A stretch of 53,774 nt of DNA from Comamonadaceae bacterium CG2_30_57_122 (GCA_001871515.1 MNXW01000314.1:1-53774), one strand, 5' to 3'. Numbered from the stretch's first letter, positions 1-53,774 are shown. Notes: generated from the sequence alone by a model not told the origin. Numbers and translations are program-made.

Positions 1-160
1 AGGGGGCAAGCGAGAATAACTTGAACAGTTCGGCCGTGCTGACAAGCGCAATGCGTTGTTGCAAACCGCTTGTGTAGCCAGCTACACCGCGCGGCTTGCG
101 TCTAGCCTAGCACTTGCTATCACGACCTCCTTTGTCCAAGTTATTCTCGCTTGTCCCCTA
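1..160. mobile_element. MITE-like element (family D), left end at the window edge
   Basis: ~27-bp imperfect terminal inverted repeats: AGGGGGCAAGCGAGAATAACTTGAACA (1-27) and TGTCCAAGTTATTCTCGCTTGTCCCCTA (133-160); central TGTAGC-CA-GCTACA palindrome; no coding capacity. Confidence 0.7.
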
Positions 161-161
161 A

Positions 162-281
162 GGCCTGCTGCAGATAGAGCTGATTCAGGTCTGCGCCGCC
201 AACGGCATGGCTGAACTGAACCACTCGGCGCTGGTCAAGGCCCTTGAATTGATGGCTAAGCATGAGGTGGCCAAGATTTGA
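162..281 (+). pseudogene. glxR: 3' remnant resembling the C-terminus of 2-hydroxy-3-oxopropionate (tartronate semialdehyde) reductase
   Basis: Translates as ...ELIQVCAANGMAELNHSALVKALELMAKHEVAKI*, like the GlxR C-terminus (ELFNxCAANG..LDHSALVxALELMANH); in-frame TAA at 159-161 at the MITE end; no plausible start for the whole gene. Confidence 0.6.
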
Positions 282-335
282 AATTGGTCGCAATTGCTAT
301 ATTAAAAATAGCTTCTTGCCCATGTTATATAAGGC

Positions 336-525
336 CTAGCAGCCTGTATGACTTTCGGCGTCGAAGCGTTCTAGAAGAGCAGCGTAGCCAAATTCGGCCC
401 CAGCGAAGACAGTTTTTACATAATTTGCAGCCGCATAGCCGTAGCCATGGGGCAAAAAGGTGGTGAAAAATGGATTGCTGCAGTCGGATTGCAGCCGATG
501 TACCGAAAGTCCGACAGCCTCCTAG
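336..525 (+). mobile_element. MITE family A, degenerate copy 1 (~190 bp, CTAG-flanked)
   Basis: Aligns with copies at 23614-23802 and 53583-53772; intact right end CCGAAAGTCCGACAGCCTC-CTAG, decayed left end. Confidence 0.85.
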
Positions 526-548
526 AAGTCGATTTGATCCTAGATTCC

Positions 549-767
549 TCAGTTGGACGCGCCCGAGTGGACCGCTGGCAACGCGCCTGGGGTCGTTGCG
601 CCTCCTTGCGGGCAAGTGGCCCGCTACGTCGTCACCCTTGCAGGGCGCAGCCAGGCCAGAGGCTTGGCCTCTTCGTGCCGTTCCATTGTGCGCAGGCACA
701 ATTGAAGCTGCGGCACTCAGCCTACCCAGCCGCAGCGCCAGCAGCCCACTCGGGCGCGTCCAACTCA
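549..767. mobile_element. MITE-like element (family C)
   Basis: Perfect 20-bp inverted repeats AGTTGGACGCGCCCGAGTGG (551-570) and CCACTCGGGCGCGTCCAACT (746-765); TCA on both sides as a possible target duplication. Confidence 0.75.
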
Positions 768-1264
768 GCGGCTCAGTCCGTTGACCTGCATCAACCACGG
801 CACCGCCCACAGGCCTTGAATGGCCATGAAGCCGCCCACGGCCAGACAACCCTGCGGTGCAAAACGCCAGAAGCGGCGGTCGGTATAAATCTGCCGCAAA
901 GTCTGCAGCTGTTGCGAGATCGATTCGCGCTGTGCCTGCACCGGTTTGTCCGGCGTGGTCATCAGGTAAGCGGCACAAACCACCAGCAAGGCAGCGCACA
1001 ACCCGCAGCGGCTAGCAGCAACAATGCCGACTCAACCCGGCGCGGGTCAAAGCGATCCAGCAGCAAACCCAGTGGCAGCTGAAACAGGCCAAAGGCCAGA
1101 AAGTAAGCCGAGGTGAGCAAGCCCAGGCTGGCGGCGCTCATCTTCAGTTCGCGCATCAGCTCGGGCGTAATCACCGCGTTGACACTGCGCAGCGCGTAAG
1201 ACAAAAAATAGCCCACTGCGTAGGCGGGCACCAGGCGAAACCACAGGGCAGCGGGGGCGTTCAT
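765..1264 (-). pseudogene. MFS transporter pseudogene (frameshift/internal deletion, 3' truncated)
   Basis: N-terminal MFS frame (...FGLFQLPLGLLLDRFDPRRV, motif-A-like) shifts near 995 into a mid-protein frame (...GFMAIQGLWAVPWLMQVNGLSR*) that stops at the family C MITE end. Confidence 0.8.
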
Positions 1265-1354
1265 GGGTGAGATTGTCGTGTCATCCGCAAGCAAAGAGAG
1301 CCGCGCCTGTCCAGTCCCGTGGTCGTCGTTGTTTCATACCGTAACATCCCCGCC

Positions 1355-2764
<1,410 letters not shown>

Positions 2765-2769
2765 GCAAT

Positions 2770-2820
2770 GCTATTTATTATATAGCTTGTAGCCCTTATA
2801 AATAAAGGGCTACAAGCTCA
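2770..2820. repeat. GCTAT..ATAGC / GCCCTT..AAGGGCTA hairpin repeat; likely bidirectional terminator
   Basis: Stem AGCTTGTAGCCCTT/AAGGGCTACAAGCT between convergent genes; related copies at ~296-540, 9169-9225 and 14992-15125. Confidence 0.7.
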
Positions 2821-2827
2821 ATTTACA

Positions 2828-3451
2828 TTAATTTCTGATCACACTGTTGCCTGAATTCTTAACCTGCGTGCCCACGCTCAGGCCAGGGTCGTGGTCAAAG
2901 GTGAACTTGCCGCTGCGCCCGTCGGTGTATTCCACGCTTACCGTCCAGACTTTGCTGGCGTTCATGTTCTCCTGAATTTTCTTACCCGCGTAGGCACCCC
3001 CCGCGGCTCCGGCAATGGTGGCGAGGTCTTTGCCAAAACCGCCGCCTACCTGGTGGCCCAACACAGCACCGGCCACACCACCAGCGATCATGCCCACGGC
3101 GTTGCTGTCACCGGCTTTTTCGCCGATTTGTACGGCAGTCACACGGCCGCAGTCGGTGCAAGTGGCTTTCGCAGATTGGGTGGAATACACGTTGCTGGCT
3201 TTGCTGGCCGCCAGGGCCTTGTCATACACCGCTTTGGCATCGCGGCGGCATTGCAGTCGGGCTTCTGAAGAGGCTTCGTCGACACAAAGTTTGATGTCCG
3301 CGTTGTAGCTTGCCTTGGCTTCTTTGGCTGTAGGTATTTTGTCCGGGGTGCTGGACCAGAATTGTGCCTGCGCGCTCAGGCTGCAAGCGCCCCATAGCAA
3401 GCCGGTAGCGCACAGGCGAATCAATGAACGGGGGGGGAAAGCTGAGATCAT
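2828..3451 (-). CDS. Exported glycine-zipper 2TM domain protein
   Basis: Signal peptide; CTDCG motif; GGVAGAVLGHQVGGGFGKDLATIAGAAGGAYAG glycine zipper. Confidence 0.85.
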   Translation of the reverse strand: MISAFPPRSLIRLCATGLLWGACSLSAQAQFWSSTPDKIPTAKEAKASYNADIKLCVDEASSEARLQCRRDAKAVYDKALAASKASNVYSTQSAKATCTDCGRVTAVQIGEKAGDSNAVGMIAGGVAGAVLGHQVGGGFGKDLATIAGAAGGAYAGKKIQENMNASKVWTVSVEYTDGRSGKFTFDHDPGLSVGTQVKNSGNSVIRN

Positions 3452-3511
3452 GAGGTACTCCTGAATGAAAAATGACGCATGGTGATTATTTACCGACCGT
3501 CATGCGCCGCC

Positions 3512-3544
3512 CTTAAGAATCGCTTAATTGACACTGTCTACAGT
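3512..3544 (+). promoter_or_regulatory. PmrA/QseB-type box plus -10 element
   Basis: CTTAAG-N5-CTTAAT at 3512-3528, then TACAGT at 3539-3544, upstream of an operon encoding a QseB-like regulator. Confidence 0.7.
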
Positions 3545-3575
3545 ACGTCCATTGAACCACTTTTGAAAGCCCCCC

Positions 3576-4124
3576 ATGTCCTACACGCACACGATTTTAA
3601 AAACCACGCTGGTGATTCTGCTCGGTGCAGGCAGCCTTCAAACTGCTTTGGCAGATGACGACGAAGGCAGCGGCCGCTGGTTCAAGTGGGGCAACAGTGA
3701 ACACGACGAAGGCGGTCGGGGCAGTCGTGGTGGCATGGCTTCCTCGGCCCCGCCGCAATACCAAAAAGAATGTGCGTCATGCCACATGGCCTACCCGGCC
3801 GGTCTGCTGCCCGCAGGCTCCTGGCAACATTTGATGGGCACGCTGGATCAGCATTTCGGCAACGACGCGTCACTTGATGCAGCCAGCGCCAGTGCCATTA
3901 CCCAGTACCTGACCAGCAATGCCGGTAGCTACAAGCGGGTCAGTGAAATGCCGCCGCAAGACCGCATCACCCAGTCCTACTGGTTCACCCGCAAGCACGA
4001 CAAACATGTCAACGCCAGCACCTGGTCGCGCCCCAGCATTGGCAGCCGATCCAACTGCGTGGCCTGCCACCAAGGTGCCGAGCAAGGCAACTTCAATGAG
4101 CACAGTGTGCGTATTCCGGGATAA
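3576..4124 (+). CDS. Diheme cytochrome c (DHC family)
   Basis: Signal peptide; two CXXCH motifs (CASCH, CVACH); YPAGLLP..W...M..L..HFG signature. Confidence 0.9.
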   Translation: MSYTHTILKTTLVILLGAGSLQTALADDDEGSGRWFKWGNSEHDEGGRGSRGGMASSAPPQYQKECASCHMAYPAGLLPAGSWQHLMGTLDQHFGNDASLDAASASAITQYLTSNAGSYKRVSEMPPQDRITQSYWFTRKHDKHVNASTWSRPSIGSRSNCVACHQGAEQGNFNEHSVRIPG

Positions 4125-4838
4125 ATGATGCGCACCTTGGCAGTAGAAAAAACAAAAATTTTGGTATGGGATGCGCCCACCCGGGTGTTTCACTGGCTGC
4201 TGGCACTGAGCTTTGCCGGAGCCTACGCCACCTCCGAAGGCAGCGGCCTGATGGGCGTGCACCTGACGCTGGGCTACACCATGGTGGGCTTGGTGGCGTT
4301 CCGGGTGATTTGGGGCCTGATCGGCACCCGCTATGCCCGCTTTAGCAGTTTTGTGCGTGGACCTGCGGCGGTGGCACGTTATGCCAGCAGCATGCTCAAC
4401 CCCAAAGCGGAGCACTCGATGGGGCACAACCCGCTGGGCGCGGTGTCGATCGTGCTGATGCTGCTGTGTACGTTGGCCATTGTCTTCACCGGCTGGGTGT
4501 ATTTCAACGGAGGTGCCCATGCCCTCAAGAGCTTGCATGAAGGCGCTGCGGCTCTGATGGCTACAGTGGTGGGGGTGCATGTGGCTGGTGTGGTGTTTGC
4601 CAGCCTGATGCAACGCGAAAACCTGGTGCGTGCCATGTTCAACGGGCGCAAACAGGGTCGCCCGGAGCAGTCGATCCGCTGGTCTTGGTGGCCGGTGGCG
4701 GTGCTGGTATTGGCCGGTGTGCTGGGGTTTTGGTGGCTGCAGTGGCAAGCCCCCAACGCCATCGGGCTGGGTAGCAATATGAGCCCACAGAATGCAGGCC
4801 AATGGTCTGGCAACTGGCGTGGTGGCGACGACGATTAA
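4125..4838 (+). CDS. Cytochrome b (Ni-hydrogenase cytochrome b / b561-like)
   Basis: VWDAPTRVFHW, GHNPLG and ENLVRAM motifs; conserved TM histidines. Confidence 0.9.
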   Translation: MMRTLAVEKTKILVWDAPTRVFHWLLALSFAGAYATSEGSGLMGVHLTLGYTMVGLVAFRVIWGLIGTRYARFSSFVRGPAAVARYASSMLNPKAEHSMGHNPLGAVSIVLMLLCTLAIVFTGWVYFNGGAHALKSLHEGAAALMATVVGVHVAGVVFASLMQRENLVRAMFNGRKQGRPEQSIRWSWWPVAVLVLAGVLGFWWLQWQAPNAIGLGSNMSPQNAGQWSGNWRGGDDD

Positions 4839-4871
4839 GATCGATGACGATCGACAACGCAAAGGCAAGTG

Positions 4872-5543
4872 ATGCGAATTTTGTTGGCTGAAGACGATGC
4901 CATGCTGGGTGACGGGCTGCGTGCCGGTCTGCGCCAGCAAGGCTTTCAGGTGGACTGGGTGCGCGACGGCATGGCCGCAGAGCGCGAGCTGTGCAGTGGC
5001 GATTACCAGGCGGCGGTGCTGGATCTGGGCTTGCCACAAAAAGACGGACTCGACGTGCTGCAAGCCATCCGCAGCAAAAAAGTGACCACCCCGGTGCTGG
5101 TACTCACCGCACGCGACGCGGTGCCGGATCGCATCAAGGGGCTGAACCTGGGGGCAGATGACTACGTGCTTAAACCCGTGGATTTGTTCGAGCTGGGCGC
5201 ACGCCTGCGTTCACTGGTACGCCGCGCGCATGGCCAAACCCAGGAGCTGTTGACCTGTGGCGCTATCCAGATGAACCCGGCCGGCCGTGGGGTCACGTTT
5301 GAGGGGGAACCCGTCACCCTGTCCACGCGCGAATACGATTTGCTGCACGCCTTGTTGCTGGCGGTGGGCCGGGTCATGTCGCGCGAACAACTTGAGCAAC
5401 AGCTCTACAGCTGGGGCCATGAGGTGGAGAGCAATGCGGTGGAGGTGCATATTCACCACCTGCGCAAAAAGCTCAAACCCGAGCTGATCCAGACCGTGCG
5501 CGGCATTGGCTACACCTTGCTGCGGCCCAAAATACAGGCTTAA
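4872..5543 (+). CDS. OmpR-family response regulator (QseB/PmrA-like)
   Basis: MRILLAEDD, LDLGLP, GADDYVLKP, SNAVEVHIHHLRKKL, TVRGIGY. Confidence 0.92.
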   Translation: MRILLAEDDAMLGDGLRAGLRQQGFQVDWVRDGMAAERELCSGDYQAAVLDLGLPQKDGLDVLQAIRSKKVTTPVLVLTARDAVPDRIKGLNLGADDYVLKPVDLFELGARLRSLVRRAHGQTQELLTCGAIQMNPAGRGVTFEGEPVTLSTREYDLLHALLLAVGRVMSREQLEQQLYSWGHEVESNAVEVHIHHLRKKLKPELIQTVRGIGYTLLRPKIQA

Positions 5544-5549
5544 CTGGTT

Positions 5550-6947
5550 ATGACCTTGCTGCCCCGCCTGAAATCGCTGCAAGCGCGCCTGCTGACGCTG
5601 CTGCTGCTGTTGGTGACGCTGGTGTGGATGGGTGCGGCCGTGTTGACCTGGGTGGATGCCAGTGACGAGCTGGGTGAGTTGTTGGATGGCCACCTGGCGC
5701 AATCGGCCGCGCTGCTGGTGGCCCAGCAAACTGGGCATGGCAGTGACGCGGGGGCGGCCCACGAGCACCCCGACGAGGGCGACCATGTGGAAGACACCCC
5801 CATGTTGCATAAATACGCCCCACGTGTAGCCTTTCAGGTGTTTCATGAAGGCCGTTTAACCTTGCGCTCAGCCAACGTGGGCAACACGCCCTTGTCGCAC
5901 CAAACCACGGGCTTTGAAACCGTCAAGCTCGGTGATGCCTCTGAATGGCGGGTGTTTGCCACCCATGGCAGCGAAGGTGATGTGCAGGTGTTTGTGGGTG
6001 AGCAAATCAAATCACGCGATGCCATTTTGTGGGCGGTGCTCCAAGCCGTGCTGATGCCGCTGATGTACGCACTGCCCTTGCTGGCGGTGGTGGGCTGGCT
6101 GGCGGTGCGCAATGGCCTAGCCCCCTTGCGCCACTTGAGCCAAGCCCTGACCCAACGCCAGCCGCAAGCCCTTGACCCGGTGGCGCTGAGCGACATGCCC
6201 ACCGAGGTCGAGCCGGTGGTGCATTCACTTAACGCCTTGTTTGAACGCATCCAGACCATGGTGGCTCTGGAGCGGCGCTTTACTGCTGATGCTGCGCACG
6301 AATTGCGCACGCCGATTGCCGCTATTCGTATGCAGGCGCAAGTGGCCCTGGGCGCGGTTGCTGACGACGCGCAGCGCAACCGTGCCTTGAACTACACCCT
6401 GGCCGGGTGTGACCGGGCGACCCATTTGGTGGAGCAACTGCTCACGCTCTCACGCCTGGAGTCTTCGGCCAATGCTGCACCCAGCGGGGTGGTGGATGTG
6501 TCGGCGGTGGCGCAGCGGGTGGCCGCTGACCTGGCCTTGGCTGCGCTGGGGCGCTCACAAGACTTGCAGCTTGACGCTGCACCGCACGCCATGATCCAGG
6601 CTGACGACATGCTCACCAGTGTGCTGGTGCGCAACCTGCTTGACAACGCCTTGCGTTACAGCCCGGACGGTGCCCGCGTGGCCTTGTCGATCAAGGTGGA
6701 GGCAGGCCAGGTGACGCTGCAGGTCGAAGACAGTGGCCCGGGCCTGGCCGATGCCGACTTGGCGCGCTTGGGTGAACGCTTTTACCGCGTGCTGGGCACC
6801 GAGCAAACCGGCAGTGGCCTGGGCTGGTCGATCGTGCAGCGCATTGCCAAGGTGTACGGCGCGCGGGTGAATGTGAGCCGCTCTGCGGCACTGGGCGGCC
6901 TGTGCGTCAGCGTGCGTTGGGCGGCCTGCGGGTCGGCCAAGGCCTGA
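5550..6947 (+). CDS. Sensor histidine kinase (QseC/PmrB-like)
   Basis: Two TM helices; ERRFTADAAHELRTP H-box; NLLDNALRYS; GSGLG. Confidence 0.92.
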   Translation: MTLLPRLKSLQARLLTLLLLLVTLVWMGAAVLTWVDASDELGELLDGHLAQSAALLVAQQTGHGSDAGAAHEHPDEGDHVEDTPMLHKYAPRVAFQVFHEGRLTLRSANVGNTPLSHQTTGFETVKLGDASEWRVFATHGSEGDVQVFVGEQIKSRDAILWAVLQAVLMPLMYALPLLAVVGWLAVRNGLAPLRHLSQALTQRQPQALDPVALSDMPTEVEPVVHSLNALFERIQTMVALERRFTADAAHELRTPIAAIRMQAQVALGAVADDAQRNRALNYTLAGCDRATHLVEQLLTLSRLESSANAAPSGVVDVSAVAQRVAADLALAALGRSQDLQLDAAPHAMIQADDMLTSVLVRNLLDNALRYSPDGARVALSIKVEAGQVTLQVEDSGPGLADADLARLGERFYRVLGTEQTGSGLGWSIVQRIAKVYGARVNVSRSAALGGLCVSVRWAACGSAKA

Positions 6948-6998
6948 TCGTAGAATTCAGGTTTTGCCGCTGCAAACCTCTACTTTGAAGGAAACTTG

Positions 6999-7937
6999 AT
7001 GAGCCCTATGCCCCCCGACCTGTCGGATCGCGACGGAAAAATCTGGATGGATGGCCAGCTGGTGGACTGGCGCGATGCCAAGATTCATGTGTTGACCCAC
7101 ACCTTGCACTACGGCTGTGGCGTGTTTGAAGGCGTGCGTGCCTACAACACCGCCCAAGGCACAGCGATTTTCCGGCTTGAAGAGCATACCCAACGTCTCT
7201 TGAACAGTGCCAAGATTTTGCGCATGACGATCCCGTTTACCAAAGCACAGATCATGCAAGCGCAATGCGACGTGGTGCGTGAGAACAAGTTGGAGTCTTG
7301 CTACCTGCGTCCCTTGAGCTGGATCGGCAGCCGCAAGTTGGGCATCAGCCCCAAGGGCAACCACATCCACCTGATGGTGGCGGCCTGGGCCTGGGGTGCG
7401 TACCTGGGCGACGAAGGCATGACACGCGGCATCCGCGTCAAGATATCCAGCTACACCCGTCACCACGTCAACATCACCATGACCCAGGCCAAGGCGGTCA
7501 GCAACTACACCAACTCGATTTTGGCCAACATGGAAGCGCTGGACGACGGCTACGACGAAGCCATGCTGCTCGACGCCAGTGGTTTTGTGTCGGAAGGCTC
7601 GGGCGAAAACCTGTTTGTGGTGAAAGACGGCGTGGTCTACACCCCCGATCTGTCTGCCGGTGCCTTGAACGGCATCACCCGCAACACCGTGCTGCACATC
7701 TGCAAAGACCTGGGGCTGGAAGTGGTGCAAAAGCGCATCACCCGAGATGAGGTCTACATCTGCGACGAGGCTTTCTTCAGCGGCACGGCCGCCGAGATCA
7801 CCCCGATCCGTGAGCTTGACCGTCTCACTTTGGGCAGCGGCAGCCGCGGTCCGATCACCGAAAAAATCCAGAGTGCGTTCTTTGACATCGTCAACGGCCG
7901 CAACCCCAAATACGCTCATTGGTTAACCAAGGTCTGA
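6999..7937 (+). CDS. ilvE: Branched-chain amino acid aminotransferase
   Basis: LHYGCGVFEGVRAY, EGSGENLF, LNGITR, FFSGTAAEITP motifs. Confidence 0.96.
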   Translation: MSPMPPDLSDRDGKIWMDGQLVDWRDAKIHVLTHTLHYGCGVFEGVRAYNTAQGTAIFRLEEHTQRLLNSAKILRMTIPFTKAQIMQAQCDVVRENKLESCYLRPLSWIGSRKLGISPKGNHIHLMVAAWAWGAYLGDEGMTRGIRVKISSYTRHHVNITMTQAKAVSNYTNSILANMEALDDGYDEAMLLDASGFVSEGSGENLFVVKDGVVYTPDLSAGALNGITRNTVLHICKDLGLEVVQKRITRDEVYICDEAFFSGTAAEITPIRELDRLTLGSGSRGPITEKIQSAFFDIVNGRNPKYAHWLTKV

Positions 7938-7939
7938 AC

Positions 7940-8143
7940 ATGACGAACGCAACTGTTGAACTCCTGGCCAAAGACCTGAACCACGCGGGTGGCGTGCACT
8001 GTCCCAGCCCGCTGGCCAAAATGGAAGTCGCCAACACCCACCCCAAGGTGTACCTTGACGTGGCCCACACCGGGCAAGCCAAGTGCCCTTACTGCGGCAC
8101 GGTTTACCAGCTCAAAGCCGGTGAGCACTTTCAAGGGCATTAA
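7940..8143 (+). CDS. Small zinc-finger (zf-CHCC-like) protein
   Basis: HCP...HPKVYL...CPYCGTVY; starts 2 bp after the ilvE stop. Confidence 0.85.
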   Translation: MTNATVELLAKDLNHAGGVHCPSPLAKMEVANTHPKVYLDVAHTGQAKCPYCGTVYQLKAGEHFQGH

Positions 8144-8173
8144 TTGGGGTCAGATTCCAATTAATTTCAGCGC

Positions 8174-9184
8174 TTGACCGCCTTGACGCCAACGCTCGTC
8201 ATTGCCCCGCAGTGGATTGGCGACGCGGTCATGACCGAGCCGCTTTTGCGCCGCTTGCAGGCACGCGGTGAGCGCCTCACGGTGGGGGCGTTGCCCTGGG
8301 TGGCCCCGGTGTACCGGGCCATGCCGCAAGTGGCTAAGGTGATTGAATTGCCTTTTGCCCATGGCGGCTTGCAACTGCGTGCACGCCTGCAGCTGGCTCG
8401 GCAGATCAACGGCCAGTTTGACGTGGCTTACCTCTGCCCCAACTCGCTTAAAAGCGCCTTGCTGCCGCTGTTGGCGGGCATTCCCAAACGCGTGGGTTAC
8501 CTGGGTGAAGCGCGGGTTGGCCTGCTCACCCACCGCCTGAAGAACCCACCCAAAGGCCAGCGCCCGCCGATGGTGGCGTTTTACTCGGCTCTGAGTGGCG
8601 ACACCGACGTGGCGCAAGACCGACCCCAACTTCAGCTTGATGCCGCTGAGGTAGATGCCACCTTGTTTCAATTGGGCGTGCAGCGCGGTGGCTACCACGT
8701 GTTGGCTCCGGGTGCCGAATATGGCCCGGCCAAACGCTGGCCCACCCGCCACTTTGCCGAGCTGGCCATGCAGCTGGATTTGCCGGTGCTGCTGCTGGGC
8801 GCGGGCAAAGAGGCCGAGCTGTGCGCACAGATTGCCGGGCCAGTGAATGCCAAGCGCCCTGGGCATTGCCTTGATTTGTCAGGAAAAACAACGCTAGCCC
8901 AGGCGCTGCATGTGATAGAAGCTACAAAAAGTATAGTGACCAACGACTCCGGCCTGATGCATGTGGCGGCCGGTTTTGGGGTGCGGCAAGTGGCCGTGTT
9001 TGGCTCTAGCAGCCCCTTGCACACGCCACCTTTGAGCGACCAGGCCACCGTGCTGTGGCTCAAAAATCAGCCCAATTACCAGCCACCACTGGACTGCGCA
9101 CCATGCTTTGAGCGGATTTGTCCGCTTGGGCACACCCGCTGCCTGAATGACATTCAAGCCCAAGAAGTGCTAGCTAATTTGTAG
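8174..9184 (+). CDS. waaF: Lipopolysaccharide heptosyltransferase II (GT9)
   Basis: PQWIGDAVM, PNSLKSAL, PGAEYGPAKRWP, TNDSGLMHVAA, CPLGHTRCL. Confidence 0.95.
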   Translation: MTALTPTLVIAPQWIGDAVMTEPLLRRLQARGERLTVGALPWVAPVYRAMPQVAKVIELPFAHGGLQLRARLQLARQINGQFDVAYLCPNSLKSALLPLLAGIPKRVGYLGEARVGLLTHRLKNPPKGQRPPMVAFYSALSGDTDVAQDRPQLQLDAAEVDATLFQLGVQRGGYHVLAPGAEYGPAKRWPTRHFAELAMQLDLPVLLLGAGKEAELCAQIAGPVNAKRPGHCLDLSGKTTLAQALHVIEATKSIVTNDSGLMHVAAGFGVRQVAVFGSSSPLHTPPLSDQATVLWLKNQPNYQPPLDCAPCFERICPLGHTRCLNDIQAQEVLANL

Positions 9185-9225
9185 CTGCTTGCCCTTTATT
9201 TACCTGGGCTAGAGGCTTATTTCTT
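9169..9225. repeat. TAGC/GCTAG hairpin repeat copy
   Basis: GTAGCTGCTTGCCCTTTATTTACCTGGGCTAGAGGCTTATTT; overlaps the stops of both convergent genes. Confidence 0.65.
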
Positions 9226-11178
9226 ATATGAAATCTGGGCACGCAAAATGGCCGCCCGCAGTGCGTCAAACTGCACTGGTTTGAGGATGTAGTCCGACGC
9301 ACCGGCCTCCAGCGCGGCTTGGCGTTCCTCTTGCATGGCACCCGCCGACACGCCAATGATGGACGCCTTGAACCCTTTTTGCCGCAGGATGCGGGTGGCT
9401 TGCAGGCCGTCCATCACCGGCATCTGGCTGTCCATCAGCACCAGGTCAAACGGCGGGTTGGCCGCATCCACCGCATCCACCGCTTGCTGCCCATTTTCAG
9501 CCACGCCAGCGCAGCGCAGCCCCAACCGTTGCAGCATGTTGGTCATCACCAGGCGGTTGACCGCATTGTCTTCAACCAGCAAGATGCGGGTGGCGGGGTT
9601 GAGCTCGGTAGGCGTAGGCGCTGGTGTGGCGTTGGGGTCAGGCAAGGCCTTATTTGCAGACGCTGCCAAGGGCAACGCATCAACCACACCCATGCGCACG
9701 GTGAACCAAAATTCAGAGCCTTGCCCAGCCGTGCTTTTGACACCAATGGCGCCGCCCATCATTTCGGCCAGACGTTTGCAAATCGCCAGCCCCAGGCCGG
9801 TGCCGCCGTACTTGCGGGTGATGGTGTTGTCGGCCTGCTCAAAACTGCGAAACAGCCGCCCGGCTTGCTCGGGTGTGAGGCCAATGCCGGTGTCGTTGAC
9901 TGAAAAACGCAGCAGAACCGTCTTGGCAGGTGCCGCCAAGTCATCGGGCGCGCGGCTGACCTGCACGGTGATCTGGCCATGCTCTGTGAACTTGAACGCA
10001 TTGCCCACCAGGTTGAACAGAATTTGACGCACCCGAACCACGTCGCCACTCAAGGTTTGGGGCAGGCCAGCATCGGCTTTGCAGGTAAAACCTGGGCCAT
10101 CGTCACGCAGGCGAAAGCGAAACAGCTCGGTGATGTCGGTCAGCAGGGTGTCCAGGGTGAATTCAGTGGCTTCCAGCTGCAGCTTGCCAGCTTCAATTTT
10201 GGAGAAATCCAGGATGTCGTTCAGAATTGACAGCAGGGTCTGACCGCTGGACTGGATCACCCGCAGATAGTTGGCCTGCACCGGGTTGAGCTCAGTGCGT
10301 GCCAGGATGTCGGCCACACCCAACACGCCGTTCATGGGGGTGCGAATTTCATGCGACATCATGGCCAAAAAGTCGCCTTTGGCGGCAGCGGCTAGCTTGG
10401 CTGCATCACGCGCGGCAATCAGCTCTTGCTGGTGGCGGTGGCGCTGGGTGACATCGCGGTAGGAGTAGACACGGCCAATCACCTCATTGGCATCGGTGGC
10501 GGTGCGCACCGCGCATTCAATCACCCGGCTGTCGCGCAGGTAAACCGTCTCGGTGCCTTCGCCACCCTTGGCATCGACCCGTGCTTGTGAGGCCTCCCCA
10601 GCTACCGGTTCGCCGCGCAGGCACTGCGTTTGCAGGTGCGCCAGAATGGCCGCGTCGTCATGGCGCTCCAGCATGTCTTGCGGCAGTTGCCACATGTCAG
10701 AGAACTGCTGGTTCATGTTGATGATGTTGCCTTCTTGGTCCAGCAGCAGCACGCCATCGGCCGTGGCTTCCAGGGTGGCGCGCAGGCGTGAACCCATTTT
10801 GGACAGGTCTTCTTCAATGCGGTTCTGGCTTGACAGTGGCGTGGCGCGCCAGGTGTACACCAGCGGCTCCTGGCTGATGCGGCGCACGGTTTTGGACACC
10901 TGCAGCACGCTGCCGTCCACGCACCGCAGGGCACTTTCCACGTCCACGGCAACATCACGTTGGCGCATGTCGTCCCAAAAAAACATGTCACTTAACGCGC
11001 ATTCGAGCTCGCCAATGGGTTGACCCAGCAGCTGTTCCAGCGGGTAGCCCAGCAGCTCGCTGGCGCCGGGGTTGGCAGCGGCAATGGTGAGTGCATCACC
11101 TTGCAAGACCAACAGCACTTCCTGACTGGCTTGCAGCAGCAGGGCGTTGAGATCAGCGGTGGGCAGCGTCATGACCAT
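9217..11178 (-). CDS. Cytoplasmic hybrid sensor kinase (PAS-PAS-HisKA-HATPase-REC)
   Basis: FLAMMSHEIRTPMNG, NLVGNAFKFT, GGTGLGLAI; receiver LLVEDN..LMDSQMPVMDG; no TM segment. Confidence 0.92.
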   Translation of the reverse strand: MVMTLPTADLNALLLQASQEVLLVLQGDALTIAAANPGASELLGYPLEQLLGQPIGELECALSDMFFWDDMRQRDVAVDVESALRCVDGSVLQVSKTVRRISQEPLVYTWRATPLSSQNRIEEDLSKMGSRLRATLEATADGVLLLDQEGNIINMNQQFSDMWQLPQDMLERHDDAAILAHLQTQCLRGEPVAGEASQARVDAKGGEGTETVYLRDSRVIECAVRTATDANEVIGRVYSYRDVTQRHRHQQELIAARDAAKLAAAAKGDFLAMMSHEIRTPMNGVLGVADILARTELNPVQANYLRVIQSSGQTLLSILNDILDFSKIEAGKLQLEATEFTLDTLLTDITELFRFRLRDDGPGFTCKADAGLPQTLSGDVVRVRQILFNLVGNAFKFTEHGQITVQVSRAPDDLAAPAKTVLLRFSVNDTGIGLTPEQAGRLFRSFEQADNTITRKYGGTGLGLAICKRLAEMMGGAIGVKSTAGQGSEFWFTVRMGVVDALPLAASANKALPDPNATPAPTPTELNPATRILLVEDNAVNRLVMTNMLQRLGLRCAGVAENGQQAVDAVDAANPPFDLVLMDSQMPVMDGLQATRILRQKGFKASIIGVSAGAMQEERQAALEAGASDYILKPVQFDALRAAILRAQISYKK

Positions 11179-12483
11179 TTAAGTGGGTGGGTTGGCATCG
11201 GCACCGTCAAAGAAGTAGGTGACCCGCTTGCGTGGGTTCAGGTAGGCCATGGCTTTGGGTGGCAACAAAGCCGGCGCGATGGCTTTGGTGATGGTGATCT
11301 CGGGCGTTTCTTCCAGGTTGATCACCAGGGCTTCATCTTTGGGAATGGTTTCATCAAAGACCAAAATCCAGGGGCGCAAGGGTTTTTTGGGGTTCACTGC
11401 GGTCACCGTGGCCAACATGTCGTTGGACAGGTGAACAATCGAGCCAGGGGGGTACACACCCAGGCTGCGAACCATCAGCTGCAGCGCTTTGGCATCAAAC
11501 TTGGATTTGCGCTGGGCAAAGATGAACGACAAGGCTTGGTGAGGGGTCAACGCTTTTTTGTGGTTCACCGGGTTGCACAGGTTGTCGTAATGGTTCACCA
11601 AAGACACCAGGCGAGCAGCCTCGGTCATTTGCTCGCCTTTGAGCTTGTTTGGGTAACCGCTGCCGTCAATGAATTCATGGTGCTGGTTGACGATGGCCAG
11701 CGCGCCAGGTGTCAGCCCCAGCTTGGCGGCGATTTTGCTGCCGTATTCCACGTGCATTTGGCGCAGGCTGCGCTCAGCGTGGTTGTAGTCGTCGGGGTCT
11801 TTGCCGAGCACCATGGCCGGGATGTCGATCAGGCCAATGTCGTGCACCATGGCACCAATGCCCAGGTCGCGCGCCACCACTGCGTCAAAGCCCAGGTCTT
11901 TGGCCAGCATCATCGACAAAATCGTCACGTTGAGGCTGTGAAAGTAAACCTCTTCGCCACCAACCCTGTCACCCATCACATGCAGGGTGGCCTCAGGGCT
12001 TTCCAGAAACGCGTCCATCATGTGACCCACCAGTTCACCCATGTCTAACAGCGTTTCCTGCGGTTTGGCCAGCAGGTTGCGGTTGAGGTTTTTCATGGTG
12101 GAAACCGCTTTGCCAAAGGCGCGTTCCACATTGGCAATGGCTTGCTGGCGCTGGGCAATCACCCGTTTGCGTGCTTGCGTTGCACGTTGCGCGTCGCTGG
12201 CAACGGCGTGTGTTTGGGCTGGTTCGTCGCGCGGCGCGGCAGAGGGCGCGGGTTGGGTGATCAGAGATTGCAAGGCTTCAGGGTCGCTGCGCGTAGGATC
12301 GATGCGGTAGTGCTTTAGGCGCAAGTCACGCAGCTCACGCACCTGCAAGTCACTTCTGATCTTGAAATTGTTGAGCGTGAAATTGTGCCTGAACCAAGGC
12401 AAGTCCAGCATCACATACAAGCCCGGGCGCAGGTGGTCTGGGTCAATATACAAAGCTTCGGCAACAGGTGACGTGACGGGCAT
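11179..12483 (-). CDS. HD-GYP domain protein with DUF3391-like N-terminus
   Basis: LRPGLYV..LPWFRHNF N-terminus; HDIG, HHEFIDGSGYP, LGVYPPGS. Confidence 0.88.
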   Translation of the reverse strand: MPVTSPVAEALYIDPDHLRPGLYVMLDLPWFRHNFTLNNFKIRSDLQVRELRDLRLKHYRIDPTRSDPEALQSLITQPAPSAAPRDEPAQTHAVASDAQRATQARKRVIAQRQQAIANVERAFGKAVSTMKNLNRNLLAKPQETLLDMGELVGHMMDAFLESPEATLHVMGDRVGGEEVYFHSLNVTILSMMLAKDLGFDAVVARDLGIGAMVHDIGLIDIPAMVLGKDPDDYNHAERSLRQMHVEYGSKIAAKLGLTPGALAIVNQHHEFIDGSGYPNKLKGEQMTEAARLVSLVNHYDNLCNPVNHKKALTPHQALSFIFAQRKSKFDAKALQLMVRSLGVYPPGSIVHLSNDMLATVTAVNPKKPLRPWILVFDETIPKDEALVINLEETPEITITKAIAPALLPPKAMAYLNPRKRVTYFFDGADANPPT

Positions 12484-12540
12484 GGAATGGCTGTGAAGGT
12501 GCTTGCGTAAATGCAGATTCTCACACAGCGCCTGTGCCGC

Positions 12541-12567
12541 AAAAAAAAGCCACCCAAAGGTGGCTTG
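12541..12567 (-). terminator. Intrinsic terminator
   Basis: Minus strand AAGCCACC-TTTG-GGTGGCTT running into a T8 tract. Confidence 0.8.
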
Positions 12568-12668
12568 TAAAAGTTCCCCAAGGGGAACGTCGTTGGAAAC
12601 TTTTTGCGCTTGAACTGAATAAAACCATCCAAACCGATTCTCTTTGCTTCAAGACTGTGACAGCAGCT
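12541..12668 (-). ncRNA. Candidate small RNA or leader RNA
   Basis: -10-like TACAGT (12681-12676), ~125 nt with a GTTCCCC/GGGGAAC hairpin, then a terminator; no convincing ORF. Confidence 0.35.
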
Positions 12669-12764
12669 AAAGAGTACTGTAGCGGTCAACATTGAACTTG
12701 GGTATCCCCCATTTGGGGGATTTTGAAGACTATGTTTTCCAAAAACAACGGGTTTTGAGCTGTC

Positions 12765-14129
12765 TCAAGCTTTTTCGGACGGGCTCAAAGGCAATTCAAT
12801 GACAAAACAGGCGCCACCATCGGGTTGGTTTTCGCAAAACGCACGCCCGCCATGGCGCTGTGCAATGGACTTCACCAAGGCAAGGCCTAAGCCTACCCCG
12901 CCATCGCGCTCGGTGGCGCCGGGCAAGCGGTAAAACGGCTCGAAGATGCGCTCCTGCAATTCGGGCGGTACGCCAGGCCCATGGTCAGCGACGCGGATCA
13001 CCGCATGTTGCGCGGTGTGGCTCAAGCTCAGGCTGATCTGGCCTGCGCCGTAGCGACGGGCGTTTTCCAGCAAGTTGCGCACCGCACGGCGCAGCAGCTT
13101 GGCCACGCCAAGGACGGTCAGTTCGGTGGCCACGGTCTGCAGGCCATCGGTTGACGGGTTGGCTTGCAGCTCCAGTTCGGCATCGACGCGGGCGCACTCT
13201 TCGGCGGCCATTCCGATCAGCTCCACCGACTCGATGCTGCCCAGGTCGGCCTCGCGGGCATCGAGCCGGCTGGCCAGCAGGATTTCTTCGATCAGCGCGT
13301 CAAGCTCGCTGATGTTGCGCGAGATTTCGTCTCGAAACGCCGGCGTGGCCGAAGCGCCCATCAGCTCCAGCCCCATGCGGATGCGCGTCAGCGGTGAGCG
13401 CAGCTCGTGCGATGCATTGGCCAGCAGGGACTTTTGCGAGGCCAGCAGCGCCTCACGCGACTGCACCAGGGCTTGCACCCGCTCGGCGGCCTGGTTGAAG
13501 CGTTTGGCCAGAAAAGCCACTTCGTCCTGGCCGTTTTCTGGCACGCGAATCGACAAGTCACCCTCGCCCCACTGCTGCACGCCATTTTGCAGCCGCTCGA
13601 GTCGGCGTGTGAGCGTGCGCACGATCGGGTAGGTGGCCAACGCCACGGCCAAGCCCACCCACACCAGCATCCAGGCAAAACCAAACGGCGGCCGACTCCA
13701 GATGGAAGGCGGTGCGCGCATCAGGTGCATGCGCATGGTTTGGCCATTGTGCATGCGCAGCTCGAATTCTGGCGCTCCAGGGGGGGGCGTGCGCTCGGCC
13801 ACGTCAGTGCGTTCGCCTGTCGGCAGGGTGTCTGCAGGTTCTGGCGTGCCGCTGTTTGGCGATGGGGCTTGTGCGGATGCGCCAGATGCTGGTTCGCTTA
13901 GCGTAGCTTGTCGCTGGGCGCGGCGCAACATGCGGGCATGCCGCTCTTCTTCGGTGAAGGGCAGGCGGGCGCTTCCGCGGCCAATCACTTGCCCGGCCTC
14001 GTTGCGCAGCACCACGTCGCGCAGCGGTGGCTCGGCGGCCAGCCGCCAGACCCAGCCAACCAGCAGGGTGAGCACGGCCACGGCCAGCACCACCGCCAGC
14101 CAGATACGCACATAGAGTTTGTGGAACAT
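12765..14129 (-). CDS. Sensor histidine kinase with HAMP (CpxA/RstB-like)
   Basis: Two TMs, HAMP (GQDEVAFLAKRFN), LLANASHELRSPL, NLLENARRY, GGVGLGLAL; ATG 14129 preceded by GGAGG. Confidence 0.92.
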   Translation of the reverse strand: MFHKLYVRIWLAVVLAVAVLTLLVGWVWRLAAEPPLRDVVLRNEAGQVIGRGSARLPFTEEERHARMLRRAQRQATLSEPASGASAQAPSPNSGTPEPADTLPTGERTDVAERTPPPGAPEFELRMHNGQTMRMHLMRAPPSIWSRPPFGFAWMLVWVGLAVALATYPIVRTLTRRLERLQNGVQQWGEGDLSIRVPENGQDEVAFLAKRFNQAAERVQALVQSREALLASQKSLLANASHELRSPLTRIRMGLELMGASATPAFRDEISRNISELDALIEEILLASRLDAREADLGSIESVELIGMAAEECARVDAELELQANPSTDGLQTVATELTVLGVAKLLRRAVRNLLENARRYGAGQISLSLSHTAQHAVIRVADHGPGVPPELQERIFEPFYRLPGATERDGGVGLGLALVKSIAQRHGGRAFCENQPDGGACFVIELPLSPSEKA

Positions 14130-14197
14130 AGACAGCCTCCAATCAGTTGAGGACAGCGCAAATTTGCTGCGCAAATTTTGGTCTGTTCCGCAAGGTC

Positions 14198-14905
14198 TCA
14201 ATCTTGCTGCCTGGCAAACACATAGCCCACACCGCGCACCGTCAGGATGCGTTTGGGGCTTTTGGCATCGACCTCAATGGCGGCGCGAATGCGACCCATG
14301 TGCACGTCAATCGAGCGGTCAAAGGCTTCGAGTTCGCGACCACGCACCGCCTCCATGATCTGATCCCGGCTGAGCACCCGCCCGGCGCGCTCGGCCAGCG
14401 CCACCAGCAGGTCAAATTGGTAAGAGGTCAGGTCACAGGTTTGGCCCGAGACGCTGACCAGCCGGGCATCGCGGTCAATCTCCAGCGCGCCAAAACGCAG
14501 CACGGTGCTGGCTTGTGGGTTGGCGCCTTCGCCTTGGCGGCGCAGCACGGCGCGGATGCGCGCCAGCAGTTCACGCGGCTCAAAGGGCTTGGGCAAATAA
14601 TCGTCCGCCCCCATTTCCAGGCCAATGATGCGGTCCATGGGGTCGCCCTTGGCGGTGAGCATCAACACTGGCGTGCGCGCCAGGTTGCCCGGCAGCGCGC
14701 GGATGCGCCGGCACACTTCCAGGCCATCCATGTCGGGCAGCATCAGGTCCAGAATGACCAGATCGGCGGGTGTGGCCTGCAGTTGACTGAGCCCACTTTG
14801 TGCGTCACCGGCAAGCGACACCTGGTAGCCGGACTGACCCAGGTAAGCGCTGACCATGCTGGCCAGGCGGGCGTCGTCTTCAATCATCAGCAGCTGTTGG
14901 TTCAT
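14198..14905 (-). CDS. OmpR-family response regulator (CpxR-like)
   Basis: IEDD, LDLMLP, GADDYLPKPF, DRSIDVHMGRIR, TVRGVGY. Confidence 0.92.
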   Translation of the reverse strand: MNQQLLMIEDDARLASMVSAYLGQSGYQVSLAGDAQSGLSQLQATPADLVILDLMLPDMDGLEVCRRIRALPGNLARTPVLMLTAKGDPMDRIIGLEMGADDYLPKPFEPRELLARIRAVLRRQGEGANPQASTVLRFGALEIDRDARLVSVSGQTCDLTSYQFDLLVALAERAGRVLSRDQIMEAVRGRELEAFDRSIDVHMGRIRAAIEVDAKSPKRILTVRGVGYVFARQQD

Positions 14906-14949
14906 ACGCGAAGTCTAGTGCGCTGGCACAACGCTGCTTTGTAGCGAGC

Positions 14950-14964
14950 GTAAAGTTTGGTAAA
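14950..14964 (+). promoter_or_regulatory. CpxR-type box
   Basis: Exact GTAAA-N5-GTAAA about 45 bp upstream of the regulator start. Confidence 0.6.
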
Positions 14965-14991
14965 CCCAGACCAGCGGTAGCAACGCGAATA

Positions 14992-15125
14992 GCTATTTAA
15001 TCAATAGCTGGTTGCGCTTATGTAGCAAGGGCTAGAGGCTCATTGAGCATATAAAAACCAAATGACTATTAAATAAATAGCTGCTCGCGCTTATTCCATA
15101 AGGGCTAGAGGCCTATTTTGCCTTG
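14992..15125. repeat. Two tandem TAGC/GCTAG hairpin repeat copies
   Basis: ATAGCTGGTTGCGCTTATGTAGCAAGGGCTAGAGGC and ATAGCTGCTCGCGCTTATTCCATAAGGGCTAGAGGCCTATTT; the second overlaps the ampG 3' end. Confidence 0.75.
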
Positions 15126-16410
15126 AAGTTAACCAAACCAGCAGCAACACAGGCACACCGAGCATGGCGGTGGCGACAAAGAAGTTGGCGTAGCCAAAAG
15201 CATCGACATAACGCCCCGAGTAACCCGCCAGAAATTTGGGCAGCAACAGCATCATGGAGCTAAACAGCGCGTATTGCGTGGCCGAATAGTTCACATTGGT
15301 CAGGCTTGAGAGGTAGGCAATGAAGGCCGCAGAGGCAATGCCGCTGGACAGGTTGTCGGCCGAGATGACGAAGATCAGGCCGTTGAGGTCATGGCCGTGC
15401 GTGCTCAACACCGCAAACAGCAGGTTGCTGGCGGCGCTCAACACCGCACCCAGCATCAGCACGCGCATCACGCCCAGGCGCATGGCCAGCACACCGCCAA
15501 TGAATGCGCCTACCAGCGTCATGATCACGCCAAACACCTTGGTGACGGCGGCCACCTCGTCTTTGCTGTAGCCCATGTCCACATAAAACGGGTTGGCCAT
15601 GATGCCCATCACCACGTCGCTGATACGGTAGGTGGCAATCAAGGCCAGGATCAGCACCGCTTGCCAGCGGTAGCGAGTTAGAAAATCGGCAAAGGGCTCG
15701 ACCAAAGCCCCGCGCAACCAATCGAGTGCGTTTTTGGTCTCTGGCTGGCTGCGCTGCAGGGGTTCATGGGAGAGCAGCACTGTCAACACCCCGGGCAACA
15801 TGCTCGCGGCCATGACCAGGTAGGCGCTGTGCCAGGCACCGTGCTGGTAGCCCACGGCCCCTGCCGTTTCTGCGCGCGCGGCCAGCCACAGGGCCCCAGC
15901 TCCGGCCCATATCATGGCCAGTCGGTAACCGGTTTGGTAAGTGGCAGCCAGTGCGGCCTGGCGATCCGCATCGGCCGACTCGATGCGAAACGCGTCCAGT
16001 GCAATGTCTTGCGTGGCCGAGCCAAAGGCCACCGCCAGCGCGCCCCACACCACCGGCAGCAGCGCCACTTGGGGGTCGTTGAATGACATGGCCACCAGGC
16101 CCAGCATGATGGCGGCCTGCGACAGCAGCAGCCAGCTGCGCCGGCGTCCGAGCAGCCGGGTCAGCAAGGGAATGGGCAAGCGGTCTACCAGCGGAGCCCA
16201 GAGCCATTTGAAGGCGTAGGCCAGCCCCACCCAACTGAGGTAACCAATGGTGGTGCGGTCAATGCCGGCCTCGCGCAGCCAGAAACTCAGCGTGCCCAGC
16301 ACCAGCAAGAGCGGCAGGCCGGCCGAGAAGCCCAGGGACAGCATGCGCAGGCTGGCGGGTTCAAGGTAGACCCGCAGGCTGTTGGTCCAGGATGTTTTAC
16401 TGACGGACAT
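15091..16410 (-). CDS. ampG: AmpG-family muropeptide MFS transporter
   Basis: LGFSAGLPLLL, FKWLWAPLVD, LGRRRSW, SATQDIALDAFRIE, SATQYALFSS. Confidence 0.93.
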   Translation of the reverse strand: MSVSKTSWTNSLRVYLEPASLRMLSLGFSAGLPLLLVLGTLSFWLREAGIDRTTIGYLSWVGLAYAFKWLWAPLVDRLPIPLLTRLLGRRRSWLLLSQAAIMLGLVAMSFNDPQVALLPVVWGALAVAFGSATQDIALDAFRIESADADRQAALAATYQTGYRLAMIWAGAGALWLAARAETAGAVGYQHGAWHSAYLVMAASMLPGVLTVLLSHEPLQRSQPETKNALDWLRGALVEPFADFLTRYRWQAVLILALIATYRISDVVMGIMANPFYVDMGYSKDEVAAVTKVFGVIMTLVGAFIGGVLAMRLGVMRVLMLGAVLSAASNLLFAVLSTHGHDLNGLIFVISADNLSSGIASAAFIAYLSSLTNVNYSATQYALFSSMMLLLPKFLAGYSGRYVDAFGYANFFVATAMLGVPVLLLVWLTSRQNRPLALME

Positions 16411-18302
16411 CAGGGGCTGAAAGTGGCCTGGTACTCATAGTTACCAGGCTTTAGTGATTCAAAAATAACGCTGACCCGGTAGTTATCGATTTTTTTCACG
16501 ATCGGTTTGTCGAAGCCAATTTTGGCGGATTCCACTTTGGGCAATATGCCGCGTTGTGGCAACAGGAGGGTGAAGCTGGCTCCTGCGACAGGTTCGTTGC
16601 CGGTGACGGTGATATTGATGAGCAGGCGTTTGCCCGAATAGCTTGAAGAGAGTTTGATGCGATCGCGTTGTCGCCACCACTTGGCCACCTGACCGGTGGA
16701 TGCCAGCCAGACGGTGGCATTTTGCTGTTTCAAATGCACCAGCAGACCGGGCATGGCTTTGACCAGGATGCTGTCCGCGCCAAAATTCTGGCTGTGGATG
16801 CTCAGCACACCCAGAGCTCCGCTATCGCGCACCTGGTTGGCATCGTCAATCAGGGCTTGGGTGGTTTGCTCGGGACTGAGTTTTTCCCAGAACAGGTTGA
16901 TGTCGTCGCGTTGGGTTCTGGGTAACACCACCAGCGCGTCTTTGTTGGCCAAGCCCTCTTGCTTGGCAATCAGGGGCAGGCGGGACTCGGAGCGGTTGGG
17001 GTCGGCTGTGTGATGCCTGATGCCCGCTTGTTGCAAAACCATTTCAGTGGTGCTGTCATAACCCTCGGTAGGCGCGCGAAAACCGGTGATCGCCTGCGTG
17101 CCGCCAAGCACCGAAGCCATTTCAGAACGCATGTTTTGCACCCGTCGTGTTTGCTCGGCTGCAGTCTGGTCTTTGAAACTGGTGTGAATGTCACCGTGGT
17201 AACCAACTTCAGATTCCAGGTTCAAACGCGTCAAAATGTCCGGGAAAGTCTTGCCCACTGAAGTCAAGACATAAAAAGACGTGGGGTAGTCCACGGCTTG
17301 CATCATGGACAGAAATGGCAGCGCATTGGGGAATCCCTGCTCGGTGTCCATCTCTATGGTTTGCGCGGCCAGTTTGCCTTGCGGCCAGGAGGCCAGCACC
17401 ACAGCAGGTTCGCGGCGCAACCAGGCTAGGGTGTCGTCAATCAGGCCATAGGCCAGCAAGGGATGCGACTCCCACACGGTTTCGGCAAAAGCAAAGGCAA
17501 CCACACGCCCAACTTCGGGTCGGGTTTCGTTAAAAACCACTGCACCCTCGGTGCGCCGTTCATCGTCGGTGATGCGCGTCCAGTTCATGAACCGCGCGGC
17601 GACCATCTCCCCTTTGAATCGCAATAAGCGTTCGGTCGTTTTTGACAAACCCAAGCGCATTCCCGCAGGGTGTGTGTGTGACACTGGAGACTCGCCATTG
17701 AGGATCAAGTTGTTGACTTCGACCTCGGGCGCGATCTCGCCGAGCATTTGCACGCCCAGGGTGTTTAAAAATGTCCAACCCTGCCAGTCCCCGTTTTCGC
17801 TTCGGCTACCTGTGGCCCAGGTGCTCAGGATGGCACCACCTCGATCCCGAAAAGACAAAATTTCAGCACGTTCTTCGGTGCTGAGTGACAACGCAGAAGG
17901 CAGAATCAATACGCCTTCTTTTTGTTGCCTCAAGTCAGCCACGTCAGCAATTTCATTGAAGCCGAGTTTGCGATCTGCAAAATAGCCGCGCCACGGCACC
18001 AGCAGGGTTTCGTAATTGCCACCAATGCCAGCCAGGTAACGTTTGGTGTTGGCGGAGGCGTATAGCATGACCTTTTGACTGCTGGGTGCCATGAAGCTGA
18101 TGACTCCGTTGGCACTAAATACCGGCGTGCGCCAACCCAGGGTTTGCATGACTGCGATGTAAACCAGTATGGATATCGCCACGCTCAATACAAAAAGGGT
18201 TGGTAAATAAGGGCCAACCATATTAAAGAAGGAACGGCCGCTGCGTTCTTCAATTTTGGGGGTGCGTTGTAGCATGGTTGGCATGGTGAATGCGCTCGTC
18301 AT
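16410..18302 (-). CDS. Membrane-anchored CE4/NodB-like polysaccharide deacetylase, paralog A
   Basis: N-terminal TM; GATase/beta-galactosidase-trimerisation-like middle domain; MDTE, GYHGDIH, GFRAP, SIHSQ motifs. Confidence 0.8.
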   Translation of the reverse strand: MTSAFTMPTMLQRTPKIEERSGRSFFNMVGPYLPTLFVLSVAISILVYIAVMQTLGWRTPVFSANGVISFMAPSSQKVMLYASANTKRYLAGIGGNYETLLVPWRGYFADRKLGFNEIADVADLRQQKEGVLILPSALSLSTEERAEILSFRDRGGAILSTWATGSRSENGDWQGWTFLNTLGVQMLGEIAPEVEVNNLILNGESPVSHTHPAGMRLGLSKTTERLLRFKGEMVAARFMNWTRITDDERRTEGAVVFNETRPEVGRVVAFAFAETVWESHPLLAYGLIDDTLAWLRREPAVVLASWPQGKLAAQTIEMDTEQGFPNALPFLSMMQAVDYPTSFYVLTSVGKTFPDILTRLNLESEVGYHGDIHTSFKDQTAAEQTRRVQNMRSEMASVLGGTQAITGFRAPTEGYDSTTEMVLQQAGIRHHTADPNRSESRLPLIAKQEGLANKDALVVLPRTQRDDINLFWEKLSPEQTTQALIDDANQVRDSGALGVLSIHSQNFGADSILVKAMPGLLVHLKQQNATVWLASTGQVAKWWRQRDRIKLSSSYSGKRLLINITVTGNEPVAGASFTLLLPQRGILPKVESAKIGFDKPIVKKIDNYRVSVIFESLKPGNYEYQATFSP

Positions 18303-18520
18303 GTGGCATCGGGGTTGGGCGCTGGCGAAGTTTGCGGCGTGTAGCGGGTGAGAAAAATGGGCATTCTTGAGGTGTTGCCCTCCATGGTGTCATCATCCCT
18401 TTTTGCGCTGGGTTTTCGACGATCCCGAATTTTGAAAGCTGCATAGGCACCCAAACCGATCACCATGGTGCCAATGGTGGTGACCAGAATCACGGTAGCC
18501 AGAATTGAGATGAGATCCAT
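18299..18520 (-). CDS. Small single-TM membrane protein, possible synthase accessory subunit
   Basis: 73 aa; hydrophobic N-terminus then basic KIRDRRK; begins 1 bp after the GT2 stop and has an ATGA overlap with the next gene. Confidence 0.75.
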   Translation of the reverse strand: MDLISILATVILVTTIGTMVIGLGAYAAFKIRDRRKPSAKRDDDTMEGNTSRMPIFLTRYTPQTSPAPNPDAT

Positions 18521-18521
18521 G

Positions 18522-19877
18522 TCAGAGTTTTCCTTCGCGTTCGAGTTTGCCCCAGGTCATGGCGTGACCGCGCCATTCTTCAATGGTGGCGAATACCTTG
18601 GAGATGTCAATGATATTGATGTAGAAAAGTCGGAACAAAACCGCATAAAGAATCAGCGACGGTGATTCTTCCTCAACCACCACACAGTAAGACGCAGCCA
18701 CAACATCCAATACCGTCAGTTGTAACCACCAATAAAAAAGCAGGGAAGTCAGGCCGTATTGAAGCCCTACATAAACAAAAAAAATATTGCCCAGCAGGGT
18801 CGAGAACGGCCACATGATGCCTTCAAACAGCATGTACCACAAAATAAAGCAGTTCATGCCTGCTTTGCGGGGCTGCCAAAGCGCAGATTTGTGTTTGGTG
18901 GTGGCCTGCAAAATACCACGCGTCCAGCGGTAACGCTGCTTGAGCAAGTCTAGCAAGCGGCTGGGAGATTCGACCCAGGCGATGGCACTGGCTTCGTAGG
19001 CAATGTGCCAGCCGTGCATCAGAATTTTGAGGGTCAAGTCGCAGTCCTCAGCAAAGGTGTCGTCGTCGTAACCGCCGACTTGTTGCAACACCGATTTGCG
19101 AAACATACCCAGTGGCCCGGGAATGATGTTGACCGAGCGGATGAAACTTTGCGCCTTGCGTGCCATCGCCAGCCCTTCAACGTATTCAAGCGCCTGAATC
19201 TTGGTCCAGATGTTTTCGCGGTTGATGACCTTGACGTTGCCCGCAACGGCCCCAATTTTCGGGTTTTCGAAGTGCTTGATACAGGCACGCAGGGTGTTGC
19301 TGGAGAGCTTGGAGTCGCCGTCCATGTTCAGAATGAACTCGCCGCGCGCCAGTGTCATGCCAGTGTTGAGTGCCTGAGCTTTGCCGCCGTTGCGTTTGGT
19401 GACCACGCGCACTTTGATGGCGGTGGATTCTTGCGCCACGGTGCTGGCTTTTTCATAGGTGTCGTCGGTTGAGCCATCGTCTACCACAATGATTTCAAAG
19501 TTGGGGTAGTCCAGCAGCAGCAGGGAACGAACTGCGGCCTGAATCACAATGCCCTCGTTGAAGGCCGGCACCACCAGAGAAATCATGGGCATTGAAGATT
19601 CGTCGCGGTAGCGCTCGGGCGACAGGTCGCGTTTGGTGTGCAGGGTCTCCAGATGTTCAAGAAACGAGTACACAATCAAGACCAGATACCGGATGACCAG
19701 CAGTGCCAGAAAAAATAGCAAATAGGTCGAAATGGCAGAAAGCACAAGGCTCTCCAGCAAAATGCTGAACGAACCTTTGACGGCACGCACCGACTGGTAG
19801 CTGAAGCTCAATATAAGCACCAGACCCGCCAGGGCTACAGCAGCCCAGAAAAAACGACTGACTTTCTTCAACGCCAA
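18522..19877 (-). CDS. Processive GT2 glycosyltransferase, PgaC/IcaA-like
   Basis: VPAFNE, DDGSTD, GGKAQALN, DGD, AEDCD, QRYRW all intact; N- and C-terminal TMs; TTG start 19877 or 19871. Confidence 0.9.
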   Translation of the reverse strand: MALKKVSRFFWAAVALAGLVLILSFSYQSVRAVKGSFSILLESLVLSAISTYLLFFLALLVIRYLVLIVYSFLEHLETLHTKRDLSPERYRDESSMPMISLVVPAFNEGIVIQAAVRSLLLLDYPNFEIIVVDDGSTDDTYEKASTVAQESTAIKVRVVTKRNGGKAQALNTGMTLARGEFILNMDGDSKLSSNTLRACIKHFENPKIGAVAGNVKVINRENIWTKIQALEYVEGLAMARKAQSFIRSVNIIPGPLGMFRKSVLQQVGGYDDDTFAEDCDLTLKILMHGWHIAYEASAIAWVESPSRLLDLLKQRYRWTRGILQATTKHKSALWQPRKAGMNCFILWYMLFEGIMWPFSTLLGNIFFVYVGLQYGLTSLLFYWWLQLTVLDVVAASYCVVVEEESPSLILYAVLFRLFYINIIDISKVFATIEEWRGHAMTWGKLEREGKL

Positions 19878-21343
19878 AGTTTTTCCAGATTAAGGTTGAC
19901 TGACTGCGCTTTATAAACACTCCCATCGCGCCAGCTGGACATGGCCCACAAGTTCATGCCAATGGCCACATCGTTGCTTAACCAGTGTTTCCCCCCAGCA
20001 GAAATGCTCCAGCTTGAACCTGCTTCACCATAGATGCCGCTACCCAGTTGTGCAGAAGCGAACAGGTTTGAATTGCTGTCACCCCATTCACCCAATAATC
20101 CAGCATAAAGGATGCCAGAGCCCAGCTCGGGTGACCAGTAGTTGCTGGTGTTGAATTTGGCTGACCGGGTTTCAATGCCCGCAAAGGGTTTGAAATGGTC
20201 GCCCAGAGGTCGCCACACCGATGCCAGGTGCAGGTTGGTGGTGAAAATGGTGTTGCCGTCGGTGATGTTGTAGTAATGCAGTTTTCCCTGTACCGTGCCC
20301 ATGGAAAAATCTTGAGTGGCTGAGGCACCAAGATGGGTAGCGGCCAAGCTCGCTCGCAGTGCGTTTGGATTGGTTGCAATCCGGCTCCAATTAACCCGCC
20401 CGGCTTCTAGTGTGATTTGATCGTCTGCCAGTTTGATGGCTCCACTGGCATACAGGCTGTGGTCGTAGCGGGTCGGCATGCTCAACTCAAGACTTGGTTT
20501 AAGTGCCAGGCTTAGGTCGTGGTGACGCAACGTCACTTCTTGCTGCGCAGCTTCAATTCCGGGCAAGCTATCCTGAACACCACTGGCTTCGACCTCGTAA
20601 ATTTTTGCTCCACTTTGGTCTCGCCAGCGGTGGTTTGTGGTCAATATTCGGCGTTTGTTGTCTGTTGAGTCTGTTGATCCCCCCACTTCTATCAGGGTTC
20701 GGGGACTCAATTCGCGGTTGGCCAACTCCAATCCTTCAATTGCATCAGGATTTTCAGGCTCAACCGCCAGTACTTTGTCGTAAAGAGGTTTGGCGATGTC
20801 GTCGCGACCACGCCAGCGGTGAACATTGGCCAAGCCAACTTGTGCGGCGCTGGCTAGTGGCCCGCTTGTCAAGGCTTCATAGGCTGGAATTGCCGCGCGC
20901 AAACGACCCGTCCAGGCCAAACTGTTGGCAATGATCAGTTGCAGCTCGTCGTCTGGCTTTTCTTTGGCCATCAATTCCAGACCAGCTGTGCCGACGGTCT
21001 GATATTCACCGGCCGTATTCAGGTCAACGATGCGTTGTTGGCTGGGTGGACGCTTGGGCGACTGGGCATCAGATTCGCTTGCTTTTTGCGCGCCAGGGAT
21101 AGGAATAAATTTAAACGAAGGCAGAGGAAGCCAGCCACCATTGGGTGTACCCAGCCTTTGACTCTCAATCGCTGTGTTGGGTGATAGGCTATTTGGTTGC
21201 GCCAGTCCACCAAGCGGAACAGTGGCGAACATCACGCATGGCAAGCAACGCAAAATCAGCCGCCGGTGTGAAACAGCCGTCGTACGTTCAGGTTGATAAA
21301 AAGGATGGGGTTGCACCTGGGTTTGAACTTTTTGAACCTTCAT
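19868..21343 (-). CDS. TPR plus putative outer-membrane beta-barrel export protein (PgaA-like)
   Basis: Signal-like N-terminus; TPR (LANVHRWRGR..LYDKVLAVEPEN); alternating beta-strand C-terminal half with NYWSP, ending LNLEKLWR. Confidence 0.65.
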   Translation of the reverse strand: MKVQKVQTQVQPHPFYQPERTTAVSHRRLILRCLPCVMFATVPLGGLAQPNSLSPNTAIESQRLGTPNGGWLPLPSFKFIPIPGAQKASESDAQSPKRPPSQQRIVDLNTAGEYQTVGTAGLELMAKEKPDDELQLIIANSLAWTGRLRAAIPAYEALTSGPLASAAQVGLANVHRWRGRDDIAKPLYDKVLAVEPENPDAIEGLELANRELSPRTLIEVGGSTDSTDNKRRILTTNHRWRDQSGAKIYEVEASGVQDSLPGIEAAQQEVTLRHHDLSLALKPSLELSMPTRYDHSLYASGAIKLADDQITLEAGRVNWSRIATNPNALRASLAATHLGASATQDFSMGTVQGKLHYYNITDGNTIFTTNLHLASVWRPLGDHFKPFAGIETRSAKFNTSNYWSPELGSGILYAGLLGEWGDSNSNLFASAQLGSGIYGEAGSSWSISAGGKHWLSNDVAIGMNLWAMSSWRDGSVYKAQSVNLNLEKLWR

Positions 21344-23235
21344 TTTTTGCTTTGTGAGCTACGCACCGCGCGAGGTGCTGGTTGTTTTCCAAAAACAGAG
21401 GCTGAAGCATCTCCAGCGTAGCTGAACTGCGAATCTGGATTGTCGGGCATGACCTCACGGGGGATGGCCGCAGGCCGTGGTACAGAGCGTTCAGGCACAG
21501 GCATTAAAACCCGTGGTGGAACCAAATCCAGCGTGCGTGCTTGCGCTGTCAGGGTCTGGTTGTGGACTAATGGCTGAGTGGATGTTTGAATTTTATTCAA
21601 AATTGACGCTATGACCGATGGCTTCGGTGTTGTGTCTTCAGTAGAGGCTTCTTCAGCATTTGCATCAACCAACGTGGTGCTGTGATCTGGCAAACCACCG
21701 AGTTCCAGGGCCCGCATCAAGGCTGCCAATTCGGGTTGGATATCTTCGCGTCGTACCAAAAACCGAAGGTTGGTGAACACGGTGTCAACCGGTACACCCA
21801 AAAGGCGCTCCAACGTGCTCAACATCACGGCTTGTTGGCAGGCGTTCAGAAAAATATAAGCATGCGTGTTGTCGGCTGTCAGTAAATCACCCGGCCGGGA
21901 TAAACCAATTTGGCGCAAAACATCGACCATGGATTGACCATTCGTTGGCTGCCCCAGAATCAAGGCGCACGGAATATTCAGCGTCTCAGCGCGGTCAAGA
22001 ATTAAATTCACCTCGCGTGCAAAGCGCAAAGGGCGCAAGTAGCCGCGCATCCGCGTGGGTGTCACGCTGGCCAGCGCCGCTTCAAAATTGATGTCAATAT
22101 CACGGGTAAAAGTTTGCCCATGCAGGGAGTCCAGCAACAAGGTCAACCGACTGACTGGTACGTCCCTGTGAACAACCAGGTTGACACCCAGTCGCAAGAG
22201 CAGAGCCTCGTTTTGGAAGCGCAGGGAAGCAGCTTTTTCCTGAACCACGATGTGAGCATGACGACCCAGGCTCGAACGCAGGGTATGCGCGGTTTCTGCC
22301 AATTGTCGCAAACTGGTATCTGGAAGAAAGCTCAGAATAATGGTGGCCGAACGGGTTGAGCGTGTAGCGTGCATCATGCCCACCAGCGTATCAACATGCT
22401 GCCAGATGCCGACGCTTTGTTTGGCCAGGCTGCCCAGGTCCGGATCCATGTAAAAAACATGCAGTTCTTTATCTGAATCCGCTGCTTCAATGGTCTGATC
22501 GATGCTGCTTTGGATCTGCTCTGATGACAAAGAAAGCGGTGCAACTTCGTAAAGGCCCGTGTCAAGTGCGCGCAACGGAAAATGTCTGGCAGCTACCGCA
22601 CCTTCTGGGGATTGCCAGAAGTCAAAGGTAATTTCCAGGCCGCTTTTCTCGCCACCTAGCCGGGCTATGCCGGTAAGGTTGTCCATCAAGGCATTGATGG
22701 TGTTGGAATGGGCTTCAGTAACACGGGTAAATACCAGCAGCGCGGTCACGTGTCTGTCGCTAAGCCATTTGGACAGTACCTCAACTTGATCCAAAGCCAT
22801 GGAAAGATCATGCAGACTTAAAAGTTCATCAGCCTGATCAAATAGTAGAAAGGTGTTTACGGATACATCAAAAAATTCTAATTCTTGAATAAAACTTTCA
22901 GCGCCAAACCGAAACATTTTCTTGGAAAATTCATCCTGCATGGTAAAAAGCTGCAGGTGATTGTTGGTCATGCTTTCTTGGGTATCGAGTTCGCCAAAAG
23001 AATTGATACGTTGCAAAAACAGTTCCGGATTACTCGGCAGAATGACGTTGCATTCAATACCGCCATCAAGGGCGCTGGCCAGAGTGCCCGCCAAAATGGG
23101 GAACCGTGCTGAGGGTATTTCAGCCAGTAACACATACAGTCCGCCATTGACCATGCCACTGCTGAGTAAGGGCAGGGCATGAATCCCAAGTTGTACCAAC
23201 GATGACGGCTTTGGATTGGAGGTCTTGTCAATCAT
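21340..23235 (-). CDS. bcsE: Cellulose biosynthesis protein BcsE (c-di-GMP-binding)
   Basis: LGIHALP..GGLY N-terminus, IVVQEK..LRFQNEALLLRLGVNLV, RPGD (RxGD) motif, Pro-rich tail. Confidence 0.85.
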   Translation of the reverse strand: MIDKTSNPKPSSLVQLGIHALPLLSSGMVNGGLYVLLAEIPSARFPILAGTLASALDGGIECNVILPSNPELFLQRINSFGELDTQESMTNNHLQLFTMQDEFSKKMFRFGAESFIQELEFFDVSVNTFLLFDQADELLSLHDLSMALDQVEVLSKWLSDRHVTALLVFTRVTEAHSNTINALMDNLTGIARLGGEKSGLEITFDFWQSPEGAVAARHFPLRALDTGLYEVAPLSLSSEQIQSSIDQTIEAADSDKELHVFYMDPDLGSLAKQSVGIWQHVDTLVGMMHATRSTRSATIILSFLPDTSLRQLAETAHTLRSSLGRHAHIVVQEKAASLRFQNEALLLRLGVNLVVHRDVPVSRLTLLLDSLHGQTFTRDIDINFEAALASVTPTRMRGYLRPLRFAREVNLILDRAETLNIPCALILGQPTNGQSMVDVLRQIGLSRPGDLLTADNTHAYIFLNACQQAVMLSTLERLLGVPVDTVFTNLRFLVRREDIQPELAALMRALELGGLPDHSTTLVDANAEEASTEDTTPKPSVIASILNKIQTSTQPLVHNQTLTAQARTLDLVPPRVLMPVPERSVPRPAAIPREVMPDNPDSQFSYAGDASASVFGKQPAPRAVRSSQSKK

Positions 23236-23258
23236 GGTGAAAACTGCGTGTTAGAGTT

Positions 23259-23446
23259 GAACCCAAAAAATTCATCACAAGGCACTTTGTGCCTGCATGA
23301 TGCCAGGCGATTGGTTGGTGTGGTGTCATTTTGCTCATTCATTCATTTATCGTTCATGACGATGGCCAAGAACTTCACTCGGCCAACTAAACTGGCGCGC
23401 AACTTCCCCCGCCATGCATTCATGTCCTGAAGAATTGTTTGTGTTA
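23259..23446. mobile_element. MITE family B, degenerate copy
   Basis: Ends AACCCAAAAAATTCATCA / CTGAAGAATTGTTTGTGTTA; internal GGCACTT.GTGCCTGCATG and CATGCATTCATG.CCTGA shared with 25894-26076. Confidence 0.6.
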
Positions 23447-23476
23447 AATGGTTTTATCACAAATGGCAGATTGTTT

Positions 23477-23495
23477 ATCGACAAAAAATGTCGAT
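23477..23495. promoter_or_regulatory. Perfect palindrome, candidate operator in the divergent promoter region
   Basis: ATCGACA-AAAAA-TGTCGAT in the short AT-rich unique DNA between MITEs. Confidence 0.4.
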
Positions 23496-23524
23496 GATTT
23501 CACGGAAAACTCGTAAATTGTTAA

Positions 23525-23889
23525 TAAACCGAGATTGTTCATTAGGCGGTGCTTTCACCTGTTTGAACGCTGGCTGCAGCTTTGCGGTCATTTTGAGCGT
23601 CTGCTCGGTGTCCCTAGGAGGCTGTCGGACTTTCGGTACATCGGCTGTAATCCGACCGCAGCGGTTCTTTTTTACCGTCTTTTTGGCCCATAGCTACGGC
23701 TATGAGCCAGCAAATCCGGCAAAAACTGCCCTCGCTGGGGTCGAATTTGGCTACGCCGCTCTTCGAGAACGCTTCGATGCCGAAAGTCCGACAGCCTCCT
23801 AGCCATGCTATGAACGCCTCACAGCCTTGCATACTGCCTCGCAAACCTGCTCGCCTTCATTTCAAACCCTAATGAACAATCTCGGATAA
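23525..23889. mobile_element. MITE family B-related element interrupted by a family A insertion
   Basis: 18-bp perfect TIR CCGAGATTGTTCATTAGG (23529-23546) / CCTAATGAACAATCTCGG (23868-23885); rejoined halves align with 25894-26076. Confidence 0.8.
23614..23802 (-). mobile_element. MITE family A, copy 2 (nested)
   Basis: CTAG-GAGGCTGTCGGACTTTCGG ... CCGAAAGTCCGACAGCCTC-CTAG; about 3 differences from copy 3. Confidence 0.9.
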
Positions 23890-23894
23890 AAGTC

Positions 23895-25889
23895 ATGAAT
23901 TTTCTCGCTCAACTTTTTACTCACCTAAGTCGCACATGCGGATGTCTGGTGTTTGTTTCATTGCTGTTATTGCAGGCTTGTGCCAGCAAGTCGCCCGCCA
24001 ACCCACCAGACATCGCGCAAACAGTGACAAAAGAGGTGATTCCACCGGTGGGATTTTTTGTGCCAGCGGGCATGTTTGATAAGGCGCTGGATAACCCAAA
24101 AACGTCCTCTAGCGCAGAATTGCCAAATTCATTGCTGAAGGGAACAGCTCTTGCCCAATCGTCATCACAGGCGGCTGAAAAGCCATTTGTGCCACAGGTC
24201 TGGCTTTACGATTCACCAGCAACCAAAGCCTACCTGGCATCGGGCGGACTCGATGGCAAACTGAACCCAGGTCTTTGGGAAGCGTTTCTGCGCAAATACA
24301 AAATTCCTTACAAACGGGTGTCCTCTGCAGATCAACTTGAAAAGTCGTTGCCCGGGGTGCTTTTGTTGCCATCCAGTGTGGCTTTGTCAGAAGCAGAAAA
24401 ACAAGCCATCGTCAGTTTCAGAGCCCGAGGCGGTAGCGTTTTGGCAACTTGGCTAGCGGGTGTGCGGGGCGAGCAAGGGCAATGGCAAGGTTTTGATTTC
24501 ATGGCCAAGGCATTGGGTGTCAACGTGTTGGGTGACACCCAAAAAGACGATGAAGACAATTTCATGTCCACTTACGGTGATAACCCCATCACACATGCGC
24601 TACCGGCGGGACAACGCATCTGGCTCGAGCGGGTGCAGGGCTGGTATCCGTTGCGCTTGGCTGGGGGACATCCTGCTGCTGAAGTGACTGATTGGTCACG
24701 TAACTTCACGCCTGGCAAACCTACCACAGCCGTCGTGTTTGATGAACAAGCCATGCCGTCAGGTGCCTACTCGCGTGTGGTGGTACTGGGTTATCCCGAG
24801 CGCCTGTTGTTGTCGGCCGATCCTCAGCAGTTAGAGGCTGTTGCGCACAACGCCCTGATGTGGTTGTTGCGTCAGCCGGATGCATACCTTGCTGCATGGC
24901 CGTATCCCTATTCAAGTGCACTGGTGATGGCCATTGATGCCGCTGAAGTCATGCTTGAAAGCGATTTGGCGGTGACGAAGCAGCTTGAAGAAACAGGAGG
25001 GCGTGGAACTTATTTTGTGTTGAGCGACGCTGCAGAAAAGAGCGCTGCAATTTTGAAAAAAATGCAAGATCGTGGTCACGAGATTGCTTACATGGGCGAT
25101 AGTTTTATCGGATTCAGAGACCAATCGACCAAGGTGCAGTCCAAGCGTCTGGATACCATGCGAAAGACGCTTCAAAACGCTGGCGTAGAACTTGCCGTTG
25201 ATGCTGGATTTCATGCTCCTATGGAGTCGTATGACAAAACCACAGAAAAATTACTTGTCGATGGTGCGTTTGGTTATTACGTGGCCTTTATGGATGCCAC
25301 TGATACACGGCTACCTGCATGGTTTGGGGCAGGTAGCAAATCTGTGTCAGATGCATCTACAAAATCAACGCTGATTTTGCCCAGAACACAGAGTGGTCCT
25401 GATGACCTCATGGAAGAAAATGATCCAGACGACGCGATGAAAATGTTTCTGGGCGCACTGGCTTTGTCTGAACGCATGGCCGCTTTGTCGGTGGTGAGGT
25501 TACCCAACCAAAGTTTATTGACACCTGAGCAGCTTGGCGAAGTGTTCAGTTATCTAAAAGCGCGAAAGGACAAAGATTGGATCATTACCGCGACCCATGT
25601 CACGCAATGGTGGCGGGATCGCGAACAGGTGCAGGTTGATCTAGAGGCGACACACGGCCAACCGATGCTGACCGTCACTGTTAACGGCAGCAAACCTGTA
25701 ACCAAGTCTATGGCCGTCTGGGTCAATTTACCGCAAGCAGATAGTGCTCTGAAGTTGAAAGCTTTGGACTCTGCTTTGCCCATGCCCAAGGTGGTGGAAG
25801 TGGATACTTGGCGTGCCGCGGTTTTGCTGGACGGCTTGAGGCCTGGGCGATATCAGTGGCAGTTGGATTTTGAGCGTCATGCAAATTAA
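23895..25889 (+). CDS. CE4-like deacetylase paralog B, putative lipoprotein with degenerate active site
   Basis: Lipobox-like LLLQAC; colinear with paralogs A and C but IDAAE, AYMGDSF, GFHAP, RLPNQ replace the catalytic motifs. Confidence 0.75.
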   Translation: MNFLAQLFTHLSRTCGCLVFVSLLLLQACASKSPANPPDIAQTVTKEVIPPVGFFVPAGMFDKALDNPKTSSSAELPNSLLKGTALAQSSSQAAEKPFVPQVWLYDSPATKAYLASGGLDGKLNPGLWEAFLRKYKIPYKRVSSADQLEKSLPGVLLLPSSVALSEAEKQAIVSFRARGGSVLATWLAGVRGEQGQWQGFDFMAKALGVNVLGDTQKDDEDNFMSTYGDNPITHALPAGQRIWLERVQGWYPLRLAGGHPAAEVTDWSRNFTPGKPTTAVVFDEQAMPSGAYSRVVVLGYPERLLLSADPQQLEAVAHNALMWLLRQPDAYLAAWPYPYSSALVMAIDAAEVMLESDLAVTKQLEETGGRGTYFVLSDAAEKSAAILKKMQDRGHEIAYMGDSFIGFRDQSTKVQSKRLDTMRKTLQNAGVELAVDAGFHAPMESYDKTTEKLLVDGAFGYYVAFMDATDTRLPAWFGAGSKSVSDASTKSTLILPRTQSGPDDLMEENDPDDAMKMFLGALALSERMAALSVVRLPNQSLLTPEQLGEVFSYLKARKDKDWIITATHVTQWWRDREQVQVDLEATHGQPMLTVTVNGSKPVTKSMAVWVNLPQADSALKLKALDSALPMPKVVEVDTWRAAVLLDGLRPGRYQWQLDFERHAN

Positions 25890-25893
25890 GGTA

Positions 25894-26076
25894 TAAACCC
25901 AAACAATCCATTAGGCGGCACTTCGTGCCTGCATGCCGCCTGGCGGCGTGATTTGCGGCCATTTTGCCCGTCCGTTCGTCGTCCATAGCTACGGCTATGA
26001 ACGCCTCTCGGCCAGTCAGACTGCCTCACAACTCACCGCGTCATGCATTCATGCCCTGATGGATTGTTTGGGATAA
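25894..26076. mobile_element. MITE family B, intact-looking copy
   Basis: TIR CCCAAACAATCCATTAGG / CCTGATGGATTGTTTGGG; central CATAGCTACGGCTATG. Confidence 0.8.
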
Positions 26077-26130
26077 ATGCGAGTGGCTTTTTTATCGAAC
26101 TGTTACAAATACAAAGGTCATCACTTAATC

Positions 26131-26844
26131 ATGAAGCTGCTAGATTCATTGCAAAAAATAAGTCGCCAATTGTTGTTTATTTATGCCTGTGCCACGACGA
26201 GTTTTATAGTGAACGCGCAGCCCACGGGTTTGCTTTATGACCCGGAGCCGCCGCTAGATTCGGCCTATGTTCGTATTTTGATTGCGGCTCAAGGTGCGGC
26301 TGTTGATGTGCTAGTGGACGGGAAAATGCGTGTGAAGCAACTCCCGCCTGGAGTGCCCAGTGATTACCTCGTACTGCCTGCTGGACAGCATAGCCTGACA
26401 ATTCAGGCTGCAGGCAAACCCAAGCCCTACTTTTCAACTCCTCTTGAGGTGGTTCGTGGCCGCGCCTTGACGGTGGCATACACCTCTTTGCAAGCCGATG
26501 CCAAGCCTCATATTTTTGAAGACAAGGCTAACTCCAACAAACTCAAAGCCCTTATTGCGGTGTATCACCTGGATACCAAGGCTGGTGCGCTGGATGTCCT
26601 GAGTGCAGATGGCAAAACCAAAGTTTTTTCTGCGGTTCAGTTTGGACAATCCACCAATATCCAGGTGAATCCCATCAGCATTGAGTTGCTTGCCACCAAG
26701 TCAACTGACAAAAAAGCGTTGGCTCATACGCAGTTGTCCATGACACAAGGCGGAACCTATAGCATTGTTTTGTTGTCTGGATCAGGTGGCAAACTGAGAG
26801 CTTATACTTACCAAAATAAAATTGAAAGATATACCGGAAAATAA
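26131..26844 (+). CDS. AlgF/WssG-like O-acetylation accessory protein
   Basis: Signal peptide; LYDPEPPLDSAYVRI resembles the AlgF N-terminal LY.P.P...S.FVR motif; two beta-rich repeats. Confidence 0.75.
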   Translation: MKLLDSLQKISRQLLFIYACATTSFIVNAQPTGLLYDPEPPLDSAYVRILIAAQGAAVDVLVDGKMRVKQLPPGVPSDYLVLPAGQHSLTIQAAGKPKPYFSTPLEVVRGRALTVAYTSLQADAKPHIFEDKANSNKLKALIAVYHLDTKAGALDVLSADGKTKVFSAVQFGQSTNIQVNPISIELLATKSTDKKALAHTQLSMTQGGTYSIVLLSGSGGKLRAYTYQNKIERYTGK

Positions 26845-26908
26845 CGGATTTTAGATGTCAAAGATAGCAACTGTTAAATTCACAAAACTTAACTTTATTA
26901 ATTAAACC

Positions 26909-27910
26909 ATGATCAAATTAACACTTAACAAAATAGTGGCTGGCATGATGTTGGCAGTTACATTTTCTTCACCTGTTGTACAAGCCCAAGATTCCCCTTA
27001 TGTGGTGATTGGTAAAGACGGTTGGCTGTTCACAAAATATGAATTTGCCACTCCAGCCGATGCCACAGATACCAATGTCACCATTGGATTGTTGGAAAAA
27101 ACGAGCAAACTTTTTGAGCGTAGCGGCATTGCCTTGGCCTTGGTGATCGTGCCTTCAAAAATCAGAATTTATAGCGACAAGTTGCCCGACAACAAACCAT
27201 TGGATGCTTATACCGATGGAAAATACGAAGAAATTTATAAAACCATGCGTGAAAGCGGTGTTCATGTTGTCAACTTGAATCAGGTGTTTTTGAACAGTCC
27301 AAAGCGTGACAGTGACACACCCTTGTTTCTGCATCAAGATACCCACTGGGCAGCCACTGGCGCGCTGTTAGCAGCCGAAACCATCAAGAAAGAAATTGAT
27401 AACACGCCTGTATTGGCCACAGCTTTGCAAGCTGTACCTGAAGAAAAATTTGCATTGACTTGGGGCAACAAAAAAGTCATGAGTCGAGCCAGGGATTTGG
27501 TCAAGCAGTTGCCAGCCGGTGCACCTGTTTTTAAACCTGAACAGACCATGTTATACAAGGTGGTGAAGGAATCCAAATCGCAGGCGGGTTTGCTCAGTGA
27601 GGGCGATAAAGTGGCTATTACGGTGATCGGCAGCAGCTACACCAACAAAAATACGGGTTATCCAGATGGCTTGCGCTATACCTTGCAACGGAATTTGCTG
27701 GATATTTCAATCCCAGTTGACCAAGGGCCCTGGGTTGGAATGGAGGCTTATTTGAAGGATGATGCATTCAAAACCAATAAACCAAAATTAATCATTTGGG
27801 AAATCCCGGAACGTGAATTCCGTTCACCACCAAACTATAAATTTCGGGATGCTCGCTATATAAGTGACAACAATGATTGGCTTGCGCGAATAACTGACCT
27901 GCTGCATTAA
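26909..27910 (+). CDS. AlgJ/AlgX-family SGNH-like O-acetyltransferase
   Basis: GKDGWLF, DTHWAATGA (DxH), IGSSY, PKLIIWEIPER; signal peptide. Confidence 0.85.
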   Translation: MIKLTLNKIVAGMMLAVTFSSPVVQAQDSPYVVIGKDGWLFTKYEFATPADATDTNVTIGLLEKTSKLFERSGIALALVIVPSKIRIYSDKLPDNKPLDAYTDGKYEEIYKTMRESGVHVVNLNQVFLNSPKRDSDTPLFLHQDTHWAATGALLAAETIKKEIDNTPVLATALQAVPEEKFALTWGNKKVMSRARDLVKQLPAGAPVFKPEQTMLYKVVKESKSQAGLLSEGDKVAITVIGSSYTNKNTGYPDGLRYTLQRNLLDISIPVDQGPWVGMEAYLKDDAFKTNKPKLIIWEIPEREFRSPPNYKFRDARYISDNNDWLARITDLLH

Positions 27911-27934
27911 GAGATTGCATTTACTGGTATTTAT

Positions 27935-29317
27935 ATGAACAAGATAAGTGTTTATTTTGTCATGGCCAGTGCTTTGACTTGCCATTCGCTCTGGGCCCAG
28001 CAGGGAACAACCATCATCGGCAAGAATGATTGGTTGTTTTATCAGTATGAGATGACTGACCCAAGTTATTCCAATTTGGAAAACACCTCCCTGGATTTAA
28101 TTGCCAAGTTCAACCGGCAGCTTCGTGCCAATGGCATCAACCTGGTAGTGACCTTGGTGCCCTTGAAAATGCGGGTTTATTCCGAGCATTTGCCGGACTC
28201 GATCAAACTCAGTGAATACATGATTGGAAGCTATGCCCGCATGAGTGGTGTGCTTGCATCCGCCCAAGTTCACCTGGCCGACCTCAACACCGTATTTTTG
28301 GCCAGTCAGTCGCGCAACAGCGACGCACCTTTTTTCTTCCGGCTTGACTCGCATTGGGCTTCTGCTGGAGCCATGTTGGCGGCTGAAACCATTAAATCCA
28401 GCATCGATGCCAACTCTGAATTAAAGAAGACTCTGAACGCCCTACCTGTCGAAAAATTCAACATTATTTACGGTAAACGCAAGCGCCCGTCTAAGGGACG
28501 CGACTTGGCTGAGCAACTGCCTACAGGGTCTCCCAATTTTGCTGCAGAAATGGTGACACCAGTCAACATCAGCCGTGCCCAGCCGCCTAAAGAGGATCTG
28601 CTTGGCAACCGACTCCCCGTTGGAATTACTTTGGTGGGCAGCAGTTATTCACACGAATGGACTGGGTTTCCTGATGCCCTGCGCTACGTGTTGCAGCGTG
28701 ATGTGTTGGGCGTGTCGGTGGGCGCTGACCGTGGGTCGTGGGTCGGAATGGAAAGTTATCTGCGCGATGACTCGTTTCAGACCAAAGCGCCTGAAATTCT
28801 GCTTTGGGAACTGCCTGAGCGCGACATGAAAGCTCCTCCGGACTACAAATTTCGGGATGCCCGTTATGTGACGAACAACACCGAGTGGCTGCTGCGGGTT
28901 TCGGCATTGGTACAGGCCAAGTGTGAAATTGCCGAGCCACAAGCGCGTGTAGTAGCTACTGGACTGGGCTCAAAATCAGGGCAGTTAAAAGGCAACGATC
29001 TGGTCGCAGGACCAACGGTTGATGGAGATTTTGTTGAAATCAGTTTTGACAAACCGCTTGAAAAACTCGACTACCTGTCGGCGCGCCTAACTTTGGACGG
29101 CCCCAAGCTGGTCACACTGGAAGGCTCAGGTGCAGGTGTGGCCTCACGTCAGCTGGTGTACCCAGTCGCTGGGGACGATGCTTCGCATGTTTTTAAGGTG
29201 ACGGTTCCTTCCGCCACCAAGGGGTTCAGCAAAGTGCGAATTTTTCCTGGAAAAAGCAATGGATTTGCACTGCAAAACCTGCAGGTTTGCCGTCAACCGG
29301 CAGAGCTGTTGAAATAG
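27935..29317 (+). CDS. AlgX/AlgJ-family O-acetyltransferase with extra C-terminal beta domain
   Basis: GKNDWLF, DSHWASAGA, VGSSYS, LLWELPER; ~130-aa extension bracketed by two Cys; tandem paralog of the previous gene. Confidence 0.85.
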   Translation: MNKISVYFVMASALTCHSLWAQQGTTIIGKNDWLFYQYEMTDPSYSNLENTSLDLIAKFNRQLRANGINLVVTLVPLKMRVYSEHLPDSIKLSEYMIGSYARMSGVLASAQVHLADLNTVFLASQSRNSDAPFFFRLDSHWASAGAMLAAETIKSSIDANSELKKTLNALPVEKFNIIYGKRKRPSKGRDLAEQLPTGSPNFAAEMVTPVNISRAQPPKEDLLGNRLPVGITLVGSSYSHEWTGFPDALRYVLQRDVLGVSVGADRGSWVGMESYLRDDSFQTKAPEILLWELPERDMKAPPDYKFRDARYVTNNTEWLLRVSALVQAKCEIAEPQARVVATGLGSKSGQLKGNDLVAGPTVDGDFVEISFDKPLEKLDYLSARLTLDGPKLVTLEGSGAGVASRQLVYPVAGDDASHVFKVTVPSATKGFSKVRIFPGKSNGFALQNLQVCRQPAELLK

Positions 29318-29360
29318 TTCATATGCCCAGTATGGCGCACGTGAAAGCGCGGCTGATTGA

Positions 29361-30479
29361 TCAGTGAAGTAAACCAACGCTGTCTAACCAAGTCGGCTCC
29401 TTATCCAGTTTGTCGTATAAAAACCTTTCTGGTATTTCCCAAACGATGAGCTTAGGTTTGTTTTGTTTGAAAGCGTCATTATTTAGATAGGCGGTGGTGG
29501 CATCCAGCAAGCCGCCGCCGTCTTTGGCGGTATTGAGTACTTTGGTCATCAGGGCTTGTTGTAAAAATCCATGAAAATTCCCACGCATCGAATACGATGT
29601 ACCGGTCAGAGTCACTGCGACGGTAGCGTCGCCAAACAAATCGGCTGCTGTGTCGGCTTCGGCTTGTGAGGTGGTTAGAGGTGTCTCCCGATCCGGTTTA
29701 GGCCGCAAGCGATTTGGCATGTCGTCCAGACCCATCAAATGGATCAGGTCGCCAGCGCGTTCTGACTCTAGTCCGCTGGGTTCCGTCTTGAACCCGGTAG
29801 CTTTCAGCCCGAGCGCTAGTGCTTTGACTTGACGCGCGATGCGTTCAGCTGCAATTCGTGCTCCGGTCTGATTCCAATGGGTGTCAGTAAGGTAATAAAC
29901 GTCGTGGTGTTGGGCTGCCTGTGCCAGGGGTTCAAATAAGTCGACTGCGACCACCTCTTGTTGATTTAGTGCCGCGATAGCGGATGAATAGCGTGATTCG
30001 TTATAGCTTGGGTAGTGCCCATTTTTCAGAAATTGTGCATACACACGCGCCTTGTCTGGTACGAGTGCTACGACCAATTGCACCTGCTGGTTCTTTAAAG
30101 CACGAGCAGCGGCACCCAGAAGTTGCGCTCGGGCTGAAAGGTTTGCTTCACCATCAGGTTCGTACTTGAGTTCATCGGTCAAAAAAAGAAAATCGTTTTT
30201 ACCGACCCGGACTTGGTCGCCTGCACCGCCTGTCAACAGGTAGCGGGTGCTGTTGGCAGCAGCAATCAGTGTGGAGCGAATTGGAAGTTTTTGATCCAAT
30301 TGTTTTTCTAGTCCACCGGTCATGCGTCCGGCGCGAAAATCCGCCCAGGTGGAAGGGAAAGCAAGTCCATCGGGGTGCTGTGCGGCGGCGATCATTTGCC
30401 AAATTCCGACACTCATCACCGCCATAAAAACACCAAAGAACGGTGCGCATATCAAGGTTGATTTTTCAAGTTTCATCAT
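29361..30479 (-). CDS. AlgJ/WssI-like membrane-anchored O-acetyltransferase
   Basis: N-terminal TM; GKNDFLFL, LVPDKARVY, DTHWNQTGA, TGTSYS, PKLIVWEIPER. Confidence 0.87.
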   Translation of the reverse strand: MMKLEKSTLICAPFFGVFMAVMSVGIWQMIAAAQHPDGLAFPSTWADFRAGRMTGGLEKQLDQKLPIRSTLIAAANSTRYLLTGGAGDQVRVGKNDFLFLTDELKYEPDGEANLSARAQLLGAAARALKNQQVQLVVALVPDKARVYAQFLKNGHYPSYNESRYSSAIAALNQQEVVAVDLFEPLAQAAQHHDVYYLTDTHWNQTGARIAAERIARQVKALALGLKATGFKTEPSGLESERAGDLIHLMGLDDMPNRLRPKPDRETPLTTSQAEADTAADLFGDATVAVTLTGTSYSMRGNFHGFLQQALMTKVLNTAKDGGGLLDATTAYLNNDAFKQNKPKLIVWEIPERFLYDKLDKEPTWLDSVGLLH

Positions 30480-30497
30480 TCGTGCTTGTTGGGCAGT

Positions 30498-31883
30498 TTA
30501 AAACTGGAAATACAGAAAAGGAGTAAAAGACTGGGACGACAGCGTGGCTACCGCCCAGAGAAAAAATGGAATGATCAGGTAACGCAAAAAAACATTCTCC
30601 TGTCTTTTCAGCCAAGGCATGGCGTAAACCAGGGCAATGCCCAAGCCCAGCACCAGCAAACGGTCTGGGGTGACTTGCCAGGCTACAGCAGGGCTTAATT
30701 CGATGCCGTTGTACCCCATCATGCCGACGAACATGCGGGCAGCGCCGGAGCTATCGGTGGCTCGGAAAATGACCCAGCCAATCATGACCAGCAACATGGT
30801 TTTAATGACGCGCAACCAGCCGGGTAACACCGATTTACCCCATCGCTGTTCCCAATAGCGCTCAAGTACCAGAATGCCACCGTGCCAGGCTCCCCACAGA
30901 ACGAAGGTCCAGTTGGCACCGTGCCAAAGCCCACCCAACAGCATGGTCAAAAACAAATTGATGTAGGTACGAAGAACCCCTTTGCGGTTGCCACCCAGAG
31001 AAATATAAAGATATTCACGTAACCAATTGGACAAAGACATGTGCCAACGTTTCCAAAACTCGGTGATTGAACGTGACACGTACGGGTCATTGAAATTTTC
31101 AGGAAAGACAAAACCGATCATCAATGCCAGGCCAATAGCCATGTCGGTGTAACCACTGAAATCAAAAAACAACTGGATGGTGTAGGCCGCTGCACCCAAC
31201 CAGGCATCAGCCAGTGTCGGTACAGAAGCACCGAAAGTGGCATCGACCAAAGGAGCAACGGAGTCAGCAATGAGTACCTTTTTACAAAAACCCACCATGA
31301 ACACAAAACAACCACGGGTAAAACGGTCAACGGAATGAACCCGGCATCTGAACTGTTCGGCCAACAGGTGGTAGCGCAACACCGGGCCAGCGACCAAATG
31401 CGGAAACAAGGCAATAAAGGCAGCAAAATCGATGAGGTTACGCGCTGGCAAGGCCTCGCGCCGGTAAATGTCAACCAGGTAGCTGATGGCATGAAAGATG
31501 TAAAACGACAGTCCGATGGGGAGCAGGACATGGGCGAAAGGAACTGGTTGAAACCCCAACGCGAGCAATGCGGTATTGAAGCTGTCGACACCAAAATTGG
31601 CATACTTGAAATAAGCCAATGCAAGTAAATTAGCGGTCACACCCGCTGACAGCAAATGGTATCTGTGTAGTTCATGAACAGATGCGCCAATTGCCAGCGC
31701 AAACGCGTAGCTGATCAGGGTCACTCCGACCAGCAGGACTAAAAAATCCGGACGCCACCACGCATAAAAAAAATAACTGAACAGCAAAATCAGCAGAGAC
31801 TTCGCACGCCATGGGGTCAGGTAATAACAGACCAGGAAAATTGGAAGAAACGCAAAAAGGAAGATGTTTGAGCTAAATACCAT
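30498..31883 (-). CDS. AlgI/WssH-like MBOAT O-acyltransferase
   Basis: MVFSSNIFLF, LPIGLSFYIF, FDFSGYTDMAIG, EFWKRWHMSLS, GGLWHGANW, PFLYFQF. Confidence 0.93.
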   Translation of the reverse strand: MVFSSNIFLFAFLPIFLVCYYLTPWRAKSLLILLFSYFFYAWWRPDFLVLLVGVTLISYAFALAIGASVHELHRYHLLSAGVTANLLALAYFKYANFGVDSFNTALLALGFQPVPFAHVLLPIGLSFYIFHAISYLVDIYRREALPARNLIDFAAFIALFPHLVAGPVLRYHLLAEQFRCRVHSVDRFTRGCFVFMVGFCKKVLIADSVAPLVDATFGASVPTLADAWLGAAAYTIQLFFDFSGYTDMAIGLALMIGFVFPENFNDPYVSRSITEFWKRWHMSLSNWLREYLYISLGGNRKGVLRTYINLFLTMLLGGLWHGANWTFVLWGAWHGGILVLERYWEQRWGKSVLPGWLRVIKTMLLVMIGWVIFRATDSSGAARMFVGMMGYNGIELSPAVAWQVTPDRLLVLGLGIALVYAMPWLKRQENVFLRYLIIPFFLWAVATLSSQSFTPFLYFQF

Positions 31884-31885
31884 AT

Positions 31886-33022
31886 TTAATTCAGAATGCC
31901 TGTATCGTCAAGAATTGAATTGATTCGCATGGATTGATCTTGTCGCGCGCGTTGACGGAAAAAATGGTCAGTCAGTTCACCTTGATCGTAACCGAGCAAG
32001 AAAAATGCGATGCCACCAAGTTGTTGGTCAATCAAATAATCGGTCTTGCGCTCCAGCGCCCACCAGTCTTCAAACCAGCCTTCAACATAACGACCATTGG
32101 AGAGTTTGAATCTGTACGACGATGAGCCGCTTACGGCATCATGCGAGGCACCATACTGCTTGACACGGTCTCGCACGTTGACCGGGATGTCAGGCAAAAG
32201 AAGATGCTCTACAGGTGCAAACGTGGTGCTGGCTCCCTTGCCCAGCGTTGAACTACGGGGTGCATGTCGTAAGACGCGCCACTCATAACCGAACAATGGG
32301 AAACCCAATATCAGGCGTGATTTCGGGACACCCAGTTTCAAAGCCTCTGCAACAGCTTTTTCCCAAGTCAGAGCATCCTTTCCGGACAATGGCGCTACGG
32401 GGCCTGCGGTTTTACTACCAGTCCAGTGTGCGTCATAACCTTGCAATACGACTTGATCCACATCGGTCAAAGTGACAGCATCGTAGAGGACACTTTTGCC
32501 CCCCAACGGGAAAAAAATCGACAAGTTTTTTACTGGCTGCTGTTGATGCAGTTGCTGAGCAAGCGTCCGCACAAACTTTTGGTAACGAGCCAGCGTGGTC
32601 ATTTCGACCACTGTGTAAACTTCAAAATCAAGCTGTAAGCCAGCGACATCTTCATGTGCAACCAACGACATGCATTGTTCAAGCAGGTATTGTGCAGATG
32701 CATCAGATGCAAACAATTTCTCAAACGTAGGGCTGTCCAGTAAAGTCAGCGTCAAATCTAGTGGTGTCCCGCTTTCCCTGATGGCTTGGCGCAATTCAGG
32801 CCATTCATCGGGCCATCCATGACGTGGCTCAACAGAACCATCAGCCGCAACCTGAAGTTCAAAAAACTGCAATCGATCAAACTTTTCCAAAGGAACAGAA
32901 CGCCAACTCTCTGGTAACCACCAGCCCAGATATCCCCATGCTTTGGGGGTTTCTGCCAGGGCACTGACCTGAACGCATAGCAGGGCTATCAGCAACATAT
33001 GCCATGCACCTCGCAGTCTCAT
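31886..33022 (-). CDS. Exported GH18 (chitinase-like) glycoside hydrolase
   Basis: Signal peptide; AGLQLDFE (catalytic DxE retained), QGYDAHW, GPVAPL, KSRLILGFPLFGYEW, LGGIAFF. Confidence 0.82.
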   Translation of the reverse strand: MRLRGAWHMLLIALLCVQVSALAETPKAWGYLGWWLPESWRSVPLEKFDRLQFFELQVAADGSVEPRHGWPDEWPELRQAIRESGTPLDLTLTLLDSPTFEKLFASDASAQYLLEQCMSLVAHEDVAGLQLDFEVYTVVEMTTLARYQKFVRTLAQQLHQQQPVKNLSIFFPLGGKSVLYDAVTLTDVDQVVLQGYDAHWTGSKTAGPVAPLSGKDALTWEKAVAEALKLGVPKSRLILGFPLFGYEWRVLRHAPRSSTLGKGASTTFAPVEHLLLPDIPVNVRDRVKQYGASHDAVSGSSSYRFKLSNGRYVEGWFEDWWALERKTDYLIDQQLGGIAFFLLGYDQGELTDHFFRQRARQDQSMRINSILDDTGILN

Positions 33023-33768
33023 GGCTCGGTACAGTCCAGTAGCCAGTCAGTCACATATTGGATATCCAGACTGGCTTTACAGCTTGGGTCGTATTGGAGT
33101 ACCGGGCGTTCAAACGCCAGAGCATGCGCGACCCGTGGATCCTTGTGAATGGACACAGGGATCACTTGTTTGGGCTGGCTTGCACACAGAGCCAAACGAA
33201 CCTGATGCCCAAGTTTGCTGCTGGTAGGCATTTGATTGATCAGAAAGTTCAAACCAATGAACTCTGTGCGACCCGAGGTGTAATCTTCGACCAAAGTCTT
33301 GATTTTTTCCACGGTAGCAAATGAAGCTGCGTCAGCCAACAGTACAACCAACGCTCGTTGAGCAATTTGAAGCGCCTGTTTCAAAAAAACACCGGGTCCT
33401 GGTGGCGTATCCAGGATGACAAAATCAAAACGACTATCAGACAAAGATTCAATGCCTTCAGCAACCCAATTGGGGTGCTGTTTTAGTTGGGCTTCAAATT
33501 CTTCCAATTCAGTCTCGGAAACACGACCAAATGGAATGAACCCAACCCCAAAGGGGCTTTCAAAAATGGCTGAGGACGTGATGCCTTCGCGCACCAGCCC
33601 AGCAATTTCGTCTGGTTCAAGTCCCAGGTGTAACCTCTGTGAATTTTGTGGATCCAGGTCAATCAAGAGTACTTTTTTTTGACGTTGAGCTAGTGCCACG
33701 GCAATGTTGGCTGCAAGTGTGGACTTGCCAACGCCACCTTTGCCAGAGATAAATGCGATAACTTGCAT
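33019..33768 (-). CDS. bcsQ: BcsQ/YhjQ (MinD/ParA-family) ATPase, copy 2
   Basis: SGKGGVGKST deviant Walker A; DLDPQNSQRLHLG; LDTPPG; ADAASF. Confidence 0.85.
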   Translation of the reverse strand: MQVIAFISGKGGVGKSTLAANIAVALAQRQKKVLLIDLDPQNSQRLHLGLEPDEIAGLVREGITSSAIFESPFGVGFIPFGRVSETELEEFEAQLKQHPNWVAEGIESLSDSRFDFVILDTPPGPGVFLKQALQIAQRALVVLLADAASFATVEKIKTLVEDYTSGRTEFIGLNFLINQMPTSSKLGHQVRLALCASQPKQVIPVSIHKDPRVAHALAFERPVLQYDPSCKASLDIQYVTDWLLDCTEP

Positions 33769-33786
33769 ACAGTTGATTGAAAGTGT

Positions 33787-34377
33787 TCAGCGGCTGTGCT
33801 GTGGTGAAGACAGAATGAGCGAGTCAGATAGCTTTAATTTAAGTCGCTCCATTTTGTGATGAATACCAACTTTTTCATCGTGCTGGTCAGCGGGTTGTGC
33901 TGGCATCACACCGGAAGGATGCGGCGTTGGAGGAACGGCTTGGTTTTTGACAGTGGTTTCCTCTGGTGGCGTGACTTGGTTTGATGGCGGTGGGGTTATT
34001 ACTTTGGGGGTAATAAGCACAGGTGAACTCACCACATTAACGGGCACGGTTGGTAATTTGGGTTTGATTGGCAGGCGAATAGCGGCGTTTGCCTTGGGGG
34101 TCGCCGGCGCAGCAGGTTTAAAAGGAAGCTCCGATTTCTGGACACTTGCGCCTTGCCTTTTGGAAAGCCCAAGTTTCATCAATGCTTCCTGATGGTTAGG
34201 GTCATGACGCAAAATTTTGCGCCAGAGATCAAGAGCCATATCGGCACGATCCTTTTGTTCCCATTCATGAGCCTGATCCACCATATAGCTCATCATCAAG
34301 TCATCAGCAGACCAAGCAGGCACGGATAACATAACAAAAAATGTTAAAAAATACGCATTCGCCTTCATGCTCAACAT
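33787..34377 (-). CDS. Short TPR protein resembling the BcsC N-terminus, with a Pro-rich tail
   Basis: Signal peptide; QAHEWEQKDRADMALDLWRKILRHDPNHQEAL; directly downstream of bcsB; no beta-barrel. Confidence 0.6.
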   Translation of the reverse strand: MLSMKANAYFLTFFVMLSVPAWSADDLMMSYMVDQAHEWEQKDRADMALDLWRKILRHDPNHQEALMKLGLSKRQGASVQKSELPFKPAAPATPKANAAIRLPIKPKLPTVPVNVVSSPVLITPKVITPPPSNQVTPPEETTVKNQAVPPTPHPSGVMPAQPADQHDEKVGIHHKMERLKLKLSDSLILSSPQHSR

Positions 34378-34384
34378 GGTTACT

Positions 34385-36694
34385 TTAGGCTGTTTTGTTG
34401 AAACGTCGATCGATCACGCGTCGTAGTGGGCGGTACGCAACGGTAGCCAACAGGATGCTAATCAACAAACCCAGCAGTGCAAATAAAAGTGGCTGGTCTG
34501 AAAAAAACCAGGACACTTTGCTCAACCATGGCAGTGAGCCAAAGTAATAAGTGGCACTCACTTTTGCATGGTTGACGCTTTTGTCGTCAATGACAGCAAA
34601 ATCACCATGAACGGAAGCTACACGTTCGGTGTCGGTCAGCAAGTCAGAAATTTTGCGCAACCCAACGGGCTTGTCGGCATACAAGAACACCACGCTGCGT
34701 CCAGCTTGCAAAGGGGATTCAAACGCCATGAGTGCCGTCAAATCTCCCACATCGCTGATGTTCAGCGTGCTCTTGGGTAGCGGTGTGGTCTGAATATCAT
34801 GTTGCTCCCAGCGGTATGTTGGCCGCCAGATCGCGTCGGGTTCTCTGACTTTGCGTTCACCATTAATTTTGACCATGGGCAAGTAATCAGCCCATTTGTT
34901 CATCAGTGCCTGGTTTTTAGCAGAACCAATCACCAGTAAATCGCGCGATGCCATTTTGTCAACGTCAAGAGAGGAAACTACAGCGTGTTTTAACGCGGGA
35001 AAGCCAGTGGCCTCTCCCATGCGTCCCATAAGAGTCAAATAAAGTCCCATTTCATCAAGGTTGGGGCTCTCAGGTAAAACCACAGCAGTTTCCGAGAGGT
35101 CGGCCATACGGGTAAACGGGAATCCGATGTTGGCAAAATAAGCCAGATTTGGGAGCGCTGTGTAATGTGGGAAACCGCTGAAATCAATGGTTGATTCGGC
35201 ATCAATGGCAGCTTGCAGGTTGTCGGGTGGCAAATCTTGGCAGTCACCCTGTTTCAGGATGTCAAAGTAATAGGCCATCTGAAGTTGATCACGACCATTA
35301 AGAGCATAGGGTGCTATGTGGAGCAGCTCTTGGTTGGGTGTGACGTTTTGAGTGCTTGAACTAGAAGGCTCCAGAGGGTTACCGGGTTTACTTGGTTCAT
35401 TGAGCGCCAGAGCTTGCAAAAAATGATTGTTCAGACTGATATTCAGACTTGAATTGTGTTGGTTTGGCAAGCGTGTTGCCCGGTATTTCAGCTTGATGGG
35501 TGTACCGGGCGTGCGCCAGGTGAACAAATCGGGTGAGACACGGTAATTGAGTCGAATGACATCCGGGTAATAACCTTGCACGCGTAACTCTTCAGGGCGT
35601 GCCAGCTCACCAAAGCGTACTGGGCGATCTGTTGGAATCCAGGCGGGTGCATCATAAGGTTGGCGAGGTGCTGCCTCGGTTTCCTTGGTGACTGTGACTT
35701 GTTGACCCGACAACGTTGGGCTTATCAAAGCAACAGCACGAGCGGCGCGCATCAGTTCATCATCGGTGCCGCCAGTGATGACCAGTAACCTGGCCAAAGA
35801 GTTGTTGGGGTGTGGCTGGATCGATACCGTCGCAGCTGAGGTGGCTTTTATGTCAAAGACGCTTTCACCAGCCTGCAAAAACACCACCGCATTACCTTCA
35901 GGCAACGCGTTTAGTAAGACCGGGAATTGCGCCCCACGTGCGCCAGCCTGCAAACCAAACCACGACGAAACAATACCTGCAGCTCGAAGTGTGCCTAACG
36001 AAGGTGCAGATGCAAACACAAAAGGTAAGCGCAAGGAGCCTGTTTCCCGCTTGTCCAGGAAGGGTGACGGTAATGTTTTCAGATCGGGCGTGGTAGGAAT
36101 GCGAGCCAGTGTCAGCTCAAGCCGGCCCAGATCGCTCAAAGTAAGCCATAACGAAGAGTGCGTGGGATCCTCGCACTGCCGTGTGTAATGGCCGATCAAG
36201 GTAAAGGTTAAAAAATTCATGTCGTTAAACATGCGAGGGTCAAGGCGAATCTCACGCGAGTTGCCCAATTCTTTGTCTTTTGGCAGCGCCTCAATCATGG
36301 CAATCCGGTCATTAAGCGCAATTTTCAGGTGGCTTAGCTCTGGGATCAAACTGGGTGAATAATCGTACGCAAGGCGCAATTTCGCAGCCACCACTATCTC
36401 ATCGGCACGGATAGGGAACGCCAAAGTTTGAGAGCCACTGACACCTCTCAATTTAATCGCTGACCAGGCTCCCATTTGTTTGAAGGTCAGGGACACAACG
36501 CGTTGAGATGCAGCAGCTTCGGTTTTTCCGCTTGGGACAAGCACTTCTTCCTTGGGCAGATTTTTTGTAGCTTTTGACGGGAGTGATTTGGACTCACCAC
36601 TGGCCATACCGAAAATCATGGCCACAACAAAAAGAGCCGATGCCAAGCATTGCACAGGTTTCAGTCTGAAACTTGATGGTTGGGAATTGGTCAT
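34385..36694 (-). CDS. bcsB: Cellulose synthase periplasmic subunit BcsB
   Basis: YDYSPSLIPELSH, LIGHYTRQCEDPTHSSLW, PYDAPAWIPTDRPV, GFPFTRMADLSET, C-terminal TM; ATGA overlap with the bcsA stop. Confidence 0.93.
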   Translation of the reverse strand: MTNSQPSSFRLKPVQCLASALFVVAMIFGMASGESKSLPSKATKNLPKEEVLVPSGKTEAAASQRVVSLTFKQMGAWSAIKLRGVSGSQTLAFPIRADEIVVAAKLRLAYDYSPSLIPELSHLKIALNDRIAMIEALPKDKELGNSREIRLDPRMFNDMNFLTFTLIGHYTRQCEDPTHSSLWLTLSDLGRLELTLARIPTTPDLKTLPSPFLDKRETGSLRLPFVFASAPSLGTLRAAGIVSSWFGLQAGARGAQFPVLLNALPEGNAVVFLQAGESVFDIKATSAATVSIQPHPNNSLARLLVITGGTDDELMRAARAVALISPTLSGQQVTVTKETEAAPRQPYDAPAWIPTDRPVRFGELARPEELRVQGYYPDVIRLNYRVSPDLFTWRTPGTPIKLKYRATRLPNQHNSSLNISLNNHFLQALALNEPSKPGNPLEPSSSSTQNVTPNQELLHIAPYALNGRDQLQMAYYFDILKQGDCQDLPPDNLQAAIDAESTIDFSGFPHYTALPNLAYFANIGFPFTRMADLSETAVVLPESPNLDEMGLYLTLMGRMGEATGFPALKHAVVSSLDVDKMASRDLLVIGSAKNQALMNKWADYLPMVKINGERKVREPDAIWRPTYRWEQHDIQTTPLPKSTLNISDVGDLTALMAFESPLQAGRSVVFLYADKPVGLRKISDLLTDTERVASVHGDFAVIDDKSVNHAKVSATYYFGSLPWLSKVSWFFSDQPLLFALLGLLISILLATVAYRPLRRVIDRRFNKTA

Positions 36695-38838
36695 TTTTTC
36701 TTCCATTTTTGAATCAAATTGCGAAAACGAGCGGCTTTGCCCGCTAAAAAAACACGCATGTCGGCAAGGCTTTGACTTAACCAGCGCGGCCACGGTTGAT
36801 CAGCATGTCGACCTGGTAACCACTTGGGCCAATCAAGGCCGCGAGAGAACACGGCAACTGCAAGGGCGTTGTAGTCAGTTTGGGCTGAGGCATCAATACG
36901 CACCTGCAGCGTCTGTTCATGCAATGAGACGATTTGGGCAGGAAAAGAAGATTCTTGCCGACGATGAAATATTGAAATTTGAACAAACGATTCAAGCGGC
37001 AAAGCAAGTCCAGTTGGTAATTGAATGCTAAGTTGTGTGTTTGGAAAGTTTTGTGTCAGGCAAGAAAGTGAACGTCCGTAAGGAAGTTTGACCATCACCG
37101 GTAATTCCTGGCATGCTCGCTGATATTTTTGAATGGCGCTGGCTTCTTCGGTCACACAAAGCATTGCTGCCAAGCGCATCAGGTTGAAGGCCGACCACAA
37201 AAGGTAGAGTGATGTGAGGTCGTTGGGGATTTCATTTGAATTGAACCAGAACCAGCTGCCTACTACGAGCCCACTCAGGTTGAGCCAACCGATCAAGCCG
37301 TAGGTTATGGCCAGTATCCTGTCGGATGGCTTGACTGAATTACTTGGGGTTTGGCTGGGCACGCTCCAAAATTGATGCACCTTGGTACGAATGAATGTCA
37401 GGGTGGTGGGCAGTAAAAGATACCAGGCAAGCATGGTTTCCCGAATTTCAGAAAAAAGACCCCATCTGCTCCCCGTGTTCAGCCTGGCCAGCGCGATGTA
37501 TCCAAGTAGCACGTGAGGCAGCGCATAAAGTGCCCAAAGATCGGAAGCGGTGTTGATGATGTGAAGGCCAGTGAGCAAGTAAGCTACTGGTGCAGTCATA
37601 AAAACAAGACGAACGCACGGATAGTAAAACTGCATGGCGGCAACCAAATCATTCAGGTATTTTTGCCAACGCAAGATGATGCTGTTGAATGGCTGATTAA
37701 CACAAAACATTTCAGTGTCAGCATCAGGGTTTTGTGGTGGCAACGCACCTGCGCGCCAGCCGACGTAAGCGCAGCCAAAGCCGAGGGCTTGTAAATGTAG
37801 CGCGGTATGGCGTTGCTTGGTGACGGGATTACTTGAAAAACCTCCTGCTGCAATCAGCATGGAGCGGCGCGTAATAGAAAAAGACAGACGATCTCGGGAT
37901 TCATTGAACAGCATCCGGTTGTGTTCATCGAGTCCAGGAGCCAAAAAATGATCAGGTGTTTCAACCATGCCCAATGATTGATGGCGCACCAGCCAGCCCA
38001 TGGTTTGTTTTAAAAGCTTTGCCTGTGGCCGTTGATCACCATCCAGCACCAGAATGAAATCGCCAGTGCTTTGGTTCAAGGCCTGGTTGACACTTTCGAA
38101 TCGGTCTTGCCCTGGTTGCTCAGACGCAAAATAATGAACCTCTGAGCTGCTGCACAGTGACTGGAGGTCTGCGCGCGGGTATGCATCCAAAACATAGACA
38201 ATCATTTTTTTTTTCGGCCAAGACATCGCCAGGGAAGCCAAGATGGTGTCATTGGCTATTTCGATAGATGAATTGGAAGCCACAATAAAAACATCCACGC
38301 TGGGCCATTCATGCGTGTCCTGGGGCATGGGTTGTTGCGGCAAAGTGAGAGGCCAGATGCCCTTCAGGACATGCATTCCAGTCAGTAAAAAAAGATACAA
38401 CTCTGCTACGAAAAAACCAAGGCTCAATAAAAAATCTGCAGTGGAACGGGTATCGAGCGTGGCACTAAAGCGCCAATTGAGATACCTCAAGCTGACCATA
38501 CAAGCCATGGCAGCAAGCATCAGTGTGAAAAAAGTTCCAGAAAATCGCCTGATATAAAGCGCAACAGCGAGTAAAAAAATGGAAAAACCAAACTGGCCTA
38601 GCGGTGACATCCGAACCTGCAGCAGCAAACCAAAAAACAATAGGCAGATGGCCGCAACCAGGACGTTGCTCCCTGGAACAGACCAAATCCTGGCATGGGT
38701 CAACCGGTTCGACCAATGGTTGACCTTGCCGCGCAAATAAGGCAGTGCGGAACTGGCGACCCTCGTTTTCCCCCAGCGTTCACGCCAAAGTGAAAGCAGC
38801 AAGCGCGGACTTACTGGTTCAATGTATTGATGACCCAT
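36691..38838 (-). CDS. bcsA: BcsA-like cellulose synthase catalytic subunit, catalytically degenerate
   Basis: Colinear with BcsA (SLRYLNWRFSATL, WPSVDVF, PilZ-like C-terminus, VFSRG..W) but PTYNE, DDG, HAKAGN, FFCGS, TED, QRxRW and PilZ RxxxR motifs are lost; start codon uncertain. Confidence 0.82.
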   Translation of the reverse strand: MGHQYIEPVSPRLLLSLWRERWGKTRVASSALPYLRGKVNHWSNRLTHARIWSVPGSNVLVAAICLLFFGLLLQVRMSPLGQFGFSIFLLAVALYIRRFSGTFFTLMLAAMACMVSLRYLNWRFSATLDTRSTADFLLSLGFFVAELYLFLLTGMHVLKGIWPLTLPQQPMPQDTHEWPSVDVFIVASNSSIEIANDTILASLAMSWPKKKMIVYVLDAYPRADLQSLCSSSEVHYFASEQPGQDRFESVNQALNQSTGDFILVLDGDQRPQAKLLKQTMGWLVRHQSLGMVETPDHFLAPGLDEHNRMLFNESRDRLSFSITRRSMLIAAGGFSSNPVTKQRHTALHLQALGFGCAYVGWRAGALPPQNPDADTEMFCVNQPFNSIILRWQKYLNDLVAAMQFYYPCVRLVFMTAPVAYLLTGLHIINTASDLWALYALPHVLLGYIALARLNTGSRWGLFSEIRETMLAWYLLLPTTLTFIRTKVHQFWSVPSQTPSNSVKPSDRILAITYGLIGWLNLSGLVVGSWFWFNSNEIPNDLTSLYLLWSAFNLMRLAAMLCVTEEASAIQKYQRACQELPVMVKLPYGRSLSCLTQNFPNTQLSIQLPTGLALPLESFVQISIFHRRQESSFPAQIVSLHEQTLQVRIDASAQTDYNALAVAVFSRGLDWPKWLPGRHADQPWPRWLSQSLADMRVFLAGKAARFRNLIQKWKKK

Positions 38839-39575
38839 AGCGCAAGTTGTGCAAAGTCATGGCTGGCTTGTCCATAAGGGGCATAAGCCAGTACCGGTTG
38901 CTGAAATGCAAGTGCTTCGCTGACTGCTTCGTCGGCATGAATCGCGATCGGAGCCATGCGCTTGCCCAGACGTTGTTGCAGCCATTGGGCGGCATCGCGA
39001 TTTAAGGGCTCGCCTTGGTCGGTTTGATTGAGTACGTAATAAACGAGCGCAAGTGGGTTGCCACATTGCCCCTGTTCCAGCCACGACTCCATGGCAGGAA
39101 TGGTGGCGTAAGAGCCGGCATCCGGTAGCAGCACCATTAGAACAAGGTCGGCGCAAGCAAATACTTGATGAAGGTAAACACTGGGACCCGGCGGCGTGTC
39201 AATCAGCACCACTGCATCGTGGTCAAGTTTTGCACGCTTGATTTGTGAACCAATCCAATCTGGTTGTTCTGCCAGCAACAACTCAAAAGTTTCCCGCTCT
39301 GTTTCTGTCGCGTCGCCATAGGGTAGGCAGACCACATTGAATGGCGTTGAGATAGCCGCGTTCGTCCAATCCCCTAAGTTGAGGGCTCTTTGGGAAATGC
39401 CGGATGTCTGCCAATTGTCTAATCCAAAATGCCAATGCAAGGCATTTTGAGGGTCTAGATCCAGTGCGGCGACGCGATGTTCGCCCAACTTTGCCGCCAA
39501 TGCTGCTGCAAGATTGGCTGTGGTTGACGTCTTGCCGACGCCACCTTTCATCGAAACAATGCCAATGATGCTCAT
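38811..39575 (-). CDS. bcsQ: BcsQ/YhjQ ATPase, copy 1
   Basis: SMKGGVGKTS, DLDPQNALHWHFG, IDTPPGPSVY, PDAGSYATIP, DEAVSEALA. Confidence 0.88.
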   Translation of the reverse strand: MSIIGIVSMKGGVGKTSTTANLAAALAAKLGEHRVAALDLDPQNALHWHFGLDNWQTSGISQRALNLGDWTNAAISTPFNVVCLPYGDATETERETFELLLAEQPDWIGSQIKRAKLDHDAVVLIDTPPGPSVYLHQVFACADLVLMVLLPDAGSYATIPAMESWLEQGQCGNPLALVYYVLNQTDQGEPLNRDAAQWLQQRLGKRMAPIAIHADEAVSEALAFQQPVLAYAPYGQASHDFAQLALWVINTLNQ

Positions 39576-40255
39576 CGTTTGCCCAGTCGACTAAAGATAG
39601 AGGAGATTTTGCTTGCAGGCTTGACGACCAGATTTGATTTGCCTTCAAGCCGATTAAATAACTGACGAAGTGAATCTGTATCGGTCACTGGTTGCGATGT
39701 TGTCGTTCGGTTGGCATGTGAACGAAGACCGTTGCCTGCAAACAGGCTCCCGCTCACTTTTTCACTGGTGTCTTCTGTACCTGCAGCAATGGGATTTGCG
39801 TGTTGACGAGGGAGAGGGGGAGACGGCTCGGTCTCTGTGGCGTGGGCTGTTCGATTTGGCAACTGCGCAGGGGTGCTGTAGATCGGCGTGCTGACTTTTG
39901 CAGATATCGGCTTTGAATCTGAATTTGAATTTGAATCTGAATTTGAATTTGAATTTGAATCGTGGCGAGTACCAGTCATGCGCTTCAGGCTTAATGCCAG
40001 ATCCATGGTTTCTGTTGGCAAAGACAGAGCAGGCTTGCGTACGCTCACACCAGTTTTCTGTTGGCTCACCCAGCAGGCGCGATCTTGATCGGAAAGCGCG
40101 GGCGTGGTGTTGGATTTTTCGGGCGCAAGGGCTTTAAACAATGGCCAGCGTTGCGCAGCTTCGCTCGCGGCGGTTGCATTGGCGGCCTGAAAGGCAGCAT
40201 CATCTGGTGCGATTGACCTGAATAAAGAAGTGAATTCGTTCATGGAACTGGGCAT
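39572..40255 (-). CDS. bcsP: BcsP-like protein
   Basis: LF....D...FQ N-terminus, RWPLF motif, low-complexity Pro/Ser middle, LRQLFNRLEG; located between bcsD and bcsQ. Confidence 0.7.
   Translation of the reverse strand: MPSSMNEFTSLFRSIAPDDAAFQAANATAASEAAQRWPLFKALAPEKSNTTPALSDQDRACWVSQQKTGVSVRKPALSLPTETMDLALSLKRMTGTRHDSNSNSNSDSNSNSDSKPISAKVSTPIYSTPAQLPNRTAHATETEPSPPLPRQHANPIAAGTEDTSEKVSGSLFAGNGLRSHANRTTTSQPVTDTDSLRQLFNRLEGKSNLVVKPASKISSIFSRLGKR
39914..39961. repeat. In-frame hexanucleotide tandem repeat (TGAATY x8)
   Basis: Eight TGAAT(T/C) units encoding DSNSNSNSDSNSNSDS in the BcsP-like ORF. Confidence 0.9.
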
Positions 40256-40274
40256 CTGATGTTCCTTGCAATGG

Positions 40275-40745
40275 TTAGTTCACAGCAAGTTCAAAACGCA
40301 AGCGCAGCGTCATGGCATCCGATTCGCCCGTATCACGCACTTGCATGGCGGCGCTGGCACCAAGCACGCTGAAAATGTTATGGTAAAAGCCCTCAAGCAG
40401 GCCAACGCACCAGCTCAGAGACTCATCACCAAAAGCCTCTGCCAATGGAGCGGCTTGATGGGTGATGCCAATGGAATCTCCAGCATCCGTAAGATTAACC
40501 CAGCCCCAATTGATTTGAGCCCAGAAAACGTTCAGGCCCTCCTCAAGTTCAGCGAGTGTATTGACATTCATGAACTGTTCTTGCACTTCGTTGGCAAAGC
40601 GTGTGCCAATTTTGGAAAAAAGAAGCCGTAGTTCTACTGGGCTCGCCGAGGCCGACAACTCCAAGGCCATTGCGCGCAGCACCGCAAGCCATTGAAGGGA
40701 TACCTGTTGATTTCTGAAATATTTTTCCAAATTGTTGTTGTTCAT
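40275..40745 (-). CDS. bcsD: Cellulose synthase subunit BcsD
   Basis: IGTRFA, LEEGLNVFWAQINWGWV, ITHQAAP, LLEGFY pattern; ~156 aa; first gene of the bcs run. Confidence 0.8.
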   Translation of the reverse strand: MNNNNLEKYFRNQQVSLQWLAVLRAMALELSASASPVELRLLFSKIGTRFANEVQEQFMNVNTLAELEEGLNVFWAQINWGWVNLTDAGDSIGITHQAAPLAEAFGDESLSWCVGLLEGFYHNIFSVLGASAAMQVRDTGESDAMTLRLRFELAVN

Positions 40746-40913
40746 TGCAAATCCTGAAAATTGGGAAGTGTGCAAGCGCACAACTCTATACGCTTATGTA
40801 AAGGCAAAGGCAAAGTTAATATAGTACACACTGAGCGAGTTGCAGGACATCTCTTTAAAAAAACGAAATGTATGTGAAGTATTGCCTGTATTGCTCCTGC
40901 GCTCCCTTGATAA

Positions 40914-41333
40914 ATGAAAGTCACGCTTGTAAACACCATGGTTTCTGATGTATTTTTGTCGCGCTTGACAGATTCATTTTCTCCACGAGTCTGGCTGCTG
41001 GTTGGGCTGATGTCCATGTTGTTGGTCATCGGATCTGCCTCTGTCTTGATATTGCGCACTGAAAGCAGCGCCATCCAGACCATGTACCGAACCTATGACG
41101 CGGTGCGCAGGTTTATGCACGATACGGTTCGTCTTACTTTTAAAACAGATTTAAACCGGGAGGCGGTGTTTGTGGCTCCGGTAGGTATTTTGAAGTCTGA
41201 TGCGACTTTTAATTGGGTCGACAGTTATCAGGATTTCAAGCCACGATCTGAAGACGCTGCCCCCTTGCCAAAGGCTCCTGAGCGTTTGCTTGATCCTCTT
41301 TGGAATCCGGATTCCAACAGGGTTTCGCTTTAA
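40914..41333 (+). CDS. Hypothetical single-TM protein
   Basis: 139-aa ORF with a hydrophobic segment, divergent from bcsD; start could be 40938. Confidence 0.55.
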   Translation: MKVTLVNTMVSDVFLSRLTDSFSPRVWLLVGLMSMLLVIGSASVLILRTESSAIQTMYRTYDAVRRFMHDTVRLTFKTDLNREAVFVAPVGILKSDATFNWVDSYQDFKPRSEDAAPLPKAPERLLDPLWNPDSNRVSL

Positions 41334-41383
41334 CGTCCATGTTCAACAAGGACACCCCAAAGCATGAAACATGCGTGCCCTGC

Positions 41384-41429
41384 GTAGGGCGGCTTTCAAC
41401 CCGCCATGGCCGACTGAAGTCGACCCTAC
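41384..41429. repeat. Inverted pair of GTAG-type REP sequences (REPIN-like)
   Basis: GTAGGGCGGCTTTCAACCCGCC on + and GTAGGGTCGACTTCAGTCGGCC on -, within a TTAACGT...ACGTTAA-bounded segment (41330-41471). Confidence 0.75.
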
Positions 41430-41496
41430 GACACGCCTTTCTTGTCGGCTGTGGGCGTTGTTTCACGTTAAGGTTAATTTTCAAGGACTCTGAGAC

Positions 41497-43290
41497 ATGA
41501 TGCGAAATTTTTACGTGGGGTTGAGCCATTTGTTTCGGCGACTGACATGGTTGTCCTTGGCATGCCTGTTTTTGGTGACTCCATTGAATTTAGTGGCCAG
41601 CCCCCTCAAAGAGGTATACCTGTATGCCAGCCCAATCACGGCAACTTTTTTCGCTGCCAACGGTACAAGCTATGACGGACTCAAGCAACACTGGCGTGAA
41701 TACTTGCGCCCTTTGGGTATGGACTACCGTGAGGTTTCGCGAGCCAATTTGCTCGCCGGCTTAAAACCAGGCGTGCTGGTCCTGGGCTCGGCGGCGTTGC
41801 TGGACGAGCAAGAACGCAAGGCCATTGAAGTTTTTGGGGATTCAGGCGGCAGCATCTTGATGACATGGGGCACAGGCGTGCGTGATGGTCGGGGTAAGTG
41901 GGTAGGCTATGGGTTGATTGAAAAAATTTTTCAACTCAAAGTCAACGGCAAGGTGTTGCCCCAAAACAATGAGGATAACAACGAACGGTTCATTAACACC
42001 TTTGGGGATGGCCCGCTCACCTGGTCAATGCCCGCAGGAGAGCGACTTTTTTTGGGCGAGGTGTCCGAGATGTCAATTCGCGTGGACTCCCCGTATCTGG
42101 CAGCGCGCTATTTCAATTGGAACCGCCAACCCTTGCCCAAGAACTCCAATGGCGCGATTGCGTTTCTTGAGAAAGGTGCTTCACGCCGCGTGTACTTCGG
42201 TTTTTCAGAGTCGAGTTGGGAATACGACCCGAACATGGATTTTCCAAAATTGCTGAATTCAGTGATGGCCTGGCTCAAGCACGAACCCAGCCTTTTCAAG
42301 GCGGCCTGGCCAAATGGCAACTTGTCGGCGCAATTGTTGGAAATGGATACCGAGGACAAGTACTTCAACGCAGTCAACTTTGCCAGCATGCTCGACGCTG
42401 CCAAGTTGCGTGGCACTTTTTATTCTCTAACCAGTGTGGCACGCCAGTACCGCGACATTGTTAAACAAATGTCCCAAAAGCATGAGATTGGCTACCACGG
42501 TGAAATTCATGTCGGCTACAAAGGTAAAACCGCTGCGGTGCAAGCCAAGCGTTTGGACATCATGGCCACCGAAATGAAAGACATTGTGGGCACGCTGGCG
42601 TTCTCCAAAGTGACCGGTTTTCGTGCACCTACCGAATCATCAGATGAAATTACCGACAAGATTTTGCGAAAACTGGGTGTGCAACACAACGTCACCGGTC
42701 CTTCATCCTCTGAGGGACGTTTGCCATTTTTCTCTGAAGCAGAACCTGCACTCAGTACGCAAGAGGCCATCATTGGTCTGCCGCGCACCCAAATGGATGA
42801 CCTGAACTACCTTGCCCTGCGCGTGAGCGAAGAAAAAGCTGCCGAATTGATCATGTTGGACTTTGACTACCTGCATGAGGCCGGAGCGCTTGGCGTGGTG
42901 TCGGTTCATTCACAAAATTTTGCCTCGGATGATTTGATGACCCGGCTGATGCCGCGATATATCCAGAAAATCCAGCAGTTTCCTGGTGCGGTATGGACGG
43001 CATCGGGAGCCGACATTGCGGCCTGGTGGCGGGCACGCGATCGGGTCATCCAACGATCCGCCAAAGGCGATGCGACTCAATTGAAGTTTGATGTAAAAGC
43101 ACCTGGTAGCGTCAAAGGATTGACCTTCATGGTGGTTCATGCCGCTGCCGAAGGCCTGCCCAAAGCGGTCATGGCCAGCGGTTCGGGTAGCCCACAGCCT
43201 GAAATCAGAAGGGTGGATGCCTATCGAACAGCGATTGTGTTCAAGGATGAGCTAAAACCCGGGTCATACGCTTACACGGTAGCGTTTTGA
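41497..43290 (+). CDS. Exported CE4-like polysaccharide deacetylase, paralog C
   Basis: Signal peptide; MDTE, GYHGEIH, GFRAP, LPRTQMDD, SVHSQNF; colinear with paralog A. Confidence 0.8.
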   Translation: MMRNFYVGLSHLFRRLTWLSLACLFLVTPLNLVASPLKEVYLYASPITATFFAANGTSYDGLKQHWREYLRPLGMDYREVSRANLLAGLKPGVLVLGSAALLDEQERKAIEVFGDSGGSILMTWGTGVRDGRGKWVGYGLIEKIFQLKVNGKVLPQNNEDNNERFINTFGDGPLTWSMPAGERLFLGEVSEMSIRVDSPYLAARYFNWNRQPLPKNSNGAIAFLEKGASRRVYFGFSESSWEYDPNMDFPKLLNSVMAWLKHEPSLFKAAWPNGNLSAQLLEMDTEDKYFNAVNFASMLDAAKLRGTFYSLTSVARQYRDIVKQMSQKHEIGYHGEIHVGYKGKTAAVQAKRLDIMATEMKDIVGTLAFSKVTGFRAPTESSDEITDKILRKLGVQHNVTGPSSSEGRLPFFSEAEPALSTQEAIIGLPRTQMDDLNYLALRVSEEKAAELIMLDFDYLHEAGALGVVSVHSQNFASDDLMTRLMPRYIQKIQQFPGAVWTASGADIAAWWRARDRVIQRSAKGDATQLKFDVKAPGSVKGLTFMVVHAAAEGLPKAVMASGSGSPQPEIRRVDAYRTAIVFKDELKPGSYAYTVAF

Positions 43291-43317
43291 TCAGGGCTCA
43301 AAAAGAAATAAGCTGAT

Positions 43318-44109
43318 CTACAACGACAGCTGGTATTGCACTGTAATCGGCGCATGATCCGAAAACTTTTCACCCTTGTAAATTGATACCGCCTGTGCAG
43401 TCGCTGCCATTGCTGGTGTTGCCAAGTGGTAATCCAGCCGCCAGCCCACGTTCTTGGCGTAAGCTTGACCCCGGTTGCTCCACCAGGTGTAGGCCTCGTC
43501 CGTCGTATCCGGATGCAGTTGCCGGTACACGTCCACCAGCCCGCCGTCACTTAACAGCCGGGTCATCCAGGCGCGTTCTTCAGGTAAGAAGCCCGAATTT
43601 TTCTGATTGCTCTTCCAGTTCTTCAAATCAATGGCTTGGTGGGCAATGTTGACATCGCCACACAAAATGAACTCGCGTTCTGTCTTGAGTTGCTGCAAAT
43701 GGAGATAAATCAACGCCAGAAACCGGAACTTGGCCTGCTGCCTGTCGTCGCCCGACGAGCCGCTGGGAAAGTAGCAACTGATAATGGAGCGCTTGACTGG
43801 GCCTGCATCAAAACGCAGTTCAACGTAGCGCCCCTCAGCATCAAATTCTGGCGAACCAAACCCCACCCGGACATCGGTAGGCTCCTGGCGGATGTAAACA
43901 CCTACGCCCGAGTAACCCTTTTTCTGTGCAAAATGAAAATAGCCGTTCAATCCAGCCAATTGCTCAAAGTGACCCTTGATGTCTTCGGCCTGAGCCTTGA
44001 CCTCCTGCACACAAATACAATCGACCGGGTTTTGGCTCACCCAGGCTTGCAGGCCTTTGTTGCTGGCGGAGCGAATACCATTGAGGTTGAGGCTGGTTAA
44101 TTTGAACAA
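43318..44109 (-). CDS. xth: Exodeoxyribonuclease III
   Basis: [42 protein letters not shown]; TTG start 44109. Confidence 0.94.
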
Positions 44110-44120
44110 GGACTTTTCCC

Positions 44121-44843
44121 ATGACAGAGCGTAGTGAACTGCAAACCCACCAGACCTCAGGCCAGGACGTACTGGCACAAGATTTCGTGCAGTTTGCAGT
44201 CGATTGTGGTGTGCTTCGCTTTGGCGAATTCAAGACCAAAGCCGGACGCCTAAGCCCGTATTTTTTTAACGCCGGCTTGTTTGATGACGGTTCCAAACTG
44301 GGTCGATTGGCGCAATTTTATGCGCAGCGCCTGCTTGCCAGTGGCATTGAATTTGACATGATTTTTGGTCCCGCCTACAAGGGTATTCCCCTGGGTGCTG
44401 CGGTGGCGGTTGAGCTGGCGCGGCTCGGCCGCAATGTGCCGTTTGCCTACAACCGCAAGGAAACCAAAGACCATGGTGAGGGTGGCACCCTGGTGGGAGC
44501 GCCACTCAAAGGCCGGGTGCTGGTGGTGGACGATGTGATGTCTGCCGGTACCGCCGCCCGTGAATCGATTGCATTGATACAGGCCGCAGGCGCCAAGGCA
44601 CACGCCGTGGTGATTGCGCTGGACCGGCAAGAAAAAGCCACCGAAGCTGGCCAAGACGTGAACCACAGCGCGGTGCAGTATGTGCAACAACAACTCGGAC
44701 TGCAAGTGTGTGCCATTGCCCGGCTCGATGACTTGTTGCAGTATCTGGCGCAGCACCCTGTGCCGGGTCTTGCTGATGCACAGCAGCGCATGCAGGCCTA
44801 CCGCGCAAGGTATGGCATCAACAAGGAAACACCGTGCCAGTGA
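44121..44843 (+). CDS. pyrE: Orotate phosphoribosyltransferase
   Basis: [46 protein letters not shown]. Confidence 0.96.
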
Positions 44844-45502
44844 TACCGCGCTTGACCTGCATTGCCCGGGTGGTGGGTGGGGTACTGGTGATGGTGTCCG
44901 GCTGGGTAGCGGCGCAATCTGTTGACCCTACTCGGGACATTTATACCTGCGTGGACGCCAAGGGTCGAAAACTAACCTCTGACCGCAAGATCATCGAGTG
45001 CATTGACCGAGAACAAAAAATCCTCAATCCCAGTGGCACGCTGAAAAACCGGGTCAGTCCGACTCTGACGGCGCATGAGCGGGAACAACTCGATGCCCAA
45101 AACAAGGCCTTGCAAAAAGAAAATGCACGCCTGGAAGAAGAAAAAAAACGCGACCGCGCGTTGCTGGTACGTTACCCTGACGAAATCACACATCATAGGG
45201 AAAGGGAAGAGGCTTTGCGCCATGTGACGCTGGCCAAGCAAAATGCCCTGGCTCAGACGACGATATTGTTGGAAGAACGCACCCAGCTGCAAAACGAAAT
45301 GGATTTTTACGCCAAGGATCCCAGCAAGGCGCCCACCAAATTGCGTCAGCAGCTAGATGCGATATCGCAAGCATTGGCTCTGCAAGGCCGGTTCATGGCA
45401 GACAAAAATGCCGAAATCGCACGTATCAACATCCGTTTTGATGATGAACTCGCGCGCTTACGTCCTTTGTGGCGCATGAATGCTGCGCCTGCTACCCGGT
45501 GA
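44834..45502 (+). CDS. DUF4124-like exported protein
   Basis: Signal peptide; [16 protein letters not shown]; coiled-coil with DRALLVRY; start uncertain. Confidence 0.75.
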
Positions 45503-45535
45503 CCTGGCTGCGTCAGAGGGCAATTTGGGAGTCAT

Positions 45536-47038
45536 TTACGCCAATTTTTTCAGTAGCAATTCATGGACTTGCTGCGGGTTGGCCTTGCCCTGGCTACCCT
45601 TCATGATTTGACCGACCAGCGCGTTCAACGCCTTGGCATTGCCGGCGCGGTATTCCGCCACGTTTTTCGGGTTGGCTGCCAGCACGCTGTCAACGATGGC
45701 CTCCAGTGCCCCGGTGTCGTTCATCTGCTTGAGGCCTTTAGCTTCAATGATCGCATCGACCGTGCTGGCGGGTTCGGCCCACAACACATCCATCACCTGA
45801 CGCGCGGCATTGTTCGAGATGGTGCCGTCCTGAATCCGGCCAATCAATTGTGCTAATTGCTGAGCCGACACCGGGCAAGCGCTGATGTCTGATTCACTGG
45901 CGTTCAAACGCTTTGAGACCTCGCCCATGATCCAGTTTCCCACCAACTTGGGTTGGCCGCAGGCCTGTGCAGCTGATTCAAAATATGTAGCAACATCCCG
46001 GCTTTGTGTAAGGGCTGCAGCATCATAATCAGACAAGCCATAGGTGGCCGAGAAACGTGCTGCCATGACACGTGGCAACTCGGTCATGCCGGCGCGAACA
46101 CGCTCCACCCATTCCGGCGCAACCACCAGCGGGGGCAGATCCGGGTCGGGAAAGTAGCGGTAATCGGCGGCATCTTCTTTGGTGCGCATGGCGCGGGTTT
46201 CACCGGTGTCGGGGTTGAACAGCACGGTGGCCTGCTGAATGGCGCGGCCATCTTCAAGCTCGTCAATCTGCCAGCGAATTTCAAAGTCAATCGCCTGCTG
46301 CATGAACTTGAAGCTGTTGAGGTTCTTGATCTCACGCCGTGTGCCCAGCTCGGCTCCGGGTTTGCGCACCGACACATTGGCGTCACAGCGGAAGCTGCCT
46401 TCCTGCATGTTGCCATCGCAAATGCCAATCCAGGTGACGATCTTGTGCAACTCTTTGGCATAAGCCACCGCCTCGGCGCTGGAGCGCATGTCGGGCTCGG
46501 TGACAATCTCCAGCAGCGGCGTACCGGCACGGTTCAGGTCAATGCCCGTCTGGCCAATGAAGTCTTCGTGCAGTGACTTGCCGGCATCTTCTTCCAGGTG
46601 GGCGCGCACCAGGCGCACCGATTTTTTCTCCAGCACCGCCTCGGTGCCTTTACCGGTTTCCAGGTAAAACTCGACCGCGCCGCCCTGCACCACCGGAATC
46701 TCGAACTGGCTGATCTGGTAGCCCTTGGGCAGGTCAGGGTAAAAGTAATTCTTGCGGGCAAAAATGCTGCGCGGCGCAATCTGTGAGCCCACCGCCAGTC
46801 CGAATTCAATCGCACGTTCAACAGCCCCCTTGTTCATCACCGGCAGTGTGCCCGGCAGAGCCAAGTCCACGGCACAGGCTTGGGTATTGGGCTGGGCACC
46901 AAAGGCAGTTGAGGCACGGCTGAAAATTTTGGACTGGGTCGAGAGCTGGGCGTGGGTCTCAAAGCCGATGACGACTTCATAACCCTGCACCAGCAAGGAT
47001 TTGGTAGCGGGTTTTTTGGCTTGGACAGTTGCGTTCAT
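45536..47038 (-). CDS. gatB: Asp/Glu-tRNA amidotransferase subunit B
   Basis: [45 protein letters not shown]. Confidence 0.98.
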
Positions 47039-47040
47039 GA

Positions 47041-48537
47041 TCAGACTCCTTGTGGCTTGGCGGTGTGCCAGTCGGTGGCTTGCTGAAAGCGGTGCGCTAC
47101 GTTAAGCAGGCGAGCTTCAGACAGGTAGTTGCCTATGAGCTGCATGCCCACTGGCATATGCTCTGCGCCAAAGCCTACCGGCATGCTCATGCCGGGCAAG
47201 CCGGCCAGGGAGCCAGGCAGGGTAAAGATGTCTGCCAGGTAGTCGGCCAGCGGGTCGCTGTGCCCGCCCAGCTTCCAGGCCACGGTGGGTGCCACTGGCC
47301 CGGCGATCACATCGCACAGCTTGAAGGCTTGCTGGAAATCGTCGGCAATCATGCGCCGGATTTTTTGTGCCTGCAGGTAATAGGCATCGTAATAACCGTG
47401 TGAGAGCACATAAGTGCCGATCATGATGCGGCGTTTGACCTCATCACCAAAACCCTGCGCACGGGTTTGCAGGTACATGTCGTTCAGGTCGGTGTAATGC
47501 TCCGCCCGGAATCCAAACTTGACCCCGTCAAAACGGCTCAGGTTGCTGGAGGCCTCGGCTGGCGCAATGATGTAGTAAACCGGTATCGACAGCTCGGTGC
47601 GAGGCAGCGAAATCGGCACCAGCTTGGCTCCAAGTTTTTCGTATTCCTTGAGCGCCGCATCCACTGCCGCGCGAACGTCCGGGGCCAGGCCTTCACCAAA
47701 AAACTCGGCTGGGATGCCAATGCGCAGGCCGACCAGATCGTCGTTCAGGGTATGGGTGAAGTCTTCGCTGGGCACGTCCAGCGAGGTTGAGTCGCGGTCT
47801 GCATCAGGGCCACACATGGCGCTGAGCAACAGGGCGCAGTCTTGCGCCGTGCGGGCCATGGGGCCGGCCTGGTCCAGGCTGGACGCAAACGCCACCATGC
47901 CGTAGCGCGAGGCGCGACCATAAGTGGGCTTGATGCCGGTCACGCCGCAAAACGAGGCCGGTTGGCGAATCGAGCCACCGGTGTCGGTGCCGGTGGCGGC
48001 GGGTGTCAGGCGTGCAGCAACGGCGGCGGCGCTGCCGCCCGAAGAGCCCCCCGGGGTGCGTGTGCCATCCCAGGGGTTTTTAACTCGGCCATAGGCTGAA
48101 TTTTCATTGGCCGAGCCCATGGCGAACTCGTCGCAATTGAGCTTGCCCAGGGTCACCATGCCAGCACCAGAGGCCGCCCCTGTCACGCCAGCGCCTAGCC
48201 GGGCCACCACCGTGGCATCAAAAGGCGATTGGTAGCCCTTGAGCATTTTGGAACCCGCCGTCGAGGCGAAACCGCGCGTGACAAAGATGTCTTTGTGTGC
48301 CACCGGCACGCCTTCAAGCACACCAGCTGTGCCGCTGGCCAGCCGGGCATCAGCCGCGCGGGCTTGCGCCAGCGTCACGTCTTCCTGGGTGTCCAGAAAA
48401 GCACCCAGTTCGCTATGGGCACGCCCACGCGCCAGGAAATGCTGTGCGGTCTCCAGCGCCGAGACCTGGCGTGTCGCCAGCGCCTTGGCCAGTTGGGCCA
48501 CGGTCAGATCGTGCAGATCAGAAGAGAGTTGCGTCAT
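47041..48537 (-). CDS. gatA: Asp/Glu-tRNA amidotransferase subunit A
   Basis: [46 protein letters not shown]. Confidence 0.98.
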
Positions 48538-48559
48538 GATATTTAAGTGTCCGTACCAA

Positions 48560-48859
48560 TTATTCGATCACCCGGGGAACCAGGAACAAGCCGTCTTCAA
48601 GTGCCGGGGCGTTGCGCTGGTTGGCTTCGCGCTGGTTGGGTTCGCTCGCCACATCGTCGCGTAGGCGCAGTGCCACCTCATGCAGGATGTCGGTGGGATG
48701 CGCCAGCGGCGTGATGCCGGTGGTGTCCACGGCGCGGATTTTTTCCACAATGCCAAAAAAATCATTGAGCTGCGGGCGCAAACGTTCGCGCTCTTGGGGT
48801 GACAAGCCCAAACGGGCCAAATGGGCCAGGCGGTCGATATCAGAAGCTGAAAGTGACAT
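48560..48859 (-). CDS. gatC: Asp/Glu-tRNA amidotransferase subunit C
   Basis: [28 protein letters not shown]. Confidence 0.95.
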
Positions 48860-49048
48860 GGATAGGCAATCGAAACAGGGTGTAAATGAGGGCCAAAGTG
48901 CAGTGGTTCAAGCCGTTGCCCAGGGGCAATGGGGTATTATCCTGCCTTTGAGAAGAGCCGCGCTAAAGTGCTGTTTTCAACAATAAAACACCCTTTTGAC
49001 CACGTTAACGGGCGACATGCGGGACGAACTGCCTGGTGTGCCCAATAG

Positions 49049-50101
<1,053 letters not shown>

Positions 50102-50116
50102 GCGGGTCACGCAGCG

Positions 50117-51037
50117 ATGCCTCTCGGTACGCTGAACGGCAGCCCGCCACCGTTTTTCAGGCAAGGTCCGTCGGCGCTTTCCAAGTTGATTGTTTTCAGT
50201 GCCCTGGCGGTGCTGTTGATGGTGGCCGATGTGCGTTTTCGCGTCACCCAGCCGCTGCGCGGTGTGGTGTCAAGCGTGCTCTACCCCTTGCAATGGCTGA
50301 TGCTGCGCCCGGTGGTGTGGGTACAAAACACCAGCCAGCATTTTCAGTCGCTCAGCGACTCCCAGGTCAAACAGGCCGCTGCCCAGTACCAGCTGGGGTT
50401 GCAGTCCCAGCGTGCCTTGCAAGTCGAGCAACTGGGGTTTGAAAATGCCCGCTTGCGCGATCTGCTTGGTTTGCGTGAACGCGTCAATGTGCCGGCTCTG
50501 GCCGCCCAGGTGCTATACGACGCGGCCGACCCCTTCACCCGCAAAGTGGTTATTGACAAAGGCTCTCTTGCAGCGGTGCTGCCCGGTGCACCGGTGCTTG
50601 ATGAGACTGGCATCCTGGGGCAGGTCACGCGGGTTTATCCGCTGGTCAGTGAAGTGACGCTGCTGACCGACCGCAACCAGGCCATTCCGGTGCTTAACGT
50701 GCGCACCGGGGTACGCGGCCTGGCCTTTGGTGAATCCAGTGCCCGTACCGGCAGGTTGGAGCTGCGCTTCATGGATGCCAATACTGACATGCTGGTTGGC
50801 GATCTGCTCACCACCAGTGGTGTGGATGGGGTTTATCCCCCTGGTTTGCCAGTGGCGCGGGTGCTCAAGATTGAACGCCAAGTCGACTCGGCGTTTGCGC
50901 GCATTGAGTGCCAGCCTTTGGCCAAAATGAATGGCAGTCTGCATGTGCTGGTGCTGCATCCAGCTTTTGACCAGGCAACAGCCCGGCCAGAAAACCCTAT
51001 GAAAACCAGCAAAACCGCCAAAGGAATCAAGCCATGA
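50117..51037 (+). CDS. mreC: Rod shape-determining protein MreC
   Basis: ENARLRDLL, GDLLTTSGVDGVYPPGLPVA; synteny. Confidence 0.95.
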   Translation: MPLGTLNGSPPPFFRQGPSALSKLIVFSALAVLLMVADVRFRVTQPLRGVVSSVLYPLQWLMLRPVVWVQNTSQHFQSLSDSQVKQAAAQYQLGLQSQRALQVEQLGFENARLRDLLGLRERVNVPALAAQVLYDAADPFTRKVVIDKGSLAAVLPGAPVLDETGILGQVTRVYPLVSEVTLLTDRNQAIPVLNVRTGVRGLAFGESSARTGRLELRFMDANTDMLVGDLLTTSGVDGVYPPGLPVARVLKIERQVDSAFARIECQPLAKMNGSLHVLVLHPAFDQATARPENPMKTSKTAKGIKP

Positions 51038-51564
51038 TCATGCCGCGTGGTCAGCAGCTCTTGTTGCCGGTGCGCCCCTTGTTCATTTGGAGCAGCTTGG
51101 TGGCTGCGCTGGCTCTGAACATGCTGATCAACATGGGCTTGCTGGGTCGCGCGGCCTGGATGCCTGACCTGCTGGCGCTGGTGCTGGTGTTCTGGACGAT
51201 TCATCAGCCCCTGCGGGTCAGCATTGGCGCTGCATTTGTGCTGGGCTTGCTCATGGATGTGCACCAGAGTGCGTTGCTGGGTCAGCATGCACTGGCTTAT
51301 GCCAGTGTCAGTTTTCTGGCTATCACCATCCACCGGCGCGTGCTGTGGTTTAGCGTGCCCACTCAAATCGCCCAGGTGTGGCCCATTTTTGTGGTGCTGC
51401 ATGGGTTTATCCTGGTGGTGCGCATGTTGGCGGGTGATGCCGCACCGGGCTGGTCGATGCTGTGGGCACCCTGTATTGAAGCGTTGTTGTGGCCGGTGGT
51501 CAGTGTGTTGTTGCTGTGGCCGCAGAAACGCCCGCCTGACACCGATGCCAACCGCCCCCTGTGA
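51034..51564 (+). CDS. mreD: Rod shape-determining protein MreD
   Basis: PDLLALVLVFW, GLLMDV...LLGQHALAY; synteny. Confidence 0.94.
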   Translation: MIMPRGQQLLLPVRPLFIWSSLVAALALNMLINMGLLGRAAWMPDLLALVLVFWTIHQPLRVSIGAAFVLGLLMDVHQSALLGQHALAYASVSFLAITIHRRVLWFSVPTQIAQVWPIFVVLHGFILVVRMLAGDAAPGWSMLWAPCIEALLWPVVSVLLLWPQKRPPDTDANRPL

Positions 51565-51603
51565 AGTGACGCTGAGACGCGTGGCTGTAGACACCGGATT
51601 GAC

Positions 51604-53586
51604 ATGACCGTATTTCGCAATGTTGAGCTTGATTTGTTGCGCTTTCGGCGGCGCGTGCTGGTGGCTACCGTGGTGGTGCTGGTCTGCTTTGGGTTGCTGG
51701 GCGCACGCCTGTTTTACCTGCAGGTGATCCGCCACACCGACTTGCTGGCTCAGGCCGAAAACAACCGCACAGCGGTGGTGCCTATCGTACCCAACCGGGG
51801 GTTGATTCTGGACCGCAACGGCATTGTGCTGGCCAGCAATTATTCGGCCTACACCCTGGAGATCACGCCTTCCAAGGTGGACGATCTGGAGCACACCGTG
51901 AACGAGCTGGCACAAGTCATGGACATCACGCCACGCGACCGCAGGCGGTTTAAAAAACTGCTTGAAGAGGGCAAGAACTTTGAGTCGATTCCCCTGCGCA
52001 ACCGCTTGACCGACGTAGAAGTGGCGCGCTTTGCGGCTCAGCGCTTCCGCTTTCCCGGCGTGGACATCAAGGCGCGGCTGTTCCGCAGCTACCCCTATGG
52101 TGAACTCGCCAGCCACGTGATTGGCTACATCGGGCGCATCAATACGGCTGAAAAGGAAGTGCTGGACGAGTCAGATAACCCGGCCAACTACCGCGGCACC
52201 GAATACATCGGCAAGCTGGGCATCGAGCAAAGTTACGAGCCCATGTTGCACGGCATCACCGGGGTCAACGCCATGGAAACTTCGGCCGGTGGTAGGGCCA
52301 CCCGCCGCTTGAGCAGCCAACCCTCGACACGGGGCGACACGGTCAAGCTCTCGATCGACATCAAGCTGCAAAAGCTGATTGAAGACATGTATGGTGAGCG
52401 TCGCGGTGCCTTGGTGGCGCTGGATCCAAAAACCGGCGAAGTGCTGGCTTTTGTCAGCAAGCCCACCTTTGACCCGAACCTGTTTGTCGAGGGCATCGAC
52501 CAAGAGAATTGGCAGCTGCTCAACGGCTCCATTGACAAACCCCTGCTCAACCGGGCGCTGCGTGGCACCTACCCCATCGGCTCTACCTATAAACCCTTCA
52601 TGGCGTTGGCGGCCTTGACCACGGGCAAACGTTCAGCCAGCGCGCTGATCAATGACCCTGGTTTTTTCATGTTTGGTGGCCACCGTTTTGGCAGTCCTGA
52701 AAATGAAAAAGGCGGCATCATGGACATGCACCGCGCCATTGTGGAGTCCAGCAACGCCTATTTTTATTCCCTGGCCAACGAGCTCGGAGTGGACACCATC
52801 CACGACTTCATGGCGTCGCTGGGCTTTGGCCAGATCACCGGCATCGACATCAACGGCGAGGTGCGCGGCGTGTTGCCCAGCACCGACTGGAAACGCAACT
52901 ATTACAAACGCCCCGAGCAAAAAAAATGGTACGCCGGTGAGACCATCTCGCTGGGCATTGGCCAGGGCTACAACAGTTTCACGATGTTGCAACTGGCACA
53001 GGCCACTGCAGTGGTGGCCAACAACGGCATCAAACACCAGCCGCATCTGGTGATTGCCACACATGATGCCACGGCACGGGTGAATGTGCCGGTGCTGCCC
53101 GCACCGCCGGTGAATCTAGGCCTCAAGCTCGAGCACATCGAGGTTATCCGCCGTGCCATGGTGGGGGTCACACAGCAAGGCACCTCGACCCGGGTGTTTG
53201 CCGGCGCGCCCTATTTGAGCGGTGGCAAAACCGGCACCGCTCAGGCGGTGAGCCTGAGCAAGAACGAAAAATACAACGCTGCCCACATGGAAGAGCGCAA
53301 GCGCGACCACTCGCTCTACATTGCCTTTGCACCGGCCGAAGACCCCAAAATGGCCATCGCCGTGATTGTGGAAAACGCCGGCTTTGGCTCCACCTCTGCT
53401 GCGCCCATTGCCCGGCGCGCATTTGACTATTGGCTGCTAGGCCAATACCCCAACCCGGCTGACCTGGCGGCGGTTCGCCTGGGCCAGGCCACCGCACCCA
53501 TCGGCAAACCCTTGGCTGCAGCCGAGGTGGCTTGGCCACGCACGTCGGCAGCGAGTGCACCGGCGGCCAGTTCAGTGCAGCGCTAG
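51604..53586 (+). CDS. mrdA: Penicillin-binding protein 2
   Basis: STYK (SxxK), SSN (SxN) and KTG motifs; N-terminal TM; synteny with mreBCD. Confidence 0.96.
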   Translation: MTVFRNVELDLLRFRRRVLVATVVVLVCFGLLGARLFYLQVIRHTDLLAQAENNRTAVVPIVPNRGLILDRNGIVLASNYSAYTLEITPSKVDDLEHTVNELAQVMDITPRDRRRFKKLLEEGKNFESIPLRNRLTDVEVARFAAQRFRFPGVDIKARLFRSYPYGELASHVIGYIGRINTAEKEVLDESDNPANYRGTEYIGKLGIEQSYEPMLHGITGVNAMETSAGGRATRRLSSQPSTRGDTVKLSIDIKLQKLIEDMYGERRGALVALDPKTGEVLAFVSKPTFDPNLFVEGIDQENWQLLNGSIDKPLLNRALRGTYPIGSTYKPFMALAALTTGKRSASALINDPGFFMFGGHRFGSPENEKGGIMDMHRAIVESSNAYFYSLANELGVDTIHDFMASLGFGQITGIDINGEVRGVLPSTDWKRNYYKRPEQKKWYAGETISLGIGQGYNSFTMLQLAQATAVVANNGIKHQPHLVIATHDATARVNVPVLPAPPVNLGLKLEHIEVIRRAMVGVTQQGTSTRVFAGAPYLSGGKTGTAQAVSLSKNEKYNAAHMEERKRDHSLYIAFAPAEDPKMAIAVIVENAGFGSTSAAPIARRAFDYWLLGQYPNPADLAAVRLGQATAPIGKPLAAAEVAWPRTSAASAPAASSVQR

Positions 53587-53772
53587 GAGACTGTCGGACT
53601 TTCGGCATCGAAGCGTTCTCGAAGAGCGGCGTAGCCAAATTCGACCCCAGCGAGGGCAGTTTTTGCCGGATTTGCTGGCTCATAGCCGTAGCTATGGGCC
53701 AAAAAGACGGTAAAAAATGAACCGCTGCGGTTGGATTACAGCCGATGTACCGAAAGTCCGACAGCCTCCTAG
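53583..53772 (+). mobile_element. MITE family A, copy 3
   Basis: CTAG-flanked, 19-bp TIR with one mismatch; left CTAG contains the mrdA stop codon. Confidence 0.9.
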
Positions 53773-53774
53773 CG

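What the first reader, a model, noticed from the sequence alone, without database searches (positions are those of the whole stretch)
36691..38838. Full-length BcsA pseudoenzyme
The 715-aa ORF has no stops or frameshifts and is ATGA-coupled to bcsB, yet PTYNE reads ASNSS, DDG reads DAY, HAKAGN reads RFESVN, FFCGS is gone, TED reads TKQ (~37810-37825), the QRxRW segment is missing and the PilZ RxxxR reads QRACQ. Only DxD (DGD) remains. Losing so many motifs with the frame and TM segments intact argues for selection on a structural role (channel, BcsB anchor, BcsQ/E docking) and not random decay.
Basis: partly seen in the sequence, partly recalled or inferred. Interest (0 to 1): 0.85.

Follow-up and report, generated by a model that had tools for sequence, protein, structure and literature searches.

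The report
Dead cellulose synthase kept as scaffold
This gene is a cellulose synthase that has lost its catalytic residues yet is kept intact under selection in dozens of related bacteria, where it likely serves as a membrane scaffold for a neighbouring, different sugar-polymer synthase.

Summary
Observation confirmed and extended. The 715-aa BcsA-like ORF (BcsA*) lacks TED, QRxRW, FFCGS, HAKAGN, the gating loop and the PilZ c-di-GMP motifs.

It is not a one-off decay. It belongs to a family of about 80 full-length proteins. The sampled members form one clade, sister to an intact type Ic/Wss BcsA. dN/dS is 0.24, against 0.09 for the intact paralog. Constraint is strongest on the N-terminal helix, PilZ barrel and C-tail, and weakest on the active-site half and channel helices.

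In the genus (144 genomes) BcsA* occurs in 29. Of these, 27 carry a PgaC-like GT2 module (BcsE, TPR/porin, GT2, deacetylase) and only 12 an intact BcsA. Two closed genomes have no BcsA or BcsC domain hit. BcsA* and the GT2 module form one same-strand gene run in two other genera.

Best reading: a duplicated bcs operon lost catalysis, BcsZ and the BcsC porin. BcsA* likely holds the BcsB, BcsQ/P/D and BcsE assembly for the GT2 system. Binding and polymer identity are untested, and a distant GT2 module exists without any bcsAB. No description was found in nine literature searches.

The parts
36691..38838 (-). BcsA*: full-length BcsA homologue without catalytic, gating-loop or c-di-GMP motifs
   Evidence: (TIGR03030 308.6 bits, cut-off 699.1)
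38767..38796 (-). Conserved N-terminal amphipathic motif LSLWRERWGK (aa 15-24) of BcsA*
37042..37050 (-). PilZ NFP signature replacing DxS of DxSxxG (79 of 82 members)
36811..36834 (-). Conserved C-tail motif DWPKWLPG (aa 669-676)
34385..36694 (-). BcsB, intact, ATGA-coupled to bcsA*
   Evidence: (PF03170, 680.6 bits), dN/dS 0.05-0.15
38811..39575 (-). BcsQ (first copy), Walker A KGGVGKT
39572..40255 (-). BcsP-like protein
   Evidence: (NF040718, 21.7 bits, below cut-off 55) and its position in the operon
40275..40781 (-). BcsD
   Evidence: PF03500
33787..34377 (-). 196-aa N-terminal remnant of BcsC (no porin)
   Evidence: 36% identity to aa 30-156 of the BcsC of G038
33019..33768 (-). Second BcsQ (WssJ-like position)
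31886..33022 (-). GH18 hydrolase (GLQLDFE: catalytic DxE kept); the operon has no bcsZ
29361..31883 (-). AlgI/WssH MBOAT (30498-31883) and AlgJ/WssI-like SGNH protein (29361-30479)
26077..29317 (+). AlgF/WssG-like protein and two AlgX-like SGNH proteins
23895..25889 (+). Polysaccharide deacetylase-like protein 2
21340..23235 (-). BcsE, with RPGD aligned to the E. coli RTGD c-di-GMP I-site
19868..21343 (-). TPR protein with predicted outer-membrane barrel (PgaA-like lead)
18522..19877 (-). PgaC/IcaA-like GT2 synthase with intact DDGS, DGD, AED and QRYRW
16410..18302 (-). Polysaccharide deacetylase-like protein 1
41497..43290 (+). Polysaccharide deacetylase-like protein 3

Best explanation
BcsA* is a BcsA homologue that has lost its catalytic motifs and is kept under purifying selection, and it likely acts as the membrane scaffold that holds BcsB, BcsQ/P/D and BcsE for a neighbouring PgaC-like synthase predicted to make a non-cellulose polymer. 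Steps: (1) Shown by sequence: a type Ic/Wss bcs operon was duplicated, and one copy lost the active site, the BcsC porin and BcsZ. (2) Shown: that copy kept an intact BcsB, two BcsQ, BcsP and BcsD. (3) Inferred: the TM helices of BcsA* still seat the BcsB tail anchor, and its PilZ barrel, N-terminal helix and C-tail still dock BcsQ/BcsP and a membrane partner. (4) Inferred: c-di-GMP is read by BcsE (I-site kept), not by BcsA*. (5) Inferred: the GT2 polymerises a GlcNAc-type glycan that the CE4 deacetylases, the Wss acetylases and GH18 process and the TPR/porin exports.
For: Family: 84 of 224 retrieved proteins are 600-800 aa with none of four catalytic motifs, 125 have three or four, and 15 are short or remote. 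34 of 36 sampled motif-less sequences form one clade (support 1.0), sister to intact BcsA of the same genus. Catalytic Asp of TED in 4 of 82, QRxRW Trp in 0 of 82. Selection: dN/dS 0.24 (bootstrap 0.22-0.27, six pairs); 0.25 against 0.087 for the intact paralog in the same three genome pairs. Lowest in N-terminus 0.15, PilZ 0.16, C-tail 0.21; highest in GT C-half 0.34, TM3-8 0.27. Partner bcsB 0.05-0.15. Co-occurrence: 27 of 29 BcsA* genomes have the GT2 (25 whole, 2 contig-end pieces), against 4 of 115 others; the same 12 of 74 high-quality genomes have both. 6 of 6 genomes reached through named loci have the GT2, and 5 of 5 tested lack an intact BcsA. One same-strand run joins both modules in L026 (Azonexus) and in G639, found in an unselected family draw. 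No PF03552 or BcsC-porin hit in 5 of 5 genomes, including closed G020 and G057. No PgaD in 5 of 5. Precedent: in E. coli BcsQ buttresses the BcsA PilZ and the NTD packs on the C-tail and recruits a membrane partner (PMC11470070, passages); Listeria PssC, an IcaA-like GT2, sits with a BcsB orthologue and an I-site receptor (PMC4125290, passages).
Against: G605 (99% complete) and G650 (94%) carry a more distant GT2 module (53-55% identity) with BcsE-like, TPR/porin, deacetylase and GH18 parts but no bcsA, bcsB or bcsQ hit. So this kind of synthase can exist without the scaffold. 4 genus genomes have the GT2 without BcsA* (3 of them with intact BcsA; G002, 89% complete, has neither), and G584 has the GT2 with only an intact bcs operon. 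2 BcsA* genomes (86% and 75% complete) show no GT2. 12 of 29 carriers keep an intact BcsA, so a role tied to cellulose is possible there. The modules lie far apart in G020 (about 63 kb) and G057 (about 1.3 Mb). The genomes are kin, so the counts overstate independence. GH18 is missing in 11 of 29. No experiment, expression data or polymer chemistry supports the mechanism.
Confidence: 0.55

Rival explanations
1. BcsA*-BcsB serves the intact cellulose synthase or the Wss acetylation proteins (a second BcsB crown or an acetylase platform), and the GT2 link is only genomic hitch-hiking.
For: 12 of 29 carriers have an intact BcsA. algI-algJ follow the bcsA* operon in most loci. In G038 and G058 the acetylase genes sit with bcsA*, not with the intact operon.
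Against: 17 of 29 carriers have no intact BcsA, including closed G020 and G057. algI/J do not follow the operon in G020, G057, G042 or L026. An acetylase platform in genomes without cellulose synthase would still need another polymer.
Confidence: 0.15
2. BcsA*-B-Q-P-D is a localisation or c-di-GMP hub that is co-regulated with the GT2 module through BcsE-BcsQ but never touches the GT2 or its polymer.
For: The best-conserved surfaces are cytosolic. BcsE binds BcsQ in E. coli (PMC8892547, passages). The GT2 module stands alone in G605 and G650.
Against: It does not explain why periplasmic BcsB stays under strong constraint (dN/dS 0.05-0.15) where no cellulose synthase is found.
Confidence: 0.13
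3. BcsA* is a passive translocation channel for the glycan made by the short GT2.
For: Mid- and outer-channel residues are kept: Rhodobacter Y80 in 82 of 82, W558 in 78 of 82, an aromatic at F426 in 59 and at Y433 in 63, E/D at E477 in 63 of 82.
Against: Entrance residues M300, F301, Y302, F316 and W383 are deleted or lost. The V555 position, Asn in intact enzymes, is Tyr/Phe in 77 of 82. TM3-8 is about five times more relaxed than in the intact paralog (0.34 against 0.07). Processive GT2 synthases use their own TM pore (established knowledge).
Confidence: 0.1
4. The gene is slowly decaying, kept open only for translational coupling or BcsB stability.
For: dN/dS is about three times that of intact BcsA and branches are long. 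G057 has lost the C-tail motif. G059 has lost bcsA* and bcsB from the operon.
Against: Length 717 +/- 17 aa across 82 proteins that are 22-57% identical to the query. New family-specific motifs are fixed (NFP in 79 of 82; WPxWLP; LSLWRERW). dN/dS is far below 1 in every region.
Confidence: 0.04
5. BcsA* has a new catalytic activity on another substrate.
For: The GT-A fold and D218 are kept.
Against: No new conserved polar constellation: only 6 of 85 positions in the GT C-half reach 70% conservation, and DxD is complete in 10 of 82.
Confidence: 0.03

Closest known systems
BcsA/CelA cellulose synthase (E. coli 7LBY, 9FMV; Rhodobacter 4HG6, 4P00)
   Same: Homologous over aa 56-684 (E 7e-76); same TM, GT-A and PilZ-type elements; coupled to bcsB.
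   Different: No catalytic base, QxxRW, FFCGS, HAKAGN, FxVTxK or DxSxxG; about 27 residues deleted from the GT C-half (median 125 against 152); below the TIGR03030 cut-off.
Type Ic / Wss (acetylated cellulose) bcs operons with bcsD, bcsP, two bcsQ and AlgI/J/F/X-like genes
   Same: Gene order bcsD-P-Q-A-B-(C)-Q2 plus acetylase genes; the sister clade has the intact version (operon types from PMC8892547 passages).
   Different: Synthase dead, BcsZ absent, BcsC cut to a 139-287-aa stub or absent in most loci, GH18 often follows the operon.
Pga/Ica PNAG systems (PgaABCD)
   Same: The neighbouring GT2's best NCBIfam hit is PgaC_IcaA (224.9 bits); TPR plus predicted barrel; CE4 deacetylases.
   Different: Below the cut-off (422.3); no PgaD found; BcsE, GH18 and a Bcs scaffold are associated instead.
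Listeria PssA-E
   Same: A short IcaA-like GT2 encoded with a BcsB orthologue and an I-site c-di-GMP receptor (PMC4125290, passages).
   Different: Gram-positive, and the passages read describe no dead BcsA, BcsQ/P/D or porin; orthology was not tested.

Membership tests
BcsA cellulose synthase (active) | D,D,D,Q(Q/R)xRW signature with TED catalytic base | tested here: not met
   TKQ; QRxRW deleted; TED Asp in 4 of 82 and Trp in 0 of 82 family members
BcsA cellulose synthase (active) | FxVTxK gating loop and FFCGS/HAKAGN substrate motifs | tested here: not met
BcsA cellulose synthase (active) | PilZ RxxxR and DxSxxG c-di-GMP motifs | tested here: not met
   QKYQR and NFPNTQ in the query; both Arg in 19 of 82 against 86 of 91 intact; NFP in 79 of 82
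BcsA cellulose synthase (active) | TIGR03030 score above 699.1 | tested here: not met
   308.6 bits
BcsA superfamily (homology) | TM domain, GT-A domain and C-terminal PilZ-type barrel; descent from BcsA | tested here: met
   VIA Z 22.8, 507 aligned, rmsd 15.5 A to 9FMV
BcsA superfamily (homology) | Same domain packing and an open channel | tested here: inconclusive
   Global rmsd about 15 A with pTM 0.72; model coordinates could not be inspected
Type Ic / Wss operon | bcsD, bcsP, bcsQ (two copies), bcsB, AlgI/J/F/X-like genes | tested here: met
   (BcsP below its cut-off)
Type Ic / Wss operon | Active BcsA, BcsZ and full BcsC | tested here: not met
   No other BcsA, no BcsZ, only a BcsC stub in G000 (84.7% complete); none of 5 genomes hit PF05420 or PF03552
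Pga (PNAG) system, for the GT2 module | GT2 with intact D,D,D,QxxRW | tested here: met
   DDGS, DGD, FAED, QRYRW in 8 of 8 orthologues printed
Pga (PNAG) system, for the GT2 module | TIGR03937 above 422.3 | tested here: not met
   224.9 bits
Pga (PNAG) system, for the GT2 module | PgaD partner | tested here: not met
   PF13994 found in 0 of 5 genomes; the E. coli control rang
Pga (PNAG) system, for the GT2 module | PgaA-type TPR porin | tested here: inconclusive
   TIGR03939 19.9 bits; Atlas feature hit 0.98 to a PgaA-barrel cluster
Pga (PNAG) system, for the GT2 module | Product is beta-1,6-GlcNAc | not testable with these tools
   needs polymer chemistry
Listeria Pss-type system | Orthology of GT2 and BcsB to PssC and PssD | not tested
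   functional analogy only

The most novel reading that the evidence does not exclude
A cellulose-secretion machine was hollowed out and re-used: a dead BcsA holds the BcsB crown and the BcsQ/P/D/E regulators as an adapter for an unrelated PgaC-like synthase, giving a chimeric Bcs-Pga secretion system that makes an uncharacterised modified amino-sugar polymer.
Probability: 0.4. Interest if true: 0.86.

Novelty: new variant of a known kind. Interest (0 to 1): 0.72.

Why it matters
It would be a natural pseudo-synthase subunit in a synthase-dependent secretion system, and it separates BcsA's scaffolding role from its catalysis. The conserved N-terminal, PilZ and C-tail surfaces give a map of what accessory subunits need from BcsA. 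It would show that Bcs accessory modules can be swapped onto another synthase, which bears on engineering polysaccharide secretion. Practically, several members are annotated 'cellulose synthase (UDP-forming)', so cellulose capacity is being over-called in these genomes.

Tried and rejected
Complex prediction of the GT2 with two BcsA* segments (aa 9-165 and 383-700) gave no answer (score 0.00, mark 0.32); it is no evidence either way.

RNA runs: four metatranscriptome assemblies cover 22-42 kb, with single contigs crossing convergent gene junctions. DNA carry-over is likely, so they are not used as expression evidence.

The GT2 structure model was poor (pLDDT 60.4) and was not used. The BcsA* model matches BcsA elements but with global rmsd 15-20 A; I draw no conclusion on domain packing.

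GH18 as the obligate partner was rejected: it is in 18 of 29 carriers and also occurs with GT2 modules lacking BcsA* (G059, G584, G605, G650). Intact BcsA as the obligate partner was rejected (12 of 29).

An order-wide draw found the GT2 in 0 of 330 other genomes. BcsA-like hits were in 38, and all 29 fetched were intact type. In the family draw 20 other genomes had intact-type BcsA and only one of them (G584) had the GT2. So intact BcsA does not generally bring the GT2.

P0205 and P0220 passed the motif filter but group with intact enzymes and were dropped. Several BcsQ dN/dS rows compare paralogs and were ignored. The row labelled E477 is really Y479; E477 was redone.

The plasmid search gave only hits below 60% identity, the top ten at 27-29%. 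The Atlas returned only ordinary BcsA clusters. The deacetylase had no useful PDB match. Three look-ups of earlier scan findings were empty.
Full report
Observation. The ORF at 36691-38838 (-) encodes 715 aa and overlaps the bcsB start by ATGA. It aligns to E. coli BcsA over aa 56-684 (E 7e-76) but scores 308.6 bits against a cut-off of 699.1 for the CelA model. PTYNE, DDG, HAKAGN, TED, FxVTxK, RxxxR and DxSxxG read VASNS, DAY, QDRFES, TKQ, FWSVPS, QKYQR and NFPNTQ; FFCGS and QRxRW fall in deletions. The roles of these motifs are taken from passages of PMC8892547. The AlphaFold model (pLDDT 81.6, pTM 0.72) keeps TM helices, a GT-A domain and a C-terminal beta-barrel. Its best structural matches are BcsA entries, though with global rmsd of 15-20 A.

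It is a family. Searches returned 224 proteins. 84 are 600-800 aa with none of four catalytic motifs, 125 have three or four, and 15 are short or remote. The motif-less set was defined by that absence, so I checked it with a tree. Of 36 motif-less sequences sampled with 29 intact ones, 34 form one clade (support 1.0, stem 0.54), sister to the intact BcsA of the same genus; two fell among intact enzymes and were dropped. The remaining 82 average 717 +/- 17 aa and lack about 27 residues in the GT C-half. They have the TED Asp in 4 cases, a complete DxD in 10 and both PilZ arginines in 19, against 90 and 86 of 91 intact enzymes for the last two. They share fixed motifs of their own: LSLWRERWGK, TxNFP (NFP in 79 of 82) and RGxDWPxWLPG. 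Named carriers include Rhodoferax, Polaromonas, Azonexus, Noviherbaspirillum galbum and Hydrogenophaga. The window's organism is therefore probably Rhodoferax-like (inference).

Selection. NG86 dN/dS over six genome pairs is 0.24 (bootstrap 0.22-0.27). In the three pairs that carry both genes it is 0.25 for BcsA* and 0.087 for intact BcsA. By region, BcsA* is most constrained in the N-terminal helix (0.15), PilZ (0.16) and C-tail (0.21), and least in the GT C-half (0.34) and TM3-8 (0.27). The adjacent bcsB stays at 0.05-0.15. Of the channel residues listed for Rhodobacter BcsA (mapped through), the entrance set (M300, F301, Y302, F316, W383) is deleted or lost. Y80, W558, F426 and Y433 largely persist, and the V555 position has become Tyr/Phe in 77 of 82. 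So decay is rejected and a channel role is weakened but not excluded.

Context. The window holds bcsD-P-Q-A*-B-(196-aa BcsC stub)-Q2-GH18-algI-algJ, then algX-algX-algF and a deacetylase on the other strand. Next comes bcsE-TPR/porin-GT2-deacetylase. No other BcsA, no BcsZ and no full BcsC is found in this assembly, which is 84.7% complete. G038 and G058 carry both this operon and an intact P-Q-A-B-Z-C-Q2 operon about 50 kb away. With the tree, this points to operon duplication followed by loss of catalysis.

Co-occurrence in all 144 genus genomes: BcsA* 29, GT2 29, TPR/porin 31, GH18 19, intact BcsA 16. 25 BcsA* genomes have the whole GT2 and 2 more have contig-end pieces; 4 of the other 115 have the GT2. 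Among 74 high-quality genomes the same 12 have both. Only 12 of 29 have an intact BcsA. G000, G020, G057, G169 and G027 show no cellulose-synthase or BcsC-porin domain. Six genomes reached through named loci all have the GT2, and five tested have only BcsA*. The 16 loci are not added to the genus counts because they may overlap them. In L026 the order is D-P-Q-A*-B-Q2-E-TPR/porin-GT2-deacetylase. In G639, from an unselected draw of 215 family genomes, it is TPR/porin-GT2-deacetylase-D-P-Q-A*-B-stub-Q2-algI-algJ. These genomes are related, so the counts are not independent events.

Results against. G605 and G650 have a more distant GT2 module (53-55%) with BcsE-like, porin, deacetylase and GH18 parts and no bcsA, bcsB or bcsQ hit. 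G030, G047, G059 and G584 have the GT2 with intact BcsA only, G002 has neither BcsA, and G045 and G066 show BcsA* without the GT2. In G020 and G057 the modules are unlinked. The scaffold is thus not a universal requirement of this GT2 type. Among GT2s above 70% identity, however, all but G002 come with a BcsA, dead or intact.

Mechanism. Shown: loss of motifs, selection, gene context and co-occurrence. Inferred: BcsA* is inactive and does not sense c-di-GMP. It seats BcsB and docks BcsQ/BcsP, as intact BcsA does in E. coli, where BcsQ buttresses PilZ and the NTD/C-tail surface recruits a membrane partner (PMC11470070, passages). BcsE, whose RPGD aligns with the E. coli I-site, would supply the c-di-GMP input. 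The GT2 has intact motifs and dN/dS 0.06-0.09, resembles PgaC below cut-off and has no PgaD in five genomes. It would be the working synthase. The CE4 and GH18 neighbours suggest a GlcNAc-type polymer; that is a guess from family knowledge. Listeria Pss offers an analogy of an IcaA-like GT2 encoded with a BcsB orthologue (PMC4125290, passages).

Novelty. Nine full-text searches found no description of a natural catalytically dead BcsA family or of this gene set. I read passages of PMC8892547, PMC11470070, PMC4125290, PMC13453990, PMC7112194 and PMC6821405; the other hits I saw only as listings. The library lacks most subscription papers. I did not read the operon classification of Romling and Galperin 2015 or the work on beta-proteobacterial BcsD/BcsP scaffolds. 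I did not open any supplements; the operon tables of PMC7112194 could list such loci. Verdict: a real, conserved pseudo-synthase and a new variant of the Bcs system. I put dead-and-selected at about 0.9 and the scaffold-for-GT2 mechanism at 0.55.

Noticed in passing
window 41331-41472: A roughly 141-bp interspersed repeat with 154 blastn hits of 100 bp or more in G000; MITE- or REP-like.
   Followed up: partly
window 23560-23895 and 25890-26076: Two more repeat families in intergenic gaps (46 and 50 hits of 100 bp or more in G000).
   Followed up: partly
G000 contig C175, 12713-16172: A second pair of the same long polysaccharide-deacetylase-like genes elsewhere in the genome.
   Followed up: no
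window 16410-18302, 23895-25889, 41497-43290: Three paralogous 600-660-aa CE4 proteins with a long N-terminal region of no Pfam family; the second has an altered His motif (YMGDSF).
   Followed up: partly
L109 (G059:C22): Operon reads bcsD-P-Q-Q2-GH18-bcsE-TPR/porin-GT2-deacetylase with bcsA* and bcsB missing, beside divergent bcsB, bcsZ and bcsC genes.
   Followed up: partly
L203:10777-13374 and L204:11858-15115: BcsE-like and TPR/porin regions lie in one ORF in the stand-alone GT2 modules of G605 and G650, next to a deacetylase-Ig-domain protein.
   Followed up: partly
L206:4455-7154 (G154): A longer BcsC remnant (TPRs, no porin domain hit) follows bcsA*-bcsB, suggesting stepwise BcsC truncation.
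   Followed up: partly
L014-L015 and L009-L010 (G058, G038): An exopolysaccharide cluster resembling Wzx/Wzy-exosortase loci (read from the translations only) sits between algJ and algX, inside the Bcs/GT2 cluster.
   Followed up: no
window 39888-39960: A hexamer-type tandem repeat inside bcsP (SNSNSNSD) varies in length among run contigs.
   Followed up: no
window 11179-12483: An HD-domain (HD_5/DUF3391) protein, a possible c-di-GMP phosphodiesterase, 4 kb from the cluster.
   Followed up: no
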